DNA of 64,000 nucleotides from an uncultured Fidelibacterota bacterium (lineage in GTDB: Bacteria; Fidelibacterota; Marinisomatia; Marinisomatales; UBA1611): assembly GCA_913040915.1 (NCBI GenBank), contig CAJWHW010000008.1:1340-65339 (forward strand). The letters are read 5' to 3'. Under the pieces are notes generated by a model, which had not been told where the DNA came from, searched no databases, and saw only the letters and a program-made list of their open reading frames with translations. Positions 1 through 64,000 of the stretch are shown piece after piece (the stretch's first letter is position 1; every line of letters starts with the position of its first letter). A program made the position numbers and the translations under genes.

Positions 1-1151
1 CCTCCTACGATTGAAGGGATCTGTTTTGCAAATTGGTCCAATATAGTTCCAAAGGCTTTTCGTGTTGCTAGAGAATTCCCTGATTCAAATTCCGGAAAGT
101 CTAGATCGGGTATTGTATTTTCTATTGCAGTTTTCCAGAAAAATTTTAATTCACCAATTTTTAGACACTCCTCCTTATTTTGACTCCAATCATCTACAGA
201 TTTTTGAAGTGATTTATAGTCTGCTTGAAAATAATCAATTACCTCTTTAGGACAATAAAATGAATCCCTCGGCAAACCTAATCGATCTTTGGTTGCATCA
301 ATTTCTTCTTGTGGAAGCGGTGCACCATGGGTATTGGGGTCTCCTTCTCTAGTAGCCGTACCATGGGCAATAATAGTTTTTCCGATAATAATACTAGGTT
401 TATCTACTGTTTGCGCTTTTTCAATGGCATTCCTTAGATCATTGTGGGAGTGACCGTCAATTTCCTGAACATGCCAACCAAATCCATCAAAAACAGTGGC
501 GTAATTTGTGGAATCAGAACGACTGGTATTGCCTGAGATTTGAGCTTCATTAGCATCATAAAAAACAATTAATCGTGACAAACTCAAATGGCCAGCCAGA
601 GATGCTGCACCTAACGCAACGGGCTCCTGCAAATCTCCATCGCTGGCTAAAATATATGTAAAGTGGTCTACCAATCCGTCAGCATTTACTGATATATTTT
701 TCATTTTATGGCGTAAAAAGGATTCTGCAAATGCCATTCCCAAACCCATTGCAAATCCTTGCCCAAGTGGACCGGTTGTGCAATCAATACCGGGAATTTC
801 TACTTCCGGATGTCCAGGAGTTTTACTGTGCAACTGGCGAAAATCCATCAAATCATCCATGCACATATATCCTTGAAAATGAAGCAAAGAATAAAGTAAC
901 ATGGACATATGCCCGCCAGATAAAATAAATCGATCTCGATTAAACCATTCTGGGTCTGTTGGATCATATTTGAGGAAATCCTTAAATAAAATAAAGGCAA
1001 AATCAGCGCAGGACATTGGTCCACCCGGGTGACCACTATTGGCCCTTCTAGTAGCATCCATAACCAAACCCTTGATAATAGAAATACTAAAATTATCTTT
1101 ATCTTGTTTCGACCAATTTTTAAAATTTTCTAAATCATGATAATTACTCAT
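1..1151 (-). CDS. tkt: Transketolase, N-terminal part (3' end runs off the window)
   Basis: Missing from the ORF track because its stop lies outside the window. Manual translation from the ATG at 1151 gives MSNYHDLENF...MDATRRANSGHPGGPMSCAD...WFNRDRFILSGGHMSMLLY, the transketolase signature. Later it reads TTGPLGQGFA and SDGDLQE (ThDP site). Lies directly downstream of rpe. Confidence 0.95.
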   Translation of the reverse strand, partial: MSNYHDLENFKNWSKQDKDNFSISIIKGLVMDATRRANSGHPGGPMSCADFAFILFKDFLKYDPTDPEWFNRDRFILSGGHMSMLLYSLLHFQGYMCMDDLMDFRQLHSKTPGHPEVEIPGIDCTTGPLGQGFAMGLGMAFAESFLRHKMKNISVNADGLVDHFTYILASDGDLQEPVALGAASLAGHLSLSRLIVFYDANEAQISGNTSRSDSTNYATVFDGFGWHVQEIDGHSHNDLRNAIEKAQTVDKPSIIIGKTIIAHGTATREGDPNTHGAPLPQEEIDATKDRLGLPRDSFYCPKEVIDYFQADYKSLQKSVDDWSQNKEECLKIGELKFFWKTAIENTIPDLDFPEFESGNSLATRKAFGTILDQFAKQIPSIVG

Positions 1152-1154
1152 ATG

Positions 1155-1820
1155 CTAAACCTCAATCTGATAAAATTTTTTTATGATTTGTACTGGATCT
1201 TCATTACTAAACACTTCTGAGCCTGCCACTAATATGTCTGCACCATCTTTTATTATTTCGGCTGCATTGTGTAGTTTGACGCCGCCATCAACTTCAATAA
1301 GAACATGATCCAAATAATTCTCATTTAAATAATTTTTTATTGCAGAGATACGCTCATTTGAGCCTGACAAATATGCTTGTCTACCAAATCCCGGTTCAAC
1401 TGTCATTACCAGTATAATATCCACTTTATCCAACAATGGGAATACTAAATCCAGTGGTGTTTTCGGCTTTAAAGAAATACCAACCTTACAACCAGTAGAC
1501 CGTATTAGATCTATGACACTTAAGGGATCATCGGTTGCTTCTATATGAAAAGTAATATTGTCCGCACCTGCTCTGGCAAAAGGTTTTACCAGTTTTTCCG
1601 GTTTAATCACCATCATATGTACATCGATAAATTTTTCGGTTTTTGAACGAAGTGATTTTACCACAGGCGGACCAATCGTGAGGTTGGGTACAAACTGATT
1701 ATCCATCACATCCACATGTATCCAATGCGCACCTCCATCACTACAAATCTGTAAAGCTGACTGCAGGTTAGAAAAATCTGCTGATAGAATTGATGGAGCT
1801 AATTTAAAATTTCGAGCCAT
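1155..1820 (-). CDS. rpe: Ribulose-phosphate 3-epimerase
   Basis: Motifs LAPSILSADF, IHVDVMD..FVPNLT, DVHMM, VMTVEPGFG, EVDGG. Confidence 0.97.
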   Translation of the reverse strand: MARNFKLAPSILSADFSNLQSALQICSDGGAHWIHVDVMDNQFVPNLTIGPPVVKSLRSKTEKFIDVHMMVIKPEKLVKPFARAGADNITFHIEATDDPLSVIDLIRSTGCKVGISLKPKTPLDLVFPLLDKVDIILVMTVEPGFGRQAYLSGSNERISAIKNYLNENYLDHVLIEVDGGVKLHNAAEIIKDGADILVAGSEVFSNEDPVQIIKKFYQIEV

Positions 1821-1879
1821 ATTTAAAGTAAGAAATTATAAAAAAGAAATAGATTTGAAATCAGTAATTAGGAAAAGAA

Positions 1880-2287
1880 TCAAGAATTTGGATAAATAAA
1901 TTCTACAACCTCATTCAAGTTTTCTGATAGACTCCCGCTAACTGGACATGCATGGGCTGCCCGTTTTAGTTTTATTTGATCTTTTTCTTTAATGGGATTT
2001 GGAAAGATGATCTTAATTCGAATTTCTCCTATACGCCTAGGATCACTTGACATAATTTTTTCTACATCTGCTGTGATTCCATCTATATCAATGGCATCTC
2101 TCATCGCAACAATTCCCATAATAGTGATCATACAGGAAGCCAATGCTGTTGCTACTAAATCTGTTGGCGAAAATGCTTCCCCCTTGCCCTGATTATCCAC
2201 AGGTGCATCAGTTACAATTACATTTCCAGACTGTAGATGAGTGGCTTCTGTCCTCAAATTACCAAGATAAACTACTTTTGAAATCAT
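1880..2287 (-). CDS. OsmC family protein
   Basis: TDAPVDNQGKGEAFSPTDLVATALASC and a second Cys in ACPV; 135 aa. Confidence 0.9.
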   Translation of the reverse strand: MISKVVYLGNLRTEATHLQSGNVIVTDAPVDNQGKGEAFSPTDLVATALASCMITIMGIVAMRDAIDIDGITADVEKIMSSDPRRIGEIRIKIIFPNPIKEKDQIKLKRAAHACPVSGSLSENLNEVVEFIYPNS

Positions 2288-3471
2288 CCTGAAACTTCCC
2301 TAAAAACTCGTTTGAAATTATCTCCTAGAATTTTCTTAACCTCTCGCTCTGAAAACCCACGAGCCAGTAATCTTTCTGTTAAAAATGGGAGTTTATCTAT
2401 CGTCTCTATTCCTTTTGGTAAAATCTCCACACCATCCCAATCTGCCCCGATACCAACATGATCAATACCAATTAAATTAGCTATATATTCCATATGGTCA
2501 ATCACATCTTCAATATCTGGGACTATTGATTTTAAGTGTGGTTCTAGAAATTCATTTTCTTTATACCAGTAATGATCGGAGTCAGGATCATATATATTTG
2601 CCATAGAATCAAGATATGATTTGAATTTTTGTTTTATAGTTTCATATTTTTTTGAATAAGTCGAATCAATATAACCAGGGTAAAAATTAACGAATACAAC
2701 TCCTTTATTTTTTTTAATGGCAAATAATTGTTCATCTTTCAAATTCCTGTAATGAGGGCATAAGGTATAAACAGAAGAATGAGAAGCAATAATGGGTTTT
2801 TGTGTTGTTTTAATAATATCCCAAAAAGTTTGTTCACCGGCATGAGATACATCTATCATAATGCCTAATTCATTACATCGCTTTATTACTTTTTTCCCAA
2901 AATCAGTTAAACCGATAAATGTCAAGGAGTCACCTTTCTCAACCTCATCTTTTGCAGATGTGGCCCATTCGTTTGAGTTATTCCATGTAATCCCAAGATA
3001 GCGCATCCCTCTATCATATAATTTATCCAGTTTAGCCATATTATTTTCAATTGAATGACCGCCTTCAACTCCAATCATACAGGATAAAATTCCTTTTTGT
3101 TGATTATAAACTAAATCTTGATAATTCATTGGTATTGCCAATTTATCCGGCAAGCGTGAACATAAATATTCTAATTGTGAAATCATATCATTAGCGCGTC
3201 CAAAATATTCCCCTTCTTTGAATTCGAACGGTGAAACCCAAATAGAAAATACCTGGCAATCAATACCACCAGCTTGAATTTTTGGAAAATCAGAGTGACT
3301 TTCAGGTAGATTTGAAAGAATATCTCTACCAATCATGGAACGAAGTAAAACATCATTGTGGGTATCTACAATAAATGCTTTTTCATGCAGAGTTTGAGCA
3401 TCCTTTTGGCAGGAGAAGAATAGTAATACAGATAAAGCTAAAAATGTGATGTCATAAAGGTCTTTTTTCAT
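2284..3471 (-). CDS. Membrane (renal-type) dipeptidase, peptidase M19; probable lipoprotein
   Basis: Motifs DTHND, GVEGGH, IDVSH, IASHS, GIGADWDG. The N-terminal signal ends in FFSC. Confidence 0.92.
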   Translation of the reverse strand: MKKDLYDITFLALSVLLFFSCQKDAQTLHEKAFIVDTHNDVLLRSMIGRDILSNLPESHSDFPKIQAGGIDCQVFSIWVSPFEFKEGEYFGRANDMISQLEYLCSRLPDKLAIPMNYQDLVYNQQKGILSCMIGVEGGHSIENNMAKLDKLYDRGMRYLGITWNNSNEWATSAKDEVEKGDSLTFIGLTDFGKKVIKRCNELGIMIDVSHAGEQTFWDIIKTTQKPIIASHSSVYTLCPHYRNLKDEQLFAIKKNKGVVFVNFYPGYIDSTYSKKYETIKQKFKSYLDSMANIYDPDSDHYWYKENEFLEPHLKSIVPDIEDVIDHMEYIANLIGIDHVGIGADWDGVEILPKGIETIDKLPFLTERLLARGFSEREVKKILGDNFKRVFREVSG

Positions 3472-3552
3472 TGAATTAGTGATGTTGGGTTATGATTTTA
3501 GTAAAGTTCATCTTCTCAAACTTAATGGTGAGACTAAAGGCGAAATATGCTA

Positions 3553-3969
3553 TTACTTAACAATTGCAATGCACTTTAGTTGAATTGCAATGGGAGTGGG
3601 CAAAGATGTGATTTCCACAGTCGTCCTACAAGGTTGGTTCTCTTGAAAATATTCACAATAAACCTGATTATAAGTGTCGTAATCTCTTTGCAAATTTGTT
3701 AGAAATACTGTCACATCTACTAAATTTCTCCACGAACTTCCTGCTTCTTCTAAAATCATACGGACATTTTCAAAAACGGAATGGCACTGGGTTTCAATAT
3801 CATGACCCACAGCGTTGCCTTGTCCATCTACCAATACACCGGGGATAACCTTTGTACCATATTTTCTTGGTCCTACACCTGATAAAAACAATAAATTACC
3901 AACTCTTCGTGTATGTGGATACAATTGATCGGGTTCAAGTACTTTTTCCGTTTTTATTTTTTCCTTCAT
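3553..3969 (-). CDS. RidA/YjgF family deaminase, 2-aminomuconate deaminase-like
   Basis: YPHTRRVGNLLFLSGVGPR, DVTVFL, PCRTTVEITSLPTPIAIQLK. Start moved to the ATG at 3969, which gives an ATGA overlap with the upstream stop. Clustered with TDO. Confidence 0.85.
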   Translation of the reverse strand: MKEKIKTEKVLEPDQLYPHTRRVGNLLFLSGVGPRKYGTKVIPGVLVDGQGNAVGHDIETQCHSVFENVRMILEEAGSSWRNLVDVTVFLTNLQRDYDTYNQVYCEYFQENQPCRTTVEITSLPTPIAIQLKCIAIVK

Positions 3970-4325
3970 TTTTTTACTTCCCTCACTGCCGCCAAGTTTT
4001 TCCAAGTATCATGATCTGCAGATAGCCTGTCAACAACTCCATTATTTAATATACTTGTATTGAAAATTTCATCTACATCGTCAAGCTTAACTTGCGTATA
4101 CCAAATGTTATCAGGATAAATTACAACTGCAGCACCTAACTCACAGACATCTAAACATCCGGTTTTGTTTGCTCTAACTTTACCTTTCAATCCGTGTTGA
4201 TTAATTAGCTGGACAAATTTACCTCTTATATCCTTACCCCCACATCTTGCGCAATCTCCTTTGGGGTTTTCTGCATCTCTTTCATTGATACAAATAAGGA
4301 TGTGTTTTTCGTATTTAGGAGTCAT
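3966..4325 (-). CDS. Thioredoxin-like [2Fe-2S] ferredoxin
   Basis: HILICINER...GDC...TGCLDVCELG...VVIYPDNIWY, the Aquifex Fd4/NuoE-like Cys pattern. Confidence 0.9.
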   Translation of the reverse strand: MTPKYEKHILICINERDAENPKGDCARCGGKDIRGKFVQLINQHGLKGKVRANKTGCLDVCELGAAVVIYPDNIWYTQVKLDDVDEIFNTSILNNGVVDRLSADHDTWKNLAAVREVKK

Positions 4326-4337
4326 TTTTTTCCCTCA

Positions 4338-5126
4338 TCAAGTCCCGAAACGGCCACCATCAATAGACATATCATGCCCATTGATATAACTGGCTCCATC
4401 TGATGCTAGAAAAGCCACGGCAGAAGCAATCTCATTAGGTTTACCTAATCGTTTTAAAGAAGTATTTTTTGCCCACTCCTGTCGAATTACTTCGGATTTC
4501 ACTCCCCTGTTTTTCGCCTTTAATTCTGCTAAATCATGAAGTCGATTTGTAGCAGTATACCCCGGTAAAATATTATTAACTGTAATGCCATACTGGCCTA
4601 ATTCCAATGCAAGTGTTTTAGCCCATTGAGCTACAGCGCCCCGGACTGTATTAGATACACCTAGATCAGGAATTACCTGATTAACAGATATTGAAATAAT
4701 ATTAATAATCCTTCCAGAACCTTTTTCTTTCATTCCAGGGACTACAGCCTTGGTCATAATCTGATTACAGATTAATAATCGTTCAAAAGCAACTCTGAAT
4801 TCATTTTCTTCTGCATCAATTAATGGTCCGCCATGGGGGCCACCAGAATTATTGATTAAAATATCTGCTCCGTTTGCAATTTCCTTCATATGGTATTGAA
4901 TTTTTTCATTAAGTTTCTCCGGCTCATTGAAATCAGCGCAAAGTGTGTAATGGGTCTGCCCGTATCTTGTAGAAAGTTCAGTAAAGGTTTGATTCAGTTT
5001 ATCTTTGTTCCTCGCCACTAATGAAACTGAAGCACCTCTTTCTGCCATTAATAATGCACTGGCTTTCCCAATTCCATCCGTAGAACCGCAGATGACAGCA
5101 TGTTTGTTTTGTAATAAAAGATTCAT
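4338..5126 (-). CDS. Short-chain dehydrogenase/reductase
   Basis: GSTDGIG Rossmann motif, ILINNSGGP, ITVNNILPG, IDGG. Has SNTVR where the YxxxK motif usually sits (atypical SDR subgroup). Confidence 0.9.
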   Translation of the reverse strand: MNLLLQNKHAVICGSTDGIGKASALLMAERGASVSLVARNKDKLNQTFTELSTRYGQTHYTLCADFNEPEKLNEKIQYHMKEIANGADILINNSGGPHGGPLIDAEENEFRVAFERLLICNQIMTKAVVPGMKEKGSGRIINIISISVNQVIPDLGVSNTVRGAVAQWAKTLALELGQYGITVNNILPGYTATNRLHDLAELKAKNRGVKSEVIRQEWAKNTSLKRLGKPNEIASAVAFLASDGASYINGHDMSIDGGRFGT

Positions 5127-6211
5127 GAATTGAAGAAATATCCTAGATTTTTTTTAATTTTTTCCGGTAAAACTGGTAACGATGATCTTGGAATAAAAAA
5201 CGTTGAAAGGTCAGCTAATTCTGCAAATACCTTATGCCGGTCTGCTGTTTTTTCTAAATAAGTGTGTCCGGATGATCCGCCGGTACCAATTTTCACACCG
5301 ATAATACGACGCACCATCAAAGCATGTCTCTGCCGCCAGGTAGTGAATAATTCATCAATATCCATAAGTTTGGATAATAAATTAAATGGTGAGTGTAAAA
5401 TTGGTTCTTCTCTATAAAGGAAAATTAGCAATGCTGCCTGTGTAGCTTTATGAGATAAGCGTTTATTATTCTTTCCAATCAATTCATTATGTTTAATTGG
5501 ATCAATCATGGCTTCGAAAGAAAAAATAGCCTTTTCATGTTCTTTGAGATGATACTCAATTTCTTTTTGCGAATGATTTGGGTTACTGCGAATGGACTGC
5601 TCTTCCTTATACAACATGGTTCGAACAGACTCACTGTATTGCTCCCAAAAATTAAAACCTTCAAATAGCAGAAATGGTGTTCGCTCTAGCCAAATTTCCA
5701 ATAGCTCAAATAGAGATTTTTCATTTTCGGATTTAATAACGGGTTCTTTTTCACTTTCTAATAAGGGGTTTTTATAGTCCTGTTTTCCATAGTTTATCCT
5801 GTCCTTGACTAGCAAGCCCAACTTATTTTCCATAAGGCGAAACTGTGCACTTTGGAAACCCGATGATGGAAATAAATCATCCCTAAACTCCAGAAAATCC
5901 ATAGCGGTCATGGTTTCGAGGACACGGATCTGATCAATCAGAATTTTTTGTATTTCAGTAATGCGATCTAGACGTTTTACCGCTAGACTTACATCAGATT
6001 CTCTAACTTTTTTTTGTTTGAAGATTTCCAAAACGGAATCCAACTCAAATAGTACCTGTTTAAACCAAAGTTCATAAACCTGATGAATAATGATAAAAAG
6101 CATTTCATCATGTGTCGCTGAGCTTCGTTCAACACTTTTCAAAACCTGACTATTCAGAAGTTTATCTAGATTAAGGTAATCGCTGTAATTCAGTAGATTT
6201 TTATCAGACAT
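5123..6211 (-). CDS. kynA: Tryptophan 2,3-dioxygenase, long type (~362 aa)
   Basis: YSDYLNLDKLL, HDEMLFIIIHQVYELWFKQ, SSGFQSAQFR, WRQRH, GTGGSSG. Start moved to the ATG at 6211 to avoid overlapping the upstream gene. Confidence 0.95.
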   Translation of the reverse strand: MSDKNLLNYSDYLNLDKLLNSQVLKSVERSSATHDEMLFIIIHQVYELWFKQVLFELDSVLEIFKQKKVRESDVSLAVKRLDRITEIQKILIDQIRVLETMTAMDFLEFRDDLFPSSGFQSAQFRLMENKLGLLVKDRINYGKQDYKNPLLESEKEPVIKSENEKSLFELLEIWLERTPFLLFEGFNFWEQYSESVRTMLYKEEQSIRSNPNHSQKEIEYHLKEHEKAIFSFEAMIDPIKHNELIGKNNKRLSHKATQAALLIFLYREEPILHSPFNLLSKLMDIDELFTTWRQRHALMVRRIIGVKIGTGGSSGHTYLEKTADRHKVFAELADLSTFFIPRSSLPVLPEKIKKNLGYFFNS

Positions 6212-6215
6212 GATT

Positions 6216-6560
6216 TTAATCCCATTCAAACCCTGAAACGCTGTCGGATTTAGCACTGATTTCGATAGCATTATAATCCTGCATTTCAGAAATAAAGTAG
6301 TAAAGAAATTTTGTAGATTTAACATCATCTAGCCAAACTGAATCAGGAAGACCTAACGTTTCTAAAACTTCCTTTTCAGAAGGTTTATCCCTTAGGAAAT
6401 CCCAAATTTCATAGTCCGACATATATCCTCTAGAGTAAAGTGTCTCTTGCACCAGTTCTGGATTGGACTTTTTCGTTGGTGGTATTACAACCGGTTTTGG
6501 AGTAGGTGGAAGACCGCAGGAAATAAGTAATGTTATTATGAAGAAAAGGCGAGTGTCCAT
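6216..6560 (-). CDS. Hypothetical lipoprotein
   Basis: Signal peptide with an LISC lipobox followed by a Pro-rich linker. Co-oriented with and 4 bp upstream of TDO. Confidence 0.7.
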   Translation of the reverse strand: MDTRLFFIITLLISCGLPPTPKPVVIPPTKKSNPELVQETLYSRGYMSDYEIWDFLRDKPSEKEVLETLGLPDSVWLDDVKSTKFLYYFISEMQDYNAIEISAKSDSVSGFEWD

Positions 6561-6679
6561 CTATGGAAAATACCGAGAATAAAATTGTTTAACCAACATC
6601 AACTTTCCTATCTATTCTAGTTTTGTCTGAAAGAATTTTTGGATTACCTTCGATATTAAATAATAAAGGAAAAAGTTAG

Positions 6680-7492
6680 ATGTCAAAGATTATAGAAAAA
6701 GACCGTTTTTATTATAACCGTGACTTTTTAGGAAGTTCCCAAGGGCGTTCGATCAGAATATTATCTGAATATTATGGGCCACTCCAGAAATTGAAACGAA
6801 ATAAAATTGTGGACACCATTGTCTTTTTTGGATCTGCTAGGATACCATCTAAGAAAGAAGCAAGGGCAGCATTAGATAAAGTGCATCAAAATATTGATAC
6901 ACAAACCTTAAATAGACTCAAATCAGACTTGAAAATGAGTCAATATTATGAAGATGCCCGGGCTCTCGCAGGAAGGTTCACAAAATGGAGTAAAGGATTG
7001 AAGGGAACAAAACGACGATATATTATTTGCTCTGGCGGCGGCGGCGGAATAATGGAAGCTGCTAATCGCGGCGCTGCGGAAGCTGGTGGCACTAATGTGG
7101 GGTTAACCATTTCATTACCATTTGAATCTTCAACGAATAAATGGATCTCCAATGATTTAGATATGAAATTTCATTACTTTTTTATGCGTAAATTTTGGTT
7201 TCTTTACCTAGCTAAAGCTTTAATTGTTTGGCCAGGTGGTTTTGGAACTTTGGATGAGCTCATGGAATTATTAACCTTAATCCAAACCAAAAAAATTAAA
7301 AAGCGTTTACCCATTGTTTTGTATGGAAAGGAATTTTGGGAGAAATTAATAAACTGGGATTATCTGGTTGATATAGGCACAATTTCAAATGAAGATCTTG
7401 AATTATTTCACATTTCCAAAGATGTAAATGATGCTTATAATTACGTTACAACATTTATTGAAAAGCACCAATTAAAAGGACCCAATTTTTAA
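6680..7492 (+). CDS. LOG family protein (TIGR00730-like nucleotide phosphoribohydrolase)
   Basis: FFGSAR, SGGGGGIMEAANRGA, FHYFFMRK, PGGFGTLDE. Confidence 0.92.
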   Translation: MSKIIEKDRFYYNRDFLGSSQGRSIRILSEYYGPLQKLKRNKIVDTIVFFGSARIPSKKEARAALDKVHQNIDTQTLNRLKSDLKMSQYYEDARALAGRFTKWSKGLKGTKRRYIICSGGGGGIMEAANRGAAEAGGTNVGLTISLPFESSTNKWISNDLDMKFHYFFMRKFWFLYLAKALIVWPGGFGTLDELMELLTLIQTKKIKKRLPIVLYGKEFWEKLINWDYLVDIGTISNEDLELFHISKDVNDAYNYVTTFIEKHQLKGPNF

Positions 7493-10400
7493 ATGAAAAA
7501 TATTTTAATCTTTTTATCAGCCGTGTCATTATGCATACCGCAAACAGAGCCTGTAAAAGATATTCATTCAAATAAACCTCGGGTGTGGGCGCTAACTCAT
7601 GGCATGATTCACACTGAACCCGGAGATTATATTAAAGATGGTACGATTATCATCCGAAATGGAAAAATTGAGAAAGTTGGCCGGTACATCCAAATTCCAA
7701 GCGATGCCTATGAAATTGACCTAGATGGTGCTCAAGTTTATGCTGGGTTTATTGATGGTTGGTTAGAAATAAAAAAAGATGAAACTACAACAAGTCCCGA
7801 TGATCATTGGAATGATCGAATGCGCCCAGAATATCGAGCCAAAGATGATTTAAAACTCAAAGAAAAAGATTTAAAAGCACTCCATTCTATAGGCATTACA
7901 GCTGCTCATGTCGTTCCTGAAAAAGGAATATTTAAAGGAAAATCTGATCTAGTTATTCTAGATGAAAAATCCATTTCCGTCAGTAAAAACATAGCACAAA
8001 TTCTATCTTTCAAATCTGGTGGATGGGGGCAACCTTATCCCAACTCATTGTTGGGAATAATTGCCTTTATGAGACAATCTTTATTAGATGCAGAGTGGTA
8101 TGGAAAATCATCAGCCATTCTAAAAAAATATCCGGAAGAGAATGAATCAATTTCACTCAATCCAAGTTTAGCATCCTTAGAAGAGTTTCGTGTAAATCGT
8201 CTCCCAATGCTCTTTATGACAAAAGAAGAACATGGTGCGTTACGTGCACTCAAAATCACGAAAGAATTCAATTTGAACCCATGGATATTAGGCAGTGGGT
8301 ATGAATACAGGCGTTTGGCAGAAATAGCTGAGCATAAACCTTTTTTTATTTTTCCATTGGAGTTTCCTGCAAAGCCTAAGGTAACTGATCCTTATATTGC
8401 CTTACAGTACTCTACAGAACAATTAAAACATTGGGACATGGCACCAGATAACATTAAAAAGGTTTATGATGCAGGTATGCATTTTTCATTTACGTCCAGT
8501 CCACTAAAAAAGAAAACTGATTTTAGAACAAATCTCCAAAAAATAATTGATCGAGGACTACATCAAGATGTTGCTCTGGCTGCTCTCACAACATTTCCTG
8601 CTAAAGCAATGGGCGTAGAAAAAACATTGGGGAAAATACAGCCTGGTTATATTGCAAATCTTGTAATAACTGATGGAGACTATTTTGATCCAAAATCACG
8701 AATCATTTCTCTCTGGCTTTCTGGTAAAGAACATTATATAGCACCGAGATACAAAGTAAATGTTATGGGTAAATGGAGTATCACAATTGACAAAAAAATG
8801 TATAATTTGGAATTTTCCATCCCGAAACCGAAAAAGGGTGATATAGTTAGTAAAAGAAAACCATCATTTGGCGGAAGACTGATTGGAAGCATAGCTATTG
8901 GTGAAGAAAAAATTAAAATCCAGGGTCTTGATATTTATGAAACTTTTATCAGCTTTACCATAGATGGAAAGTCTATGGGTTTTAAAGGTACATTAGCATT
9001 TAATGGTGAATTAACTCAAGAAAATATAAATGGATCAGCTCACGACGGTTCCGGAAAAAGTTATCCATTTTCTGCTACCAGAGTAGAAAAGAAAGAATTA
9101 AAACCCAGAACCCCAGACATTCCCAGCAGTGCGTCTGTGTTTTTTCCAGAGGGTGCTTATGGATTATCACAAGAATTACTGTCACCGAATGCTGTTCTAA
9201 TTGATAATGCTACAATATGGACTTGTGGTCCAAAAGGTATTCTGGAAGATTGGGATATCCTGTTTATTGATGGAAAGATTGATAAAGTTTCACCAGATGT
9301 TTCCGTACCAAAAGGAAGTGCTCTTGTGATAGACGGAAGGGGTAAATATGTAACTCCAGGCCTGATTGATTGTCACAGTCATTCTGCTGCCTCATCAATA
9401 AATGAAGGAGCTCAAAATGTAACCGCGGAAGTCAGAATCCAAGATGTGCTCTATGCTGATGATATTAATGTGTATCGTCAATTAAGTGGCGGGCTCACAA
9501 CAGCCAATGTACTTCACGGCTCAGCAAATCCTATCGGTGGGCAGAATGCAGTTATAAAACTTAGGTGGGGTTCAGCACCGGAAGATCTGATTTTTAAAAA
9601 TGCTCCCCAAGGAATCAAATTTGCGCTGGGTGAAAATGTAAAACAAGCCAATTGGCCTGGGACACGTTACCCTCAGACCAGAATGGGTGTGGAACAAGTC
9701 ATACGAGATGCCTTCCGTGCTGCACAAGATTATCGACATAAACATAATACCTATAATCGAAATTCAAAAGCACAGCGAAAGAAAATTCCACCTCGTAAAG
9801 ATCTTGAATTAGAAGCATTAGCTGAAATCTTAGAAGGTACTAGATTACTTCATTGTCATTCCTATCGACAAGATGAAATTTTGATGTTGACCAGAATTGC
9901 AGAAGATTTTGGATTTACAATTGCCACATTTCAGCATGTGCTGGAAGGCTATAAAGTTGCAGAAAGATTGGCAGAGCATGGTGCGGGCGCATCCACGTTT
10001 TCTGATTGGTGGCAGTACAAATATGAAGTAATTGATGCAATACCCTATAATGGAACTTTGATGGCAAAAAATGATGTTCTTGTATCCTTTAATTCAGATG
10101 ATGATGAATTAGCAAGACGAATGAACACTGAAGCAGTGAAAGCAGTGAAATATGGCGGTTTGGATGAGATTGAAGCCTTCAAATTTGTCACTATCAACCC
10201 TGCAAGGCAGTTGGGAATTGATAAATGGGTAGGATCCCTTGAAGAAGGTAAAGATGCTGATTTTGTTATTTGGGACGGTCCACCTCTTTCTATTTATTCT
10301 CATGTAGAAGAAACTTGGATCGAAGGTGTACGCTACTTTTCAAAGGATGAAAATATAAAACTTGAAGAAAGAGATAATAGTTTGAGACAAAACTTAATTC

Positions 10401-10528
10401 AAAAAATATTGTCTTCAACAACCACTTCGACTGGAAAAGAAATGAAACCAAATGGTGCCGCACCAAAAATCCATCAACATAATTGTAATTTAACAGATGA
10501 TGAACTCATGGGCTGGGAGATACAATAA
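7493..10528 (+). CDS. Secreted two-domain amidohydrolase family protein
   Basis: Signal peptide and two amidohydrolase repeats. The C-terminal repeat has PGLIDCHSH, KFALGENVK, HCHSYR, NSDD and GSLEEGKDADFVIW. Confidence 0.88.
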   Translation: MKNILIFLSAVSLCIPQTEPVKDIHSNKPRVWALTHGMIHTEPGDYIKDGTIIIRNGKIEKVGRYIQIPSDAYEIDLDGAQVYAGFIDGWLEIKKDETTTSPDDHWNDRMRPEYRAKDDLKLKEKDLKALHSIGITAAHVVPEKGIFKGKSDLVILDEKSISVSKNIAQILSFKSGGWGQPYPNSLLGIIAFMRQSLLDAEWYGKSSAILKKYPEENESISLNPSLASLEEFRVNRLPMLFMTKEEHGALRALKITKEFNLNPWILGSGYEYRRLAEIAEHKPFFIFPLEFPAKPKVTDPYIALQYSTEQLKHWDMAPDNIKKVYDAGMHFSFTSSPLKKKTDFRTNLQKIIDRGLHQDVALAALTTFPAKAMGVEKTLGKIQPGYIANLVITDGDYFDPKSRIISLWLSGKEHYIAPRYKVNVMGKWSITIDKKMYNLEFSIPKPKKGDIVSKRKPSFGGRLIGSIAIGEEKIKIQGLDIYETFISFTIDGKSMGFKGTLAFNGELTQENINGSAHDGSGKSYPFSATRVEKKELKPRTPDIPSSASVFFPEGAYGLSQELLSPNAVLIDNATIWTCGPKGILEDWDILFIDGKIDKVSPDVSVPKGSALVIDGRGKYVTPGLIDCHSHSAASSINEGAQNVTAEVRIQDVLYADDINVYRQLSGGLTTANVLHGSANPIGGQNAVIKLRWGSAPEDLIFKNAPQGIKFALGENVKQANWPGTRYPQTRMGVEQVIRDAFRAAQDYRHKHNTYNRNSKAQRKKIPPRKDLELEALAEILEGTRLLHCHSYRQDEILMLTRIAEDFGFTIATFQHVLEGYKVAERLAEHGAGASTFSDWWQYKYEVIDAIPYNGTLMAKNDVLVSFNSDDDELARRMNTEAVKAVKYGGLDEIEAFKFVTINPARQLGIDKWVGSLEEGKDADFVIWDGPPLSIYSHVEETWIEGVRYFSKDENIKLEERDNSLRQNLIQKILSSTTTSTGKEMKPNGAAPKIHQHNCNLTDDELMGWEIQ

Positions 10529-11847
10529 TGAAAATATTAATATTTACCTTAACCATATCTACTATTCTGGCAAATGATCAAATTCCAGGTCTTGACCAAA
10601 AACGTCCCATTCTACTAAGAGGTGGTACACTGCATACGGTTTCAGGTGATGTACTAGAAGGGTATGATCTATTATTTGCAAATGGAAAAATTGTTACAAT
10701 TGACCAGCAAATCCAACCATCACCTGAGACTGACATCTATGATATTTACGGCAAACATGTTATACCCGGTTATATAGCAGCTTATACCAGATTGGGTTTA
10801 ACAGAAATTGCGGCAGTAAGACAAACCAATGATTACGCTGAAATTGGGGATATAAATCCGAATGTAAGAGCTAACGCAAGCTACCACCCCGATTCTGATT
10901 TGATACCAGTAACCCGCTCAAATGGTGTTTTAATTGCAAACTCTGCACCAACATCCGGACGATTCCCGGGTCAATCTTCCATTATGCTAATGGACGGTTG
11001 GACTTGGGAAGACGCTACCTTGAAGCACCCGTCTGCATTACAACTAAATTGGCCCAGCATGCGTCTTAATTTTAGGAAGGATGCCAAAAAAAAGGAGAAA
11101 GATCAACGAGATGCCTACCAAAAAGCTATACGAGAGATTGATCTGTTAGTCCGAGATGTACAAGCATATCATCAGCGCAGATCTGTAAAAGAAAGAAAAG
11201 CTGAACAAAAACAACAGACGGATTTACGGTTAGAATCAATGATACCATTCATCATTTATAAGGAACCCATCCACGTTCAGGCAAATGACATTCGACAAAT
11301 AGAAGCAGCAGTTAAATGGGCAAATAAACACAAATTTAATATCGTGATTGTAGGTGGTCGGGATGCATGGATGAATCCTGAATTACTGGTTAGAAATAAT
11401 ATACCAGTAATTTTGGTTGGAGTTCAAATGACCCCAAGGAGAAGATTTGAGCCGATTCATACGCCATACAAGGCTCCCTCTATGCTTCATGAAGCAGGTG
11501 TTAGTTTTTGTATCTCTACAGATACAGGCTATACGTCTGATGGACAAGTACGACTACTCCCAAATGAAGCTATGCGTGCAGCTGCCTGGGGGCTACCTAA
11601 AAGCGAAGCCTTGCGATCAATTACATTATCTGCAGCTGAGATTTTAGGTGTAGATGATAAAGTCGGTTCTTTGGACCCCGGGAAGGATGCAACATTCTTC
11701 ATTGCAGATACACATCCATTGATTCAAACTACAAATCCAACTAAAGCATTCATTCAAGGTCGAGAAGTAGATCTTACAGATCGTCAAAAAAATCTGTGGG
11801 AAAAGTATAAAGAAAAATACCGCCGTTTGGGCAGGCTAAATGATTGA
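10528..11847 (+). CDS. Amidohydrolase family protein, partner subunit lacking HxH
   Basis: GKHVIPGYIAAYT and GSLDPGKDATFFI. Translationally coupled to the previous gene (TAATG). Confidence 0.85.
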   Translation: MKILIFTLTISTILANDQIPGLDQKRPILLRGGTLHTVSGDVLEGYDLLFANGKIVTIDQQIQPSPETDIYDIYGKHVIPGYIAAYTRLGLTEIAAVRQTNDYAEIGDINPNVRANASYHPDSDLIPVTRSNGVLIANSAPTSGRFPGQSSIMLMDGWTWEDATLKHPSALQLNWPSMRLNFRKDAKKKEKDQRDAYQKAIREIDLLVRDVQAYHQRRSVKERKAEQKQQTDLRLESMIPFIIYKEPIHVQANDIRQIEAAVKWANKHKFNIVIVGGRDAWMNPELLVRNNIPVILVGVQMTPRRRFEPIHTPYKAPSMLHEAGVSFCISTDTGYTSDGQVRLLPNEAMRAAAWGLPKSEALRSITLSAAEILGVDDKVGSLDPGKDATFFIADTHPLIQTTNPTKAFIQGREVDLTDRQKNLWEKYKEKYRRLGRLND

Positions 11848-12255
11848 TCAGACCCTCATAGTTGGAAGACTGAAAATATAGGTAGTCCCCGCTAAAGCTG
11901 CCAGTACAGTTAAAATCTTGGCCCAGATCAGATAATCTGGAATTCCAAATACAATTGCAAATACAATAAATATCCACATGAACAAAAATACCATTATTTT
12001 TGCTTTTATTGACATTCCATTTCCTTCGCGAAAATTTTTGACATGGTGACCAAATAACTGATGATTAATCACCCAGTCATAAAATCTTTGGGAAGAACGG
12101 TAAAAACAAGCAGCTGCCATTAACATAAAAACCGTTGTAGGCAAGCCAGGAATAATGATACCGACTAGCCCGATCATTGCAGAAATACATCCGCTAATGA
12201 GCCAAAATATGCGAGTGACTTTATTTGATTTTATCTGTGCAATGTGAAGACTCAT
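11848..12255 (-). CDS. ybaN: YbaN/DUF454 family inner membrane protein
   Basis: GLVGIIIPGLPTTVFMLMAAACFYRSS...FG...K.K signature. Confidence 0.9.
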   Translation of the reverse strand: MSLHIAQIKSNKVTRIFWLISGCISAMIGLVGIIIPGLPTTVFMLMAAACFYRSSQRFYDWVINHQLFGHHVKNFREGNGMSIKAKIMVFLFMWIFIVFAIVFGIPDYLIWAKILTVLAALAGTTYIFSLPTMRV

Positions 12256-12296
12256 ATTGTTGAACTAACTTATTTAAAATGAATTGTAAATAAAAA

Positions 12297-12683
12297 TTAA
12301 ATTGTCCGTAGCTTGATAATATAAACTGTACCTATTGTAGCAGCAATAAGTGTTATAATCTTAACAATTAACAATTTATCAGGTATCCCAAATAATACTG
12401 AAATTGAAACGAAAACCCACATCCATGTTAATATCCTTTGCTTAGCTTTTCTTGGTATTCCCTTATAATCTCGGAAATTTTTTACGTGCTGTCCAAAATA
12501 TTTATTATTAATGGCCCATTCATATAATTTTTTTGAACTACGGAAAAAACAGGCCGCTGCAAGAATCATTACAGGTGTCGTAGGTAAACCAGGTAAAATT
12601 ATTCCAATTAATCCAATAATAGATAGTAGAATACCTAGTATTAGCCAGAAGTACCTGACGACTGGATTATTACTTATAAACAT
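12297..12683 (-). CDS. ybaN: YbaN/DUF454 family inner membrane protein, tandem paralog
   Basis: GLIGIILPGLPTTPVMILAAACFFRSS; clearly similar to the neighbouring gene. Confidence 0.9.
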   Translation of the reverse strand: MFISNNPVVRYFWLILGILLSIIGLIGIILPGLPTTPVMILAAACFFRSSKKLYEWAINNKYFGQHVKNFRDYKGIPRKAKQRILTWMWVFVSISVLFGIPDKLLIVKIITLIAATIGTVYIIKLRTI

Positions 12684-12720
12684 ATGTTAATTGGAATAAA
12701 ATTAGAATATTTACCTTAGT

Positions 12721-13143
12721 CTAATTGAAATTTGCGTCTATATCTATAGTGAAGTCTGGATTGTCTTGTGTTAGGTCTATACTATTTATATAACTACCTA
12801 TTAAGATATAATTAGTACCAGCAGTTGCGTAACCTAATGACCAATAAGTAATAGTGACTGCATCATAAGTTCTAAAAGAGAGACTATCAAAGCTGAAACT
12901 ATAGTTACCACTTTGGACATTATCACTTGTTATGTAGGAGAATTTTGCTGGTGGGCCCTGCGGTGGATAAACTGTATCTAAAGTAATCAAGACTTCACCA
13001 GTATCAGGCCATGTACCCGTAAAATTAACATTACCAGATATTGAACCATATTCTGGTAAAATTTCTTCATCATTGTTTTTGTCTTCACAAGACACTAATA
13101 CTAGTAAAATGGAAGAGAAAAATAGGCTTATAACTTTTTTCAT
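12721..13143 (-). CDS. Hypothetical lipoprotein, beta-rich, downstream of a TonB-dependent receptor
   Basis: LVSC lipobox followed by EDKNNDEE; GSISGNVNFTGTWP. Confidence 0.75.
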   Translation of the reverse strand: MKKVISLFFSSILLVLVSCEDKNNDEEILPEYGSISGNVNFTGTWPDTGEVLITLDTVYPPQGPPAKFSYITSDNVQSGNYSFSFDSLSFRTYDAVTITYWSLGYATAGTNYILIGSYINSIDLTQDNPDFTIDIDANFN

Positions 13144-13154
13144 AAATGTTACCT

Positions 13155-15317
13155 TTATTTTATTACTTTATTAATTGATATTTCAAAGTTTCTACCAGGC
13201 ATTGGATAATGTTGTATAAGAACATACTGCCTATTAAAAAGATTCTTGATCCTAATTGTTAAGTCATAATCAAGCAAAGTCTTAGACATACTAAAGTCAG
13301 TAATAAATGTGGCAGGAAGAGTCTCTAGTGGGAAAATAACTTTGTTATTTTCAATTGGATGATCATCACTTAAGAAGTCTTCATATAATTGCGTGCTGGT
13401 ATATTTCGTTGATAATGTAAAATCAATACCAGGTGTCTTTTGTAATACCGTAAACCTTATTTTATGATTCGGACGGTAAAGTAATGGAAAATCTGCTTTT
13501 ACATTTTCCATATCCAAATAGCTATAATTAAAATTAATGATTGAACCTGTTCGATTTAAATTCATATTTGAACCAAGCTCAAAACCTTTACCATGAACTG
13601 TCCCACGATTAACAGATCTGACAGGAATAGTATAAACAAAATCAATCATATCTCTGTAACGATTAAAGAAAAGATTACCAAAAAATGAAAAATTCCCTTC
13701 TGCTTGATACTCAAACCCTGATTCAATATTCGTTAATGATTCAGCATTTAAGCTTGGATTACCTTGCAACAAAAGGCCATAACTACTTTCATACTCTAAA
13801 AATAATTCTGAAATGGAAGGAGCTCTGAAACCCTGATTAATTGATATATAAACTTTTGTTTTTGAATTTATACTTTGGGATAGACTAAGTTTTGGAGAAA
13901 TTGCTTTAAATAACTTCGGCTTATATCTATCACCACCCTTGACTTCTCTAAAATCATATCGTAAGCCAAAATCAAACATAATTTTATTAAAAATCTCTTT
14001 TCTAAACTGTGCAAAACCTGCAGTCGTAAATTGTTCTGGTTGTACGTATATGTTTCTTAAAACATTGGACCTGGACTGGTCTAAAGAGATTTCTGTACCT
14101 ATTACCAGGTTGGTTTCTTCATTATAAAACTTCTGTAACTGACTTCTAAAAATATAGCTTTTATCACGATAATGTGTCTTGCCTAGGATTTTATTTTCTG
14201 GAGCATCATTACGATCATTATAATCAGTATCAAACTGATTTGAAGCTATTGAAACAGAAATTATGCTCTGGCCTAATAGTGCTTTATAATAAAACTGTAG
14301 ATAACTACTCAATCGGTTAGACTCTCTGTAAGATATTAAACCTGGATTATCTGGATAAACAAAACCAGGTTGGCCATTGAAACTATTTGCATTGATGAAT
14401 GAGAATTGAACCTGTTGATTAATTGATATTGATCTATTTAGCTTAACGGAAAATCGTTTTTGTTCATAACCTGAATTAAATCTGTGGCCATTTGAACTAC
14501 CGTAACCAACTGAGCTAACAATCTTTGTATTTTTTATACTTCCAGTATATGATAAAGAAAGGGCATTTGAACCATAACTACCATAACGTAACCTAGGGTA
14601 CCATTCATTTGAATAATTACCTGTTTTCGTAACTAAATTAACAATACCTCCCATAGAATTATGGCCATAGACTGATGAAGCAGGACCCCTAACAACTTCA
14701 ATATGTTTTATTGTTTCAAACGGTATTGCATTCCAATCTGATGAACCAGAATTCGGTATTGAAACTGGAAAACCATCAAGCAGAAGTAAGACTCTATTGT
14801 TATAACCGCCTGGCTTGAAGTCAGATGATCCTCTAATTGAAATATTCACATTTCGCCCATAATCATGAGCACTCTGAACTTCAATACCATGAAGATTAGT
14901 TAGGAGAGCAGAAAGAGTCTCTTGATCAGTGTTAGTTACCTTATTTCTTTCTACTATTTCCGTTGTTTCAGGCGAGTGTTTGGATGGAATAAACCCCATT
15001 ACATTTATTGCTTTCCATTGAATAGAACTCTTTTCAAGTGCTATATCTAGGTACAATTGACCTGTATTGTTAATATCAATTATTTGAGAAAACTGTTTAT
15101 AACCAATAATAGAAAAAAGTATTTTGTAATTACCTTGTGGAAGATTTTCTAATTGGAAATAACCATTGCTATCAGATGCTGTACCAGTATTTAATTCTTC
15201 TATAATAATATTTACACTTTCTAGTGGGTTTTTAGACTCTGAATCATAAATGCTACCCGAGATAGATAAACCATTTAAAAAAGAAGTGCAAATTAGAAAC
15301 AAGCTTAAAAAGTACAT
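13155..15317 (-). CDS. TonB-dependent receptor
   Basis: N-terminal carboxypeptidase-regulatory-like domain (GTASDSNGYF), plug (ISIRG, LLDGFP, IEVVRGPASSVYG..SMGGIVNL), FRAPSISELF, C-terminal MPGRNF. Confidence 0.93.
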   Translation of the reverse strand: MYFLSLFLICTSFLNGLSISGSIYDSESKNPLESVNIIIEELNTGTASDSNGYFQLENLPQGNYKILFSIIGYKQFSQIIDINNTGQLYLDIALEKSSIQWKAINVMGFIPSKHSPETTEIVERNKVTNTDQETLSALLTNLHGIEVQSAHDYGRNVNISIRGSSDFKPGGYNNRVLLLLDGFPVSIPNSGSSDWNAIPFETIKHIEVVRGPASSVYGHNSMGGIVNLVTKTGNYSNEWYPRLRYGSYGSNALSLSYTGSIKNTKIVSSVGYGSSNGHRFNSGYEQKRFSVKLNRSISINQQVQFSFINANSFNGQPGFVYPDNPGLISYRESNRLSSYLQFYYKALLGQSIISVSIASNQFDTDYNDRNDAPENKILGKTHYRDKSYIFRSQLQKFYNEETNLVIGTEISLDQSRSNVLRNIYVQPEQFTTAGFAQFRKEIFNKIMFDFGLRYDFREVKGGDRYKPKLFKAISPKLSLSQSINSKTKVYISINQGFRAPSISELFLEYESSYGLLLQGNPSLNAESLTNIESGFEYQAEGNFSFFGNLFFNRYRDMIDFVYTIPVRSVNRGTVHGKGFELGSNMNLNRTGSIINFNYSYLDMENVKADFPLLYRPNHKIRFTVLQKTPGIDFTLSTKYTSTQLYEDFLSDDHPIENNKVIFPLETLPATFITDFSMSKTLLDYDLTIRIKNLFNRQYVLIQHYPMPGRNFEISINKVIK

Positions 15318-15335
15318 TATCGCCTTAAATAATAC

Positions 15336-15932
15336 TTAATTATTGATTTTAGGGTCTCTTATCAGTTCATTGAGAAGATTCTCTACATCTTTATCAGTCA
15401 CTGGCTCCTTTTTATCTCCCATAAATACAAGCCCCATGAAAAGGCCACCAAGAGCTTTAAACATAAGTTGTGGATCGACTTTAGGGAACTCACCTAGCTT
15501 TATGCCATCTTCTAACAGACCTTGAATAACAGCATAAAGTCTATGTTGGTATTCTTTCCATGGTTGTTGATCTAATTTGATTATTTTTGGGACATCGAAA
15601 AGGAACTCAAACAACCCAGGCCTATTTTGAGCATTTTCAGCTATTTTTATTAGTACATTAATAAAAGTTTTTCTGGGAGAATTCTCATCTGATATAACGG
15701 GCTCTAATGATTCCCATATATTCTTCCAACCATCAACTAAAATTGCTGACAATACATCTTCTTTTGATTTGAAGTAATAATAAAGTGTAGCTTTGCCAAA
15801 TCCAGCTGCATTTGAAATTTCATCCATAGTAGCACCCTCGAGACCCTTCGTTTTGAAAACTTCGAGGGCACCTAATAATATACGCTCTTGGCGCATTTTT
15901 CTTTCTTCTAATTGACGTCTAGAAACAGACAT
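15336..15932 (-). CDS. TetR/AcrR family transcriptional regulator
   Basis: Helix-turn-helix ATMDEISNAAGFGKATLYYYFKSKED. Confidence 0.93.
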   Translation of the reverse strand: MSVSRRQLEERKMRQERILLGALEVFKTKGLEGATMDEISNAAGFGKATLYYYFKSKEDVLSAILVDGWKNIWESLEPVISDENSPRKTFINVLIKIAENAQNRPGLFEFLFDVPKIIKLDQQPWKEYQHRLYAVIQGLLEDGIKLGEFPKVDPQLMFKALGGLFMGLVFMGDKKEPVTDKDVENLLNELIRDPKINN

Positions 15933-15960
15933 ATTGATTGTTCCAAAATCTAAATATATA

Positions 15961-15978
15961 TTCGAATGACCGGTCGAA
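15961..15978. promoter_or_regulatory. Possible TetR operator
   Basis: TTCGAATGACCGGTCGAA: TTCGA/TCGAA inverted arms plus a GACCGGTC palindrome, about 30 bp upstream of the tetR start in an otherwise AT-rich spacer. Confidence 0.4.
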
Positions 15979-16115
15979 ATTTAAAACCTGTGTTTTTATA
16001 ATACAAAATGATTCATATAATTATAATTATTTTTTTTCCAGTAACTTTGATTACGACAATAAAGTATATTGTTATACTAAAATAATAATCTTCAGAAAAA
16101 CTTTTAACAAATAAA

Positions 16116-17108
16116 ATGCAAAATGATTATCTTGATAGTAGTAATAGGATAGGGATCTTGATTTCCAATTTAGGTACCCCTAGTTCCACATCAACAAAAG
16201 ATTTAAGGAGTTATCTTAATCAATTTCTGATGGATAAAAGGGTAATTGATTTGCCAAGAGTACTATGGATACCTATCCTAAAACTAATTATATTAAACAT
16301 AAGGCCAAGAAAATCTGCAAAATTATATAAAGCTATTTGGACGGAAGAAGGTTCTCCTTTACTATCCTATTCAGAAAAAATTGTTCAAAAACTATCAGCA
16401 TTATTTGATAAACGAATTACATTAGTTCTTGGTATGCGGTATGGTACACCTTCCATATCAGATGCAATGGATGTTCTAAGAAAAAAGAAAATTTCAAAGA
16501 TAATAGTACTCCCATTATATCCACAGGCAGGTTCACCAACCACAGCAAGCACATTTGATGCAGTAGCTGGTTATTTAAAAAATATCTCGTGGATGCCAAA
16601 TTTAAAATTTATATCTGGATATCATGACCATGACGATTACATCAATGCTTTGGTCAAAACAATAAATAACAGTTTTAAAAATAATGGTAAGCCTGATAAA
16701 TTAATTTTCAGTTTTCATGGAATGCCATATCGCTATTTAGAAAAAGGTGATCCCTACTATTGTTTTTGCCACAAGACGGCTCGTTTGACTGCTGAAAGCT
16801 TAAAACTTAATGAAAATTCTTATCTTGTTGCGTTCCAATCCAGGTTCGGATCAGATAAATGGCTAGAACCATATATTGATAAGTTACTCATCGATGAAGC
16901 AACTAGTGGTACAAAATATATTCAAGTGATTTCACCAGGGTTTGCAGTTGATTGCCTCGAAACATTAGAAGAAATAAGCATACAATATCGTGAATTATTC
17001 ATTTCTAATGGTGGTGAAAAATTTGAATATATACCCTGTTTAAATGATGATGATGATCAAATAAATTTGTTTCATAAAATAATCAATAACTGTATTGCAG
17101 ATTGGTGA
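16116..17108 (+). CDS. hemH: Ferrochelatase
   Basis: SNLGTP, GMRYGTP, LPLYPQ, FSFHGMP, FQSRFG..WLEP, PGFAVDCLETLEEI, IPCLND. Confidence 0.96.
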   Translation: MQNDYLDSSNRIGILISNLGTPSSTSTKDLRSYLNQFLMDKRVIDLPRVLWIPILKLIILNIRPRKSAKLYKAIWTEEGSPLLSYSEKIVQKLSALFDKRITLVLGMRYGTPSISDAMDVLRKKKISKIIVLPLYPQAGSPTTASTFDAVAGYLKNISWMPNLKFISGYHDHDDYINALVKTINNSFKNNGKPDKLIFSFHGMPYRYLEKGDPYYCFCHKTARLTAESLKLNENSYLVAFQSRFGSDKWLEPYIDKLLIDEATSGTKYIQVISPGFAVDCLETLEEISIQYRELFISNGGEKFEYIPCLNDDDDQINLFHKIINNCIADW

Positions 17109-18434
17109 TTATTTTAATTTCTTTATAAGTAGATCAGCCTGTTTAAAAATATCGTGTATATGTAGATACGAAAATTGTGCACTGCGTCCAATGGTATATA
17201 AATTTTTGAATCCGCTTAAAAATGAAAAAACATTATCTATTTTTTTTTCACTATCAATTTTTAGAATTGGATAGGCATATTTCAAATCGATTACTTTATG
17301 CCCTATAATTTGTTCATCATCAATTAATTTATTATCAATAAGGATATCACGCGTCATTGAGAAAACTTGCTCTTCTTTTAATGGATGCAATAAGGAATCT
17401 GGGCCGTAAGGGATTTCAATTACTATGCAAGTTTTATCATTTGGAGCCATTTTACTGCTTCTGTTTTTAGGCTCATAAATACGTGTAAACGGGTAAATGG
17501 ATTCTGGAAAATAAATTGATGCATTTTTAGTAAAATTAGGTGTGTCTAGATAAATAATACACAGATATAAATTTCTATAGTGGATACTATTTACTATATC
17601 TCTAATCTCTATTGGCGGAGGTGGATCTAAGGCATTGATTAAAATATTTATTGGTAAAGTACTAACAACCTTTTCAATATTTTCAATTATATTATGTCCG
17701 GTGGTAATTTTTGTTATTCTACTATCATTGTGGTATAATTTGGTTATTGTTGTATTGTAGTAGATCGAAGTATGGTCAAAACTGTCTTTGATTCTTTCAA
17801 ATATTGTTCCAAAACCATATACAGGATAATAAAATGAACCATCAAGATGATTAACCTTCTGAGAATTAAAAATTAATTGTTTAATTAATGAGGTAATATT
17901 TAGATTTTTCAATCTATTACCTGAGACTTTAATATCTAATTCATGAGCAGGACTACCCCATAATTTTTCTGTATAATTAATAAGAAATAATTCAGATAAA
18001 GTTTTGCCGTATAATTGATATGCATAATTCTTAAAATCATCATACTTATTATTTCGTATGAAAAGATTATTAAAGTTTTCAATGAAAATTTTGTATATGG
18101 TAGTTTTATCTAGCTTTTTTAAAATACTATAAAAATTTAATGGAAAATCTATCATTCCCCCTTTGTGATAGATTTGGCTAGGAGCATTGACCTGTTTTAA
18201 TTCATTACCCATAAAATGTTTTATTTCAGTAGTTATTTCATCATATTTATCATGAAATCTGTGTGCGCCAGTATCGTAACTAAATTGTCCATCTTTTATA
18301 GTTTTACAATTCCCACCAACCTGATTTGAGCTTTCATAAAGATTAAAAATAATATTATTCTTTTTCGCATAATACCCCACAGCAAGGCCTGCTGGGCCAG
18401 CTCCAAGAATATGTAATTTTGAATGGTCTACCAT
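17109..18434 (-). CDS. FAD-dependent oxidoreductase (protoporphyrinogen-oxidase/UDP-galactopyranose-mutase-like superfamily)
   Basis: ILGAGPAGL, VGG, DTGAHRF, FYYPVYGFG, AYP and GRSAQFSY. Substrate not assignable. Confidence 0.75.
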   Translation of the reverse strand: MVDHSKLHILGAGPAGLAVGYYAKKNNIIFNLYESSNQVGGNCKTIKDGQFSYDTGAHRFHDKYDEITTEIKHFMGNELKQVNAPSQIYHKGGMIDFPLNFYSILKKLDKTTIYKIFIENFNNLFIRNNKYDDFKNYAYQLYGKTLSELFLINYTEKLWGSPAHELDIKVSGNRLKNLNITSLIKQLIFNSQKVNHLDGSFYYPVYGFGTIFERIKDSFDHTSIYYNTTITKLYHNDSRITKITTGHNIIENIEKVVSTLPINILINALDPPPPIEIRDIVNSIHYRNLYLCIIYLDTPNFTKNASIYFPESIYPFTRIYEPKNRSSKMAPNDKTCIVIEIPYGPDSLLHPLKEEQVFSMTRDILIDNKLIDDEQIIGHKVIDLKYAYPILKIDSEKKIDNVFSFLSGFKNLYTIGRSAQFSYLHIHDIFKQADLLIKKLK

Positions 18435-18435
18435 T

Positions 18436-19860
18436 TTATTTTTTTTCTAGTTTGAAAGTTTCAATTGCAGACCACATTCTATTAACATACGGATTATGAA
18501 AATATGTAGTATCATGAATAGCTTCATACTTACTACCAAAAAGATTTTCGAAATTTCCAATAAGTAAAGCTGTATCTTTACCAGATGAATTAAATATCCT
18601 TATTTGTTCAATATTCTCAATATCGATAAAATCACCTTTTAGGCCATGCCGTTCTAAATAATAATTGATCAAAGGTGTACTAATTACTGTTTTGTAAGAT
18701 CTATCTGAAATTAGGTCATCTTTTAATTTAGATATTGCAGTAGGATTCTTATGTTGTATTACTACGGTAGAAGTAATTGTAATTAAGGAAATAAAAAATA
18801 ATGTAGATAAAACATTCAATAAAGTTTTTTGAGGATTAGTGATATATTTTTGACCTATAGTTGCTAAAATAAATAATATCAAAAGAATAGGCATCACGTG
18901 TCTTGATTTATAAATCATATTTTGGAAAAGAAATATCCAGATTATATATAAAAACATACAATATATAATCATTAACAGATTTTTGTCATATTTAAGATAT
19001 TTTTTAAGGCCTTTAATACCGTAATAAAGAAAATAAATATAGAATATTGATAGGACTAGAGTAGGCCAACCTCTTCCTGGCCAAAATCCACCTAGACCAT
19101 CAGCCCATATTGACCTAAATAAATTAATAATTCTAAGAAAGTAATTATTCTCAGTAATAATAGTACCACCAAAATTTGTGAAATGACCTACAGATTGTTT
19201 ATTAGCAGCAATATATAAATTCTCAAACCCCGTCATTAATATTAGAGGCAAGAGCCATAAAATACATCCTAAAATAAAAGACATAAGTAGATACGATCTT
19301 TTATTATGAAATATTAAATGGTAAAAAAATGGAATAATAACTAAAGGAACATATGAAAGTCGAACACCAGATAAGATACCAATTAAAAAACACCCTGCAG
19401 TCAAATTATTTATTCTACTTCTTTTTTCTGTTAAATAGTATAGACATGAAACTGAGAGTGCTAAACCCATTAAATCTGGCATATATCGATTACTCATTAA
19501 CCAAATCATTGGATTAAAAAAAATAAGAAAAGAGCAGAATATACCAATGCGATTGTTTATTTCTATTTTACTAATTTTTAAAATATAATAATTGATAAGA
19601 AAAATAGAAACAGCACCAATTAATGAAAAAGTTACTCCCTTACTTCCAAGTATACTAAATAATATGTTCGCTATAAAACAAAATACAGGATATCCAGGGA
19701 AATGAGGCTGCAGCTTAGTAATACTATAATTATCAAGGCTAAGTGCAAACCTCAAACTGTCTATATCTTCTATATAATAAATACTTGAAGCAGCGCGCGA
19801 AATAACATATGCAACAAATAACAAAAAATAAGACTGGTTTTTAGTGAGTTTATTAAACAT
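18436..19860 (-). CDS. Polytopic membrane protein, probable GT-C-fold glycosyltransferase-like
   Basis: Many hydrophobic segments. An acidic first loop EDIDSLRFAL is followed by QPHFPGYP; also MPD and GVR motifs. Confidence 0.6.
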   Translation of the reverse strand: MFNKLTKNQSYFLLFVAYVISRAASSIYYIEDIDSLRFALSLDNYSITKLQPHFPGYPVFCFIANILFSILGSKGVTFSLIGAVSIFLINYYILKISKIEINNRIGIFCSFLIFFNPMIWLMSNRYMPDLMGLALSVSCLYYLTEKRSRINNLTAGCFLIGILSGVRLSYVPLVIIPFFYHLIFHNKRSYLLMSFILGCILWLLPLILMTGFENLYIAANKQSVGHFTNFGGTIITENNYFLRIINLFRSIWADGLGGFWPGRGWPTLVLSIFYIYFLYYGIKGLKKYLKYDKNLLMIIYCMFLYIIWIFLFQNMIYKSRHVMPILLILFILATIGQKYITNPQKTLLNVLSTLFFISLITITSTVVIQHKNPTAISKLKDDLISDRSYKTVISTPLINYYLERHGLKGDFIDIENIEQIRIFNSSGKDTALLIGNFENLFGSKYEAIHDTTYFHNPYVNRMWSAIETFKLEKK

Positions 19861-19870
19861 TGAATTATCT

Positions 19871-19909
19871 AAAATAAAAATAAGGGGTCTTACAATAAGA
19901 CCCCTTATT
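19871..19909 (-). terminator. Rho-independent terminator after the DUF4856-like gene
   Basis: 14-bp stem AATAAGGGGTCTTA-caa-TAAGACCCCTTATT (19879-19909), followed on the minus strand by TTTATTTT. Confidence 0.85.
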
Positions 19910-19959
19910 AGTAATTGATAGAGAATATATTCTCTATCTTATTTTCAAATACCTAAAAT

Positions 19960-21225
19960 CTAATTGAGACTCAACTTACTAATCAGTAAATCTCTTGCAG
20001 TTATTAAATTAGCTTCATAAGTATCATAGCCATCATGTGCAGGATATAATGGTTTTGCGCCAAGATGTTCAACAACCGTGTCAAGGTCAGCATCAGGAAG
20101 TTTATGAGGAATATATTGCAACGATACAACAAAACCTCTCATTTCTGACCAATACTTATTGTAGTCATTCGAAGCATCAGTATCATCTGTCGGCGTATGA
20201 TCAACAGTAAGTGCTGACATTTTACCATCGGTGCCAACTAATTCATTAATATAATGAACGACATTGGCAGCAGTAAGTTGCTCCCATCTCGTTTTGATCA
20301 TATCAATATGTTCAGCTAATTCAGCTTGACCACCACCATTATGGATGATTGTTCTACCTGCTACAAATGCAGTAAAAATATCTGTTCTGAAATCAAAACT
20401 ATAGCCAGGATTTTCATCCCTTTTTCTTGCATATTCTGCCCAACCAAAATTATATTCTGAAGTAAGATCTACGCAGGCTGTTCCCTGAGCTTGATCTCCA
20501 AGAAAATCACGGTGAGCTCCAAAGTACCCGAAGGCTTCATCCCAATAGTGCTCTGCAGCTGAATATTTTCCACCATCTGAACTTGCTACATCATTAGCTG
20601 GAAAAGTAGATGCATCTTCAAACTTGAGAAGATAAACTCCAATCGCGTTGTATGATCCGACAGCTCCGTAAAGAACTTTATTTATCATTTGTGACATATT
20701 ATGACCATCTTCGTTTGTATAAGCAAGTTTGGTTGCTTCCGTAACTCCATTTGTGGTATAATAATTTCCTATCGAATTAATCCAGGACTCTACAGCTGTT
20801 ACTGCAGTAGCTTGACCGAAACCTTTGATCGCATCAGTATTTGTCTTTCCACTTAGATTTTTACCAGTTGAGATATTATCATATACAAGCTCACAGGCTG
20901 CTGGAGTTGTTGAAATGTATGATGAATTTGATGTTGCATCACCATCAAAGAAATCCATTAAAGCATCTGCCGCCATATAAGTAACGACAGCTGCTCTATC
21001 AGTGGATGCTTTAAGATCTGTGTGAAGCATATTTCGAACAACTTGTCCTGTATAGCTTACACTGCTTTCCCCTTCAACAAACCTACTTGGAAATGTATAA
21101 GAAGTTGGCTGTTCTATGGTCTCATCATGATCATGATCATGATCATCATCTTTTGTATCTTCACAGCCTATCGTTAACATTAGCAGAAACGAAAGGAGGT
21201 ATAAGACTTTTGTGTTTTGTACCAT
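19960..21225 (-). CDS. DUF4856-like surface lipoprotein, iron-uptake associated
   Basis: TIGC lipobox, then DDDHDHDHDE; SSVSYTGQVVR, EHYWDEAFGYFGA, WSEMRGF. Directly downstream of a FecA-like TBDR. Confidence 0.75.
   Translation of the reverse strand: MVQNTKVLYLLSFLLMLTIGCEDTKDDDHDHDHDETIEQPTSYTFPSRFVEGESSVSYTGQVVRNMLHTDLKASTDRAAVVTYMAADALMDFFDGDATSNSSYISTTPAACELVYDNISTGKNLSGKTNTDAIKGFGQATAVTAVESWINSIGNYYTTNGVTEATKLAYTNEDGHNMSQMINKVLYGAVGSYNAIGVYLLKFEDASTFPANDVASSDGGKYSAAEHYWDEAFGYFGAHRDFLGDQAQGTACVDLTSEYNFGWAEYARKRDENPGYSFDFRTDIFTAFVAGRTIIHNGGGQAELAEHIDMIKTRWEQLTAANVVHYINELVGTDGKMSALTVDHTPTDDTDASNDYNKYWSEMRGFVVSLQYIPHKLPDADLDTVVEHLGAKPLYPAHDGYDTYEANLITARDLLISKLSLN
21124..21150. repeat. In-frame (GATCAT)n microsatellite encoding DDDHDHDHD
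   Basis: atcatgatcatgatcatgatcatcatc read directly from the sequence. Confidence 0.8.
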
Positions 21226-21274
21226 TTTGGTTTTCCTTTTTTTATTTATTTAAGTTTTTAAAAAGTTTTCAATA

Positions 21275-23845
21275 TTAGAAAGAATATTCAATACTCATAT
21301 TTATTTGTCTTCGTGGCGCTGGCATAATTCCTGAGCTCATGTCAGGTGCAAGCTGTCTAGGATTAGAATGAAGCCGAGATCCAATGTAGATTTTATCTGC
21401 AATATTCTTTCCGGTTAACAAAATATTTATTTTAGATGTGAAAGAAAATTTTGCTGAAAGATTTACTATACTATATTCATCAATCTGACCTCTGATACCT
21501 TTATTCTCAGGATCAACAATATTTTCAAAATCTGTGAAAACCTTATCTACATATTTAAAATCACAGCGAATTTGGGCAAATTTTGATATTTTTTTATCAA
21601 CCCCAAGGGTTAGTGTGTGACGAGGAGCATATGGTAATTCATTCCCTTTTAGATCTGCAGTCTGACCAGATTTGACGGCAGAATTAATTTCCCCTTCATC
21701 AATTTGAGTATTTAATAGACAATAAATAACATTTAAATCAGGTAAGATTGCTGAAATATTAGATAGGAAAAAATGTGATCCAACTTCCACACCCATTGTC
21801 GTAGCCTTGCCTAGATTTAAAAATGCAGTCCCTCTTCCAGCTGCGATTAAATTTTCAATATCTACATGAAATGCTGCAACTTCATATTTTATTAATTGTG
21901 TTTTATACCTCAGACCAATTTCCTTATTCCAACTAAGTTCAGACTCAACATCCAAACCACCATCTTCATATTCTTCGCCAAAATTAACAATGTTTAATGC
22001 TCCACTTGAAGGTGGTGTATATCCTCTATGGATTCCACCAAAAATATTCATACTAAATAATTGGCTACTAAAGGCCAATCCGGGTAAAATTACATATTCT
22101 GTTTTATCTAGGTAGGTAGATCCAATTAAGCGATCAATTCTTTCTTGCTCAAAGATTTCAAACCTAATTCCTGATCTGATAGTAATACCTTTAAAATTAA
22201 AAGATTCTGAAACATATCCTGAAAAGGCAGTTGTCTCATAATGCTGACTCTTACCAACTATTGTTATTAATGAATCATCATCTGAATAAATCATGTTTAA
22301 CAATGTTGTATCTTTGTCAACAATATAATAAACCCCGTCCCTAGAGTCTGGGTTTAGCCCCTCCTTTCTATCATCGATAAATCGTTCCCAATAAACTCTC
22401 CATCCGAGATCCATTTTTGCAGGATTGTTAAAAATCGCATGTTTTATATCGTATGATGTTTCGAGACCAGCAACATAAAATGTTCTTAGAATTCCAAAAT
22501 TTCTGTGTCCTTGTCCACTATATACGGCTCTTCCATTCTGATAACCAATTTTTGGGTAATTAATTCCTCCCCCAACACGAACTAAATCAATAAAATTGCC
22601 AATATATTTACCTGGTGCCACTTGATCATAAATATTATAGTCATTTTGATCATTGAGAGAATCTGGTAATATGAACATATCATACTCTCTCCACCAACGT
22701 CTATCAAAATAGCTTATAAAACCAGTTGTGTTCTTAGTCACTTTTGAATTAACCTGTTCAGTTTGAATGAGATCGATCGCTGTTCGAAAAACTTTAAAAT
22801 TATCATCTTCTTTGGGATTAAAGTTTGGATCATTATCAAATGAATATTCGGTTAAACCCGTATATGTTGCATTAGAATTCTCATAATTAATATTTGCTTT
22901 AAAGTAAATATTTTTTGTCGAAGATTGATTGTAATTCAATTTAAATGTCGTATTTATTTGCTCAAATCCATTATTCTGTCTGAAACCATCTCCTCTTTTC
23001 AATAGAAACTGTAACTCTGGATTAAGTTTTTTACTACCCCAGCCTCCAATTTCACTAAAAAGACTTGCATAGCCATTCTCACCAGCTGTGAGCTTGAATA
23101 ATCCACCTAATTCACTACGAGGTCTTCTGGTAAAATAATTAATTACACCTCCCATCGTCTGGGGCCCATATGAAATAGAGCCACTACCTTTAATGACTTC
23201 AATCCGGTCAATACGATCTGATGGGGGATTATAGTACATATTGGGATAGACATAAAGTGCTGGCTGAATTGGAACACCATCTTCTAATATAAGAGTCCTC
23301 GAACTTCTTCTTGGATTAAGGCCTCTTATACCAATACTAATTCTTGAGTTGCCTATACCATCATCGGCAAATCCATTAATACCTGGTATATATTCCAACA
23401 TTTCTTGAGTACCAATAGGATTGACAAGTCTTAATGTTTTTATATCCAAAACGGTTGCTGCACCGGGTAGCTCATTATATTCTTTATTTAATTCGCTAAT
23501 GATCTCCAGCTTAGCCATTAATATTGGTTGGATAGATAATACAGCATCAACTATATATTTTTTACCTTCTTCGATTATGATACTCTCTTTGTAATCTTCA
23601 AAACCAATAAAACTTATTTTTATTGTGTAGTTACCGGCTAATATCTCACTGATGGAAAAAAACCCATTTTCATCGGTTGATGTTCCATAATTTTTTCCAG
23701 ATTCACTCTCAAATAATACGTTTGCTCCTTGCAAAGGTAAATTTGTTTCGTCTTTAACAATAGTTCCAGTGATGACTGAATTAATATTAGCTCCGCATAA
23801 AGATCGAGAAAGGATTAGGATTACAATGATTTTTGAATAAGACAT
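21275..23845 (-). CDS. TonB-dependent receptor, FecA-like
   Basis: IGIRGLNPRRSSRTLILEDGVPI, IEVIKGSGSISYGPQTMGGVINY, GNELPYAP, C-terminal YSF. Confidence 0.93.
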   Translation of the reverse strand: MSYSKIIVILILSRSLCGANINSVITGTIVKDETNLPLQGANVLFESESGKNYGTSTDENGFFSISEILAGNYTIKISFIGFEDYKESIIIEEGKKYIVDAVLSIQPILMAKLEIISELNKEYNELPGAATVLDIKTLRLVNPIGTQEMLEYIPGINGFADDGIGNSRISIGIRGLNPRRSSRTLILEDGVPIQPALYVYPNMYYNPPSDRIDRIEVIKGSGSISYGPQTMGGVINYFTRRPRSELGGLFKLTAGENGYASLFSEIGGWGSKKLNPELQFLLKRGDGFRQNNGFEQINTTFKLNYNQSSTKNIYFKANINYENSNATYTGLTEYSFDNDPNFNPKEDDNFKVFRTAIDLIQTEQVNSKVTKNTTGFISYFDRRWWREYDMFILPDSLNDQNDYNIYDQVAPGKYIGNFIDLVRVGGGINYPKIGYQNGRAVYSGQGHRNFGILRTFYVAGLETSYDIKHAIFNNPAKMDLGWRVYWERFIDDRKEGLNPDSRDGVYYIVDKDTTLLNMIYSDDDSLITIVGKSQHYETTAFSGYVSESFNFKGITIRSGIRFEIFEQERIDRLIGSTYLDKTEYVILPGLAFSSQLFSMNIFGGIHRGYTPPSSGALNIVNFGEEYEDGGLDVESELSWNKEIGLRYKTQLIKYEVAAFHVDIENLIAAGRGTAFLNLGKATTMGVEVGSHFFLSNISAILPDLNVIYCLLNTQIDEGEINSAVKSGQTADLKGNELPYAPRHTLTLGVDKKISKFAQIRCDFKYVDKVFTDFENIVDPENKGIRGQIDEYSIVNLSAKFSFTSKINILLTGKNIADKIYIGSRLHSNPRQLAPDMSSGIMPAPRRQINMSIEYSF

Positions 23846-23859
23846 AGAGTAGTAATCAA

Positions 23860-24036
23860 TTAAAATATCTCAGGATTTTCAACATTATTATCTTGAGCCG
23901 GTAAAGAAAGTTTTCCATAGCTTCCTCCACTATCATCAGATTCAGCTTGTGGCGATAGAACAGGGTCATCCTCGCACCCATTAAGCAACAGGGCATAGAA
24001 TAAACCCAAGGATAAAATTTTAAATATTTTATTCAT
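23860..24036 (-). CDS. Small lipoprotein, 58 aa (not in the ORF track)
   Basis: Manual translation MNKIFKILSLGLFYALLLNGCEDDPVLSPQAESDDSGGSYGKLSLPAQDNNVENPEIF*: basic N-terminus, hydrophobic stretch, LNGC lipobox, acidic residues after Cys. Ends 14 bp before the TBDR start. Confidence 0.75.
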   Translation of the reverse strand: MNKIFKILSLGLFYALLLNGCEDDPVLSPQAESDDSGGSYGKLSLPAQDNNVENPEIF

Positions 24037-24054
24037 TTTAGAGCTGAAATAATC

Positions 24055-24195
24055 TTATAGATAAAATTCATTGAAAAATTGACTGAAAACCAAATAGGAT
24101 TTATTTCCATCCTGGATCACAGATAATCCTTTTAATAAACCACTGGAACTGGATCCAAGCACTTTTCTACTAATTCCTATGTTTAATTCTGCCAT
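24055..24195 (-). CDS. Small hypothetical protein, 46 aa (not in the ORF track)
   Basis: MAELNIGISRKVLGSSSSGLLKGLSVIQDGNKSYLVFSQFFNEFYL*, with an AGGA motif a few nt upstream of the ATG. Fills the operon leader without overlaps. Confidence 0.45.
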   Translation of the reverse strand: MAELNIGISRKVLGSSSSGLLKGLSVIQDGNKSYLVFSQFFNEFYL

Positions 24196-24306
24196 TATTT
24201 ATTCCTAATTAATTTTTAGGGGCTCCATTTACTTTATATTGGGATATCTGAGATCCGGATTTTGGAACTAAAGGATTTAGGAGCCCCAGGAGTATAAATA
24301 TAATGA

Positions 24307-24327
24307 TAATGAGACTAAGTCTCATTA
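24307..24327. promoter_or_regulatory. Fur-box-like operator
   Basis: Perfect 10-1-10 inverted repeat TAATGAGACT-A-AGTCTCATTA, overlapped by AATGATAAT. Resembles the Fur AATGATAAT-N-ATTATCATT pattern and sits over the predicted start site of the TBDR operon. Confidence 0.7.
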
Positions 24328-24330
24328 AAA

Positions 24331-24358
24331 ATTATAAAATTAGAAATACAGTTGTCAA
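24331..24358 (-). promoter_or_regulatory. Sigma70-type promoter for the small-ORF/TBDR/DUF4856 operon
   Basis: The minus strand reads TTGACA-16 nt-TATAAT with both hexamers perfect (-35 at 24358-24353, -10 at 24336-24331). Confidence 0.75.
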
Positions 24359-24429
24359 CAATTTTTATTATTATTAAAAGTAATTATTGAAATATATTTG
24401 GAATCAACTCAATTTACATTGTAAAATAT

Positions 24430-24443
24430 ACCGACCAGTCGGT
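24430..24443. promoter_or_regulatory. Probable TetR operator of the fad operon
   Basis: Inverted repeat ACCGAC-CA-GTCGGT just downstream of TAAAAT and 6 bp before the tetR ATG at 24450. Confidence 0.55.
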
Positions 24444-24449
24444 TTGTTA

Positions 24450-25043
24450 ATGAAGCAAAAGAAGCAGGATCAGCGGAAAGATCAAATTATGGAAGCAGCT
24501 TTATCCGTTATAGTTGAAAATGGATATGATCGTAGCCGCGTAGATGATATTGTAGCAACGTCCAATCTTTCCAAAGGAGCCATCTACTGGTATTATAAAT
24601 CAAAAAAAGAAGTGTATTTATCCTTGGTGGATCACTGGGTTAAGAAATACAATGCAGGCTTTATTGACAACCTAGAAAAATACAATACCGCTTCTGCACA
24701 ATTGAAAGGATTATTTGATTATTTCCTTGACCAGTATGATAATGATCCTGCAGCATTCAAGATCTTAGTTGAATTTTGGTCTCTGAGTGGCCGGGACAAA
24801 GACTTTAATGAAAAGTTGCAGAATGTATATTCGGATTTCCTGGAATATCTTGTACGTATCATTCAATACGGCGTGGAAAATGGAGAATTTAGAAATATAG
24901 ATCCTCGAATCACTGCCCTTTCCATTTTAATTAACATTGAAGGAATTAATTGGTTTACCTTATTTGAAAAATCTGGCGTTGAAGCTCAAGAATATATCCA
25001 TACCATTTCAGATTTTATTCTTGCAGGTTTAAAAAAGAATTAG
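24450..25043 (+). CDS. TetR/AcrR family regulator heading the beta-oxidation operon
   Basis: Helix-turn-helix VDDIVATSNLSKGAIYWYYKSKKE. ATG at 24450 preferred over the track's TTG at 24387. Confidence 0.92.
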   Translation: MKQKKQDQRKDQIMEAALSVIVENGYDRSRVDDIVATSNLSKGAIYWYYKSKKEVYLSLVDHWVKKYNAGFIDNLEKYNTASAQLKGLFDYFLDQYDNDPAAFKILVEFWSLSGRDKDFNEKLQNVYSDFLEYLVRIIQYGVENGEFRNIDPRITALSILINIEGINWFTLFEKSGVEAQEYIHTISDFILAGLKKN

Positions 25044-25053
25044 GAAAATAAAT

Positions 25054-26844
25054 ATGCAAAAAGTAAAACAACTATCCATTAAATCAGGTGGACAATGGCT
25101 TATTACTTCTTTAGAAAATGCTAAAGTTTTTTGCAGAGAATCATTTACGGAAGATCATCGTAATATAGATGAAATGATCCGTGATTTTGCAAGAGACAGA
25201 ATCTTGCCAAATGCCAATGCTATTGAAAAACTAGATAAAGACCTCAGTTTAAAATTACTTCGTGAGATGGGAGATTTGGGACTTATTGGAATCGATATAC
25301 CGGAAGAATACGGCGGTGCTGATTTAGATAAAATAACATCCTGTATCGTAACAGAAGGTATGGCCCGTGGCGGTTCTCCATCATTCTCATGTACATTTTC
25401 TGTACAGACTGGAATAGGTAGTATGGGGATAGTATTTTTTGGAACACCAGAACAAAAAGAAAAATATCTCCCTAGACTGACAACGGGTGAATGGGTGGCA
25501 GCTTATGCCCTTACGGAACCTTCTGCTGGCTCAGATGCTCTTTCTGGAAAAACCACAGCTACACTTTCAGAAGATGGAAAATATTATATTCTTAATGGTG
25601 AAAAACAATTTATTTCAAATGGGAGTTGGGCAGATGTCTTTACTGTTCTGGCTCAAGTGGATGGTGACAAATTTTCTGGTTTTATCATTGATCGAGATAC
25701 GGAAGGCTTTGGAGTTGGTCCAGAAGAAAAAAAAATGGGCATGAAAGGTTCATCCACCACATCTTTAAAATTCAACAATGCGAAAGTTCCGGTAGAAAAT
25801 TTATTGTATGATGTAGGTAAAGGGGCTACCATTGCATTTAATGCACTGAATATTGGTCGGTATAAATTGGCAGCAGCCTGTATAGGTGGGACCAAACTCG
25901 GGTTAGAGAAATCAATTGAATATGCCCTAGAACGACGTCAATTTGGTCAACCTATCGCACATTTTGACGCTATAAGTGGAAAAATCGCAGATATGACCGT
26001 TCGGATTTATGCTGCTGATGCAATGCTGTATCACACTGTAGGTCTTATTCAGGATGCTATTGATGACTTAGAAAAATCAGAACCAGACTATTATAAGAAA
26101 ATGGGTGAAATAACAGAAAGATTTGCAGTTGAAGCATCTATGACAAAAGTGTTTGGCAGTGAAACTTCAAATATGGTAGTGGACGAAAGTTTACAATTGT
26201 TAGGTGGGTATGGTTTCATAGAAGAATATCCTTTTGCCAGTGCATATCGAGATGACAGAATTAATAGAATTTGGGAAGGTACTAACGAAATTAACAGAGC
26301 TATTATTACCGGTTATATGATGAAGAAAGTACTCATGGAAGAAATTTCACTTCGGGATTTTCTTAAAAAGAAAGATTCATTCCTAAACTCTGATGTGCTA
26401 GATATGGCTATAGGTCAGTTTCATTTTGAATTACAAGGACTAAATGCAGCAAAAATATTATCAGCTCTGGTTTTTCAGGAAGCGTTGTGTGAATATGGTC
26501 AGGATCTGAAACATCAGCAACAATTATCAGAAGCTTTAGCAGATATGTTCACCTTCATTTACACAGCCGGTTCTGTTCTTTCCAGAGCAAATCAGGCTCA
26601 ATCAGTAAATGGAATAACCAATTACCACATTATAAATGCTCGAATCTTTATTACAGAATCACTGCTGAAAGTGAAATTGTTATCAAATATTTGTTTAAAT
26701 AAAATTTTTAGAGAATCCATTCCGAAAGACTTTAACGCATCTGTTCAATCACTCGAAAAAATGATGACCTTGAATACAGATACTATTTCCTTAAAACAGG
26801 AACTAGCTTCCTTTATGATTACGCAAAATGATTATCCATTTTAG
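25054..26844 (+). CDS. fadE: Acyl-CoA dehydrogenase (Bacillus FadE/VLCAD-like)
   Basis: YALTEPSAGSDA, LNGEKQFISNG, KMGMKGSST, ALNIGR, GGYGFIEEY, RIWEGTNEINR. Confidence 0.93.
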   Translation: MQKVKQLSIKSGGQWLITSLENAKVFCRESFTEDHRNIDEMIRDFARDRILPNANAIEKLDKDLSLKLLREMGDLGLIGIDIPEEYGGADLDKITSCIVTEGMARGGSPSFSCTFSVQTGIGSMGIVFFGTPEQKEKYLPRLTTGEWVAAYALTEPSAGSDALSGKTTATLSEDGKYYILNGEKQFISNGSWADVFTVLAQVDGDKFSGFIIDRDTEGFGVGPEEKKMGMKGSSTTSLKFNNAKVPVENLLYDVGKGATIAFNALNIGRYKLAAACIGGTKLGLEKSIEYALERRQFGQPIAHFDAISGKIADMTVRIYAADAMLYHTVGLIQDAIDDLEKSEPDYYKKMGEITERFAVEASMTKVFGSETSNMVVDESLQLLGGYGFIEEYPFASAYRDDRINRIWEGTNEINRAIITGYMMKKVLMEEISLRDFLKKKDSFLNSDVLDMAIGQFHFELQGLNAAKILSALVFQEALCEYGQDLKHQQQLSEALADMFTFIYTAGSVLSRANQAQSVNGITNYHIINARIFITESLLKVKLLSNICLNKIFRESIPKDFNASVQSLEKMMTLNTDTISLKQELASFMITQNDYPF

Positions 26845-26924
26845 GAAAAAATACAATGAAAATATTTCAACAACATAAATTAGCTTATCTATTGCACCGT
26901 AATAAACGGGCTTAAGGAGATATC

Positions 26925-28052
26925 ATGTCAAGATCAGTCATTATTGATGCAGTACGCTCACCTATTGGTGTGAAAAATGGAAATCTTGTTGGAATTCGCC
27001 CTGATGATCTTTCTGCCCAAGTTGTAAAAAGCCTTTTAGAGCGAATCAAATCTATTAAACCTGAATCTATCGAAGATCTAATCCTTGGTTGTGCTTTTCC
27101 CGAGGGTCCTCAAGGGATGCTTATGGCAAAAAGTGTGGCCATTCTTTCAGGTCTGCCTGAAACAGTTGGCGGTGCAGTGGTGAATCGGTTCTGTGGTTCA
27201 TCTATGGATGCTATTCATCAGCTTAGTGCAAGGATTGAGGCAGATGATATCCAGGCTGGTATAGCAGTAGGTGTAGAAGATATGTTTTCGATTCCAATGG
27301 GAGGTTTTAATCCTGATTTTCATCCAGAATTGGCAGAACAAGAATATTACATCGGCATGGGCGAAACTGCTGAAATATTAGCTGATGAAGGTAATATTAG
27401 CCGTGATGCCCAGGAAGAGTTTTCCATTAAATCCCATACAAAAGCGTTGGATGCTTGGGCAAACGGTAGATTCGATAATGAAGTTGTGTCGATTGATGTT
27501 TATGGTGAAGCCACTGTTGAAAAAGATGAAGGGCCAAGAGATCCAAATATGGAAAAAATTAAAAGTCTGAATCCTGTATTTTTAGAACATGGTACAATCA
27601 CACCTGCCACTTCAAGTCCAATTTCCATCGGCGCAGCTGCCATTTTAATTACAAGTGAAAAATTTGCTGAAGCGAATGGGCTGACTTTTCGTGCAACCGT
27701 AAAAAGTAGAGCTACTGTAGGTGTAGACTGGAAGAGAATGGGTATGGGGCCCATACCTGCAACAGAAAAAGCATTAAAGCATGCTGTCCTTTCATTAGAT
27801 GACATGGATGTTATTGAACTTAATGAAGCATTTGCAGCACAATCTCTTTATGTAATTCAGCAAGGCGGTTGGGATGCATCCAAAGTGAATTTGAATGGTG
27901 GTGCTATTGCCTTAGGGCACCCATTGGGCTGCTCCGGAGCGAGAATAATCACAACACTTATAAACGTAATGGAGCAGCAAAATGCTAAAACAGGATTGGC
28001 CACAATGTGTATTGGAACTGGTCAGGGCATAGCAACAATATTAGAACGATAG
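26925..28052 (+). CDS. fadA: Acetyl-CoA C-acyltransferase (thiolase)
   Basis: [38 protein letters not shown]; TAAGGAG ribosome-binding site. Confidence 0.95.
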
Positions 28053-28060
28053 GAATAGTC

Positions 28061-30406
28061 ATGTCACAAAAATTTGAAAAAGTTGCTGTATTGGGTGCAG
28101 GTGTGATGGGCGCACAAATTGCCGGGCACCTTGCCAATGCGGGAATTCCATCTTATTTATTCGATATAAATGTTGAGTTGGCTACTCAGGGGGTGGAAAC
28201 GTTAACTAAACTTAAGCCAGCGCCATTGTATAAACCGAAAAATGCTGACTTAGTTACACCCTGTACTTATGATAATGATATTGAAAAAATTGCGGACGTG
28301 GACTGGGTGTTGGAAGCTGTTGTAGAACAATTAGATATTAAAGAAAAAGTGTACCAGTCCATCCTGCCCCATTTAAAAGATTCTGCTATTCTTACATCTA
28401 ACACTTCTGGTATTCCATTGAAAGATTTAACTGCTCTACTTCCGGATGATTTGAAACAGCGATTTATGATTACGCATTTTTTTAATCCGCCACGATATAT
28501 GCAATTACTGGAACTTGTTCGCGGGGAAAGAACATCAGATAGCACCTACAAAACCATGGTAAACTTTGGCGAATCCATTTTAGGGAAAGGAATCGTTCAT
28601 GCAAAAGATACGCCCAATTTTATCGGAAATAGGATTGGTGTTTATGCACTTATGATTACAATGAATCTAGCAATTGAACAAGATTTAACCATTGAAGAAG
28701 TAGATAAGCTCACAGGCACTATCTCCGGTCGACCTAAGAGTGCTACTTTTCGCACATCTGATGTAGTAGGTTTGGATATATTAAAAAATGTAGCTTTGAC
28801 CACTTATGATAAAGCCACTGAAGATGAAGAAAGGAATATATTCCAAATTCCTGATATATTGAATCAACTAATTGAATCGGGACGTCTAGGCAAAAAAACT
28901 AAGTCCGGATTTTATAAAAAGAATAAAGATAGATCTATCTATTCAGTCGATTTTCAAACTGGAGAATACTCACCGCAGGAAAAAGTTCGGTTTGATTGTT
29001 TCCGCATAGCCAAAGATCACCAAAAACTAGCTAACAAATTAAAAGCTCTTTGCTACGGTGATGACCGTGGAAGCAAATACTTTTGGGAAATTACAGCTAA
29101 ATCTTTAATCTATAGTGCAAACCGCATCCCTGAGATCTCAGATGATATTGTCAATATTGATAATGCCATGAGATGGGGATTTGCTTGGGAATTGGGACCT
29201 TTTGAAAGTTGGGATGCTATTGGTGTTCAAAAATCTGTTGACCGTATGAAATCAGAAGGGGAAAAAGTGCCAAAATGGGTTTTAGATATGCTAGAAACAG
29301 GACGAGAAACGTTTTATAATCTAGAGAATGGTGAACGAACATACTGGTGTCCAATCAGTAAACATCCCATTGTAATTGAACAAAATCCCAAAATATTAAA
29401 CCTGAATATCAATAAATCCAAAGGAACAACTTTAAAGAGGGATCTCAGTGCTAGTATTCAAGATTTAGGTGACGGTATCTTAAATGTTGAATTTCATTCC
29501 ATCTTACAGCCAAAATTAAATCCAATAGATGGTTCCTATATTGAAATGATTGGATATGCCCTTGACCTGATTGAGAATGAGGACTATAAAGCAATGGTTC
29601 TTGGACATCAGGGCGCTAATTTTTCTGCAGGTGCTAATTTGAATCTCATCCTCGAATTATGCGAAAATCAAATGTGGAAAGAACTAGATTTAGCTGTAAA
29701 AACTTTGCAGGATATGACGCAAAGGATTCGTTTTGCTAGTGGACCAATTGTAGCAGTTCCGTTTCAGCTTGTTTTAGGTGGCGGAGTGGAAATTGTTCAA
29801 CCTGCAGCACATCGCGTTGCCGCAGCTGAAACTTATATGGGCTTGGTAGAGGTAGGCGTTGGACTTATTCCAGGTGGTGGTGGTAACCTGCGTATGATCT
29901 TAAACGCAATGGAAGAAGAGACAGGCCGTATGGGGGCATTTCAGAAAATTCAAAAGACATTTGAAACTGTGGGCTTTGCCAAAATAGCTACAAGTGCGGA
30001 TGAAGCAAAACATTTTGGTTATTTGAAAAAAGATGATACGGTTGTTTTAAACAAAGATCATTTGATCCAAACTGCAAAAGATAAAGCATTGGAATTAGCC
30101 GAAAATTATGAATCGCCTGTTTATAGAGATGACCTTAAACTCCCGGGAACTGGCGGGAGAACGGCTTTGAAAATGGCACTAAAAGGATTTAAAATGCAGG
30201 GAAAAATATCTGACCATGATATGAAAATCGGTGAAAAGCTTGCTTTTGTCATGACTGGCGGTGACAAAGCAGGGCTTACAAAAACAGTCGATGAACAATA
30301 CTTGCTTGATATTGAACGGGAAGCATTCGTTTCTCTATGCGGTGAGAAACTTTCTCAAGACCGTATCAAGTATATGTTAAAAAGAGGAAAACCACTGAGA
30401 AACTAA
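28061..30406 (+). CDS. fadN: 3-hydroxyacyl-CoA dehydrogenase/enoyl-CoA hydratase (FadN-type)
   Basis: VLGAGVMG, SNTSG, HFFNPPRY, FSAGANL, GLVEVGVGLIPGGGG, C-terminal GKPLRN. Start moved to the ATG at 28061. Confidence 0.93.
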   Translation: MSQKFEKVAVLGAGVMGAQIAGHLANAGIPSYLFDINVELATQGVETLTKLKPAPLYKPKNADLVTPCTYDNDIEKIADVDWVLEAVVEQLDIKEKVYQSILPHLKDSAILTSNTSGIPLKDLTALLPDDLKQRFMITHFFNPPRYMQLLELVRGERTSDSTYKTMVNFGESILGKGIVHAKDTPNFIGNRIGVYALMITMNLAIEQDLTIEEVDKLTGTISGRPKSATFRTSDVVGLDILKNVALTTYDKATEDEERNIFQIPDILNQLIESGRLGKKTKSGFYKKNKDRSIYSVDFQTGEYSPQEKVRFDCFRIAKDHQKLANKLKALCYGDDRGSKYFWEITAKSLIYSANRIPEISDDIVNIDNAMRWGFAWELGPFESWDAIGVQKSVDRMKSEGEKVPKWVLDMLETGRETFYNLENGERTYWCPISKHPIVIEQNPKILNLNINKSKGTTLKRDLSASIQDLGDGILNVEFHSILQPKLNPIDGSYIEMIGYALDLIENEDYKAMVLGHQGANFSAGANLNLILELCENQMWKELDLAVKTLQDMTQRIRFASGPIVAVPFQLVLGGGVEIVQPAAHRVAAAETYMGLVEVGVGLIPGGGGNLRMILNAMEEETGRMGAFQKIQKTFETVGFAKIATSADEAKHFGYLKKDDTVVLNKDHLIQTAKDKALELAENYESPVYRDDLKLPGTGGRTALKMALKGFKMQGKISDHDMKIGEKLAFVMTGGDKAGLTKTVDEQYLLDIEREAFVSLCGEKLSQDRIKYMLKRGKPLRN

Positions 30407-30435
30407 TTTTTTATATGAAAGGAATCAAAAACAGT

Positions 30436-31878
30436 TTACTCTATGAATCTATTTTTTAATTCAGGAGTTGGCACCATACAAATATCTTTTTTCCCAAACC
30501 ATAAATAGCGATTCCTAGCTATGATTGAATAAATAGAATCCCTACAAAACTTAGGAACTAAAACTAGCAAATATAGGTAGGGCCACAGTCCATCCAATTT
30601 TCTTACGATCTCTAAAAATGCTGTTGATTTATCAAAAGTATCTGACTTTTGCCTTAGTATAATTGTCTCGTAATCTTTTTTACCAGGCTGAATAACTTGT
30701 AATGGAGCAAATTTAAAATAGGCCCCTTTATCTCGCTTAATTACAAATTGAATAAATCCATTACAAAGATTACATACTCCATCAAACTCTATAATATTTT
30801 TTCCCTTTTTATCTAATGTATTAATAAAACTTAGTTTAGGTTTCTTGAATAAAATATAAATGCTTAATAAAAAAGCAATTAAAAGAAATAAATCCTTTAG
30901 AGCCAGATTAATGTTGTTAATTGTAGATAGGTGTAAAATATAGATAAGGAGAATAAAAGCAAGAACACTAATTAATTTAAATTTATTTAATTTTAGTTCA
31001 TCAAAAATAGAGTTGAGTTGTTTAATTTTTTCACTTGGAATAATAGGAGTCCAAAAAAGTAAATATACAGGCAAGAAATGAAAAGAAATATTAAACATCA
31101 ACATTACCATACCATGAAAAAAATTTGCTAGTAATGTAAAAAATCTAAATAATACGGGCCTAAAAACGACAAGAAGAAAACCAATTTCAAAAATTACTGT
31201 AAACCAATCACCACTCTCCCAGAATAAATCAAAATTGAAATGTTCAAAAAATCTAGCCAAATAATCCTGTTTTTGCTGTATGTAGTAGTTTCTTAAGTAA
31301 AAAGCACGAACCATAGATTCAGAAAATTCAAGCCACCCGGAAATCAGCTTTATTAATCCAGATGTGAAAAATGAGAAACCTAGCCCCATTGCTATTAATG
31401 AAATCGGCCATTCTTGGATTTTAATTTTTTCAGTATTATTTACAATATTATCGAGACTAAAGGTTTTTCCCCAACCTGTAAATGACATCATAAAAAGTGT
31501 AAACCAGATAATAAAAGAGTGATCAATTTTTCCAGTGCTATAGATAAACCCATAATTTATGATACAAAGAAATGCTAAAATAATTCCGCTAACTTTTGTG
31601 AAAAAACCTATGAAGACAAAAAAGAATCCAATAGTAATCAATGTATCTGTTATTCTAAAATATATTAAAGGTAAAACTTCATCAAAAAATAGGCTGAAAA
31701 AAGGAGGTGGGTTAAAATAACCATCAGGGAACAAACTTATTTTACTGGAAAATTCAGGTACACCAACAATAAAGATCAATAAAAACATGAAAATAATTCT
31801 ATAAACACCAAGTTGGTATGAGTCACAGCTGTAAGCGTTGAATACCCAATGTTCAAATTTTTTATGTAGCTGCTTCAC
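30436..31878 (-). CDS. HTTM-domain membrane protein fused to a C-terminal DCC1-like (DUF393) thiol-disulfide oxidoreductase
   Basis: HTTM-like motifs LGVYRIIF, GKIDH, FTSGLIKLISGW, FEIGF, FH. C-terminus FDGVCNLC...FAPLQ...RDSIYSIIARNRYLWFGK (DxxCxxC). Confidence 0.8.
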   Translation of the reverse strand: MKQLHKKFEHWVFNAYSCDSYQLGVYRIIFMFLLIFIVGVPEFSSKISLFPDGYFNPPPFFSLFFDEVLPLIYFRITDTLITIGFFFVFIGFFTKVSGIILAFLCIINYGFIYSTGKIDHSFIIWFTLFMMSFTGWGKTFSLDNIVNNTEKIKIQEWPISLIAMGLGFSFFTSGLIKLISGWLEFSESMVRAFYLRNYYIQQKQDYLARFFEHFNFDLFWESGDWFTVIFEIGFLLVVFRPVLFRFFTLLANFFHGMVMLMFNISFHFLPVYLLFWTPIIPSEKIKQLNSIFDELKLNKFKLISVLAFILLIYILHLSTINNINLALKDLFLLIAFLLSIYILFKKPKLSFINTLDKKGKNIIEFDGVCNLCNGFIQFVIKRDKGAYFKFAPLQVIQPGKKDYETIILRQKSDTFDKSTAFLEIVRKLDGLWPYLYLLVLVPKFCRDSIYSIIARNRYLWFGKKDICMVPTPELKNRFIE

Positions 31879-31882
31879 CGTA

Positions 31883-32440
31883 CTAAACTTCTATCACACC
31901 AATTACTTTTTTGTGTTTTATTTTACCAGATTTGAATAGTCTTGTTATCAAGATTTTCTGAATAATTATTTTTGATACTTCTACTTCTCTCTTCATTAAA
32001 ATTGTTTTTTTGATCCATTCTGTAAATTCTGTTTTCTCTTTATTATCTAATGTGGGGTATCTTACCTTTATAATGTATTTAGTATATTGATCTTCCCCAA
32101 TTATTGACTTTATCATTGTGTAATATTTTTTCTGTATACTGTTATAATTTTCTTCAGATTGCTTACTGAAATATGCTAGATCAATTGCTCGAGCAATTGC
32201 TATTTTTGAAAATGGGTAAGCCAATTCTTTTAGTTCAATAGAATCTTTTATACCATCCGTATAATAAAATAAATTATAATCTTTTAACGTATATTCTCCT
32301 TGATTAATGTCAATCCTAGAAAAGCCAGGCATTATAAATGATGGATAAGGCTCTCTGACAATTAACCCGTATGCTAGATGCAAAATCAAAAAAAAGGGAA
32401 ATAAATAAAATAATAAGATTATTGTTTTATTATTTTTCAT
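31883..32440 (-). CDS. Hypothetical membrane-anchored protein, partner of the HTTM gene
   Basis: One N-terminal TM followed by EPYPSFIMPGF; 4 bp from the HTTM gene. Confidence 0.65.
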   Translation of the reverse strand: MKNNKTIILLFYLFPFFLILHLAYGLIVREPYPSFIMPGFSRIDINQGEYTLKDYNLFYYTDGIKDSIELKELAYPFSKIAIARAIDLAYFSKQSEENYNSIQKKYYTMIKSIIGEDQYTKYIIKVRYPTLDNKEKTEFTEWIKKTILMKREVEVSKIIIQKILITRLFKSGKIKHKKVIGVIEV

Positions 32441-32604
32441 TTTAACTAATTGAAATTATTTAATCTCCATTTTATCCACCATTTGATAAATAATAATTGT
32501 ATTTTGTGTAATTCATATAAAAACTCTCATTTCTATAACATAAATAGATATAGAAAGAATTCTAATTATATGTAAAACCTGATCAAATTCTAATATTAAT
32601 GTAA

Positions 32605-33813
32605 TTAAAAATGATATTTCAAACCAATTTTAGTATGAGAAAAGTCTTCCATAGTCTGAAACTGAGTTTCTTCACCACCAATAATTTTTGAAAACGAAAA
32701 ATTTAATTGCCAATCATTTTTTGGAAAATAATCAGCAGAAAAGCCATATATAAGCTGAGTGTCTTTTAAATCCGTAAATAAATTTATCTTTAGATCAAGA
32801 GCATTATCCATGTGAGCTGATTGGGCCGCAAGTAATAATGCTAAATCTGTAAATGATGCAAAGGGTGTGCCCATTCCCGGTTTGAAATCAGGCTCTTTTT
32901 CAAGCATTGTTTTATCCCAATTTATTACACCATCCATGGATCCAATTACCTGAGCTGAGAGAATGATATCATTAGGTGTAGTATAGTCAATTTGTTCAGC
33001 ATATTGTATGTAAGATACATTATTAAAATATAAAGAGTCTATCTCAAAATCATTCTCTGTTGTAAAGAATCCAACCTCAAAACGGTTCGTCATATTACCA
33101 ATAAAAAAAACACCATCTAAACCAACAACATTAGTTTTTCTATAAGAAAATACTGGAACATTAACATCATGTCCTACATAATCAAAAGAACGATCTCTTC
33201 CTCTGAAAATTGAAAAACTAAAATCGCCAATATCATTTGTTGTCTGAATTCGAATACCAAATTCAGAAACAGTTTCCAATTCTATTAAAGGTGGATGACT
33301 AGCAGGAAGCTTAATTGGAAATGCCGTCTCATTAAATGGCATTCGGTTCGGTACGTGCTTTGGAATAAATACACCTTCAAATTGCCAATCATTCCAATAA
33401 TACTTGATTGATCCTGACACATTTCCAACCTTCCTTTCAGCACCGAGAAGAAACATATAATAATAATCATAAGGATTTAAATTATCTGTGGGATTGTTTC
33501 CATCTACTGTACCCCAAGCATGAATTTGCTTACCGAGTTTTAATTCTCCCCACTCAGGATACCACATAATATATATTTCCCTAAATTGAACGTCATTTTC
33601 ATTGTTGGACCATCGATACTCCAATGCTGAATTAGTTTGTATTTCAAAATCTCCCATAGAATACCCAATTTCTACTTCAATCAAACGAAATGGTAGTGAA
33701 ATCTCAGTCTGATCCGATAATCGATGCATATTTCCAGGCTTAAATGATCCGGTATAATTTAATTGCCCAAATAATATTGCTATTGGAAAAAGTGACCAAA
33801 ACAATTTTTGCAT
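32605..33813 (-). CDS. Outer-membrane beta-barrel protein (DUF1302-like), copy A
   Basis: Signal peptide, REIY, LGKQIHAWGTVDG, C-terminal GLKYHF. Follows the MMPL and LolA-like genes. Confidence 0.7.
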   Translation of the reverse strand: MQKLFWSLFPIAILFGQLNYTGSFKPGNMHRLSDQTEISLPFRLIEVEIGYSMGDFEIQTNSALEYRWSNNENDVQFREIYIMWYPEWGELKLGKQIHAWGTVDGNNPTDNLNPYDYYYMFLLGAERKVGNVSGSIKYYWNDWQFEGVFIPKHVPNRMPFNETAFPIKLPASHPPLIELETVSEFGIRIQTTNDIGDFSFSIFRGRDRSFDYVGHDVNVPVFSYRKTNVVGLDGVFFIGNMTNRFEVGFFTTENDFEIDSLYFNNVSYIQYAEQIDYTTPNDIILSAQVIGSMDGVINWDKTMLEKEPDFKPGMGTPFASFTDLALLLAAQSAHMDNALDLKINLFTDLKDTQLIYGFSADYFPKNDWQLNFSFSKIIGGEETQFQTMEDFSHTKIGLKYHF

Positions 33814-33817
33814 TCAG

Positions 33818-34579
33818 TCAGTCTCTCGGAGTACGCTTGAGATTTTTTTCTTGGAATAATTTTTTGTCAATACCGGAATCTACAAGAATATCTGAGAATG
33901 TAACTTCTGTAGAATGATTTTTTTGAATATCTTTCACAAACACTCTTTTAATTACATGGTATTCTTTAATACTCTGAAATGTATATTCTTTAACTTTTTT
34001 CAAGCGGCCACGCTTATCATATGCTTCTTCCTTCAAACCTATAAGCGCTGTTTTATCAATCCATGAAATATGTTTTGAATAAGAAGATTTTACTTTTTTG
34101 ATAGGAGTGATTTCTAAAACATAGCAATCTTTGCCAAGAAAAATTTCATCATCCAATCGCTTAAAATTATTTTCATCCAAATTCCGACTAGATAAATCTT
34201 CATAGCTTAAGTCTGAACCCATAAATGCATCCCCCTTTTTTTTGGATGATATTCGTCTTACTTTCTTAAAAGCAGGAAGCCACATTCTCATTTCATCATC
34301 TTTATCATCATGTTCAATTTTTAAGAATGCTACTCCCTTATCATCTTTCGGCTCCAAAAACCAGATTAATTGTTTTTTACTTCCATCAATTGATTTAGAC
34401 ACCATAGTGTTTGTTCTTGTTTTCCCTTTTGAATTAGTCAAAATCATTTTTGTTTTATTGGACATATCTTTTGGAGTTGGTCTATCATCGATCATCTTTG
34501 CAATCTCCAAACCGGATTGTCCAAGTAAATACCCAATGAGAACTGGCAGAGTGATAAACTTCTTCATTTTTTCCTCCAT
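33818..34579 (-). CDS. LolA-like outer membrane lipoprotein-sorting protein, copy A
   Basis: FLEPKDDKGVAFL, WLPAFKKVRRISS, FMGSDLSYEDL. The true start may be 34567. Confidence 0.85.
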   Translation of the reverse strand: MEEKMKKFITLPVLIGYLLGQSGLEIAKMIDDRPTPKDMSNKTKMILTNSKGKTRTNTMVSKSIDGSKKQLIWFLEPKDDKGVAFLKIEHDDKDDEMRMWLPAFKKVRRISSKKKGDAFMGSDLSYEDLSSRNLDENNFKRLDDEIFLGKDCYVLEITPIKKVKSSYSKHISWIDKTALIGLKEEAYDKRGRLKKVKEYTFQSIKEYHVIKRVFVKDIQKNHSTEVTFSDILVDSGIDKKLFQEKNLKRTPRD

Positions 34580-34599
34580 GAAATTATAGGTTTATTGTT

Positions 34600-35165
34600 T
34601 TATCAACGTATTGCTGCATATGCCCAGGTAAACCCAGCCCCAAATGCAGCCAAAATAAGATGGTCACCCTTTTTAATCAAACCATCTTCAAAAGCATCAC
34701 AAAGAGCAATTGGGATTGAAGCTGCAGTTGTATTACCGTATCTATGAATGTTATTGTATATTTTTTTTATCCATAGAAATATTCATCGACTTGGCTACTG
34801 ATTGTATAATTCGCAGATTCGCCTGATGTGGGATAATTAATCTAATATCATCGATAGATAAATCATTTTTATTCATAGCTTCATTAATCACTTCGGGAAA
34901 ACGGCACACAGCATTTTGAAATACTTTTTTCCCATTCATATATGGTTCATAGGCTTTGGAATTGTTCTTCATATTTTCCAAATTGATTTGATTTGCACCA
35001 GATGAGCCAGGTCCTTCCATCCAAAGATTTTTAATATTTGCACCATCACAGTGTAGATGAGTTGATAAAATTCCTTCATCATTATTAGTCGCCTGAATTA
35101 CTGCTGCACCGGCACCATCACCGAAAAGAACGGCAATATCCCGCCCTTCCGTAGATCCCTTTTAT
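34600..35165 (-). pseudogene. fabH: FabH (KAS III) remnant: N-terminal half missing, frameshifted
   Basis: Reads STEGRDIAVLFGDGAGA...YMNGKKVF...IIPHQANLRII, then after a +1 frameshift in the 8-nt A run (34761-34768) [17 protein letters not shown]...[10 protein letters not shown]. The catalytic-Cys half is absent. AGGAG is followed by ATA rather than ATG. Confidence 0.88.
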
Positions 35166-35182
35166 GGTACTCCTAATCATAT

Positions 35183-37498
35183 TTACATCTTCTTAATTAA
35201 TTTTTTCTTTAATAATTCTGCCAGGGCTGAAAGTACTGTTAATGTTCCAAGTGAAGTAGAGACCATGGCAAATACCATTAATCCACCAATATATTGGATA
35301 GGTATAAATACAGAAAATATTAATGCACCAAACCCCATATTTGAACACGCATCTAATATGATTGGATATCCGACATCATCAATCACTTCACGACTCAGTT
35401 GCTGGGGATTGATCTCCTTTGATAATCTACGAAATTGCGAAATATAATGAATTGCAAAATCAACACCCACACCAATAATAATGGATGACAAAATTGCAGT
35501 TATATGATTCAGCGCTACATCGAAATGTCCCATTAATCCAAAGTTCAGGATTACTGCAGATGATAGAGGAACCACAGCTAAGAAACCCCAAATGACCCGC
35601 TGAAAAAATATTGAAGCGATAACTCCAATAACAATTAATGAAAAAATGATGCTTAGAGCTGTTGATTTTATTATCATTATTACCATATCACGAATAACAA
35701 TAATCATTCCTGTTACAGTTAAAGTCATATCAGATGTCAAATTATTATCAATATATGTATTGATTTCATTAGCATACTGGAATATTTCATCAGTACTCAT
35801 TATTTTAGCCAATATGGTTAGTAATCCTGTTTCATAATTCATATCATCCACAATAGATGAATAATCATTTGAAAATCCTCTTATCAAGTTTTTTATTTTT
35901 GATGCTGAATCAGGAATCGTGTAATAGGTAAGTTTGTCATCCATAAATGTGCGATGCATTTGTTTAACTATATCGGCAAATGAATAACTTAAGGAGACTT
36001 TTTCTTCTTTTTCGAGAAAGGACTGAAGTCGATTCAAATCATTAAGTACTTGCGGATCTCGCATATCACCTTCTATTCTAACTCTTAGGTCTAACGTACC
36101 TGTCATTTCACGATCCATGAAATCCATACTGTCACGAATTTCCGTTCCAGGTTTAAAAAAATGGGCTATGTTTACATCAACGTATATTTTTTGAAATCCA
36201 AATAACCCAAACATCACTAAAATAATTCCAATTGAAAAAACATATTTTGGATGGGTTAATACCACTTTCCCTAAACGATCAATCAATTTTTCAAAAAAAC
36301 TTATTTTTTTAATTGCTTTTGATTCCATATCCCAATTCTTAATAGAAATAACCGCAGGAAGAAGTAAAGAACTGAGAAAACATGCCCATAGAATTCCTAC
36401 AGAAACAGTTATACCATATCCAATCAAAGGTTCCATTGGAGAAAAAATCATTGTCAAAAAAGCGACTACTGTGGTAATACTTGTTAAGAATATTGGCAGG
36501 AGTAAAGAATCCATGGTTGATACTAATGCTGTATTCAGATCACCTTTTAAACGCATTTCCTTGAAAAATTTTGAAATTACATGAACACCATCAGAGTTTG
36601 CTATTGTCAATAAGATAATTGGCATCGATGTATGCATCATTGTAAATAAAAATCGATCTGACTCAGTGAATTTGTATACCCAACCCATAAAACCTATCAT
36701 AGAGACCAATGATAATCCAATTACCATTAAAACCATTAGTAAACCAGGAATACTTCTTAGGTTTGATAATAGGATCATTACCATGATTAAAAGACCAATT
36801 TTTATCAGAGACTGAACATCTTTTCGAATTAATGAAGGTACTGTACCTGTAACATAGGCTGTGCCGCCATAATGGACCTCATAGCTCTCCAAAATCGTTC
36901 CTGTAGCCTTTACTAATTCATTCCGGAATTGATCTAGGCCTAAATCATCGTAGGGTTGTACCATGACAATGATGTAATCTTCATTCCGACTGATGAATTG
37001 CTTCTTCAAATTCGGATATTTATTTAAATAATCCCGAATGCCCATAATTTCAGTTTCTGCTAATTCACGATTAGGCTGTAAATCCTGTATGATTAACTCA
37101 CCTTCCTCATTGTCCATCCGCATCGAAGTTGAAATACAGGATACTTTTTCTACTACTGATAATGCTTCCAACTCTAAGACTAAATCCCAAAGTGTGCCTA
37201 AGGCATCTGGATGATATATTGAACGACCCTCATTCCCAAATGCTACAAAAATAACTTCTGTACTCCCAAACTCATCCTGTAAAGAATCCCAAGCCTGACG
37301 TGACTGAAGTTTTTTAGGAAGCATTTTCATCATATCATCATCTATAACTAAATATCTTATCCCCGAAGCCATAAAAAAAGTAGCCAGCAAAGATACAATA
37401 ATTGATCTGACAGGATAATGTATACTTTGGTAAATGATCCGTTGTCTTATGGGATGACTGGAATATTTATGAATCTTAGTGTTACTAGTTTTTTTCAA
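35183..37498 (-). CDS. MMPL/RND-superfamily transporter, copy A
   Basis: Two repeats of TM + periplasmic loop + 5 TM; IANSDGVH, LTSITT, GVGVDFAIHY. Confidence 0.9.
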   Translation of the reverse strand: MKKTSNTKIHKYSSHPIRQRIIYQSIHYPVRSIIVSLLATFFMASGIRYLVIDDDMMKMLPKKLQSRQAWDSLQDEFGSTEVIFVAFGNEGRSIYHPDALGTLWDLVLELEALSVVEKVSCISTSMRMDNEEGELIIQDLQPNRELAETEIMGIRDYLNKYPNLKKQFISRNEDYIIVMVQPYDDLGLDQFRNELVKATGTILESYEVHYGGTAYVTGTVPSLIRKDVQSLIKIGLLIMVMILLSNLRSIPGLLMVLMVIGLSLVSMIGFMGWVYKFTESDRFLFTMMHTSMPIILLTIANSDGVHVISKFFKEMRLKGDLNTALVSTMDSLLLPIFLTSITTVVAFLTMIFSPMEPLIGYGITVSVGILWACFLSSLLLPAVISIKNWDMESKAIKKISFFEKLIDRLGKVVLTHPKYVFSIGIILVMFGLFGFQKIYVDVNIAHFFKPGTEIRDSMDFMDREMTGTLDLRVRIEGDMRDPQVLNDLNRLQSFLEKEEKVSLSYSFADIVKQMHRTFMDDKLTYYTIPDSASKIKNLIRGFSNDYSSIVDDMNYETGLLTILAKIMSTDEIFQYANEINTYIDNNLTSDMTLTVTGMIIVIRDMVIMIIKSTALSIIFSLIVIGVIASIFFQRVIWGFLAVVPLSSAVILNFGLMGHFDVALNHITAILSSIIIGVGVDFAIHYISQFRRLSKEINPQQLSREVIDDVGYPIILDACSNMGFGALIFSVFIPIQYIGGLMVFAMVSTSLGTLTVLSALAELLKKKLIKKM

Positions 37499-37632
37499 TT
37501 TCTTTCACGCCATTATGGTTAATTGAACCTAAAATACCAACGCCAATAATACTACTAGGAGATTTTCTATTGTTTGAAAATGTTTTAATGAAAAAAAATT
37601 TTGACCAAGATTTGAATTAAAATAATGTATAA

Positions 37633-39093
37633 TTAATTAGTAGTAATAAACGAAAGGAGCATGATAGCATCATAAAATGTTACAGAACCATCTTCATTAA
37701 AATCTGCGGGAGGTGTCGGCTCATAGCCAACTCCAAAAGACATATCTATGATATAGATTAAATCAAATAAATCCAAATTTGAATCAAAATTAACATCGCC
37801 AAGTGTGAAATTTGGGAATCCAGCTTCTTCTAAATAATTCATGGGATATTTTTGAGCTCGTGCAATAAAAGTCTGATTATTGCCATAATCATAACTCCAA
37901 ACAACTTCATGAGAAGGTGTAACCTCGATCATAGTTGCATCATCACAATCGGTCAAAAGCGTATTACCGTTTGGCAAACGAAAAGCCCCTCCTTGCATTT
38001 GTGTGTGAAAGTCACCTATATGGGTCCAGATAGGTTCTTCAGGCCCAAATGGCTGATCCGGATCTATATGGTATATTCCGTTTTCAGTTAATGGCGGAAC
38101 TATTTCTAAAACAGCCGATATATTAATACCATGATTATTATTAAATAAAATTAAATTTCCTGCACCTGGTGATCCACTCGGTATCCAATTAATACCATGC
38201 TGTGCTGCTAACTGGTGGTCTGAATCATTTCCTCGACCATAGGTCTGCGGATTACCCCAGCGGTAAAGATAATCACCACCCATTCCCGAATTACCGCCTG
38301 AATGACTTGCTGCTTCTTCTGTGGTCGTACTATGATCTATAATATAAATTTCATCATGGTGCCTGGATGAAATTGCAATTTGATCTAATTCTTCATTATA
38401 AGCCAATGCATTATAATGTTTCCAATCGCCATTAGGGCCTCCAGGACCTTGATTAATACCTGCATTTCCAAAATTAATATCTTGCAACTCTGGGTGGTCT
38501 GAAATCACACCATAATTGGGTAATTCAGGGTCTACATCTTGGATTAAATGATCCCAAATATGCCATTCCCAGACAATATTGACTGAATCAGAGCCAACTG
38601 GCTCAACCTCTAAAATTGCTTCTGCCCACATTTCATTCAGGGAATTATCAATAGATTGTCTTCCAACTGCATAAGCTTCTGTCGCTGTTTTCCTTTCCCA
38701 AAGGATAACCAGAATATTTCCGTTTGGTAGAGGTTCTACATCATGGTGATGTTGATAGGTATTATTTGCAAACTCGTAGGACCATAATAATTCACCATCC
38801 CAATTGTAAATAGAGACGCCACCTCCTACTCCGCCAGCACCCATGGAAGGATTTTGGACACGATAAGGATAAATCAATGTGCTATCTTTTCTTAGATATG
38901 CCATACTTGCAGCACCACGGGGATGATCCCAAGAATTAATAACATTTAAATCATTGTCAATTAAAAAAGTAGTGAAACCACCTCCATTTGCACCCTGCGT
39001 TGGCGAAAACAGCGTCATACCTTCAAATGCCTGGCTATAAACTGAAGATAAAAGAATAATAATAAAAAAAATAATTGTCTTTTGTTTATTCAT
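37633..39093 (-). CDS. Aryl-sulfate sulfotransferase (ASST) family protein with C-terminal dockerin-like domain
   Basis: Signal peptide; QHHDVEPLPNGN, VWEWH, DWKHYNA, ISSRH, QH, RLPNGNTL. Tail has GDVNFDSNLDLFD...ADFNEDGSVTFYD (paired EF-hand-like repeats). Confidence 0.85.
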   Translation of the reverse strand: MNKQKTIIFFIIILLSSVYSQAFEGMTLFSPTQGANGGGFTTFLIDNDLNVINSWDHPRGAASMAYLRKDSTLIYPYRVQNPSMGAGGVGGGVSIYNWDGELLWSYEFANNTYQHHHDVEPLPNGNILVILWERKTATEAYAVGRQSIDNSLNEMWAEAILEVEPVGSDSVNIVWEWHIWDHLIQDVDPELPNYGVISDHPELQDINFGNAGINQGPGGPNGDWKHYNALAYNEELDQIAISSRHHDEIYIIDHSTTTEEAASHSGGNSGMGGDYLYRWGNPQTYGRGNDSDHQLAAQHGINWIPSGSPGAGNLILFNNNHGINISAVLEIVPPLTENGIYHIDPDQPFGPEEPIWTHIGDFHTQMQGGAFRLPNGNTLLTDCDDATMIEVTPSHEVVWSYDYGNNQTFIARAQKYPMNYLEEAGFPNFTLGDVNFDSNLDLFDLIYIIDMSFGVGYEPTPPADFNEDGSVTFYDAIMLLSFITTN

Positions 39094-39219
39094 ATTGATC
39101 CATTTTTAATAATTTTTGATGAATAATTTAACTCTTAGATTCCAGTAGGGTTAAAACGTTAAATATTCTTTATCAATAATGCCATAACCTATTTCTTATC
39201 TAAGAAAATTCTAATTCAT

Positions 39220-40302
39220 GTGATGTTAAAACGAATCATCAAAGTTTACTATATTATTGGTAAAACTTTTGGGGTATGGATTGCGCCTATTTTTACAGGT
39301 CTAATAATAATTATTTTACGGATAGTTGTGGGAATATCAAGATTTGTTGACCACTTACTATTCTCAGCAATTCGAAAATCAATAACGGCACCAATCATTA
39401 TTGTGGGTAACCCACGTTCTGGTACTACATTTCTTCATCGATTTTTGATTAAACAAGGATTTGGTGTAGGAAGTCAACTTTGGCAGATGGTTTATCCATC
39501 TATATTTCTCCAAAAGATTTTAAAACCCTTTTTGCCAATTATGGAATTTTTTAGTCCTGCCCGCCATCATTCTACTGAAGCTCATAAAACAAGTTTATCT
39601 TCAATAGAAACAGATGATGTATCTCTCTTTTTTAGGTATTTTGATGGATTTTTTCTATACGGATTTTTTTTAACATTTGATGAAGAAGATCTATTTAATT
39701 GGATAGATCCAAAAGTTCAAGATACTACAATACGTGACTTTGCATGGTTCGAAGCACTTTGGCAAAGAAGCCTGATTTCAAATAAAGGGAAAAGATATAT
39801 TGGTAAATTATTTAGTTTGAGTGGGAATCTCCCAAAATTCCAAAAGAGATTCCCTGATGCAAAAGTCATTTACATGGTGCGTGATCCTTTAAGTGTTATC
39901 CCATCCGGGCTTAGTCTTGTTACAGGCGTTTTAGATAAAAAATTTAACTTTTGGTCCTTAGACCCAGAAATCAAAGTCCGATTTATTCAAAGATTATATA
40001 AAGCCCTAGTTGAATTATTAAATCGATTTCATGAAGATTGGATAGAGAATAAGATAGATAAGGAAAAAGTGCTGATCGTTCGTTTTGATAACATGATGTC
40101 CAATTTTGAATCTGTTATGGATGATATTATTTCATTTACAAATCAAGAAATAACGGATCTACTTTTAGAAAAAATTAAAACAACATCAGAAAGCCAGCGC
40201 GCATACAAAAGTAGGCACAAATATGATTTGCAAAAATTCGGACTAAGTGAAGATCAGATTAAAAAAGATTGCATACATATCTATGAAACATTCTTATCCT
40301 AA
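39220..40302 (+). CDS. PAPS-dependent sulfotransferase (Sulfotransfer_3-like)
   Basis: 5'-PSB loop IIVGNPRSGTTFLH, 3'-PB motif FPDAKVIYMVRDP...S, C-terminal HKYDLQKFGL; hydrophobic N-terminal segment. Confidence 0.88.
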   Translation: MMLKRIIKVYYIIGKTFGVWIAPIFTGLIIIILRIVVGISRFVDHLLFSAIRKSITAPIIIVGNPRSGTTFLHRFLIKQGFGVGSQLWQMVYPSIFLQKILKPFLPIMEFFSPARHHSTEAHKTSLSSIETDDVSLFFRYFDGFFLYGFFLTFDEEDLFNWIDPKVQDTTIRDFAWFEALWQRSLISNKGKRYIGKLFSLSGNLPKFQKRFPDAKVIYMVRDPLSVIPSGLSLVTGVLDKKFNFWSLDPEIKVRFIQRLYKALVELLNRFHEDWIENKIDKEKVLIVRFDNMMSNFESVMDDIISFTNQEITDLLLEKIKTTSESQRAYKSRHKYDLQKFGLSEDQIKKDCIHIYETFLS

Positions 40303-40305
40303 TTT

Positions 40306-40911
40306 ATGATTAAATATTTTTTCCAATTTATTTTAATTCACTATTCAATTCTCGCCTTGGATTTGCGAAAAATAGAATCCTTTACTAATTGGAAAAATCT
40401 ACAAAAGGGCACAATCACTGTTGATTGGTGTAACTATGAAGGGTATCCAGTCAGCCGAGCGGAAACCATACTGAATCATCCAATGGCTATGGTTGCAAAA
40501 GCCGTTGAGGATGTTGACCAATATCCGAAAATTTTCAATCGTGTTACAAAAACAAACCGCTTGGGAAAAGACGTAGTTCAAATTGTATTGGATATGCCAT
40601 TTCCCTTCGATGGACGAGATTACATCGTAAATTACAAAATTAAAAATTCTGCAAATGAGTATACTTTAGTGTTTTCAGCTATTGAACATCCCTTGGGGAA
40701 ATTGGAACCCAATCATGTAAGGCTTCCAAATGCCGCAGGTATCTGGATATTAAAAAAATTGAATGAAAACCAAACTAAAATAATCTATGGTTGGAATGGA
40801 GAGCTATTAGGGAATTTTCCTGATTTTGGACTCACTAAGGCATGGGTGATGCAGGGAACTGAAGTCTTAAATTGGCTGGATGAGGCCCTGAATAAAAGGA
40901 AAAATTCATGA
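40306..40911 (+). CDS. START/SRPBCC lipid-binding domain protein with signal peptide
   Basis: LDMPFPFDGRDYI and HVR...GIWIL pattern typical of START domains; N-terminal MIKYFFQFILIHYSILA. Confidence 0.7.
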   Translation: MIKYFFQFILIHYSILALDLRKIESFTNWKNLQKGTITVDWCNYEGYPVSRAETILNHPMAMVAKAVEDVDQYPKIFNRVTKTNRLGKDVVQIVLDMPFPFDGRDYIVNYKIKNSANEYTLVFSAIEHPLGKLEPNHVRLPNAAGIWILKKLNENQTKIIYGWNGELLGNFPDFGLTKAWVMQGTEVLNWLDEALNKRKNS

Positions 40912-42335
40912 AAAATTTTATTCTTCTGTCCTCAATTTCAATATTGTTTTCAGATGAGCTAACATTTCAATTCAATGGATTCGTGGATTTTGCAAATATA
41001 TCTCGTTTATCTGATAATTCACTAATTGATATACCTTACAGAATAGGCTCATTGAATTTTTCACAACATTCCAATAATATTTCATTAAATGGAAACTTCT
41101 CATTAGAATATCAAATTCGGAGTGACACCTATTTTTTAGAATCAAAGGATCCTCAGGATTTTAGATGGGACATGCGGGAATTATATGGTACAATCTCCAG
41201 TGACCAGTTTGAATTTAGATTTGGAAAACAAATCCACTCCTGGGGAAGTGTTGATGTGAATAGTCCAGTAGATAATGCCAGCGCATTTGATTATTATTAT
41301 ATCTTCTTCCTTGGGCAGGAAAGGAAAATGGCTACTTTTTCTACTATTATCGATTATTATATCGGCAATTTAAAAATGAATATTGTTTTTTCCCCAATAC
41401 ATACTACAAATCGTATTCCGCTTGGTGATGATGAATTTCCAATCACCTTACCAATTTATCCTAAAGAAAGCCAAATATTACCGATTTCAAAACTCCCATT
41501 GGAGAGTGGGTTTCATGGGACATATTCATTTGGGTTAGGTGATATTTCTGCATCTTACTTTTCAGGTTATGATCGAGTGTTTAATTTTACAGGTGTTAAT
41601 GTTTATAGTAATAATAGCCAAACTATTTTTTCACCTCCTGATTTAGTATTTGGATATAGAAAAACAAATGTTTTCGGTTTTGGATTCACTTTTTTGAATC
41701 CAAGTTTTATCCTAAGAGTAGACACTGGTCATTTCAAAACTAAAGATTTAAATGATATAATTGAACGTCCCTACTCTAACTCAGCCTTAGCAACTATTTA
41801 TGATACTTTAGTTTTTAGTTATCCACTTAAAGAGAGAGCAAGCTATAGACAATCTACCATCCAAATTGAAACTGAACTTCCATTCAAGATTAATTTTATC
41901 GGTCAAATATTCATCCATGAAAAATCATCCTTCTCATCAGATACTCTGCCAGATGTGGAAATTGATATCCCAGGATTTGAATATGATCCGGAAACTATGA
42001 CACCTGAAAATTTTTTTACACCGGGTATGGGAGTCCCATTAGCTATTTTGACTGAAAAAGCAGCAATTTTTGTTATTTATAGAACATTATTTGATGAACA
42101 ATTGAAACTATCTATGACATCCATGCTTGATTTAAAAGAATATCAAGGAGTTTCAGGAATTCCCGGGAATTTGACCGAATACAAGTTGGAATATAATATT
42201 ACGCAAGATCTACTTGGCCTTTTAGGTGTTACAAAAGTTCAGGGATCAGATGACCATCCCGAAGGTGAAGAATACCAATTCAATTCGATGGAAGATTTTT
42301 CTCATTTAAGATTTGAATTAAAATATTATTTCTAA
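40908..42335 (+). CDS. Outer-membrane beta-barrel protein, copy B (paralog of 32605-33813)
   Basis: Shares RLSD, GKQIH.WG.VD, DYYY.F.LG.ERK, PGMG.P and MEDFSH....LKY.F with copy A. Confidence 0.72.
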   Translation: MKNFILLSSISILFSDELTFQFNGFVDFANISRLSDNSLIDIPYRIGSLNFSQHSNNISLNGNFSLEYQIRSDTYFLESKDPQDFRWDMRELYGTISSDQFEFRFGKQIHSWGSVDVNSPVDNASAFDYYYIFFLGQERKMATFSTIIDYYIGNLKMNIVFSPIHTTNRIPLGDDEFPITLPIYPKESQILPISKLPLESGFHGTYSFGLGDISASYFSGYDRVFNFTGVNVYSNNSQTIFSPPDLVFGYRKTNVFGFGFTFLNPSFILRVDTGHFKTKDLNDIIERPYSNSALATIYDTLVFSYPLKERASYRQSTIQIETELPFKINFIGQIFIHEKSSFSSDTLPDVEIDIPGFEYDPETMTPENFFTPGMGVPLAILTEKAAIFVIYRTLFDEQLKLSMTSMLDLKEYQGVSGIPGNLTEYKLEYNITQDLLGLLGVTKVQGSDDHPEGEEYQFNSMEDFSHLRFELKYYF

Positions 42336-42347
42336 AAAGAAAATTTA

Positions 42348-43313
42348 TTGAAAATAAAAATTACAGGGGTAGGGCTCTATCTCCCTCCAAAAATAGAAAC
42401 TGCAGCAGATATTTCGGAGAAAATTGGAAAATCTGTTGATTGGATCATTGAAAAAACTGGAGTGATTGAGCGACGGGTATCCGAAATAGATGTTGACCAA
42501 ATGGGAGCATTAGCCGCAAAGAATGCTTTAGGAAAGGGCGGAAAACCCGACTTAATCATAAATGCTTCCGGTGTACCAAAACAAACCATACCTGATACAG
42601 CTGCATTCTACCAAAAAGAACTTGGTTATAAAGGAATTCCATCTTTCAGTATTCATTGTACCTGCCTATCTTTTATTACAGCCTTACACACAGCAGCTTC
42701 ACTGATACATTCCCGTTCCTATAAACGTATACTAATTATTTCTTCAGACCGTGGAACGATAGGAAGAAATTTTAACGAACCGGAAAGTGCATCGCTTTTA
42801 GGTGATGGGGCTGCTGCCGTAGTAGTGGAACGAACGTTAAAAGATGAAACCGGTAAACTCATTTACTTTGATATGAAAACCTTTCCTAAATATGCTAATC
42901 TAACTGAGGTTCGAGGGGGAGGTACAAATAAGCATCCACAGGACCCAGAAACAACACTAGCAGACAATTTGTTTACCATGAATGGACCTGCAGTATATAA
43001 AATCGCCAGAAAAGAAGTATATCGAATGATGCTAAAAACAATGAAAGAAACAGAGTTAAAAAGAGAAAATGTGGATTGGATAATTCCACATCAAGCTTCC
43101 GGCAAGGCAGTAGATGCCTATATTTTAGCAGGTGGATTTTCCGAACAAAAGGTGGTAAATATAATTACAAAATTTGGAAATTGCGTAGCTGCTTCTGTAC
43201 CTATGGCTTTTGCAACTGCGGTAGAAGATGGACGTATAAAACGTGGTGATCTTATATTGTTTATTGGAACAGGTGCTGGTTTGAGTGTAGCGTGTGCTTT
43301 AATACGATATTAA
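42348..43313 (+). CDS. Ketoacyl synthase III-like condensing enzyme (FabH-like, PHQAS type)
   Basis: Intact Cys-His-Asn triad: CTCLSF, IIPHQAS, FGNCVAASVP; also LLGDGAAA and GTGAG. TTG start. Confidence 0.9.
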   Translation: MKIKITGVGLYLPPKIETAADISEKIGKSVDWIIEKTGVIERRVSEIDVDQMGALAAKNALGKGGKPDLIINASGVPKQTIPDTAAFYQKELGYKGIPSFSIHCTCLSFITALHTAASLIHSRSYKRILIISSDRGTIGRNFNEPESASLLGDGAAAVVVERTLKDETGKLIYFDMKTFPKYANLTEVRGGGTNKHPQDPETTLADNLFTMNGPAVYKIARKEVYRMMLKTMKETELKRENVDWIIPHQASGKAVDAYILAGGFSEQKVVNIITKFGNCVAASVPMAFATAVEDGRIKRGDLILFIGTGAGLSVACALIRY

Positions 43314-44378
43314 TTACTTTACCAGAATTAATTTTTTGATCTCCATATCAATCCCATCATTAATCTTTAAAAAATATAAGCCAGATGAATATTCAGATCC
43401 ATCCCAGTGGATTTGATACTTGCCAGTTTTATATATTCTATTTTTTGAAATAACATCTACTTCATTTCCCAGCAAATCAAATATGCTGATAAATAATCTC
43501 CGATCATATGGAATAAACAGATCAAGTATTACCTTATGATTAAATGGATTTGGATAAGGCTGCGAAAGTTTATACTGATAAGGCAAGCCATTTTTAATTA
43601 GTGAAACATTTTCACACTCTTGTGGTGTATAAACAGGAAATGAATAATAAAATTGATCCAGACTCAATTCAAAATGTTCACTTTCCACTATACAGGAATC
43701 TATATTCTCACACAGTATATTTCCCCCAATGGCAAAAAAAGGATAACCACCATTGTCATTATTGTCCCAATCCAAATTCATATCACAAAAACAGTTTGGT
43801 AGTGATTCAAGATTATTATTAAATAACCAGAGATAGATTAGGTTATTCAAGTTGCAAATCGATTCTGGTAAACTCCCTATTTTATTATATCCCAGATCTA
43901 GAAAATATAAACCATCTAAATTCCCAAGACTGTCAGGTAGATTTTCTAAAATATTATTATTCATATGAAAAGATTGTAGACCAATCATATCAGAAAAAGT
44001 TTCAGGCAATGTTGAAATTCTATTCCATTCAAGATAAAGAGAAGCAAGACTTGTCCAATTCCCAATATTTTCAGGCAAAACAAAAATTGTATCATTAACA
44101 CCTGAACTGTTTCCATAATTTCCAGCAACTAAAAATCTAAGTCGACCATTAAACCAAGTCTGAGTCCCTAATGCTAATGGAGAATCATACTCTAGGTTAT
44201 TTTTTATGATAATAGAATCCAGTACTTCAACATCTGAATCATAAAAGCATGTATCACCAGCAAGGATTGTTACGTTCAAAGGTAAATTGGGATAATAAGT
44301 ATAAGCACTGTCACATTGTCCAGTTAAACTTTGAGTAACGAAGGATATTATAAATGAAATGGTGATCTTTTTAATCAT
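43314..44378 (-). CDS. Leucine-rich-repeat secreted protein with C-terminal sorting (T9SS-A/FlgD-like) domain
   Basis: LRRs LYLEWNRISTLPE, FHMNNNILENLPD, LDLGYNKIGSLPE, LWLFNNNLESLP; tail PYPNPFN...SSGLYFL...KKLILVK. Confidence 0.85.
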   Translation of the reverse strand: MIKKITISFIISFVTQSLTGQCDSAYTYYPNLPLNVTILAGDTCFYDSDVEVLDSIIIKNNLEYDSPLALGTQTWFNGRLRFLVAGNYGNSSGVNDTIFVLPENIGNWTSLASLYLEWNRISTLPETFSDMIGLQSFHMNNNILENLPDSLGNLDGLYFLDLGYNKIGSLPESICNLNNLIYLWLFNNNLESLPNCFCDMNLDWDNNDNGGYPFFAIGGNILCENIDSCIVESEHFELSLDQFYYSFPVYTPQECENVSLIKNGLPYQYKLSQPYPNPFNHKVILDLFIPYDRRLFISIFDLLGNEVDVISKNRIYKTGKYQIHWDGSEYSSGLYFLKINDGIDMEIKKLILVK

Positions 44379-46471
44379 TTTATTAGAATGACTTTACGTG
44401 TTTGCGACTGATTTCCACATGTTAAATGAATGAAGTATATACCAGAAGGTTGATTTACAGCATTCCATGTATATGAGTAATGGTTTGATGATAGATTATC
44501 ATTCAATATTGATTTGATAACCTGTCCTGATATGTTAAATACTTCCAGTGAATTTCTTTGTTGAGGTTCTAAAATATCAAATTGAATTGTTGTTACTGGA
44601 TTGAAAGGGTTTGGAAAAGGTTCATATAATTGGAATACTGCAGTTATCGTTCCACCTTCATTTCCTAATAAATTCGAGTGTCCTTCAATTTGAATTAGCT
44701 TTTGATTCTCAGGATGATGAATAGGTGTAATAATAAGTTCAATATTATTTATATCATCTGATTCCGGAATCTCTCCTGTAAATGAAAGTGTCTGGGTTGC
44801 ATCTGGTGAAAGTGTAATTATCTCTTCTGATGATTCAAACCAACCTGCTTGATCAGTAAAAGTATATTGATATTCAACCTCATATGGTCCTTCATTTATT
44901 AACTCAAAAGTTATTAAAGACGATCCCGGGTTTAAATAAACACCCGACTGTCCATTAAAATCTGTCAAGTCACTAACTATAACGCTAAAGGCAGCAGGAA
45001 ATATTCCCGGAATACGATGGGCTCGGTAAACCGCACCATTAGGAAGACTTAAATTATAATTTGCTTCCCAAACTATTTGCCCATTAGTATTAACCTCAAG
45101 GCTTCGCCCACCACCTCCTATGGTAGTAACCAATACATTTCCATTTTGAAGTTTTTGGGCATTCCCGGAAGCAAAACCAAATAGATCATTTGGCAAGTCA
45201 TAAGTCCAAACCAATTCTGCATTATTTGCATTTACTGAAATTTCAATCGCCCTGGACTGAGGATCATTAGTATTTCTGAAAATTTCAGATAGATTTCCAT
45301 TGTCAAAGGTAAGAAGATTACCATTATCTAAAATTTGTACACTATGTTGGAAACTAAACCCTATATCTGTTCCAAGAGTTACATCCCCGGAAGGCATATC
45401 ATGTCCCAAATTCCAAATGATGTTACCAGAAGGATAATCAATTTTTGTGATCCGGGATAAATGACGCGTAGATATGTAAATTGCATTTTCAGATTCTTCA
45501 AATATTACCGCATTTACATGTGTCCAGTCATAATGCAAATCAACATAAGCTTGATTCCAGGTGCCTCCATATTGATCAAAATCGATCATATTAAAATGAT
45601 CGAACACATTCCATTCCCACACTACATCACCAGTCTCAGCATCCCATTCAACTAGTTTATCACCGATCCATGGAAATTCGATTGTTACACCATCAGCTTG
45701 AAAACCAAGCCCTTGGAATAAATAAGTCCAGTCTCCTATTGGTATATAGCCAAGTGAACTCGTTTCAATAATTCCAAGATAATTTCCATTAGGTAATTGA
45801 ATTAAATCATGGTGCAAGAATTCATTATTGGGTTCCTCCCAAATAGTTTCACCTAGAAATGTGAATTCCTTGCCGGGTAAATTATTCTCTGTTCCAGAAG
45901 CCAAAGAGCAGCCAAATACATCACCACTTTCACTCGTACTGTAATAAACTAAATTCTCAGCTCCCGAATTCCATATCTCTTTCCCTGTCTTATCTACTGC
46001 AGCTGAAAAATAATTAAAGAAGGCTCCAAAAACAGTGATTCCATCCTGAATTAGGTTTTCATTGATAATAGTAGTGGTAGTCTCAGAAATAGGTGACCCT
46101 GTAGAAAAATTATATGCTGGACTCCAATCTCCTGTCATATTTGACACATTAAGCGGACGGATGCGCCAGTGATAGGTTTTATCCCATTCCAAATCATTCT
46201 TTTCAATATAGATTAAAGAATAATCAATAACCTGCACTACTATACTTGAAAAACTGGGATTTTCTGAAACTTGTAACTCATACCCTATTGCTTCCGGAAT
46301 TTGTTTCCATTCAAATATCACATGGAGATGGTTTAATTCTGAATTGTTTTCTGGAAGAATCAATCCTGCAAATAAATACTGAACCCAAAAAATTATTAAC
46401 CTAAGATAGTTTTTATAAAATTTCAAAATTATTAATATAAAGATGTAATGAATTAAAAATAAATTAATCAA
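44375..46471 (-). CDS. Aryl-sulfate sulfotransferase (ASST) family protein with N-terminal Fn3-like and C-terminal sorting domains
   Basis: LHHDLIQLPNGN, VWEWN, DWTHVNAV, ISTRH, FSFQH, FDNG, YRA. N-terminus YELQVS...YHWRIR; tail PFPNPFNP...PSGIYF. The true start may be the TTG near 46426. Confidence 0.85.
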   Translation of the reverse strand: MINLFLIHYIFILIILKFYKNYLRLIIFWVQYLFAGLILPENNSELNHLHVIFEWKQIPEAIGYELQVSENPSFSSIVVQVIDYSLIYIEKNDLEWDKTYHWRIRPLNVSNMTGDWSPAYNFSTGSPISETTTTIINENLIQDGITVFGAFFNYFSAAVDKTGKEIWNSGAENLVYYSTSESGDVFGCSLASGTENNLPGKEFTFLGETIWEEPNNEFLHHDLIQLPNGNYLGIIETSSLGYIPIGDWTYLFQGLGFQADGVTIEFPWIGDKLVEWDAETGDVVWEWNVFDHFNMIDFDQYGGTWNQAYVDLHYDWTHVNAVIFEESENAIYISTRHLSRITKIDYPSGNIIWNLGHDMPSGDVTLGTDIGFSFQHSVQILDNGNLLTFDNGNLSEIFRNTNDPQSRAIEISVNANNAELVWTYDLPNDLFGFASGNAQKLQNGNVLVTTIGGGGRSLEVNTNGQIVWEANYNLSLPNGAVYRAHRIPGIFPAAFSVIVSDLTDFNGQSGVYLNPGSSLITFELINEGPYEVEYQYTFTDQAGWFESSEEIITLSPDATQTLSFTGEIPESDDINNIELIITPIHHPENQKLIQIEGHSNLLGNEGGTITAVFQLYEPFPNPFNPVTTIQFDILEPQQRNSLEVFNISGQVIKSILNDNLSSNHYSYTWNAVNQPSGIYFIHLTCGNQSQTRKVILIK

Positions 46472-47238
46472 ATTTTTATTAAGAAAGATTCTGAGAAAAT
46501 CTCATCTCTAAGGCCAATGTCTGGCTTGAAAGATTGAATCACCATGATAGTTTTATTCCCATTTTGATTCGTCATTATCATCCTAAATGGTGTTATAAAA
46601 TTATTTTCTTCAACAAATTTGTCAAGGATTAGAGTTTTTTCCTTATTGGATTCACTAGAATAAAACTCAATCTTAATTATTTGCCATTTTTTTGTGCTTA
46701 CCCATAGTTTCCTCGCAAAATAAGAACTTGCTTTTTTCGGCCAAGCCATTATTACTTTACATTGACTACCTTGAAAATGTTCTGTACCTAGAAGGGACAA
46801 ACTATCAAGACCTAATTTTCGACTTTCAAGATCTTCATAAATAAAATCAGTACCCATGAAAGATTTTGTTTTTTCTTTAGCTTTAACTCGCTTTGCAGTT
46901 TTTAATTTTGGTAAGAAAAACCATTGATCAGTTTTCCCATTACTATATACCCAACTCAACAGGCCCGTATCCTTAATTTTTAGTGGTTTATGGAACCGAA
47001 CTAAGGATTTAGACTGAAATTTCCCTGATGAATAATTTTTATTGAAACGAGTGAATTCCCTAACCTTGATTTTTTCCTTTCCATGTTTTATTCGAACAAT
47101 CTCAAGTTTAATCTCTGTTATTGATGAATTTGGTTTAGGTGCATCATATACCATTTTCATAATTTCCTCAGCGGTGTATTCTTGAGCAAAGACTTGAATG
47201 CCAAGCATAGAAAAAAACATAAAATTAATTTTCATCAT
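46468..47238 (-). CDS. LolA-like outer membrane lipoprotein-sorting protein, copy B
   Basis: Signal peptide; QWFFLPKLKTAKRV and FMGTDFIYEDLESR, matching copy A. Confidence 0.85.
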   Translation of the reverse strand: MMKINFMFFSMLGIQVFAQEYTAEEIMKMVYDAPKPNSSITEIKLEIVRIKHGKEKIKVREFTRFNKNYSSGKFQSKSLVRFHKPLKIKDTGLLSWVYSNGKTDQWFFLPKLKTAKRVKAKEKTKSFMGTDFIYEDLESRKLGLDSLSLLGTEHFQGSQCKVIMAWPKKASSYFARKLWVSTKKWQIIKIEFYSSESNKEKTLILDKFVEENNFITPFRMIMTNQNGNKTIMVIQSFKPDIGLRDEIFSESFLIKI

Positions 47239-47533
47239 TATGTCTTATAAAAAGTAGTGATATAGGAGTGAATAATATTGCTAATATAGAACAAATTAAA
47301 TAATCCTTCTGATATCTTAGTTCAAAATAACCTGCGACTTGAAGACAAATAAAAACATATCCAATAAAAATAATATCAAAATAATGATTTAAAAGATATG
47401 TAAAAATTTCTCCAGTTGTCCAATTCTTAAATGTATCGATAGTTTCAGCCGAGCCTAGTCCGTAAATAATTAAGAGGCAACTAATAAGCAAAAGCATGCC
47501 ACTAAGCATCTTATCTTGTTTTACAGTCTTCAT
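47225..47533 (-). CDS. Small membrane protein (about 3 TM)
   Basis: Three hydrophobic segments; overlaps both neighbours in an operon-like way. Confidence 0.6.
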   Translation of the reverse strand: MKTVKQDKMLSGMLLLISCLLIIYGLGSAETIDTFKNWTTGEIFTYLLNHYFDIIFIGYVFICLQVAGYFELRYQKDYLICSILAILFTPISLLFIRHNDEN

Positions 47534-57339: not shown

Positions 57340-58391
57340 AGAAAACGAAAATTCATTTTATCGGGCGTAAACAAGGCGTTGGATTTAGACGATGGCGATA
57401 TAGCAGTCTAGAAAACCGCAGAAAATTTGAATATGAAGGGTTCTTAGACGTTGAAAATATTCAACAAGTTCGATTGATCCAGAATGCGGATGTTGTATGG
57501 TGTCGTGTACGCCCGGAGCACACATCTGATTTGCAAAGAGAAATTATAGATAATCAAATCAAAAAAATGCGGGGTAAAATACCAATTATTAATGATATCG
57601 AAATTTTCGATAATTATGATTGTAAAGATATTTCATTTGACCTTTGGTCAAAAGCTAATATCGCTTGTCCTAATTATATCAAAATTGATATCAGAAAAGA
57701 AAAAAATAATCTTTCTAAGAAAATTCAAAAAATTCAAGAATTTATATCTACACATGGGAAAATGTTTCTTAGAACAAATAATGAGACAGCAGCAAATGGA
57801 ATATATTCGTTAGATGAGAGTTCAACCGAAATAGAAATTAAAGATGCTCTTAAAGCATTAATAAATCGATGCGAATCATTTCATAGTACTAGGAAAGCGA
57901 CAAATATTGTCGGAGTGAAATTTATTAGATCAAAAAATGAAAAGAGTTATCAAGATTTATATCGTGTACACGTGTTATTCGGAAAAGTTCTTTCTTTTTA
58001 TAGTGTTACAAGTCCTTTAGATATTTTTCATAATATTAATATGAGCGATATTGACATAGACAGATTTATACAACTAAATCATGATTTATGTAAAAAAATG
58101 TCGAAACTGGAAAATAAAGTTCTAGATGCTGCTAAAGCACTTGATTGTAATCTGGGTGCTGTTGAATTTTTTTTGCAGGATGATAAACCCATATTTTTAG
58201 AACTGAATCCAATGTGGGGAGGTCATGCCAGCAAATTTGGATTTGGAAATAATAAGATGCAGAATTATTTAAGAGAGAATCGTGACCAATTAATCAAATT
58301 GATTCCGAATATTTATGATTTTATGAATCGGAGGATTTATTATAAAAATCTATTCCAGTGGGTCCATAGATACTGTTCTACCAATCTTTAA
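57336..58391 (+). CDS. ATP-grasp-fold protein, putative amide ligase
   Basis: K...W....I.CP, FLRTNNETAANGIY, YRVHVLFGK and GAVEF...FLELNP (ExN). TTG start overlapping the upstream stop. Confidence 0.6.
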   Translation: MKKTKIHFIGRKQGVGFRRWRYSSLENRRKFEYEGFLDVENIQQVRLIQNADVVWCRVRPEHTSDLQREIIDNQIKKMRGKIPIINDIEIFDNYDCKDISFDLWSKANIACPNYIKIDIRKEKNNLSKKIQKIQEFISTHGKMFLRTNNETAANGIYSLDESSTEIEIKDALKALINRCESFHSTRKATNIVGVKFIRSKNEKSYQDLYRVHVLFGKVLSFYSVTSPLDIFHNINMSDIDIDRFIQLNHDLCKKMSKLENKVLDAAKALDCNLGAVEFFLQDDKPIFLELNPMWGGHASKFGFGNNKMQNYLRENRDQLIKLIPNIYDFMNRRIYYKNLFQWVHRYCSTNL

Positions 58392-58857
58392 ATAAAATAT
58401 AATCTTTGCCGGATACATGACAATTATAACACATCGATTCTGCACCATTACTACCAGCCAATTCTCCATCTGGATTATAATTCGCCCAAAACCAATTATT
58501 ATGATCTGGGTCATATCCTTCAATTTTTTTCATGATTGTAATTTTATTCAAGGACTGGCCACTTGAATCTAAATATCCTTCCTTAACAAGTATACTTCCC
58601 GCAGGAAGTATTGCATTTTCTAAAGTATCAGGATTACTAAAATAATTAGAAACGGTTTCATTTAACCAGATCTGGATATAATCTCCATGAGGCGAATTAG
58701 CAGATTTTATCCCTGAAAACGAAGAATCCTGCACCCAGTTCTGATAACCTTTAATTTCTTGCCAAATTTCATTTGCTATTTTTTGGTCATCACTTAAATC
58801 TCCATCCTCACAACCAAATAGCATAAGGAATAAAATTAATAAATATTTTTTAATCAT
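58378..58857 (-). CDS. Cytochrome P460/c'-beta family lipoprotein
   Basis: LFGC lipobox, LPAGSILVKE, MKK...W.WA.Y, C-terminal CYNCH heme-binding motif. Confidence 0.8.
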   Translation of the reverse strand: MIKKYLLILFLMLFGCEDGDLSDDQKIANEIWQEIKGYQNWVQDSSFSGIKSANSPHGDYIQIWLNETVSNYFSNPDTLENAILPAGSILVKEGYLDSSGQSLNKITIMKKIEGYDPDHNNWFWANYNPDGELAGSNGAESMCYNCHVSGKDYILFKDW

Positions 58858-58956
58858 AATTTTACAATTGTTATTAATAGTAAGAATATAATCAAATTAC
58901 GATTAATGTTTTAATTGAATAAAAATATTAATTTTAGTTTTGAAATTATTTAAGAT

Positions 58957-60900
58957 ATGAATTCTATCCTCTGGAAACCACAACACTTCGAAAAATCAAA
59001 AATGGTAAAATTTATGAACCAGATAAATGAATCATATAATCTGAAAATGCAATCTTATGATGAATTGTATAATTGGTCCATAAATTATATTCCCGAGTTC
59101 TGGTCCCATGTATGGGACGCATGTGAAATAAAACATTCAACTCCGTACACTTCAATTGTGGATGACATTAAAAAAATGCCGGGGGCGACATGGTTTGAAG
59201 GAGCTCGTTTAAATTTTGCAGAAAATTTGCTTCGTTTTCAAGATCATCACATAGCCATTCACTTCAAAAGTGAATGCAAACCTGTAAGGTCCTTAACCTA
59301 TAAAAAATTGTTTACAGAAGTAGAAAAAGTTGCCCATTCTATGAGAGAATCTGGTATTCAAAAAGGTGACCGAGTAGCTGGGTTTATTCCCAATATGCCA
59401 GAAGCAATAATTGCTATGTTGGCCACTGCATCCATTGGAGCAATTTGGAGTTCATCATCACCAGATTTTGGCATTAAGGGCGTTTTAGATCGTTTTTCAC
59501 AAATTGAGCCAAAACTCATATTTGCTGCTAATGGATATTATTACAATGGGAAATCCTTTGACTCTTTAGAAAAGCTAAAGGGAATTCTATCGCATCTTCC
59601 AAGTGTGCAAAAAGTTGTTGTGATTGAATATACAGATAATGAAACAAATATGAATAATATACCCAATGGGATCCATTATTCTGATTTTATTTCAAAATCA
59701 CCTTATCCACTAAAGTTTGAGCAAATGCCCTTTGATCATCCACTTTATATTATGTATTCATCAGGCACTACTGGATTACCTAAATCTATTGTTCATTCTG
59801 CAGGTGGAACCCTTATTCAGCACATGAAAGAATTAAAATTACATTGTGATTTAGAGAGGCAAGACTCTATTTATTATTTTACTACCTGTGGATGGATGAT
59901 GTGGAATTGGCTTGTATCTTCATTGGCCGTAGGCGCTACTGTAGTCCTTTATGATGGATCACCATTCTTTCCAGATGGAAACGCTATGTGGCAATTAGCT
60001 GATGAACTAGATATTACAGTTTTTGGAACAAGTGCAAAATTTATTGATGCATGTAAAGAAGCAAATATTCAACCTATACAGTCAGCTGATTTAACCAATT
60101 TAAGGACTATCCTTTCAACGGGTTCACCTTTAGCAGATGAAAGTTTTGATTATATTTATGAAAATGTAAAAAATGATATTCTTCTAGGATCTATATCTGG
60201 AGGGACTGATATAATATCATGCTTCGCCTTAGCCAGCCCAATGCTACCAGTTACTAGAGGAGAGTTACAATGTCGGGGGCTTGGGATGGATGTTCATGCC
60301 TTTGATTCAGCAGGTCACTCTATGATTAACGAAAAAGGCGAATTGGTTTGCACTTCTGCATTTCCTTCCATGCCAATATATTTCTGGAATGATCCTGATT
60401 ATTCTAAATATCAAAGTGCATATTTCAATACATATCCCGGTATCTGGAATCATGGTGACTTCATACGCATTTCTGAATATGGTACAATTAAAATATTTGG
60501 CAGAAGTGATGCCACTCTGAACCCTGGTGGTGTCAGGATTGGTACAGCAGAATTATATCAGGTTGTAGAATCCATGGAAAGCATTGAAGACAGTTTGGTG
60601 ATTGGTCAAGAATGGAATGGTGATCAACGAGTTATTTTATTTTTAAAGATGTATAAGGGCTTTGAATTGAATAAAAACATAGTTCAAGATATCAAAAATC
60701 AAATTCGGACAAATTGCTCACCAAGACATGTGCCTGAAAAAATATTGGAAACAAAAGGGATTCCCTATACAATCAATCTAAAAAAAGTAGAAATAGCTGT
60801 GAAGAAAATTATAGAGGGTGAAAAAGTTACAAACCTAGATGCCTTATTAAACCCTGAAGTATTAGAATATTATAAAAACATCCCAGAATTAAATTCTTAA
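58957..60900 (+). CDS. Acetoacetyl-CoA synthetase
   Basis: WF.GARLNFAEN, SPDFG, YSSGTTGLPK, TTCGWMMWNW, SISGGTD, GRSDATLNPGGVRIGTAE. Confidence 0.95.
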   Translation: MNSILWKPQHFEKSKMVKFMNQINESYNLKMQSYDELYNWSINYIPEFWSHVWDACEIKHSTPYTSIVDDIKKMPGATWFEGARLNFAENLLRFQDHHIAIHFKSECKPVRSLTYKKLFTEVEKVAHSMRESGIQKGDRVAGFIPNMPEAIIAMLATASIGAIWSSSSPDFGIKGVLDRFSQIEPKLIFAANGYYYNGKSFDSLEKLKGILSHLPSVQKVVVIEYTDNETNMNNIPNGIHYSDFISKSPYPLKFEQMPFDHPLYIMYSSGTTGLPKSIVHSAGGTLIQHMKELKLHCDLERQDSIYYFTTCGWMMWNWLVSSLAVGATVVLYDGSPFFPDGNAMWQLADELDITVFGTSAKFIDACKEANIQPIQSADLTNLRTILSTGSPLADESFDYIYENVKNDILLGSISGGTDIISCFALASPMLPVTRGELQCRGLGMDVHAFDSAGHSMINEKGELVCTSAFPSMPIYFWNDPDYSKYQSAYFNTYPGIWNHGDFIRISEYGTIKIFGRSDATLNPGGVRIGTAELYQVVESMESIEDSLVIGQEWNGDQRVILFLKMYKGFELNKNIVQDIKNQIRTNCSPRHVPEKILETKGIPYTINLKKVEIAVKKIIEGEKVTNLDALLNPEVLEYYKNIPELNS

Positions 60901-61898
60901 TCTAAATTTCCTAATACACTTAGTAAATCAACCACTCGATTTGAATATCCCCATTCATTATCATACCAATTCAAAGTTTTGACAAAATTACCTTCCACAA
61001 CTCTTGTAAATGGTGCATCAAAGATTGAAGAATGGGGGTTCCCAATAATATCAGTTGAAACAACAGGTAACATTGAATAATCTAATACATTTTTAAGAGG
61101 ACCATTATCTGCTGCTTCACGAACTGCATCATTGACCTGCTCCACAGTCACATCTTGATTTACCCTTACATTGAAATCAACTACTGAGCCATCCGGGACA
61201 GGGACTCGCATAGCAATTCCATCCAGTTTCCCATTTAGTTCGGGTAAAACTTTACCAACGGCACGTGCTGCACCCGTTGTTGTCGGGATAACGTTTTCTG
61301 CTGCAGCTCTGGAGCGACGCCAATCTGAATGTGGCACATCTGCCAACCGTTGGTCATTTGTATAGGCATGAATTGTATTGATAACTCCTAATTCAATACC
61401 AAAAGCATCATTAAGGACTTTCGCCATAGGTGCCAGGCAATTTGTTGTACATGAAGCATTAGAAACTATTCTATGTTCATTTTTGAGTCCGTTTTCATTT
61501 ACACCTAATACAACGGTATAATCAATTTCATCCTTTGCAGGTACAGTTAAAACAACCCGCTTAGCACCAGCTGATAAATGATTTTCCAGTTGTGCCTTTT
61601 GCCGAAATATTCCAGTGGACTCAATAACAAAATCTATACCCATCTCTGCCCAAGGCAATGCAGTCGGATCACGCTCTGCTAATAATTTAACAGACTGACT
61701 TTCTGTTTTCATGAAATCCCCTTCTAAGGAAACCTGTTCCGGAAATCGACCCATAACTGTATCATATTTTAATAAATATGTTAAGGCAGCTTTATCAAAA
61801 ATATCATTGATAGCAACAATTTCAATATCTTCTTTAGAATTTAAAATACGAAAAACTGATCGGCCAATTCGTCCAAATCCATTAATAGCAACTCTCAT
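60897..61898 (-). CDS. gap: Type I glyceraldehyde-3-phosphate dehydrogenase
   Basis: INGFGRIGR, SNASCTTNCLAP (catalytic Cys present), HAYTNDQ, WYDNEWGYS. Confidence 0.96.
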   Translation of the reverse strand: MRVAINGFGRIGRSVFRILNSKEDIEIVAINDIFDKAALTYLLKYDTVMGRFPEQVSLEGDFMKTESQSVKLLAERDPTALPWAEMGIDFVIESTGIFRQKAQLENHLSAGAKRVVLTVPAKDEIDYTVVLGVNENGLKNEHRIVSNASCTTNCLAPMAKVLNDAFGIELGVINTIHAYTNDQRLADVPHSDWRRSRAAAENVIPTTTGAARAVGKVLPELNGKLDGIAMRVPVPDGSVVDFNVRVNQDVTVEQVNDAVREAADNGPLKNVLDYSMLPVVSTDIIGNPHSSIFDAPFTRVVEGNFVKTLNWYDNEWGYSNRVVDLLSVLGNLD

Positions 61899-62914
61899 TT
61901 TTCATCTCCTATATCAGCATACAGGTCAATCGTTTCTAAAATTCTTTTGGAGAATCCCCAACCATTATCATACCAGCATATAGTTTTTAATAATGCATCC
62001 TTAGTAATCATGGTTGCTTTACTGTCAAAGATCATTGTTTCATCCCTGCCTATTACATCACTGGATACGATTGGATCATCTGTATAACCAACGATACCTT
62101 TCAATGTAGTTTCAGAAAATTGTTTCACCATATTATTTGCTTCATCTACTGATGGCATAGTATTTAACTCAGTAGTCAAATCCACACATGATCCATTGGG
62201 TACTGGTACATTGAATGCGATTCCATCCAACTTACCTTTGAATTCCGGCATAATTTGTTCAACAATTGATGGTGCATTCGTAGAGTTAGGTATAATATTT
62301 TCTACAGCAGATCGACTTCTGCGTAAATCTATTCCAACAGCATCTGCTAATGGCTGATCTGAAGTGTAAGCGTGTACGGTAGTCATCATTGCTCGATTTA
62401 AACCAAAAGTCTCATCCAACATTTTTACCATTAGGGCTAACACTTGAGTTGTAGAAGATGTTGTGGAAATAATTTTATCAGTTGCTTTGATGGAAGACTC
62501 ATTTACTCCTGGAATGACATAACGGTCAATGTCATCATCTGGGTCTCTTGTGGTAAATACCCGTTTAGCGCCGGCACTCAAATGTAAATCTAATTCTGAA
62601 CGTTTTAGAAACTTACCTGTTGCATCAATAACACAATCTATATTATATGCATCCCAGGGTATTCCTCCCGGTTCTCCTCCACTGATAACGCGTACACGTT
62701 GGTCTCTAACAACTAGATGATTGCCATCTAAGTGAACAGGGTCATCCATAGCACCATGAATTGAATCACGCGATAATAGATAATGTAATGTTTCAGCAGA
62801 TCCAATATCACTGATAGCAACAAAGTTATAATTAGGGTTTTTATAGCCTAATCGAAAAATATTTCGCCCTATTCTGCCAAAACCGAATATTGCAATATTT
62901 ACAGTATTAGTCAT
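61895..62914 (-). CDS. GAPDH paralog lacking the catalytic cysteine
   Basis: IFGFGRIGR, HAYTSDQ, DLRRSR and WYDNGWG are present, but STTSSTTQVLA replaces SNASCTTNCLA. ATGA overlap with gap. Confidence 0.88.
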   Translation of the reverse strand: MTNTVNIAIFGFGRIGRNIFRLGYKNPNYNFVAISDIGSAETLHYLLSRDSIHGAMDDPVHLDGNHLVVRDQRVRVISGGEPGGIPWDAYNIDCVIDATGKFLKRSELDLHLSAGAKRVFTTRDPDDDIDRYVIPGVNESSIKATDKIISTTSSTTQVLALMVKMLDETFGLNRAMMTTVHAYTSDQPLADAVGIDLRRSRSAVENIIPNSTNAPSIVEQIMPEFKGKLDGIAFNVPVPNGSCVDLTTELNTMPSVDEANNMVKQFSETTLKGIVGYTDDPIVSSDVIGRDETMIFDSKATMITKDALLKTICWYDNGWGFSKRILETIDLYADIGDEK

Positions 62915-63110
62915 AAATCGTAAATAAACTCTATATTTTACGCATTGAAATTAAAGACAGAATTAAAGGATTATATATGGAAAAAATTTTGAAATTCATT
63001 TTATACTATAAATAATATACTATAATCCTATTAATCAGAATAATTTTTGAATCGTTTTCTGACTTGTAAAAATGCAAATAGGAGTAGCAGAACTATAATA
63101 ATCTCTATTT

Positions 63111-63452
63111 TCATTTTTTCCCAGATTGGCTATAGCCTAAAGCACCATATCTGTCATTTAGAACAATTACTCCATCCATGTCCCGATTTGAACCAATATA
63201 GGATGTAGGTTGTTCATACTTATTATAAGTTTGCACATAACCATTTTCTTCCTTTCCTGTTCCAAGATATAACGTGCGCTTCTGATCCTGGTTATATGCA
63301 GTAATAAAACCACCATGACCATCATCTTGAATAGTAATAGAATTCACAACAATATCTCCTAGGTTCCCATTTTTTTCAAAACCAGTTACAACAAAAAATA
63401 GTACACTACTTAAGACACCAATGATAAAACTTTTCAAATCAACTATCTTCAT
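63111..63452 (-). CDS. Hypothetical exported or membrane-anchored protein
   Basis: DLKSFIIG N-terminal hydrophobic segment followed by short G.I..YN-like beta repeats. Confidence 0.65.
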   Translation of the reverse strand: MKIVDLKSFIIGVLSSVLFFVVTGFEKNGNLGDIVVNSITIQDDGHGGFITAYNQDQKRTLYLGTGKEENGYVQTYNKYEQPTSYIGSNRDMDGVIVLNDRYGALGYSQSGKK

Positions 63453-63454
63453 TT

Positions 63455-64000
63455 TTACTCCTTACATCTTTCTATTATTTTTGGTAAATCACCGATTGAC
63501 TCAATAAAAGCATCTGGTTTGATTCGACTTGATTCTACCATACCTTCATGGTATTTACCAGTTTTTACCAAAATACCCGGTATGCCTAGATTTTGTGCAC
63601 CCTGCACATCATTAATTAGGTCATCACCAATCATAACGACATCGTCAGATCCTAATTTTAAATCATCCAAGGCACATTGAAAAAATAATTTATTTGGCTT
63701 TCCAACTATATGTGCTATTTGTCCAGTGGAATATTCTAAGGCAGCAACAAACCCTCCAGCATCTAAACGCAAACCCAAATCTGTCTTGTAGTATTTACCT
63801 TTATGAAGCGCAATGATTTGAGCACCAGCCATAATTTGGACAAAGGCAATATTTAAAATTTCAAAATCCCATTTATCGTAATCACCAATAACTACTACAT
63901 CAGGTTGATCAATAGTTTCATCAAATTCTAGGTAATCTCTTTTTAGATCTTCTGTGATATAAAAGCTACAGGAAGGAGAACCCATTTTCCGTAAAAAATC
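63455..64000 (-). CDS. HAD-IIA hydrolase (TIGR01458, LHPP/HDHD2-like); 5' end outside the window
   Basis: VVIGD, GKPNKLFF, MIGDDLINDVQGAQ, LVKTGKY. The frame stays open to the window edge (…DFLRKMGSP). Confidence 0.88.
   Translation of the reverse strand, partial: DFLRKMGSPSCSFYITEDLKRDYLEFDETIDQPDVVVIGDYDKWDFEILNIAFVQIMAGAQIIALHKGKYYKTDLGLRLDAGGFVAALEYSTGQIAHIVGKPNKLFFQCALDDLKLGSDDVVMIGDDLINDVQGAQNLGIPGILVKTGKYHEGMVESSRIKPDAFIESIGDLPKIIERCKE

Follow-up and report, generated by a model that had tools for sequence, protein, structure and literature searches.

A gene cluster at positions 32605-49836 of the window (the whole analysed stretch of 64,000 nucleotides, from a Marinimicrobia (SAR406) MAG with a completeness of 85%) codes for two exported propellers of the ASST family (ASST1 and ASST2), a membrane-associated PAPS-type sulfotransferase (ST), a KAS III condensing enzyme, a START-fold lipid carrier, two DUF1302-like outer-membrane barrels, two LolA/DUF1329-like proteins, two HAE3 RND transporters and an LRR protein with a T9SS tail. 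Their coordinates are reported in Table 1. The cluster is broader than the interval 37633-46471 described in the initial annotation, where a sulfotransferase, ASSTs and a condensing enzyme were seen together; ORF and Pfam analysis confirmed all three classes within it, and the lipid transporters said to flank them are real, being HAE3/MMPL RND and LolA-like proteins on both sides. Operon A, led by ASST1, and operon C, led by ST, diverge from a single promoter region.

Table 1. Features of the cluster, in order of position within the window.
Feature	Position	Strand	Remarks
Barrel, DUF1302-like, paralogue of the 40908-42335 barrel	32605..33813	-	final gene of operon A
LolA-like/DUF1329-like periplasmic carrier, module A (LolA_A)	33818..34579	-	PF17131 182.7, PF07044 (DUF1329) 43.6 bits
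KAS3b, remnant of a second FabH gene of canonical type, now a pseudogene	34580..35182	-	C-terminal ~200 residues remain, in two frames
HAE3/MMPL-type RND inner-membrane transporter, module A (RND_A)	35183..37498	-	PF03176 83 bits; TIGR00921 (HAE3) 184.5 bits
ASST1, exported ASST-family beta-propeller, dockerin-like C-terminus	37633..39093	-	486 aa; PF05935 67.7 bits
Palindromic operator-like site, divergent ASST1/ST promoter region	39127..39163	.	TTAAC-N25-GTTAA
ST, PAPS-type sulfotransferase, conserved N-terminal hydrophobic segment	39220..40302	+	360 aa; PF13469 74.3, PF00685 39.6 bits
START-fold lipid-binding protein, signal-peptide-like N-terminus	40306..40911	+	AF2 model pLDDT 88.7
Outer-membrane beta-barrel, DUF1302-like	40908..42335	+	475 aa; AF2 model pLDDT 79.9
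KAS III condensing enzyme, accessory member	42348..43313	+	321 aa; PF08541 94.5, PF08545 60.8 bits
LRR protein, T9SS sorting tail, always adjoins ASST2	43314..44378	-	LRR families; PF18962 42.1 bits; 37/43 loci
ASST2, T9SS-exported ASST-family propeller	44375..46471	-	698 aa; PF05935 101.2, PF14269 84.3, PF18962 43.3 bits
LolA-like carrier, module B (LolA_B)	46468..47238	-	PF17131 160.4 bits
Small membrane protein, invariably with module B	47225..47533	-	102 aa, hydrophobic
HAE3/MMPL-type RND transporter, module B (RND_B)	47530..49836	-	PF03176 154.1 bits; TIGR00921 275.6 bits

The export route, comprising the START fold, the barrels, the LolA/DUF1329-like proteins and the HAE3 RND pumps, is fuller than initially described. 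Orthologues of LolA_A, which matches DUF1329 (PF07044, cut-off 23.1 bits), carry a signal-peptide-like N-terminus, while both RND proteins score under the TIGR00921 cut-off of 351.9. No Pfam match was found for the START-fold protein, and the best Foldseek matches of its AF2 model are START domains (TM 0.70-0.78). For the model of the barrel at 40908..42335 they are AlgE, Occ channels and porins (TM about 0.5), the same fold neighbours reported for DUF1302 in PMC13499233. The two barrels are 31% identical over the full length of the 32605..33813 one and align as a single family, of which 6 of 35 members match Pfam DUF1302 (best E 6.2e-6), neither window barrel being among them.

Conservation and the common promoter region

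The gene set was found again in 43 non-redundant loci, anchored on ST, from several Marinimicrobia families, and the clustering is therefore not due to chance. Gene order is shuffled among the loci and the set is retained: 35 of them have every member of the six-gene core, and the single members are counted 41 (START), 40 (ASST1), 39 (barrel), 37 (LRR) and 37 (ASST2) times. These counts overstate the independent support, since the loci are anchored on ST and the relatives are not independent. ASST1 adjoins ST in 40/43 loci, the other three (L016, L044 and L062) all stopping at a contig edge. Among 41 relatives, orthologues of ST and ASST1 occur together in 22 and are both missing from 17; one of the other two has ASST1 alone (a partial match), and one only an ST paralogue, 28% identical. 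In up to 9 of the 35 complete clusters, some of them truncated by contig ends, no RND and LolA genes lie inside a distance of 10 kb, which counts against a relay; in 12 of the 43 loci, the gene of the small membrane protein separates RND_B from LolA_B. FadB adjoins the cluster in 11/43 loci; in the window, a TetR-ACAD-thiolase-FadB operon lies at 24387-30406.

The palindrome TTAAC-N25-GTTAA, which occurs once in the window, lies in the intergenic region of ASST1 and ST in 18 of 26 cases; the remaining 425,642 bases of these loci contain 9 sites. Thirteen non-redundant related loci have a cluster TetR gene; in relatives, a TetR regulator whose gene lies between ASST1 and RND_A probably binds the palindrome.

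Catalytic members of the cluster

Both ASSTs are well above the PF05935 cut-off of 24.2 bits. The initial annotation considered them exported, in agreement with the signal-peptide-like N-termini found in both and in their orthologues, and with the T9SS C-terminal domain of ASST2. The genome contains over 40 further T9SS-tail matches and a PorV-like gene. The dockerin-like module at the C-terminus of ASST1 (PF00404, Dockerin_1, E 1.1e-4) scores 22.7 bits, just below the cut-off of 22.9; cohesin-like and dockerin matches were also found.

In an alignment of 32 ASSTs, residues H117, H226, R244 and H299 of ASST1 are invariant, and H221, H318, R336 and H376 of ASST2 occupy the same columns, even though the two groups share 19-25% identity. 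An alignment with E. coli AssT, proposed as a check in the initial annotation, matched H226 and R244 to its His356 and Arg374; the conserved residues can be mapped onto 9kf6 as well. Two findings that the annotation held would speak against a relay, namely a loss of the catalytic histidines and an abundance of ASST paralogs unlinked to ST and KAS III, are contradicted by these invariant residues and by a genome-wide total of three ASST genes. The third adjoins a TonB-dependent receptor, without ST. Judged from their sequences, ASST1 and ASST2 look active. Like the periplasmic enzymes of the E. coli AssT type (PDB 3elq, 4p04), they are exported members of the same Pfam family and keep the catalytic His and Arg; unlike them, they carry T9SS or dockerin-like tails and stand in another genomic context, and the sequence distance is very large (E 0.04-0.05 for ASST1). 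The nearest solved structure to ASST2, in a PDB search, is 9kf6/9kf4 (E 1.7e-18); 9kf6 is a Streptomyces clade-14 ASST acting on caprazamycin liponucleosides.

In ST, the PAPS-loop motifs GNPRSGTT (63-70) and RDP (221-223) and residue S229 are invariant across 25 orthologues, with a mean column identity of 74%. Its nearest solved structures are, weakly, the mycobacterial Stf-type 2zq5 and 2z6v (E 0.03-0.09), and one source labels a homologue as a Stf3-type lipid (menaquinone) sulfotransferase. This name points to an alkyl sulfate, a poor ASST donor, and counts against a relay. As to cofactor supply, two loci encode a PAPS synthase of 557 aa (PUA_2, ATP-sulfurylase and APS kinase) within or next to the cluster: in L026 its gene separates ASST2 from LolA_B, and in L059 it adjoins ASST2. 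Searches of the 85% complete host MAG detected neither APS kinase nor ATP sulfurylase nor CysD, and of 24 genomes from the family just 8 were found to contain APS kinase.

A type III PKS was rejected as the identity of the condensing enzyme, which belongs to the FabH superfamily (KAS III; PF08541, PF08545). In comparisons with the PDB, KAS III scored 205.7 bits with CorB and 198.6 bits with MxnB (4yuc, 4v2p), the stand-alone ketosynthases forming the alpha-pyrones of corallopyronin and myxopyronin, versus 153.6 bits with the best true FabH. It shares only 25% identity with the housekeeping FabH of contig C9, and all NCBIfam FabH-type models stay under their cut-offs. The C106/H248/N278 triad is invariant, as in CorB and MxnB; unlike CorB, KAS III reads HQA in place of HQP after the catalytic His, thus having Ala for Pro266, a residue linked by the authors of CorB to non-decarboxylative chemistry. 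A further difference is that no carrier protein or PKS is encoded in the cluster. KAS III is present in 22 of the 35 complete clusters and missing from 13, and its product, therefore, cannot be a universal carrier. Five genomes with KAS III-less clusters were found to contain no KAS III orthologue anywhere, only FabH paralogues at most 31% identical. Some KAS III-less loci have inserted genes for a T9SS-tailed multicopper oxidase and esterase-family proteins.

The KAS3b remnant, whose ORF 34751-35020 matches the FabH C-terminal domain, has lost its N-terminal part, including the catalytic Cys. Full-length copies occupy the same position in L013, L017 and L047. The L017 copy scores 295 bits with E. 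coli FabH, and the type, used as an internal control, ranks in the opposite order to KAS III (FabH 295 versus 122 bits).

A possible sulfate relay and its alternatives

Caprazamycin is sulfated in two steps in Streptomyces, by a pathway including the type III PKS Cpz6, the PAPS-dependent sulfotransferase Cpz8 and the ASST Cpz4, according to PMC4257720 and PMC4924298, which cite Tang et al. 2013. There, as in the window, the genes for a condensing enzyme, a PAPS-type ST and an ASST keep company; the best solved relative of ASST2 is of the caprazamycin type, and those of KAS III make 4-hydroxy-alpha-pyrones, the chemical class of the Cpz6 products. The window cluster differs in having a FabH-superfamily enzyme, missing from 13 of 35 clusters, in place of Cpz6, in exporting both ASSTs, in carrying trans-envelope lipid transport genes with no antibiotic pathway, and in its host, an uncultured marine Gram-negative. 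The Cpz-like relay suggested by the initial annotation is upheld in part. The ST-ASST link, the intact catalytic residues, the nearest relatives of ASST2 and KAS III, the PAPS synthase of two loci, the fuller export route and the ASST1/ST operator speak for it; the patchy occurrence of KAS III, its lack of the CorB proline, the missing type III PKS and the missing PAPS-making genes of the MAG speak against it.

We tentatively propose, stopping short of calling it probable, that the cluster is a lineage-specific cell-envelope sulfation system working as a sulfate relay. Judging from its family, ST would transfer sulfate from cytoplasmic PAPS to a small amphiphilic carrier with an enolic or phenolic OH, probably, where KAS III is present, an alkyl-hydroxypyrone-like product of this CorB/MxnB-like enzyme. 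The sulfated carrier, a putative cargo, would be extracted by the HAE3 RND pumps, be taken through the periplasm by the LolA/DUF1329-like and START-fold proteins, and cross the outer membrane by way of the DUF1302-like barrels. The catalytic histidine of the two exported ASSTs, one dockerin-tagged and the other displayed by T9SS beside the LRR protein, would then take the sulfate and hand it to presumed acceptors beyond the cytoplasm, in a space without available PAPS. That the ST product may act as the ASST donor is something we purely infer. The conserved pairing of a presumably intracellular ST with two exported ASSTs and lipid transport may show how activated sulfate leaves cells.

It is also conceivable, if rather unlikely, that the sulfated lipid made by ST is itself the end product, moved by the RND, LolA-like, START and barrel proteins to the outer membrane, with the ASSTs acting separately, probably on environmental phenolics, or tailoring the surface with unrelated donors. 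Mycobacterial sulfolipid systems combine Stf sulfotransferases with MmpL transporters, much as the window pairs a Sulfotransfer_3-type ST with MMPL/HAE-type RND lipid exporters; they are not known to include ASSTs, their envelope architecture differs from that of the window host, and the similarity of ST is weak (E 0.03). The weak structural match to mycobacterial Stf proteins, the Stf3-type name, the dispensability of KAS III in 13 of 35 clusters, the suitability of pumps, START fold and barrels for lipid export, and the third ASST, which stands by its receptor without ST, all fit an end product of this kind. It leaves unexplained why, despite repeated rearrangement, two ASSTs have stayed with ST in the 35 complete clusters, why ASST1 and ST have a divergent promoter and conserved operator in common, and why they are gained and lost jointly.

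Uptake and processing of exogenous hydrophobic or sulfated aromatics, the surface ASSTs stripping or shifting sulfate on incoming substrates on their way to the adjacent beta-oxidation genes, appears improbable. The machinery resembles the proteobacterial cofitness module of DUF1302, DUF1329, BNR (Ycf48-like) propeller and RND (COG1033) proteins, which bioRxiv 10.1101/072470, 10.1101/2020.07.04.188060 and PMC13499233 describe as required for growth on fatty esters, with a Tween 20 and butyl stearate phenotype in Pseudomonas, and as lying near fatty-acid catabolic genes. Its four parts, an AlgE/Occ-like barrel, a LolA/LolB-like protein, a beta-propeller and an HAE3-type RND, occur twice in the window, and the neighbouring FadB genes and the oxidase and esterase insertions are likewise compatible with uptake. 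Unlike the module, however, the window has ASSTs with intact active sites as propellers, one of them T9SS-secreted, barrels matching DUF1302 weakly, and the additional ST, START, KAS III and LRR genes. Uptake offers no role for a PAPS-type ST whose cofactor motifs are invariant, for an in-cluster PAPS synthase or for a biosynthetic KAS III, and the direction of transport is, in those texts, not established even for the proteobacterial module.

Since operon A has its propeller where the proteobacterial four-gene module also has one, the ASST-like propellers might be structural transport parts replacing the BNR/Ycf48-like one, without any sulfate transfer. This is very hard to credit, given three His and one Arg invariant in 32/32 sequences despite the divergence of the two groups, and an ASST2 leaving via T9SS, away from the periplasmic machinery.

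Gene content and conservation of the cluster

The window (contig C8:1340-65339, GC content ~34%) belongs to a metagenome-assembled genome (MAG) of 1,864,068 bases in 71 contigs, 85.28% complete. Operons were defined by ORF calling, combined with Pfam and NCBIfam scans, and three of them resulted (A, B and C in the table). According to these calls and scans, the three enzyme classes that the initial annotation had assigned to a sulfate relay, a condensing enzyme (KAS III), a PAPS-type sulfotransferase (ST) and two ASST-family propellers (ASST1 and ASST2), are real, as are the exported state of the two ASSTs and the lipid transporters on either flank. The proposed cluster does exist at 37633-46471; its extent had been underestimated, the functional unit being wider than that interval.

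Features of the window, with position and strand
Unit	Feature	Position	Strand
Operon A	ASST1	37633-39093	-
Operon A	HAE3/MMPL RND pump (RND_A)	35183-37498	-
Operon A	FabH remnant	34580-35182	-
Operon A	LolA_like/DUF1329 protein (LolA_A)	33818-34579	-
Operon A	402-aa protein, barrel paralogue	32605-33813	-
Operon C	Sulfotransfer_3 ST	39220-40302	+
Operon C	201-aa protein, START fold	40306-40911	+
Operon C	475-aa protein, barrel	40908-42335	+
Operon C	KAS III	42348-43313	+
Operon B	RND pump (RND_B)	47530-49836	-
Operon B	102-aa membrane protein	47225-47533	-
Operon B	LolA_like protein (LolA_B)	46468-47238	-
Operon B	ASST2 with T9SS tail	44375-46471	-
Operon B	LRR protein with T9SS tail	43314-44378	-
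Divergent ASST1/ST promoter region	Palindrome TTAAC-N25-GTTAA, 35 bp	39127-39163	
Between FadB and cluster	480-aa protein with C-terminal DCC1-like thiol-disulfide oxidoreductase domain; 185-aa unknown protein	30436-32440	-
Abutting the cluster	Beta-oxidation operon (TetR, acyl-CoA dehydrogenase, thiolase, FadB)	24387-30406	+
Elsewhere	Two glyceraldehyde-3-phosphate dehydrogenase genes in tandem	60897-62914	-
Elsewhere	Two DUF454 genes in tandem	11848-12683	-

Loci (L-numbers) were collected from relatives and from a phylum-wide sample, and 43 of them were retained once four duplicates had been dropped. In these counts, which are anchored on ST and come from relatives that are not independent, the START protein is found in 41 loci, ASST1 in 40, the barrel in 39, the LRR protein and ASST2 in 37 each, RND_A in 26, KAS III in 23 and a PAPS synthase in 2. 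The three loci devoid of ASST1 (L016, L044, L062) stop at a contig edge. A PAPS-type ST and a Cpz4-type ASST are indeed encoded together, as had been proposed by analogy with the caprazamycin relay (Cpz6 type III PKS, Cpz8 sulfotransferase, Cpz4 ASST), ST and ASST being adjacent in 40/43 loci. The core, made up of ST, ASST1, START, barrel, LRR and ASST2, is complete in 35 loci. The order of the genes varies between loci and the gene set is kept; in L014, L018-L023, L025 and L046, the ASST2-LRR pair is shifted to between START and barrel. Chance co-location can be ruled out, since the gene set recurs through several rearrangements. Within the class but in families further removed (L051-L055, L059, L060), the core is kept and KAS III is present, while RND and LolA genes are often not found within 10 kb.

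Orthologues of both ST and ASST1 were identified in 22 of 41 genomes, and neither in 17; one of the remaining 2 holds a partial ASST1 only, the other a 28%-identical ST paralogue only. ST paralogues of genomes G035 and G022 (G022:C1), showing 28-29% identity, were not counted as orthologues because no cluster surrounds them. Of 301 genomes sampled over the phylum, 55 have an ST orthologue. Sequences from public genomes and metagenomes, Tara Oceans included, comprise 1759 ST homologues, at least 120 of them with 68% identity or more.

Active sites and affinities of the enzymes

Both ASSTs score above the gathering cut-offs of PF05935 (24.2) and PF14269 (27), with 67.7 and 33.5 bits for ASST1, and 101.2 and 84.3 bits for ASST2. 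In an alignment of 32 ASSTs, including 15 of ASST1 type, 16 of ASST2 type and a third paralogue, four active-site columns are invariant in 32/32 sequences, corresponding to H117, H226, R244 and H299 of ASST1 and to H221, H318, R336 and H376 of ASST2; identity between the two types is only 19-25%. In an HMMER comparison with E. coli AssT, H226 and R244 of ASST1 coincide with His356 and Arg374. In the same weak alignment H299 lies one column off AssT position 436, a QH dipeptide being common to both proteins, and none of the alignments obtained pairs H117 with His252. The closest solved relative of ASST2 in a PDB search is 9kf6/9kf4 (E 1.7e-18), which a 2026 preprint assigns to clade 14 of the Streptomyces ASSTs and reports to act on caprazamycin liponucleosides (10.64898/2026.10.08.757629). 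In the alignment of this PDB match, H318, R336 and H376 of ASST2 pair with an H, an R and an H of 9kf6.

The third ASST paralogue, located on contig C6 of this MAG (L048:5123-11402), is 699 aa long, 38% identical to ASST2 and endowed with a weak T9SS tail; it comes after a TonB-dependent receptor and a 360-aa unknown, with no ST nearby. Tandem copies of ASST1 occur in relatives (three in L024:3799-9247, three in L051, two in L028:776-3783), and extra ASST1-type paralogues are found outside the cluster in several genomes.

ST is a PF13469 protein (74.3 bits). Its motifs GNPRSGTT and RDP...S, which we take to be the PAPS-binding loops for the 5'-phosphosulfate and the 3'-phosphate, are invariant among 25 orthologues. 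A hydrophobic N-terminal segment, with Ser/Ala-Pro at its centre, is also conserved; it may be a monotopic anchor, which would leave the enzyme in the cytoplasm. An Atlas look-up returned generic sulfotransferase clusters only.

Searches of this MAG (85% complete) turned up no gene for CysD, ATP sulfurylase or APS kinase. APS kinase is present in 8/24 family genomes, including G001 of the same genus, and its gene often lies on a short contig or at the end of one; the MAG itself has about four additional Sulfotransfer_3 genes. Because of the APS kinase of relatives and of these additional sulfotransferases, MAG incompleteness is the likelier reason for the missing PAPS genes. A bifunctional PAPS synthase of 557 aa (PUA_2, ATP-sulfurylase and APS kinase) forms part of the cluster at L026:16697-18370 (-), between ASST2 and LolA_B, and in L059, from a different family, a PAPS synthase adjoins ASST2.

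The condensing step had been modelled on that of Cpz; a type III PKS is not present, and the cluster enzyme is nearest to the ketosynthases CorB (205.7 bits) and MxnB (198.6 bits), true FabHs among the PDB sequences reaching at most 153.6 bits. As a control, KAS3b, another gene of FabH type that some relatives have between RND_A and LolA_A, scores 295 bits against E. coli FabH and 122 against CorB/MxnB. The Cys-His-Asn triad of KAS III (C106, H248, N278) is kept in 14/14 orthologues, and the protein shares no more than 25% identity with the housekeeping FabH of contig C9. CorB and MxnB are reported to join two chains into a 4-hydroxy-alpha-pyrone (PMC5506619, PMC5724707). The Pro266 of CorB, two residues past the catalytic His, is tied by its authors to non-decarboxylative condensation (PMC5506619); CorB has HQP at this point, whereas the cluster enzyme has H248-Q249-A250 and the proline is missing. 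Moreover, CorB and MxnB use carrier-protein-bound beta-keto chains from neighbouring PKS modules, whereas Pfam and NCBIfam detect neither ACP nor PKS domains among the cluster ORFs. Dialkylresorcinol synthesis of DarB/StlD type was rejected for KAS III, which scores 34.6 bits on NF005293 (cut-off 450) and 21.7 bits on resorcinol_DarB (cut-off 550).

KAS III is found in 22 of the 35 complete clusters and absent from 13; five genomes with complete clusters devoid of it have no KAS III orthologue elsewhere. In clusters of this kind, the slot between barrel and LRR is filled by other secreted proteins (L038:8576-13820, L037:13453-14679, L045:13117-16601, L040:7868-8998). A T9SS tail is carried by an 856-aa multicopper oxidase (L038), by a member of the beta-lactamase family (L045) and by three proteins without a name; in two beta-helix/NosD-like proteins (L037, L038) no tail is matched. 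The slot proteins hint at extracellular phenol or ester chemistry. The FabH remnant of operon A is a decayed gene, of which the C-terminal ~200 residues are left, split over two frames, the portion bearing the catalytic Cys having been lost; L013, L017 and L047 have a full-length canonical FabH at the same spot, between RND_A and LolA_A.

Putative export route, surface placement and regulation

The 201-aa protein, whose N-terminus is signal-peptide-like, folds as a START lipid-transfer domain (AF2 pLDDT 88.7; Foldseek START matches with TM 0.70-0.78). The 475-aa protein is modelled as an outer-membrane barrel of large size (AF2 pLDDT 79.9), with AlgE, Occ channels and porins as Foldseek neighbours (TM ~0.5), and is 31% identical to its 402-aa paralogue. 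Pfam gives no match for either barrel of the window; DUF1302 (PF06980) is matched by 6/35 members of the barrel family, with a best E of 6.2e-6, and AlgE and Occ have been reported as fold neighbours of DUF1302 (2026, PMC13499233). LolA_A matches PF07044 (DUF1329) with 43.6 bits (cut-off 23.1) and PF17131 with 182.7 bits. The RND pumps are above cut-off for the MMPL Pfam family, and score 184.5 and 275.6 bits on TIGR00921, below its own cut-off of 351.9. On account of the DUF1302 matches, the AlgE/Occ neighbours and the DUF1329 score, the transport side appears to match a four-part module described in proteobacteria from cofitness, in which a barrel (DUF1302) and a LolA-like protein (DUF1329) are combined with a beta-propeller and an RND pump of COG1033 (bioRxiv 10.1101/072470, 10.1101/2020.07.04.188060). 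Two copies of such a module are contained in the window, where the propellers are of the ASST family, whereas the proteobacterial one is BNR/Ycf48-like. The locus would thereby join variants of two known kinds of system, the DUF1302/DUF1329/propeller/RND module and a Cpz-like relay.

A second copy of module B, the set of operon B transport genes, is found on contig C55 of the same MAG (L049, 3291 bases), with an RND pump 70% identical to RND_B, the small membrane protein and the first part of a gene resembling LolA_B; either a true paralogue or a strain variant that was binned into the MAG could account for it.

T9SS tails were recognized by Pfam on ASST2 and on the LRR protein; the tail region has more than 40 other matches across the genome, where a PorV-like gene scores 131.6 bits, below the cut-off of 250. 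The N-terminus of ASST1 resembles a signal peptide and its C-terminus a dockerin. Cohesin-like matches fall on large ORFs (1170 and 1095 aa; C15:37735-39819 and C10:16637-17113 of this MAG, G000), and dockerin matches on nine ORFs, which suggests a cohesin-dockerin surface assembly as a possible tether for ASST1. No paper linking Marinimicrobia/SAR406 or T9SS with ASSTs was found among those listed by the literature searches.

The divergent genes for ASST1 and ST are separated by 126 bp. The palindrome located there occurs in 18/26 ASST1-ST intergenic regions, versus 9 sites in 425,642 other bases. In 13 non-redundant loci of relatives, the same genus among them (e.g. L031:7722-8330), ASST1 and RND_A are separated by a gene for a TetR-family regulator (203-207 aa), and the palindrome is likely the operator of this TetR. 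In the window the ASST1-RND_A gap measures 134 bp (37499-37632) and contains no TetR; no orthologue of the cluster TetR was found anywhere in this MAG, where the cluster may lack regulation. The TetRs encoded at 15336-15932 and 24387-25043 were rejected as counterparts, with 27-28% identity over the DNA-binding part only. A scan of 32000-50500 for sigma-70 promoters and terminators did not rise above shuffles (105 vs 95.7 expected, and 9 vs 8.7, respectively).

Possible roles of the cluster and neighbouring genes

To our knowledge, the only ASST case worked out is an intracellular antibiotic pathway. According to two recent papers (one of them 10.64898/2026.10.08.757629), hardly any ASST has a known natural donor or acceptor. 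In the cluster, exported ASSTs are linked with a PAPS-type ST, with an enzyme that may make the carrier and with a complete route for export; the phylum is uncultured and abundant in the ocean. A sulfate relay ranks first among the readings considered and is preferred tentatively, at somewhat less than an even chance. Its envelope-spanning form in Marinimicrobia, in which a donor made at the inner membrane is exported and spent by the ASSTs, is possible and rather doubtful. A lipid-like enol or aryl sulfate would be charged from PAPS at the inner membrane, the sulfated carrier would leave by the DUF1302/DUF1329/RND-type route, and periplasmic and surface ASSTs would use the exported sulfate to sulfate molecules beyond the cytoplasm.

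For ST, the sole annotation lead, namely a homologue whose source name is of Stf3 type along with weak PDB matches (2zq5, 2z6v), favours lipid alcohols over phenols as substrates. A sulfolipid pathway of the outer membrane, the ASSTs acting independently of it, is ranked second, and is unlikely. In Pseudomonas putida, DUF1302/DUF1329 genes lie near fatty-acid catabolic genes, as echoed by FadB, which adjoins the cluster in 11/43 related loci; a module for uptake or processing, ranked third, is quite improbable. Neither loss of the catalytic His nor a profusion of ASST paralogues lacking a link to ST, both envisaged in the initial annotation, was found: three His and one Arg are invariant throughout, ASST genes number three genome-wide, the cluster accounting for two, and the ASST1-ST link recurs. 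Purely structural propellers, ranked last, are very hard to credit.

The finding of the initial annotation is real. It is stronger than was seen then in synteny, active sites, CorB/MxnB-like and Cpz4-like affinities, PAPS synthase adjacency, a shared putative operator and a complete envelope route. It is weaker in that KAS III is optional, the chemistry is one that we infer and a PAPS source is unseen in this MAG. If true, the relay would provide the first physiological donor for exported ASSTs and the first biochemical role for the widespread barrel/LolA-like/propeller/RND modules. The cluster gives a short list of expressible, assayable proteins, and two questions are therefore testable: how sulfate is added beyond the cytoplasm, and which cargo DUF1302/DUF1329/propeller/RND modules carry.

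The 480-aa and 185-aa genes, which separate FadB from the cluster, look like a local insertion, since they have zero matches among related cluster loci. On the other side of them, the beta-oxidation operon abuts the cluster. Farther away in the window, two glyceraldehyde-3-phosphate dehydrogenase genes and two DUF454 genes are each arranged in tandem.
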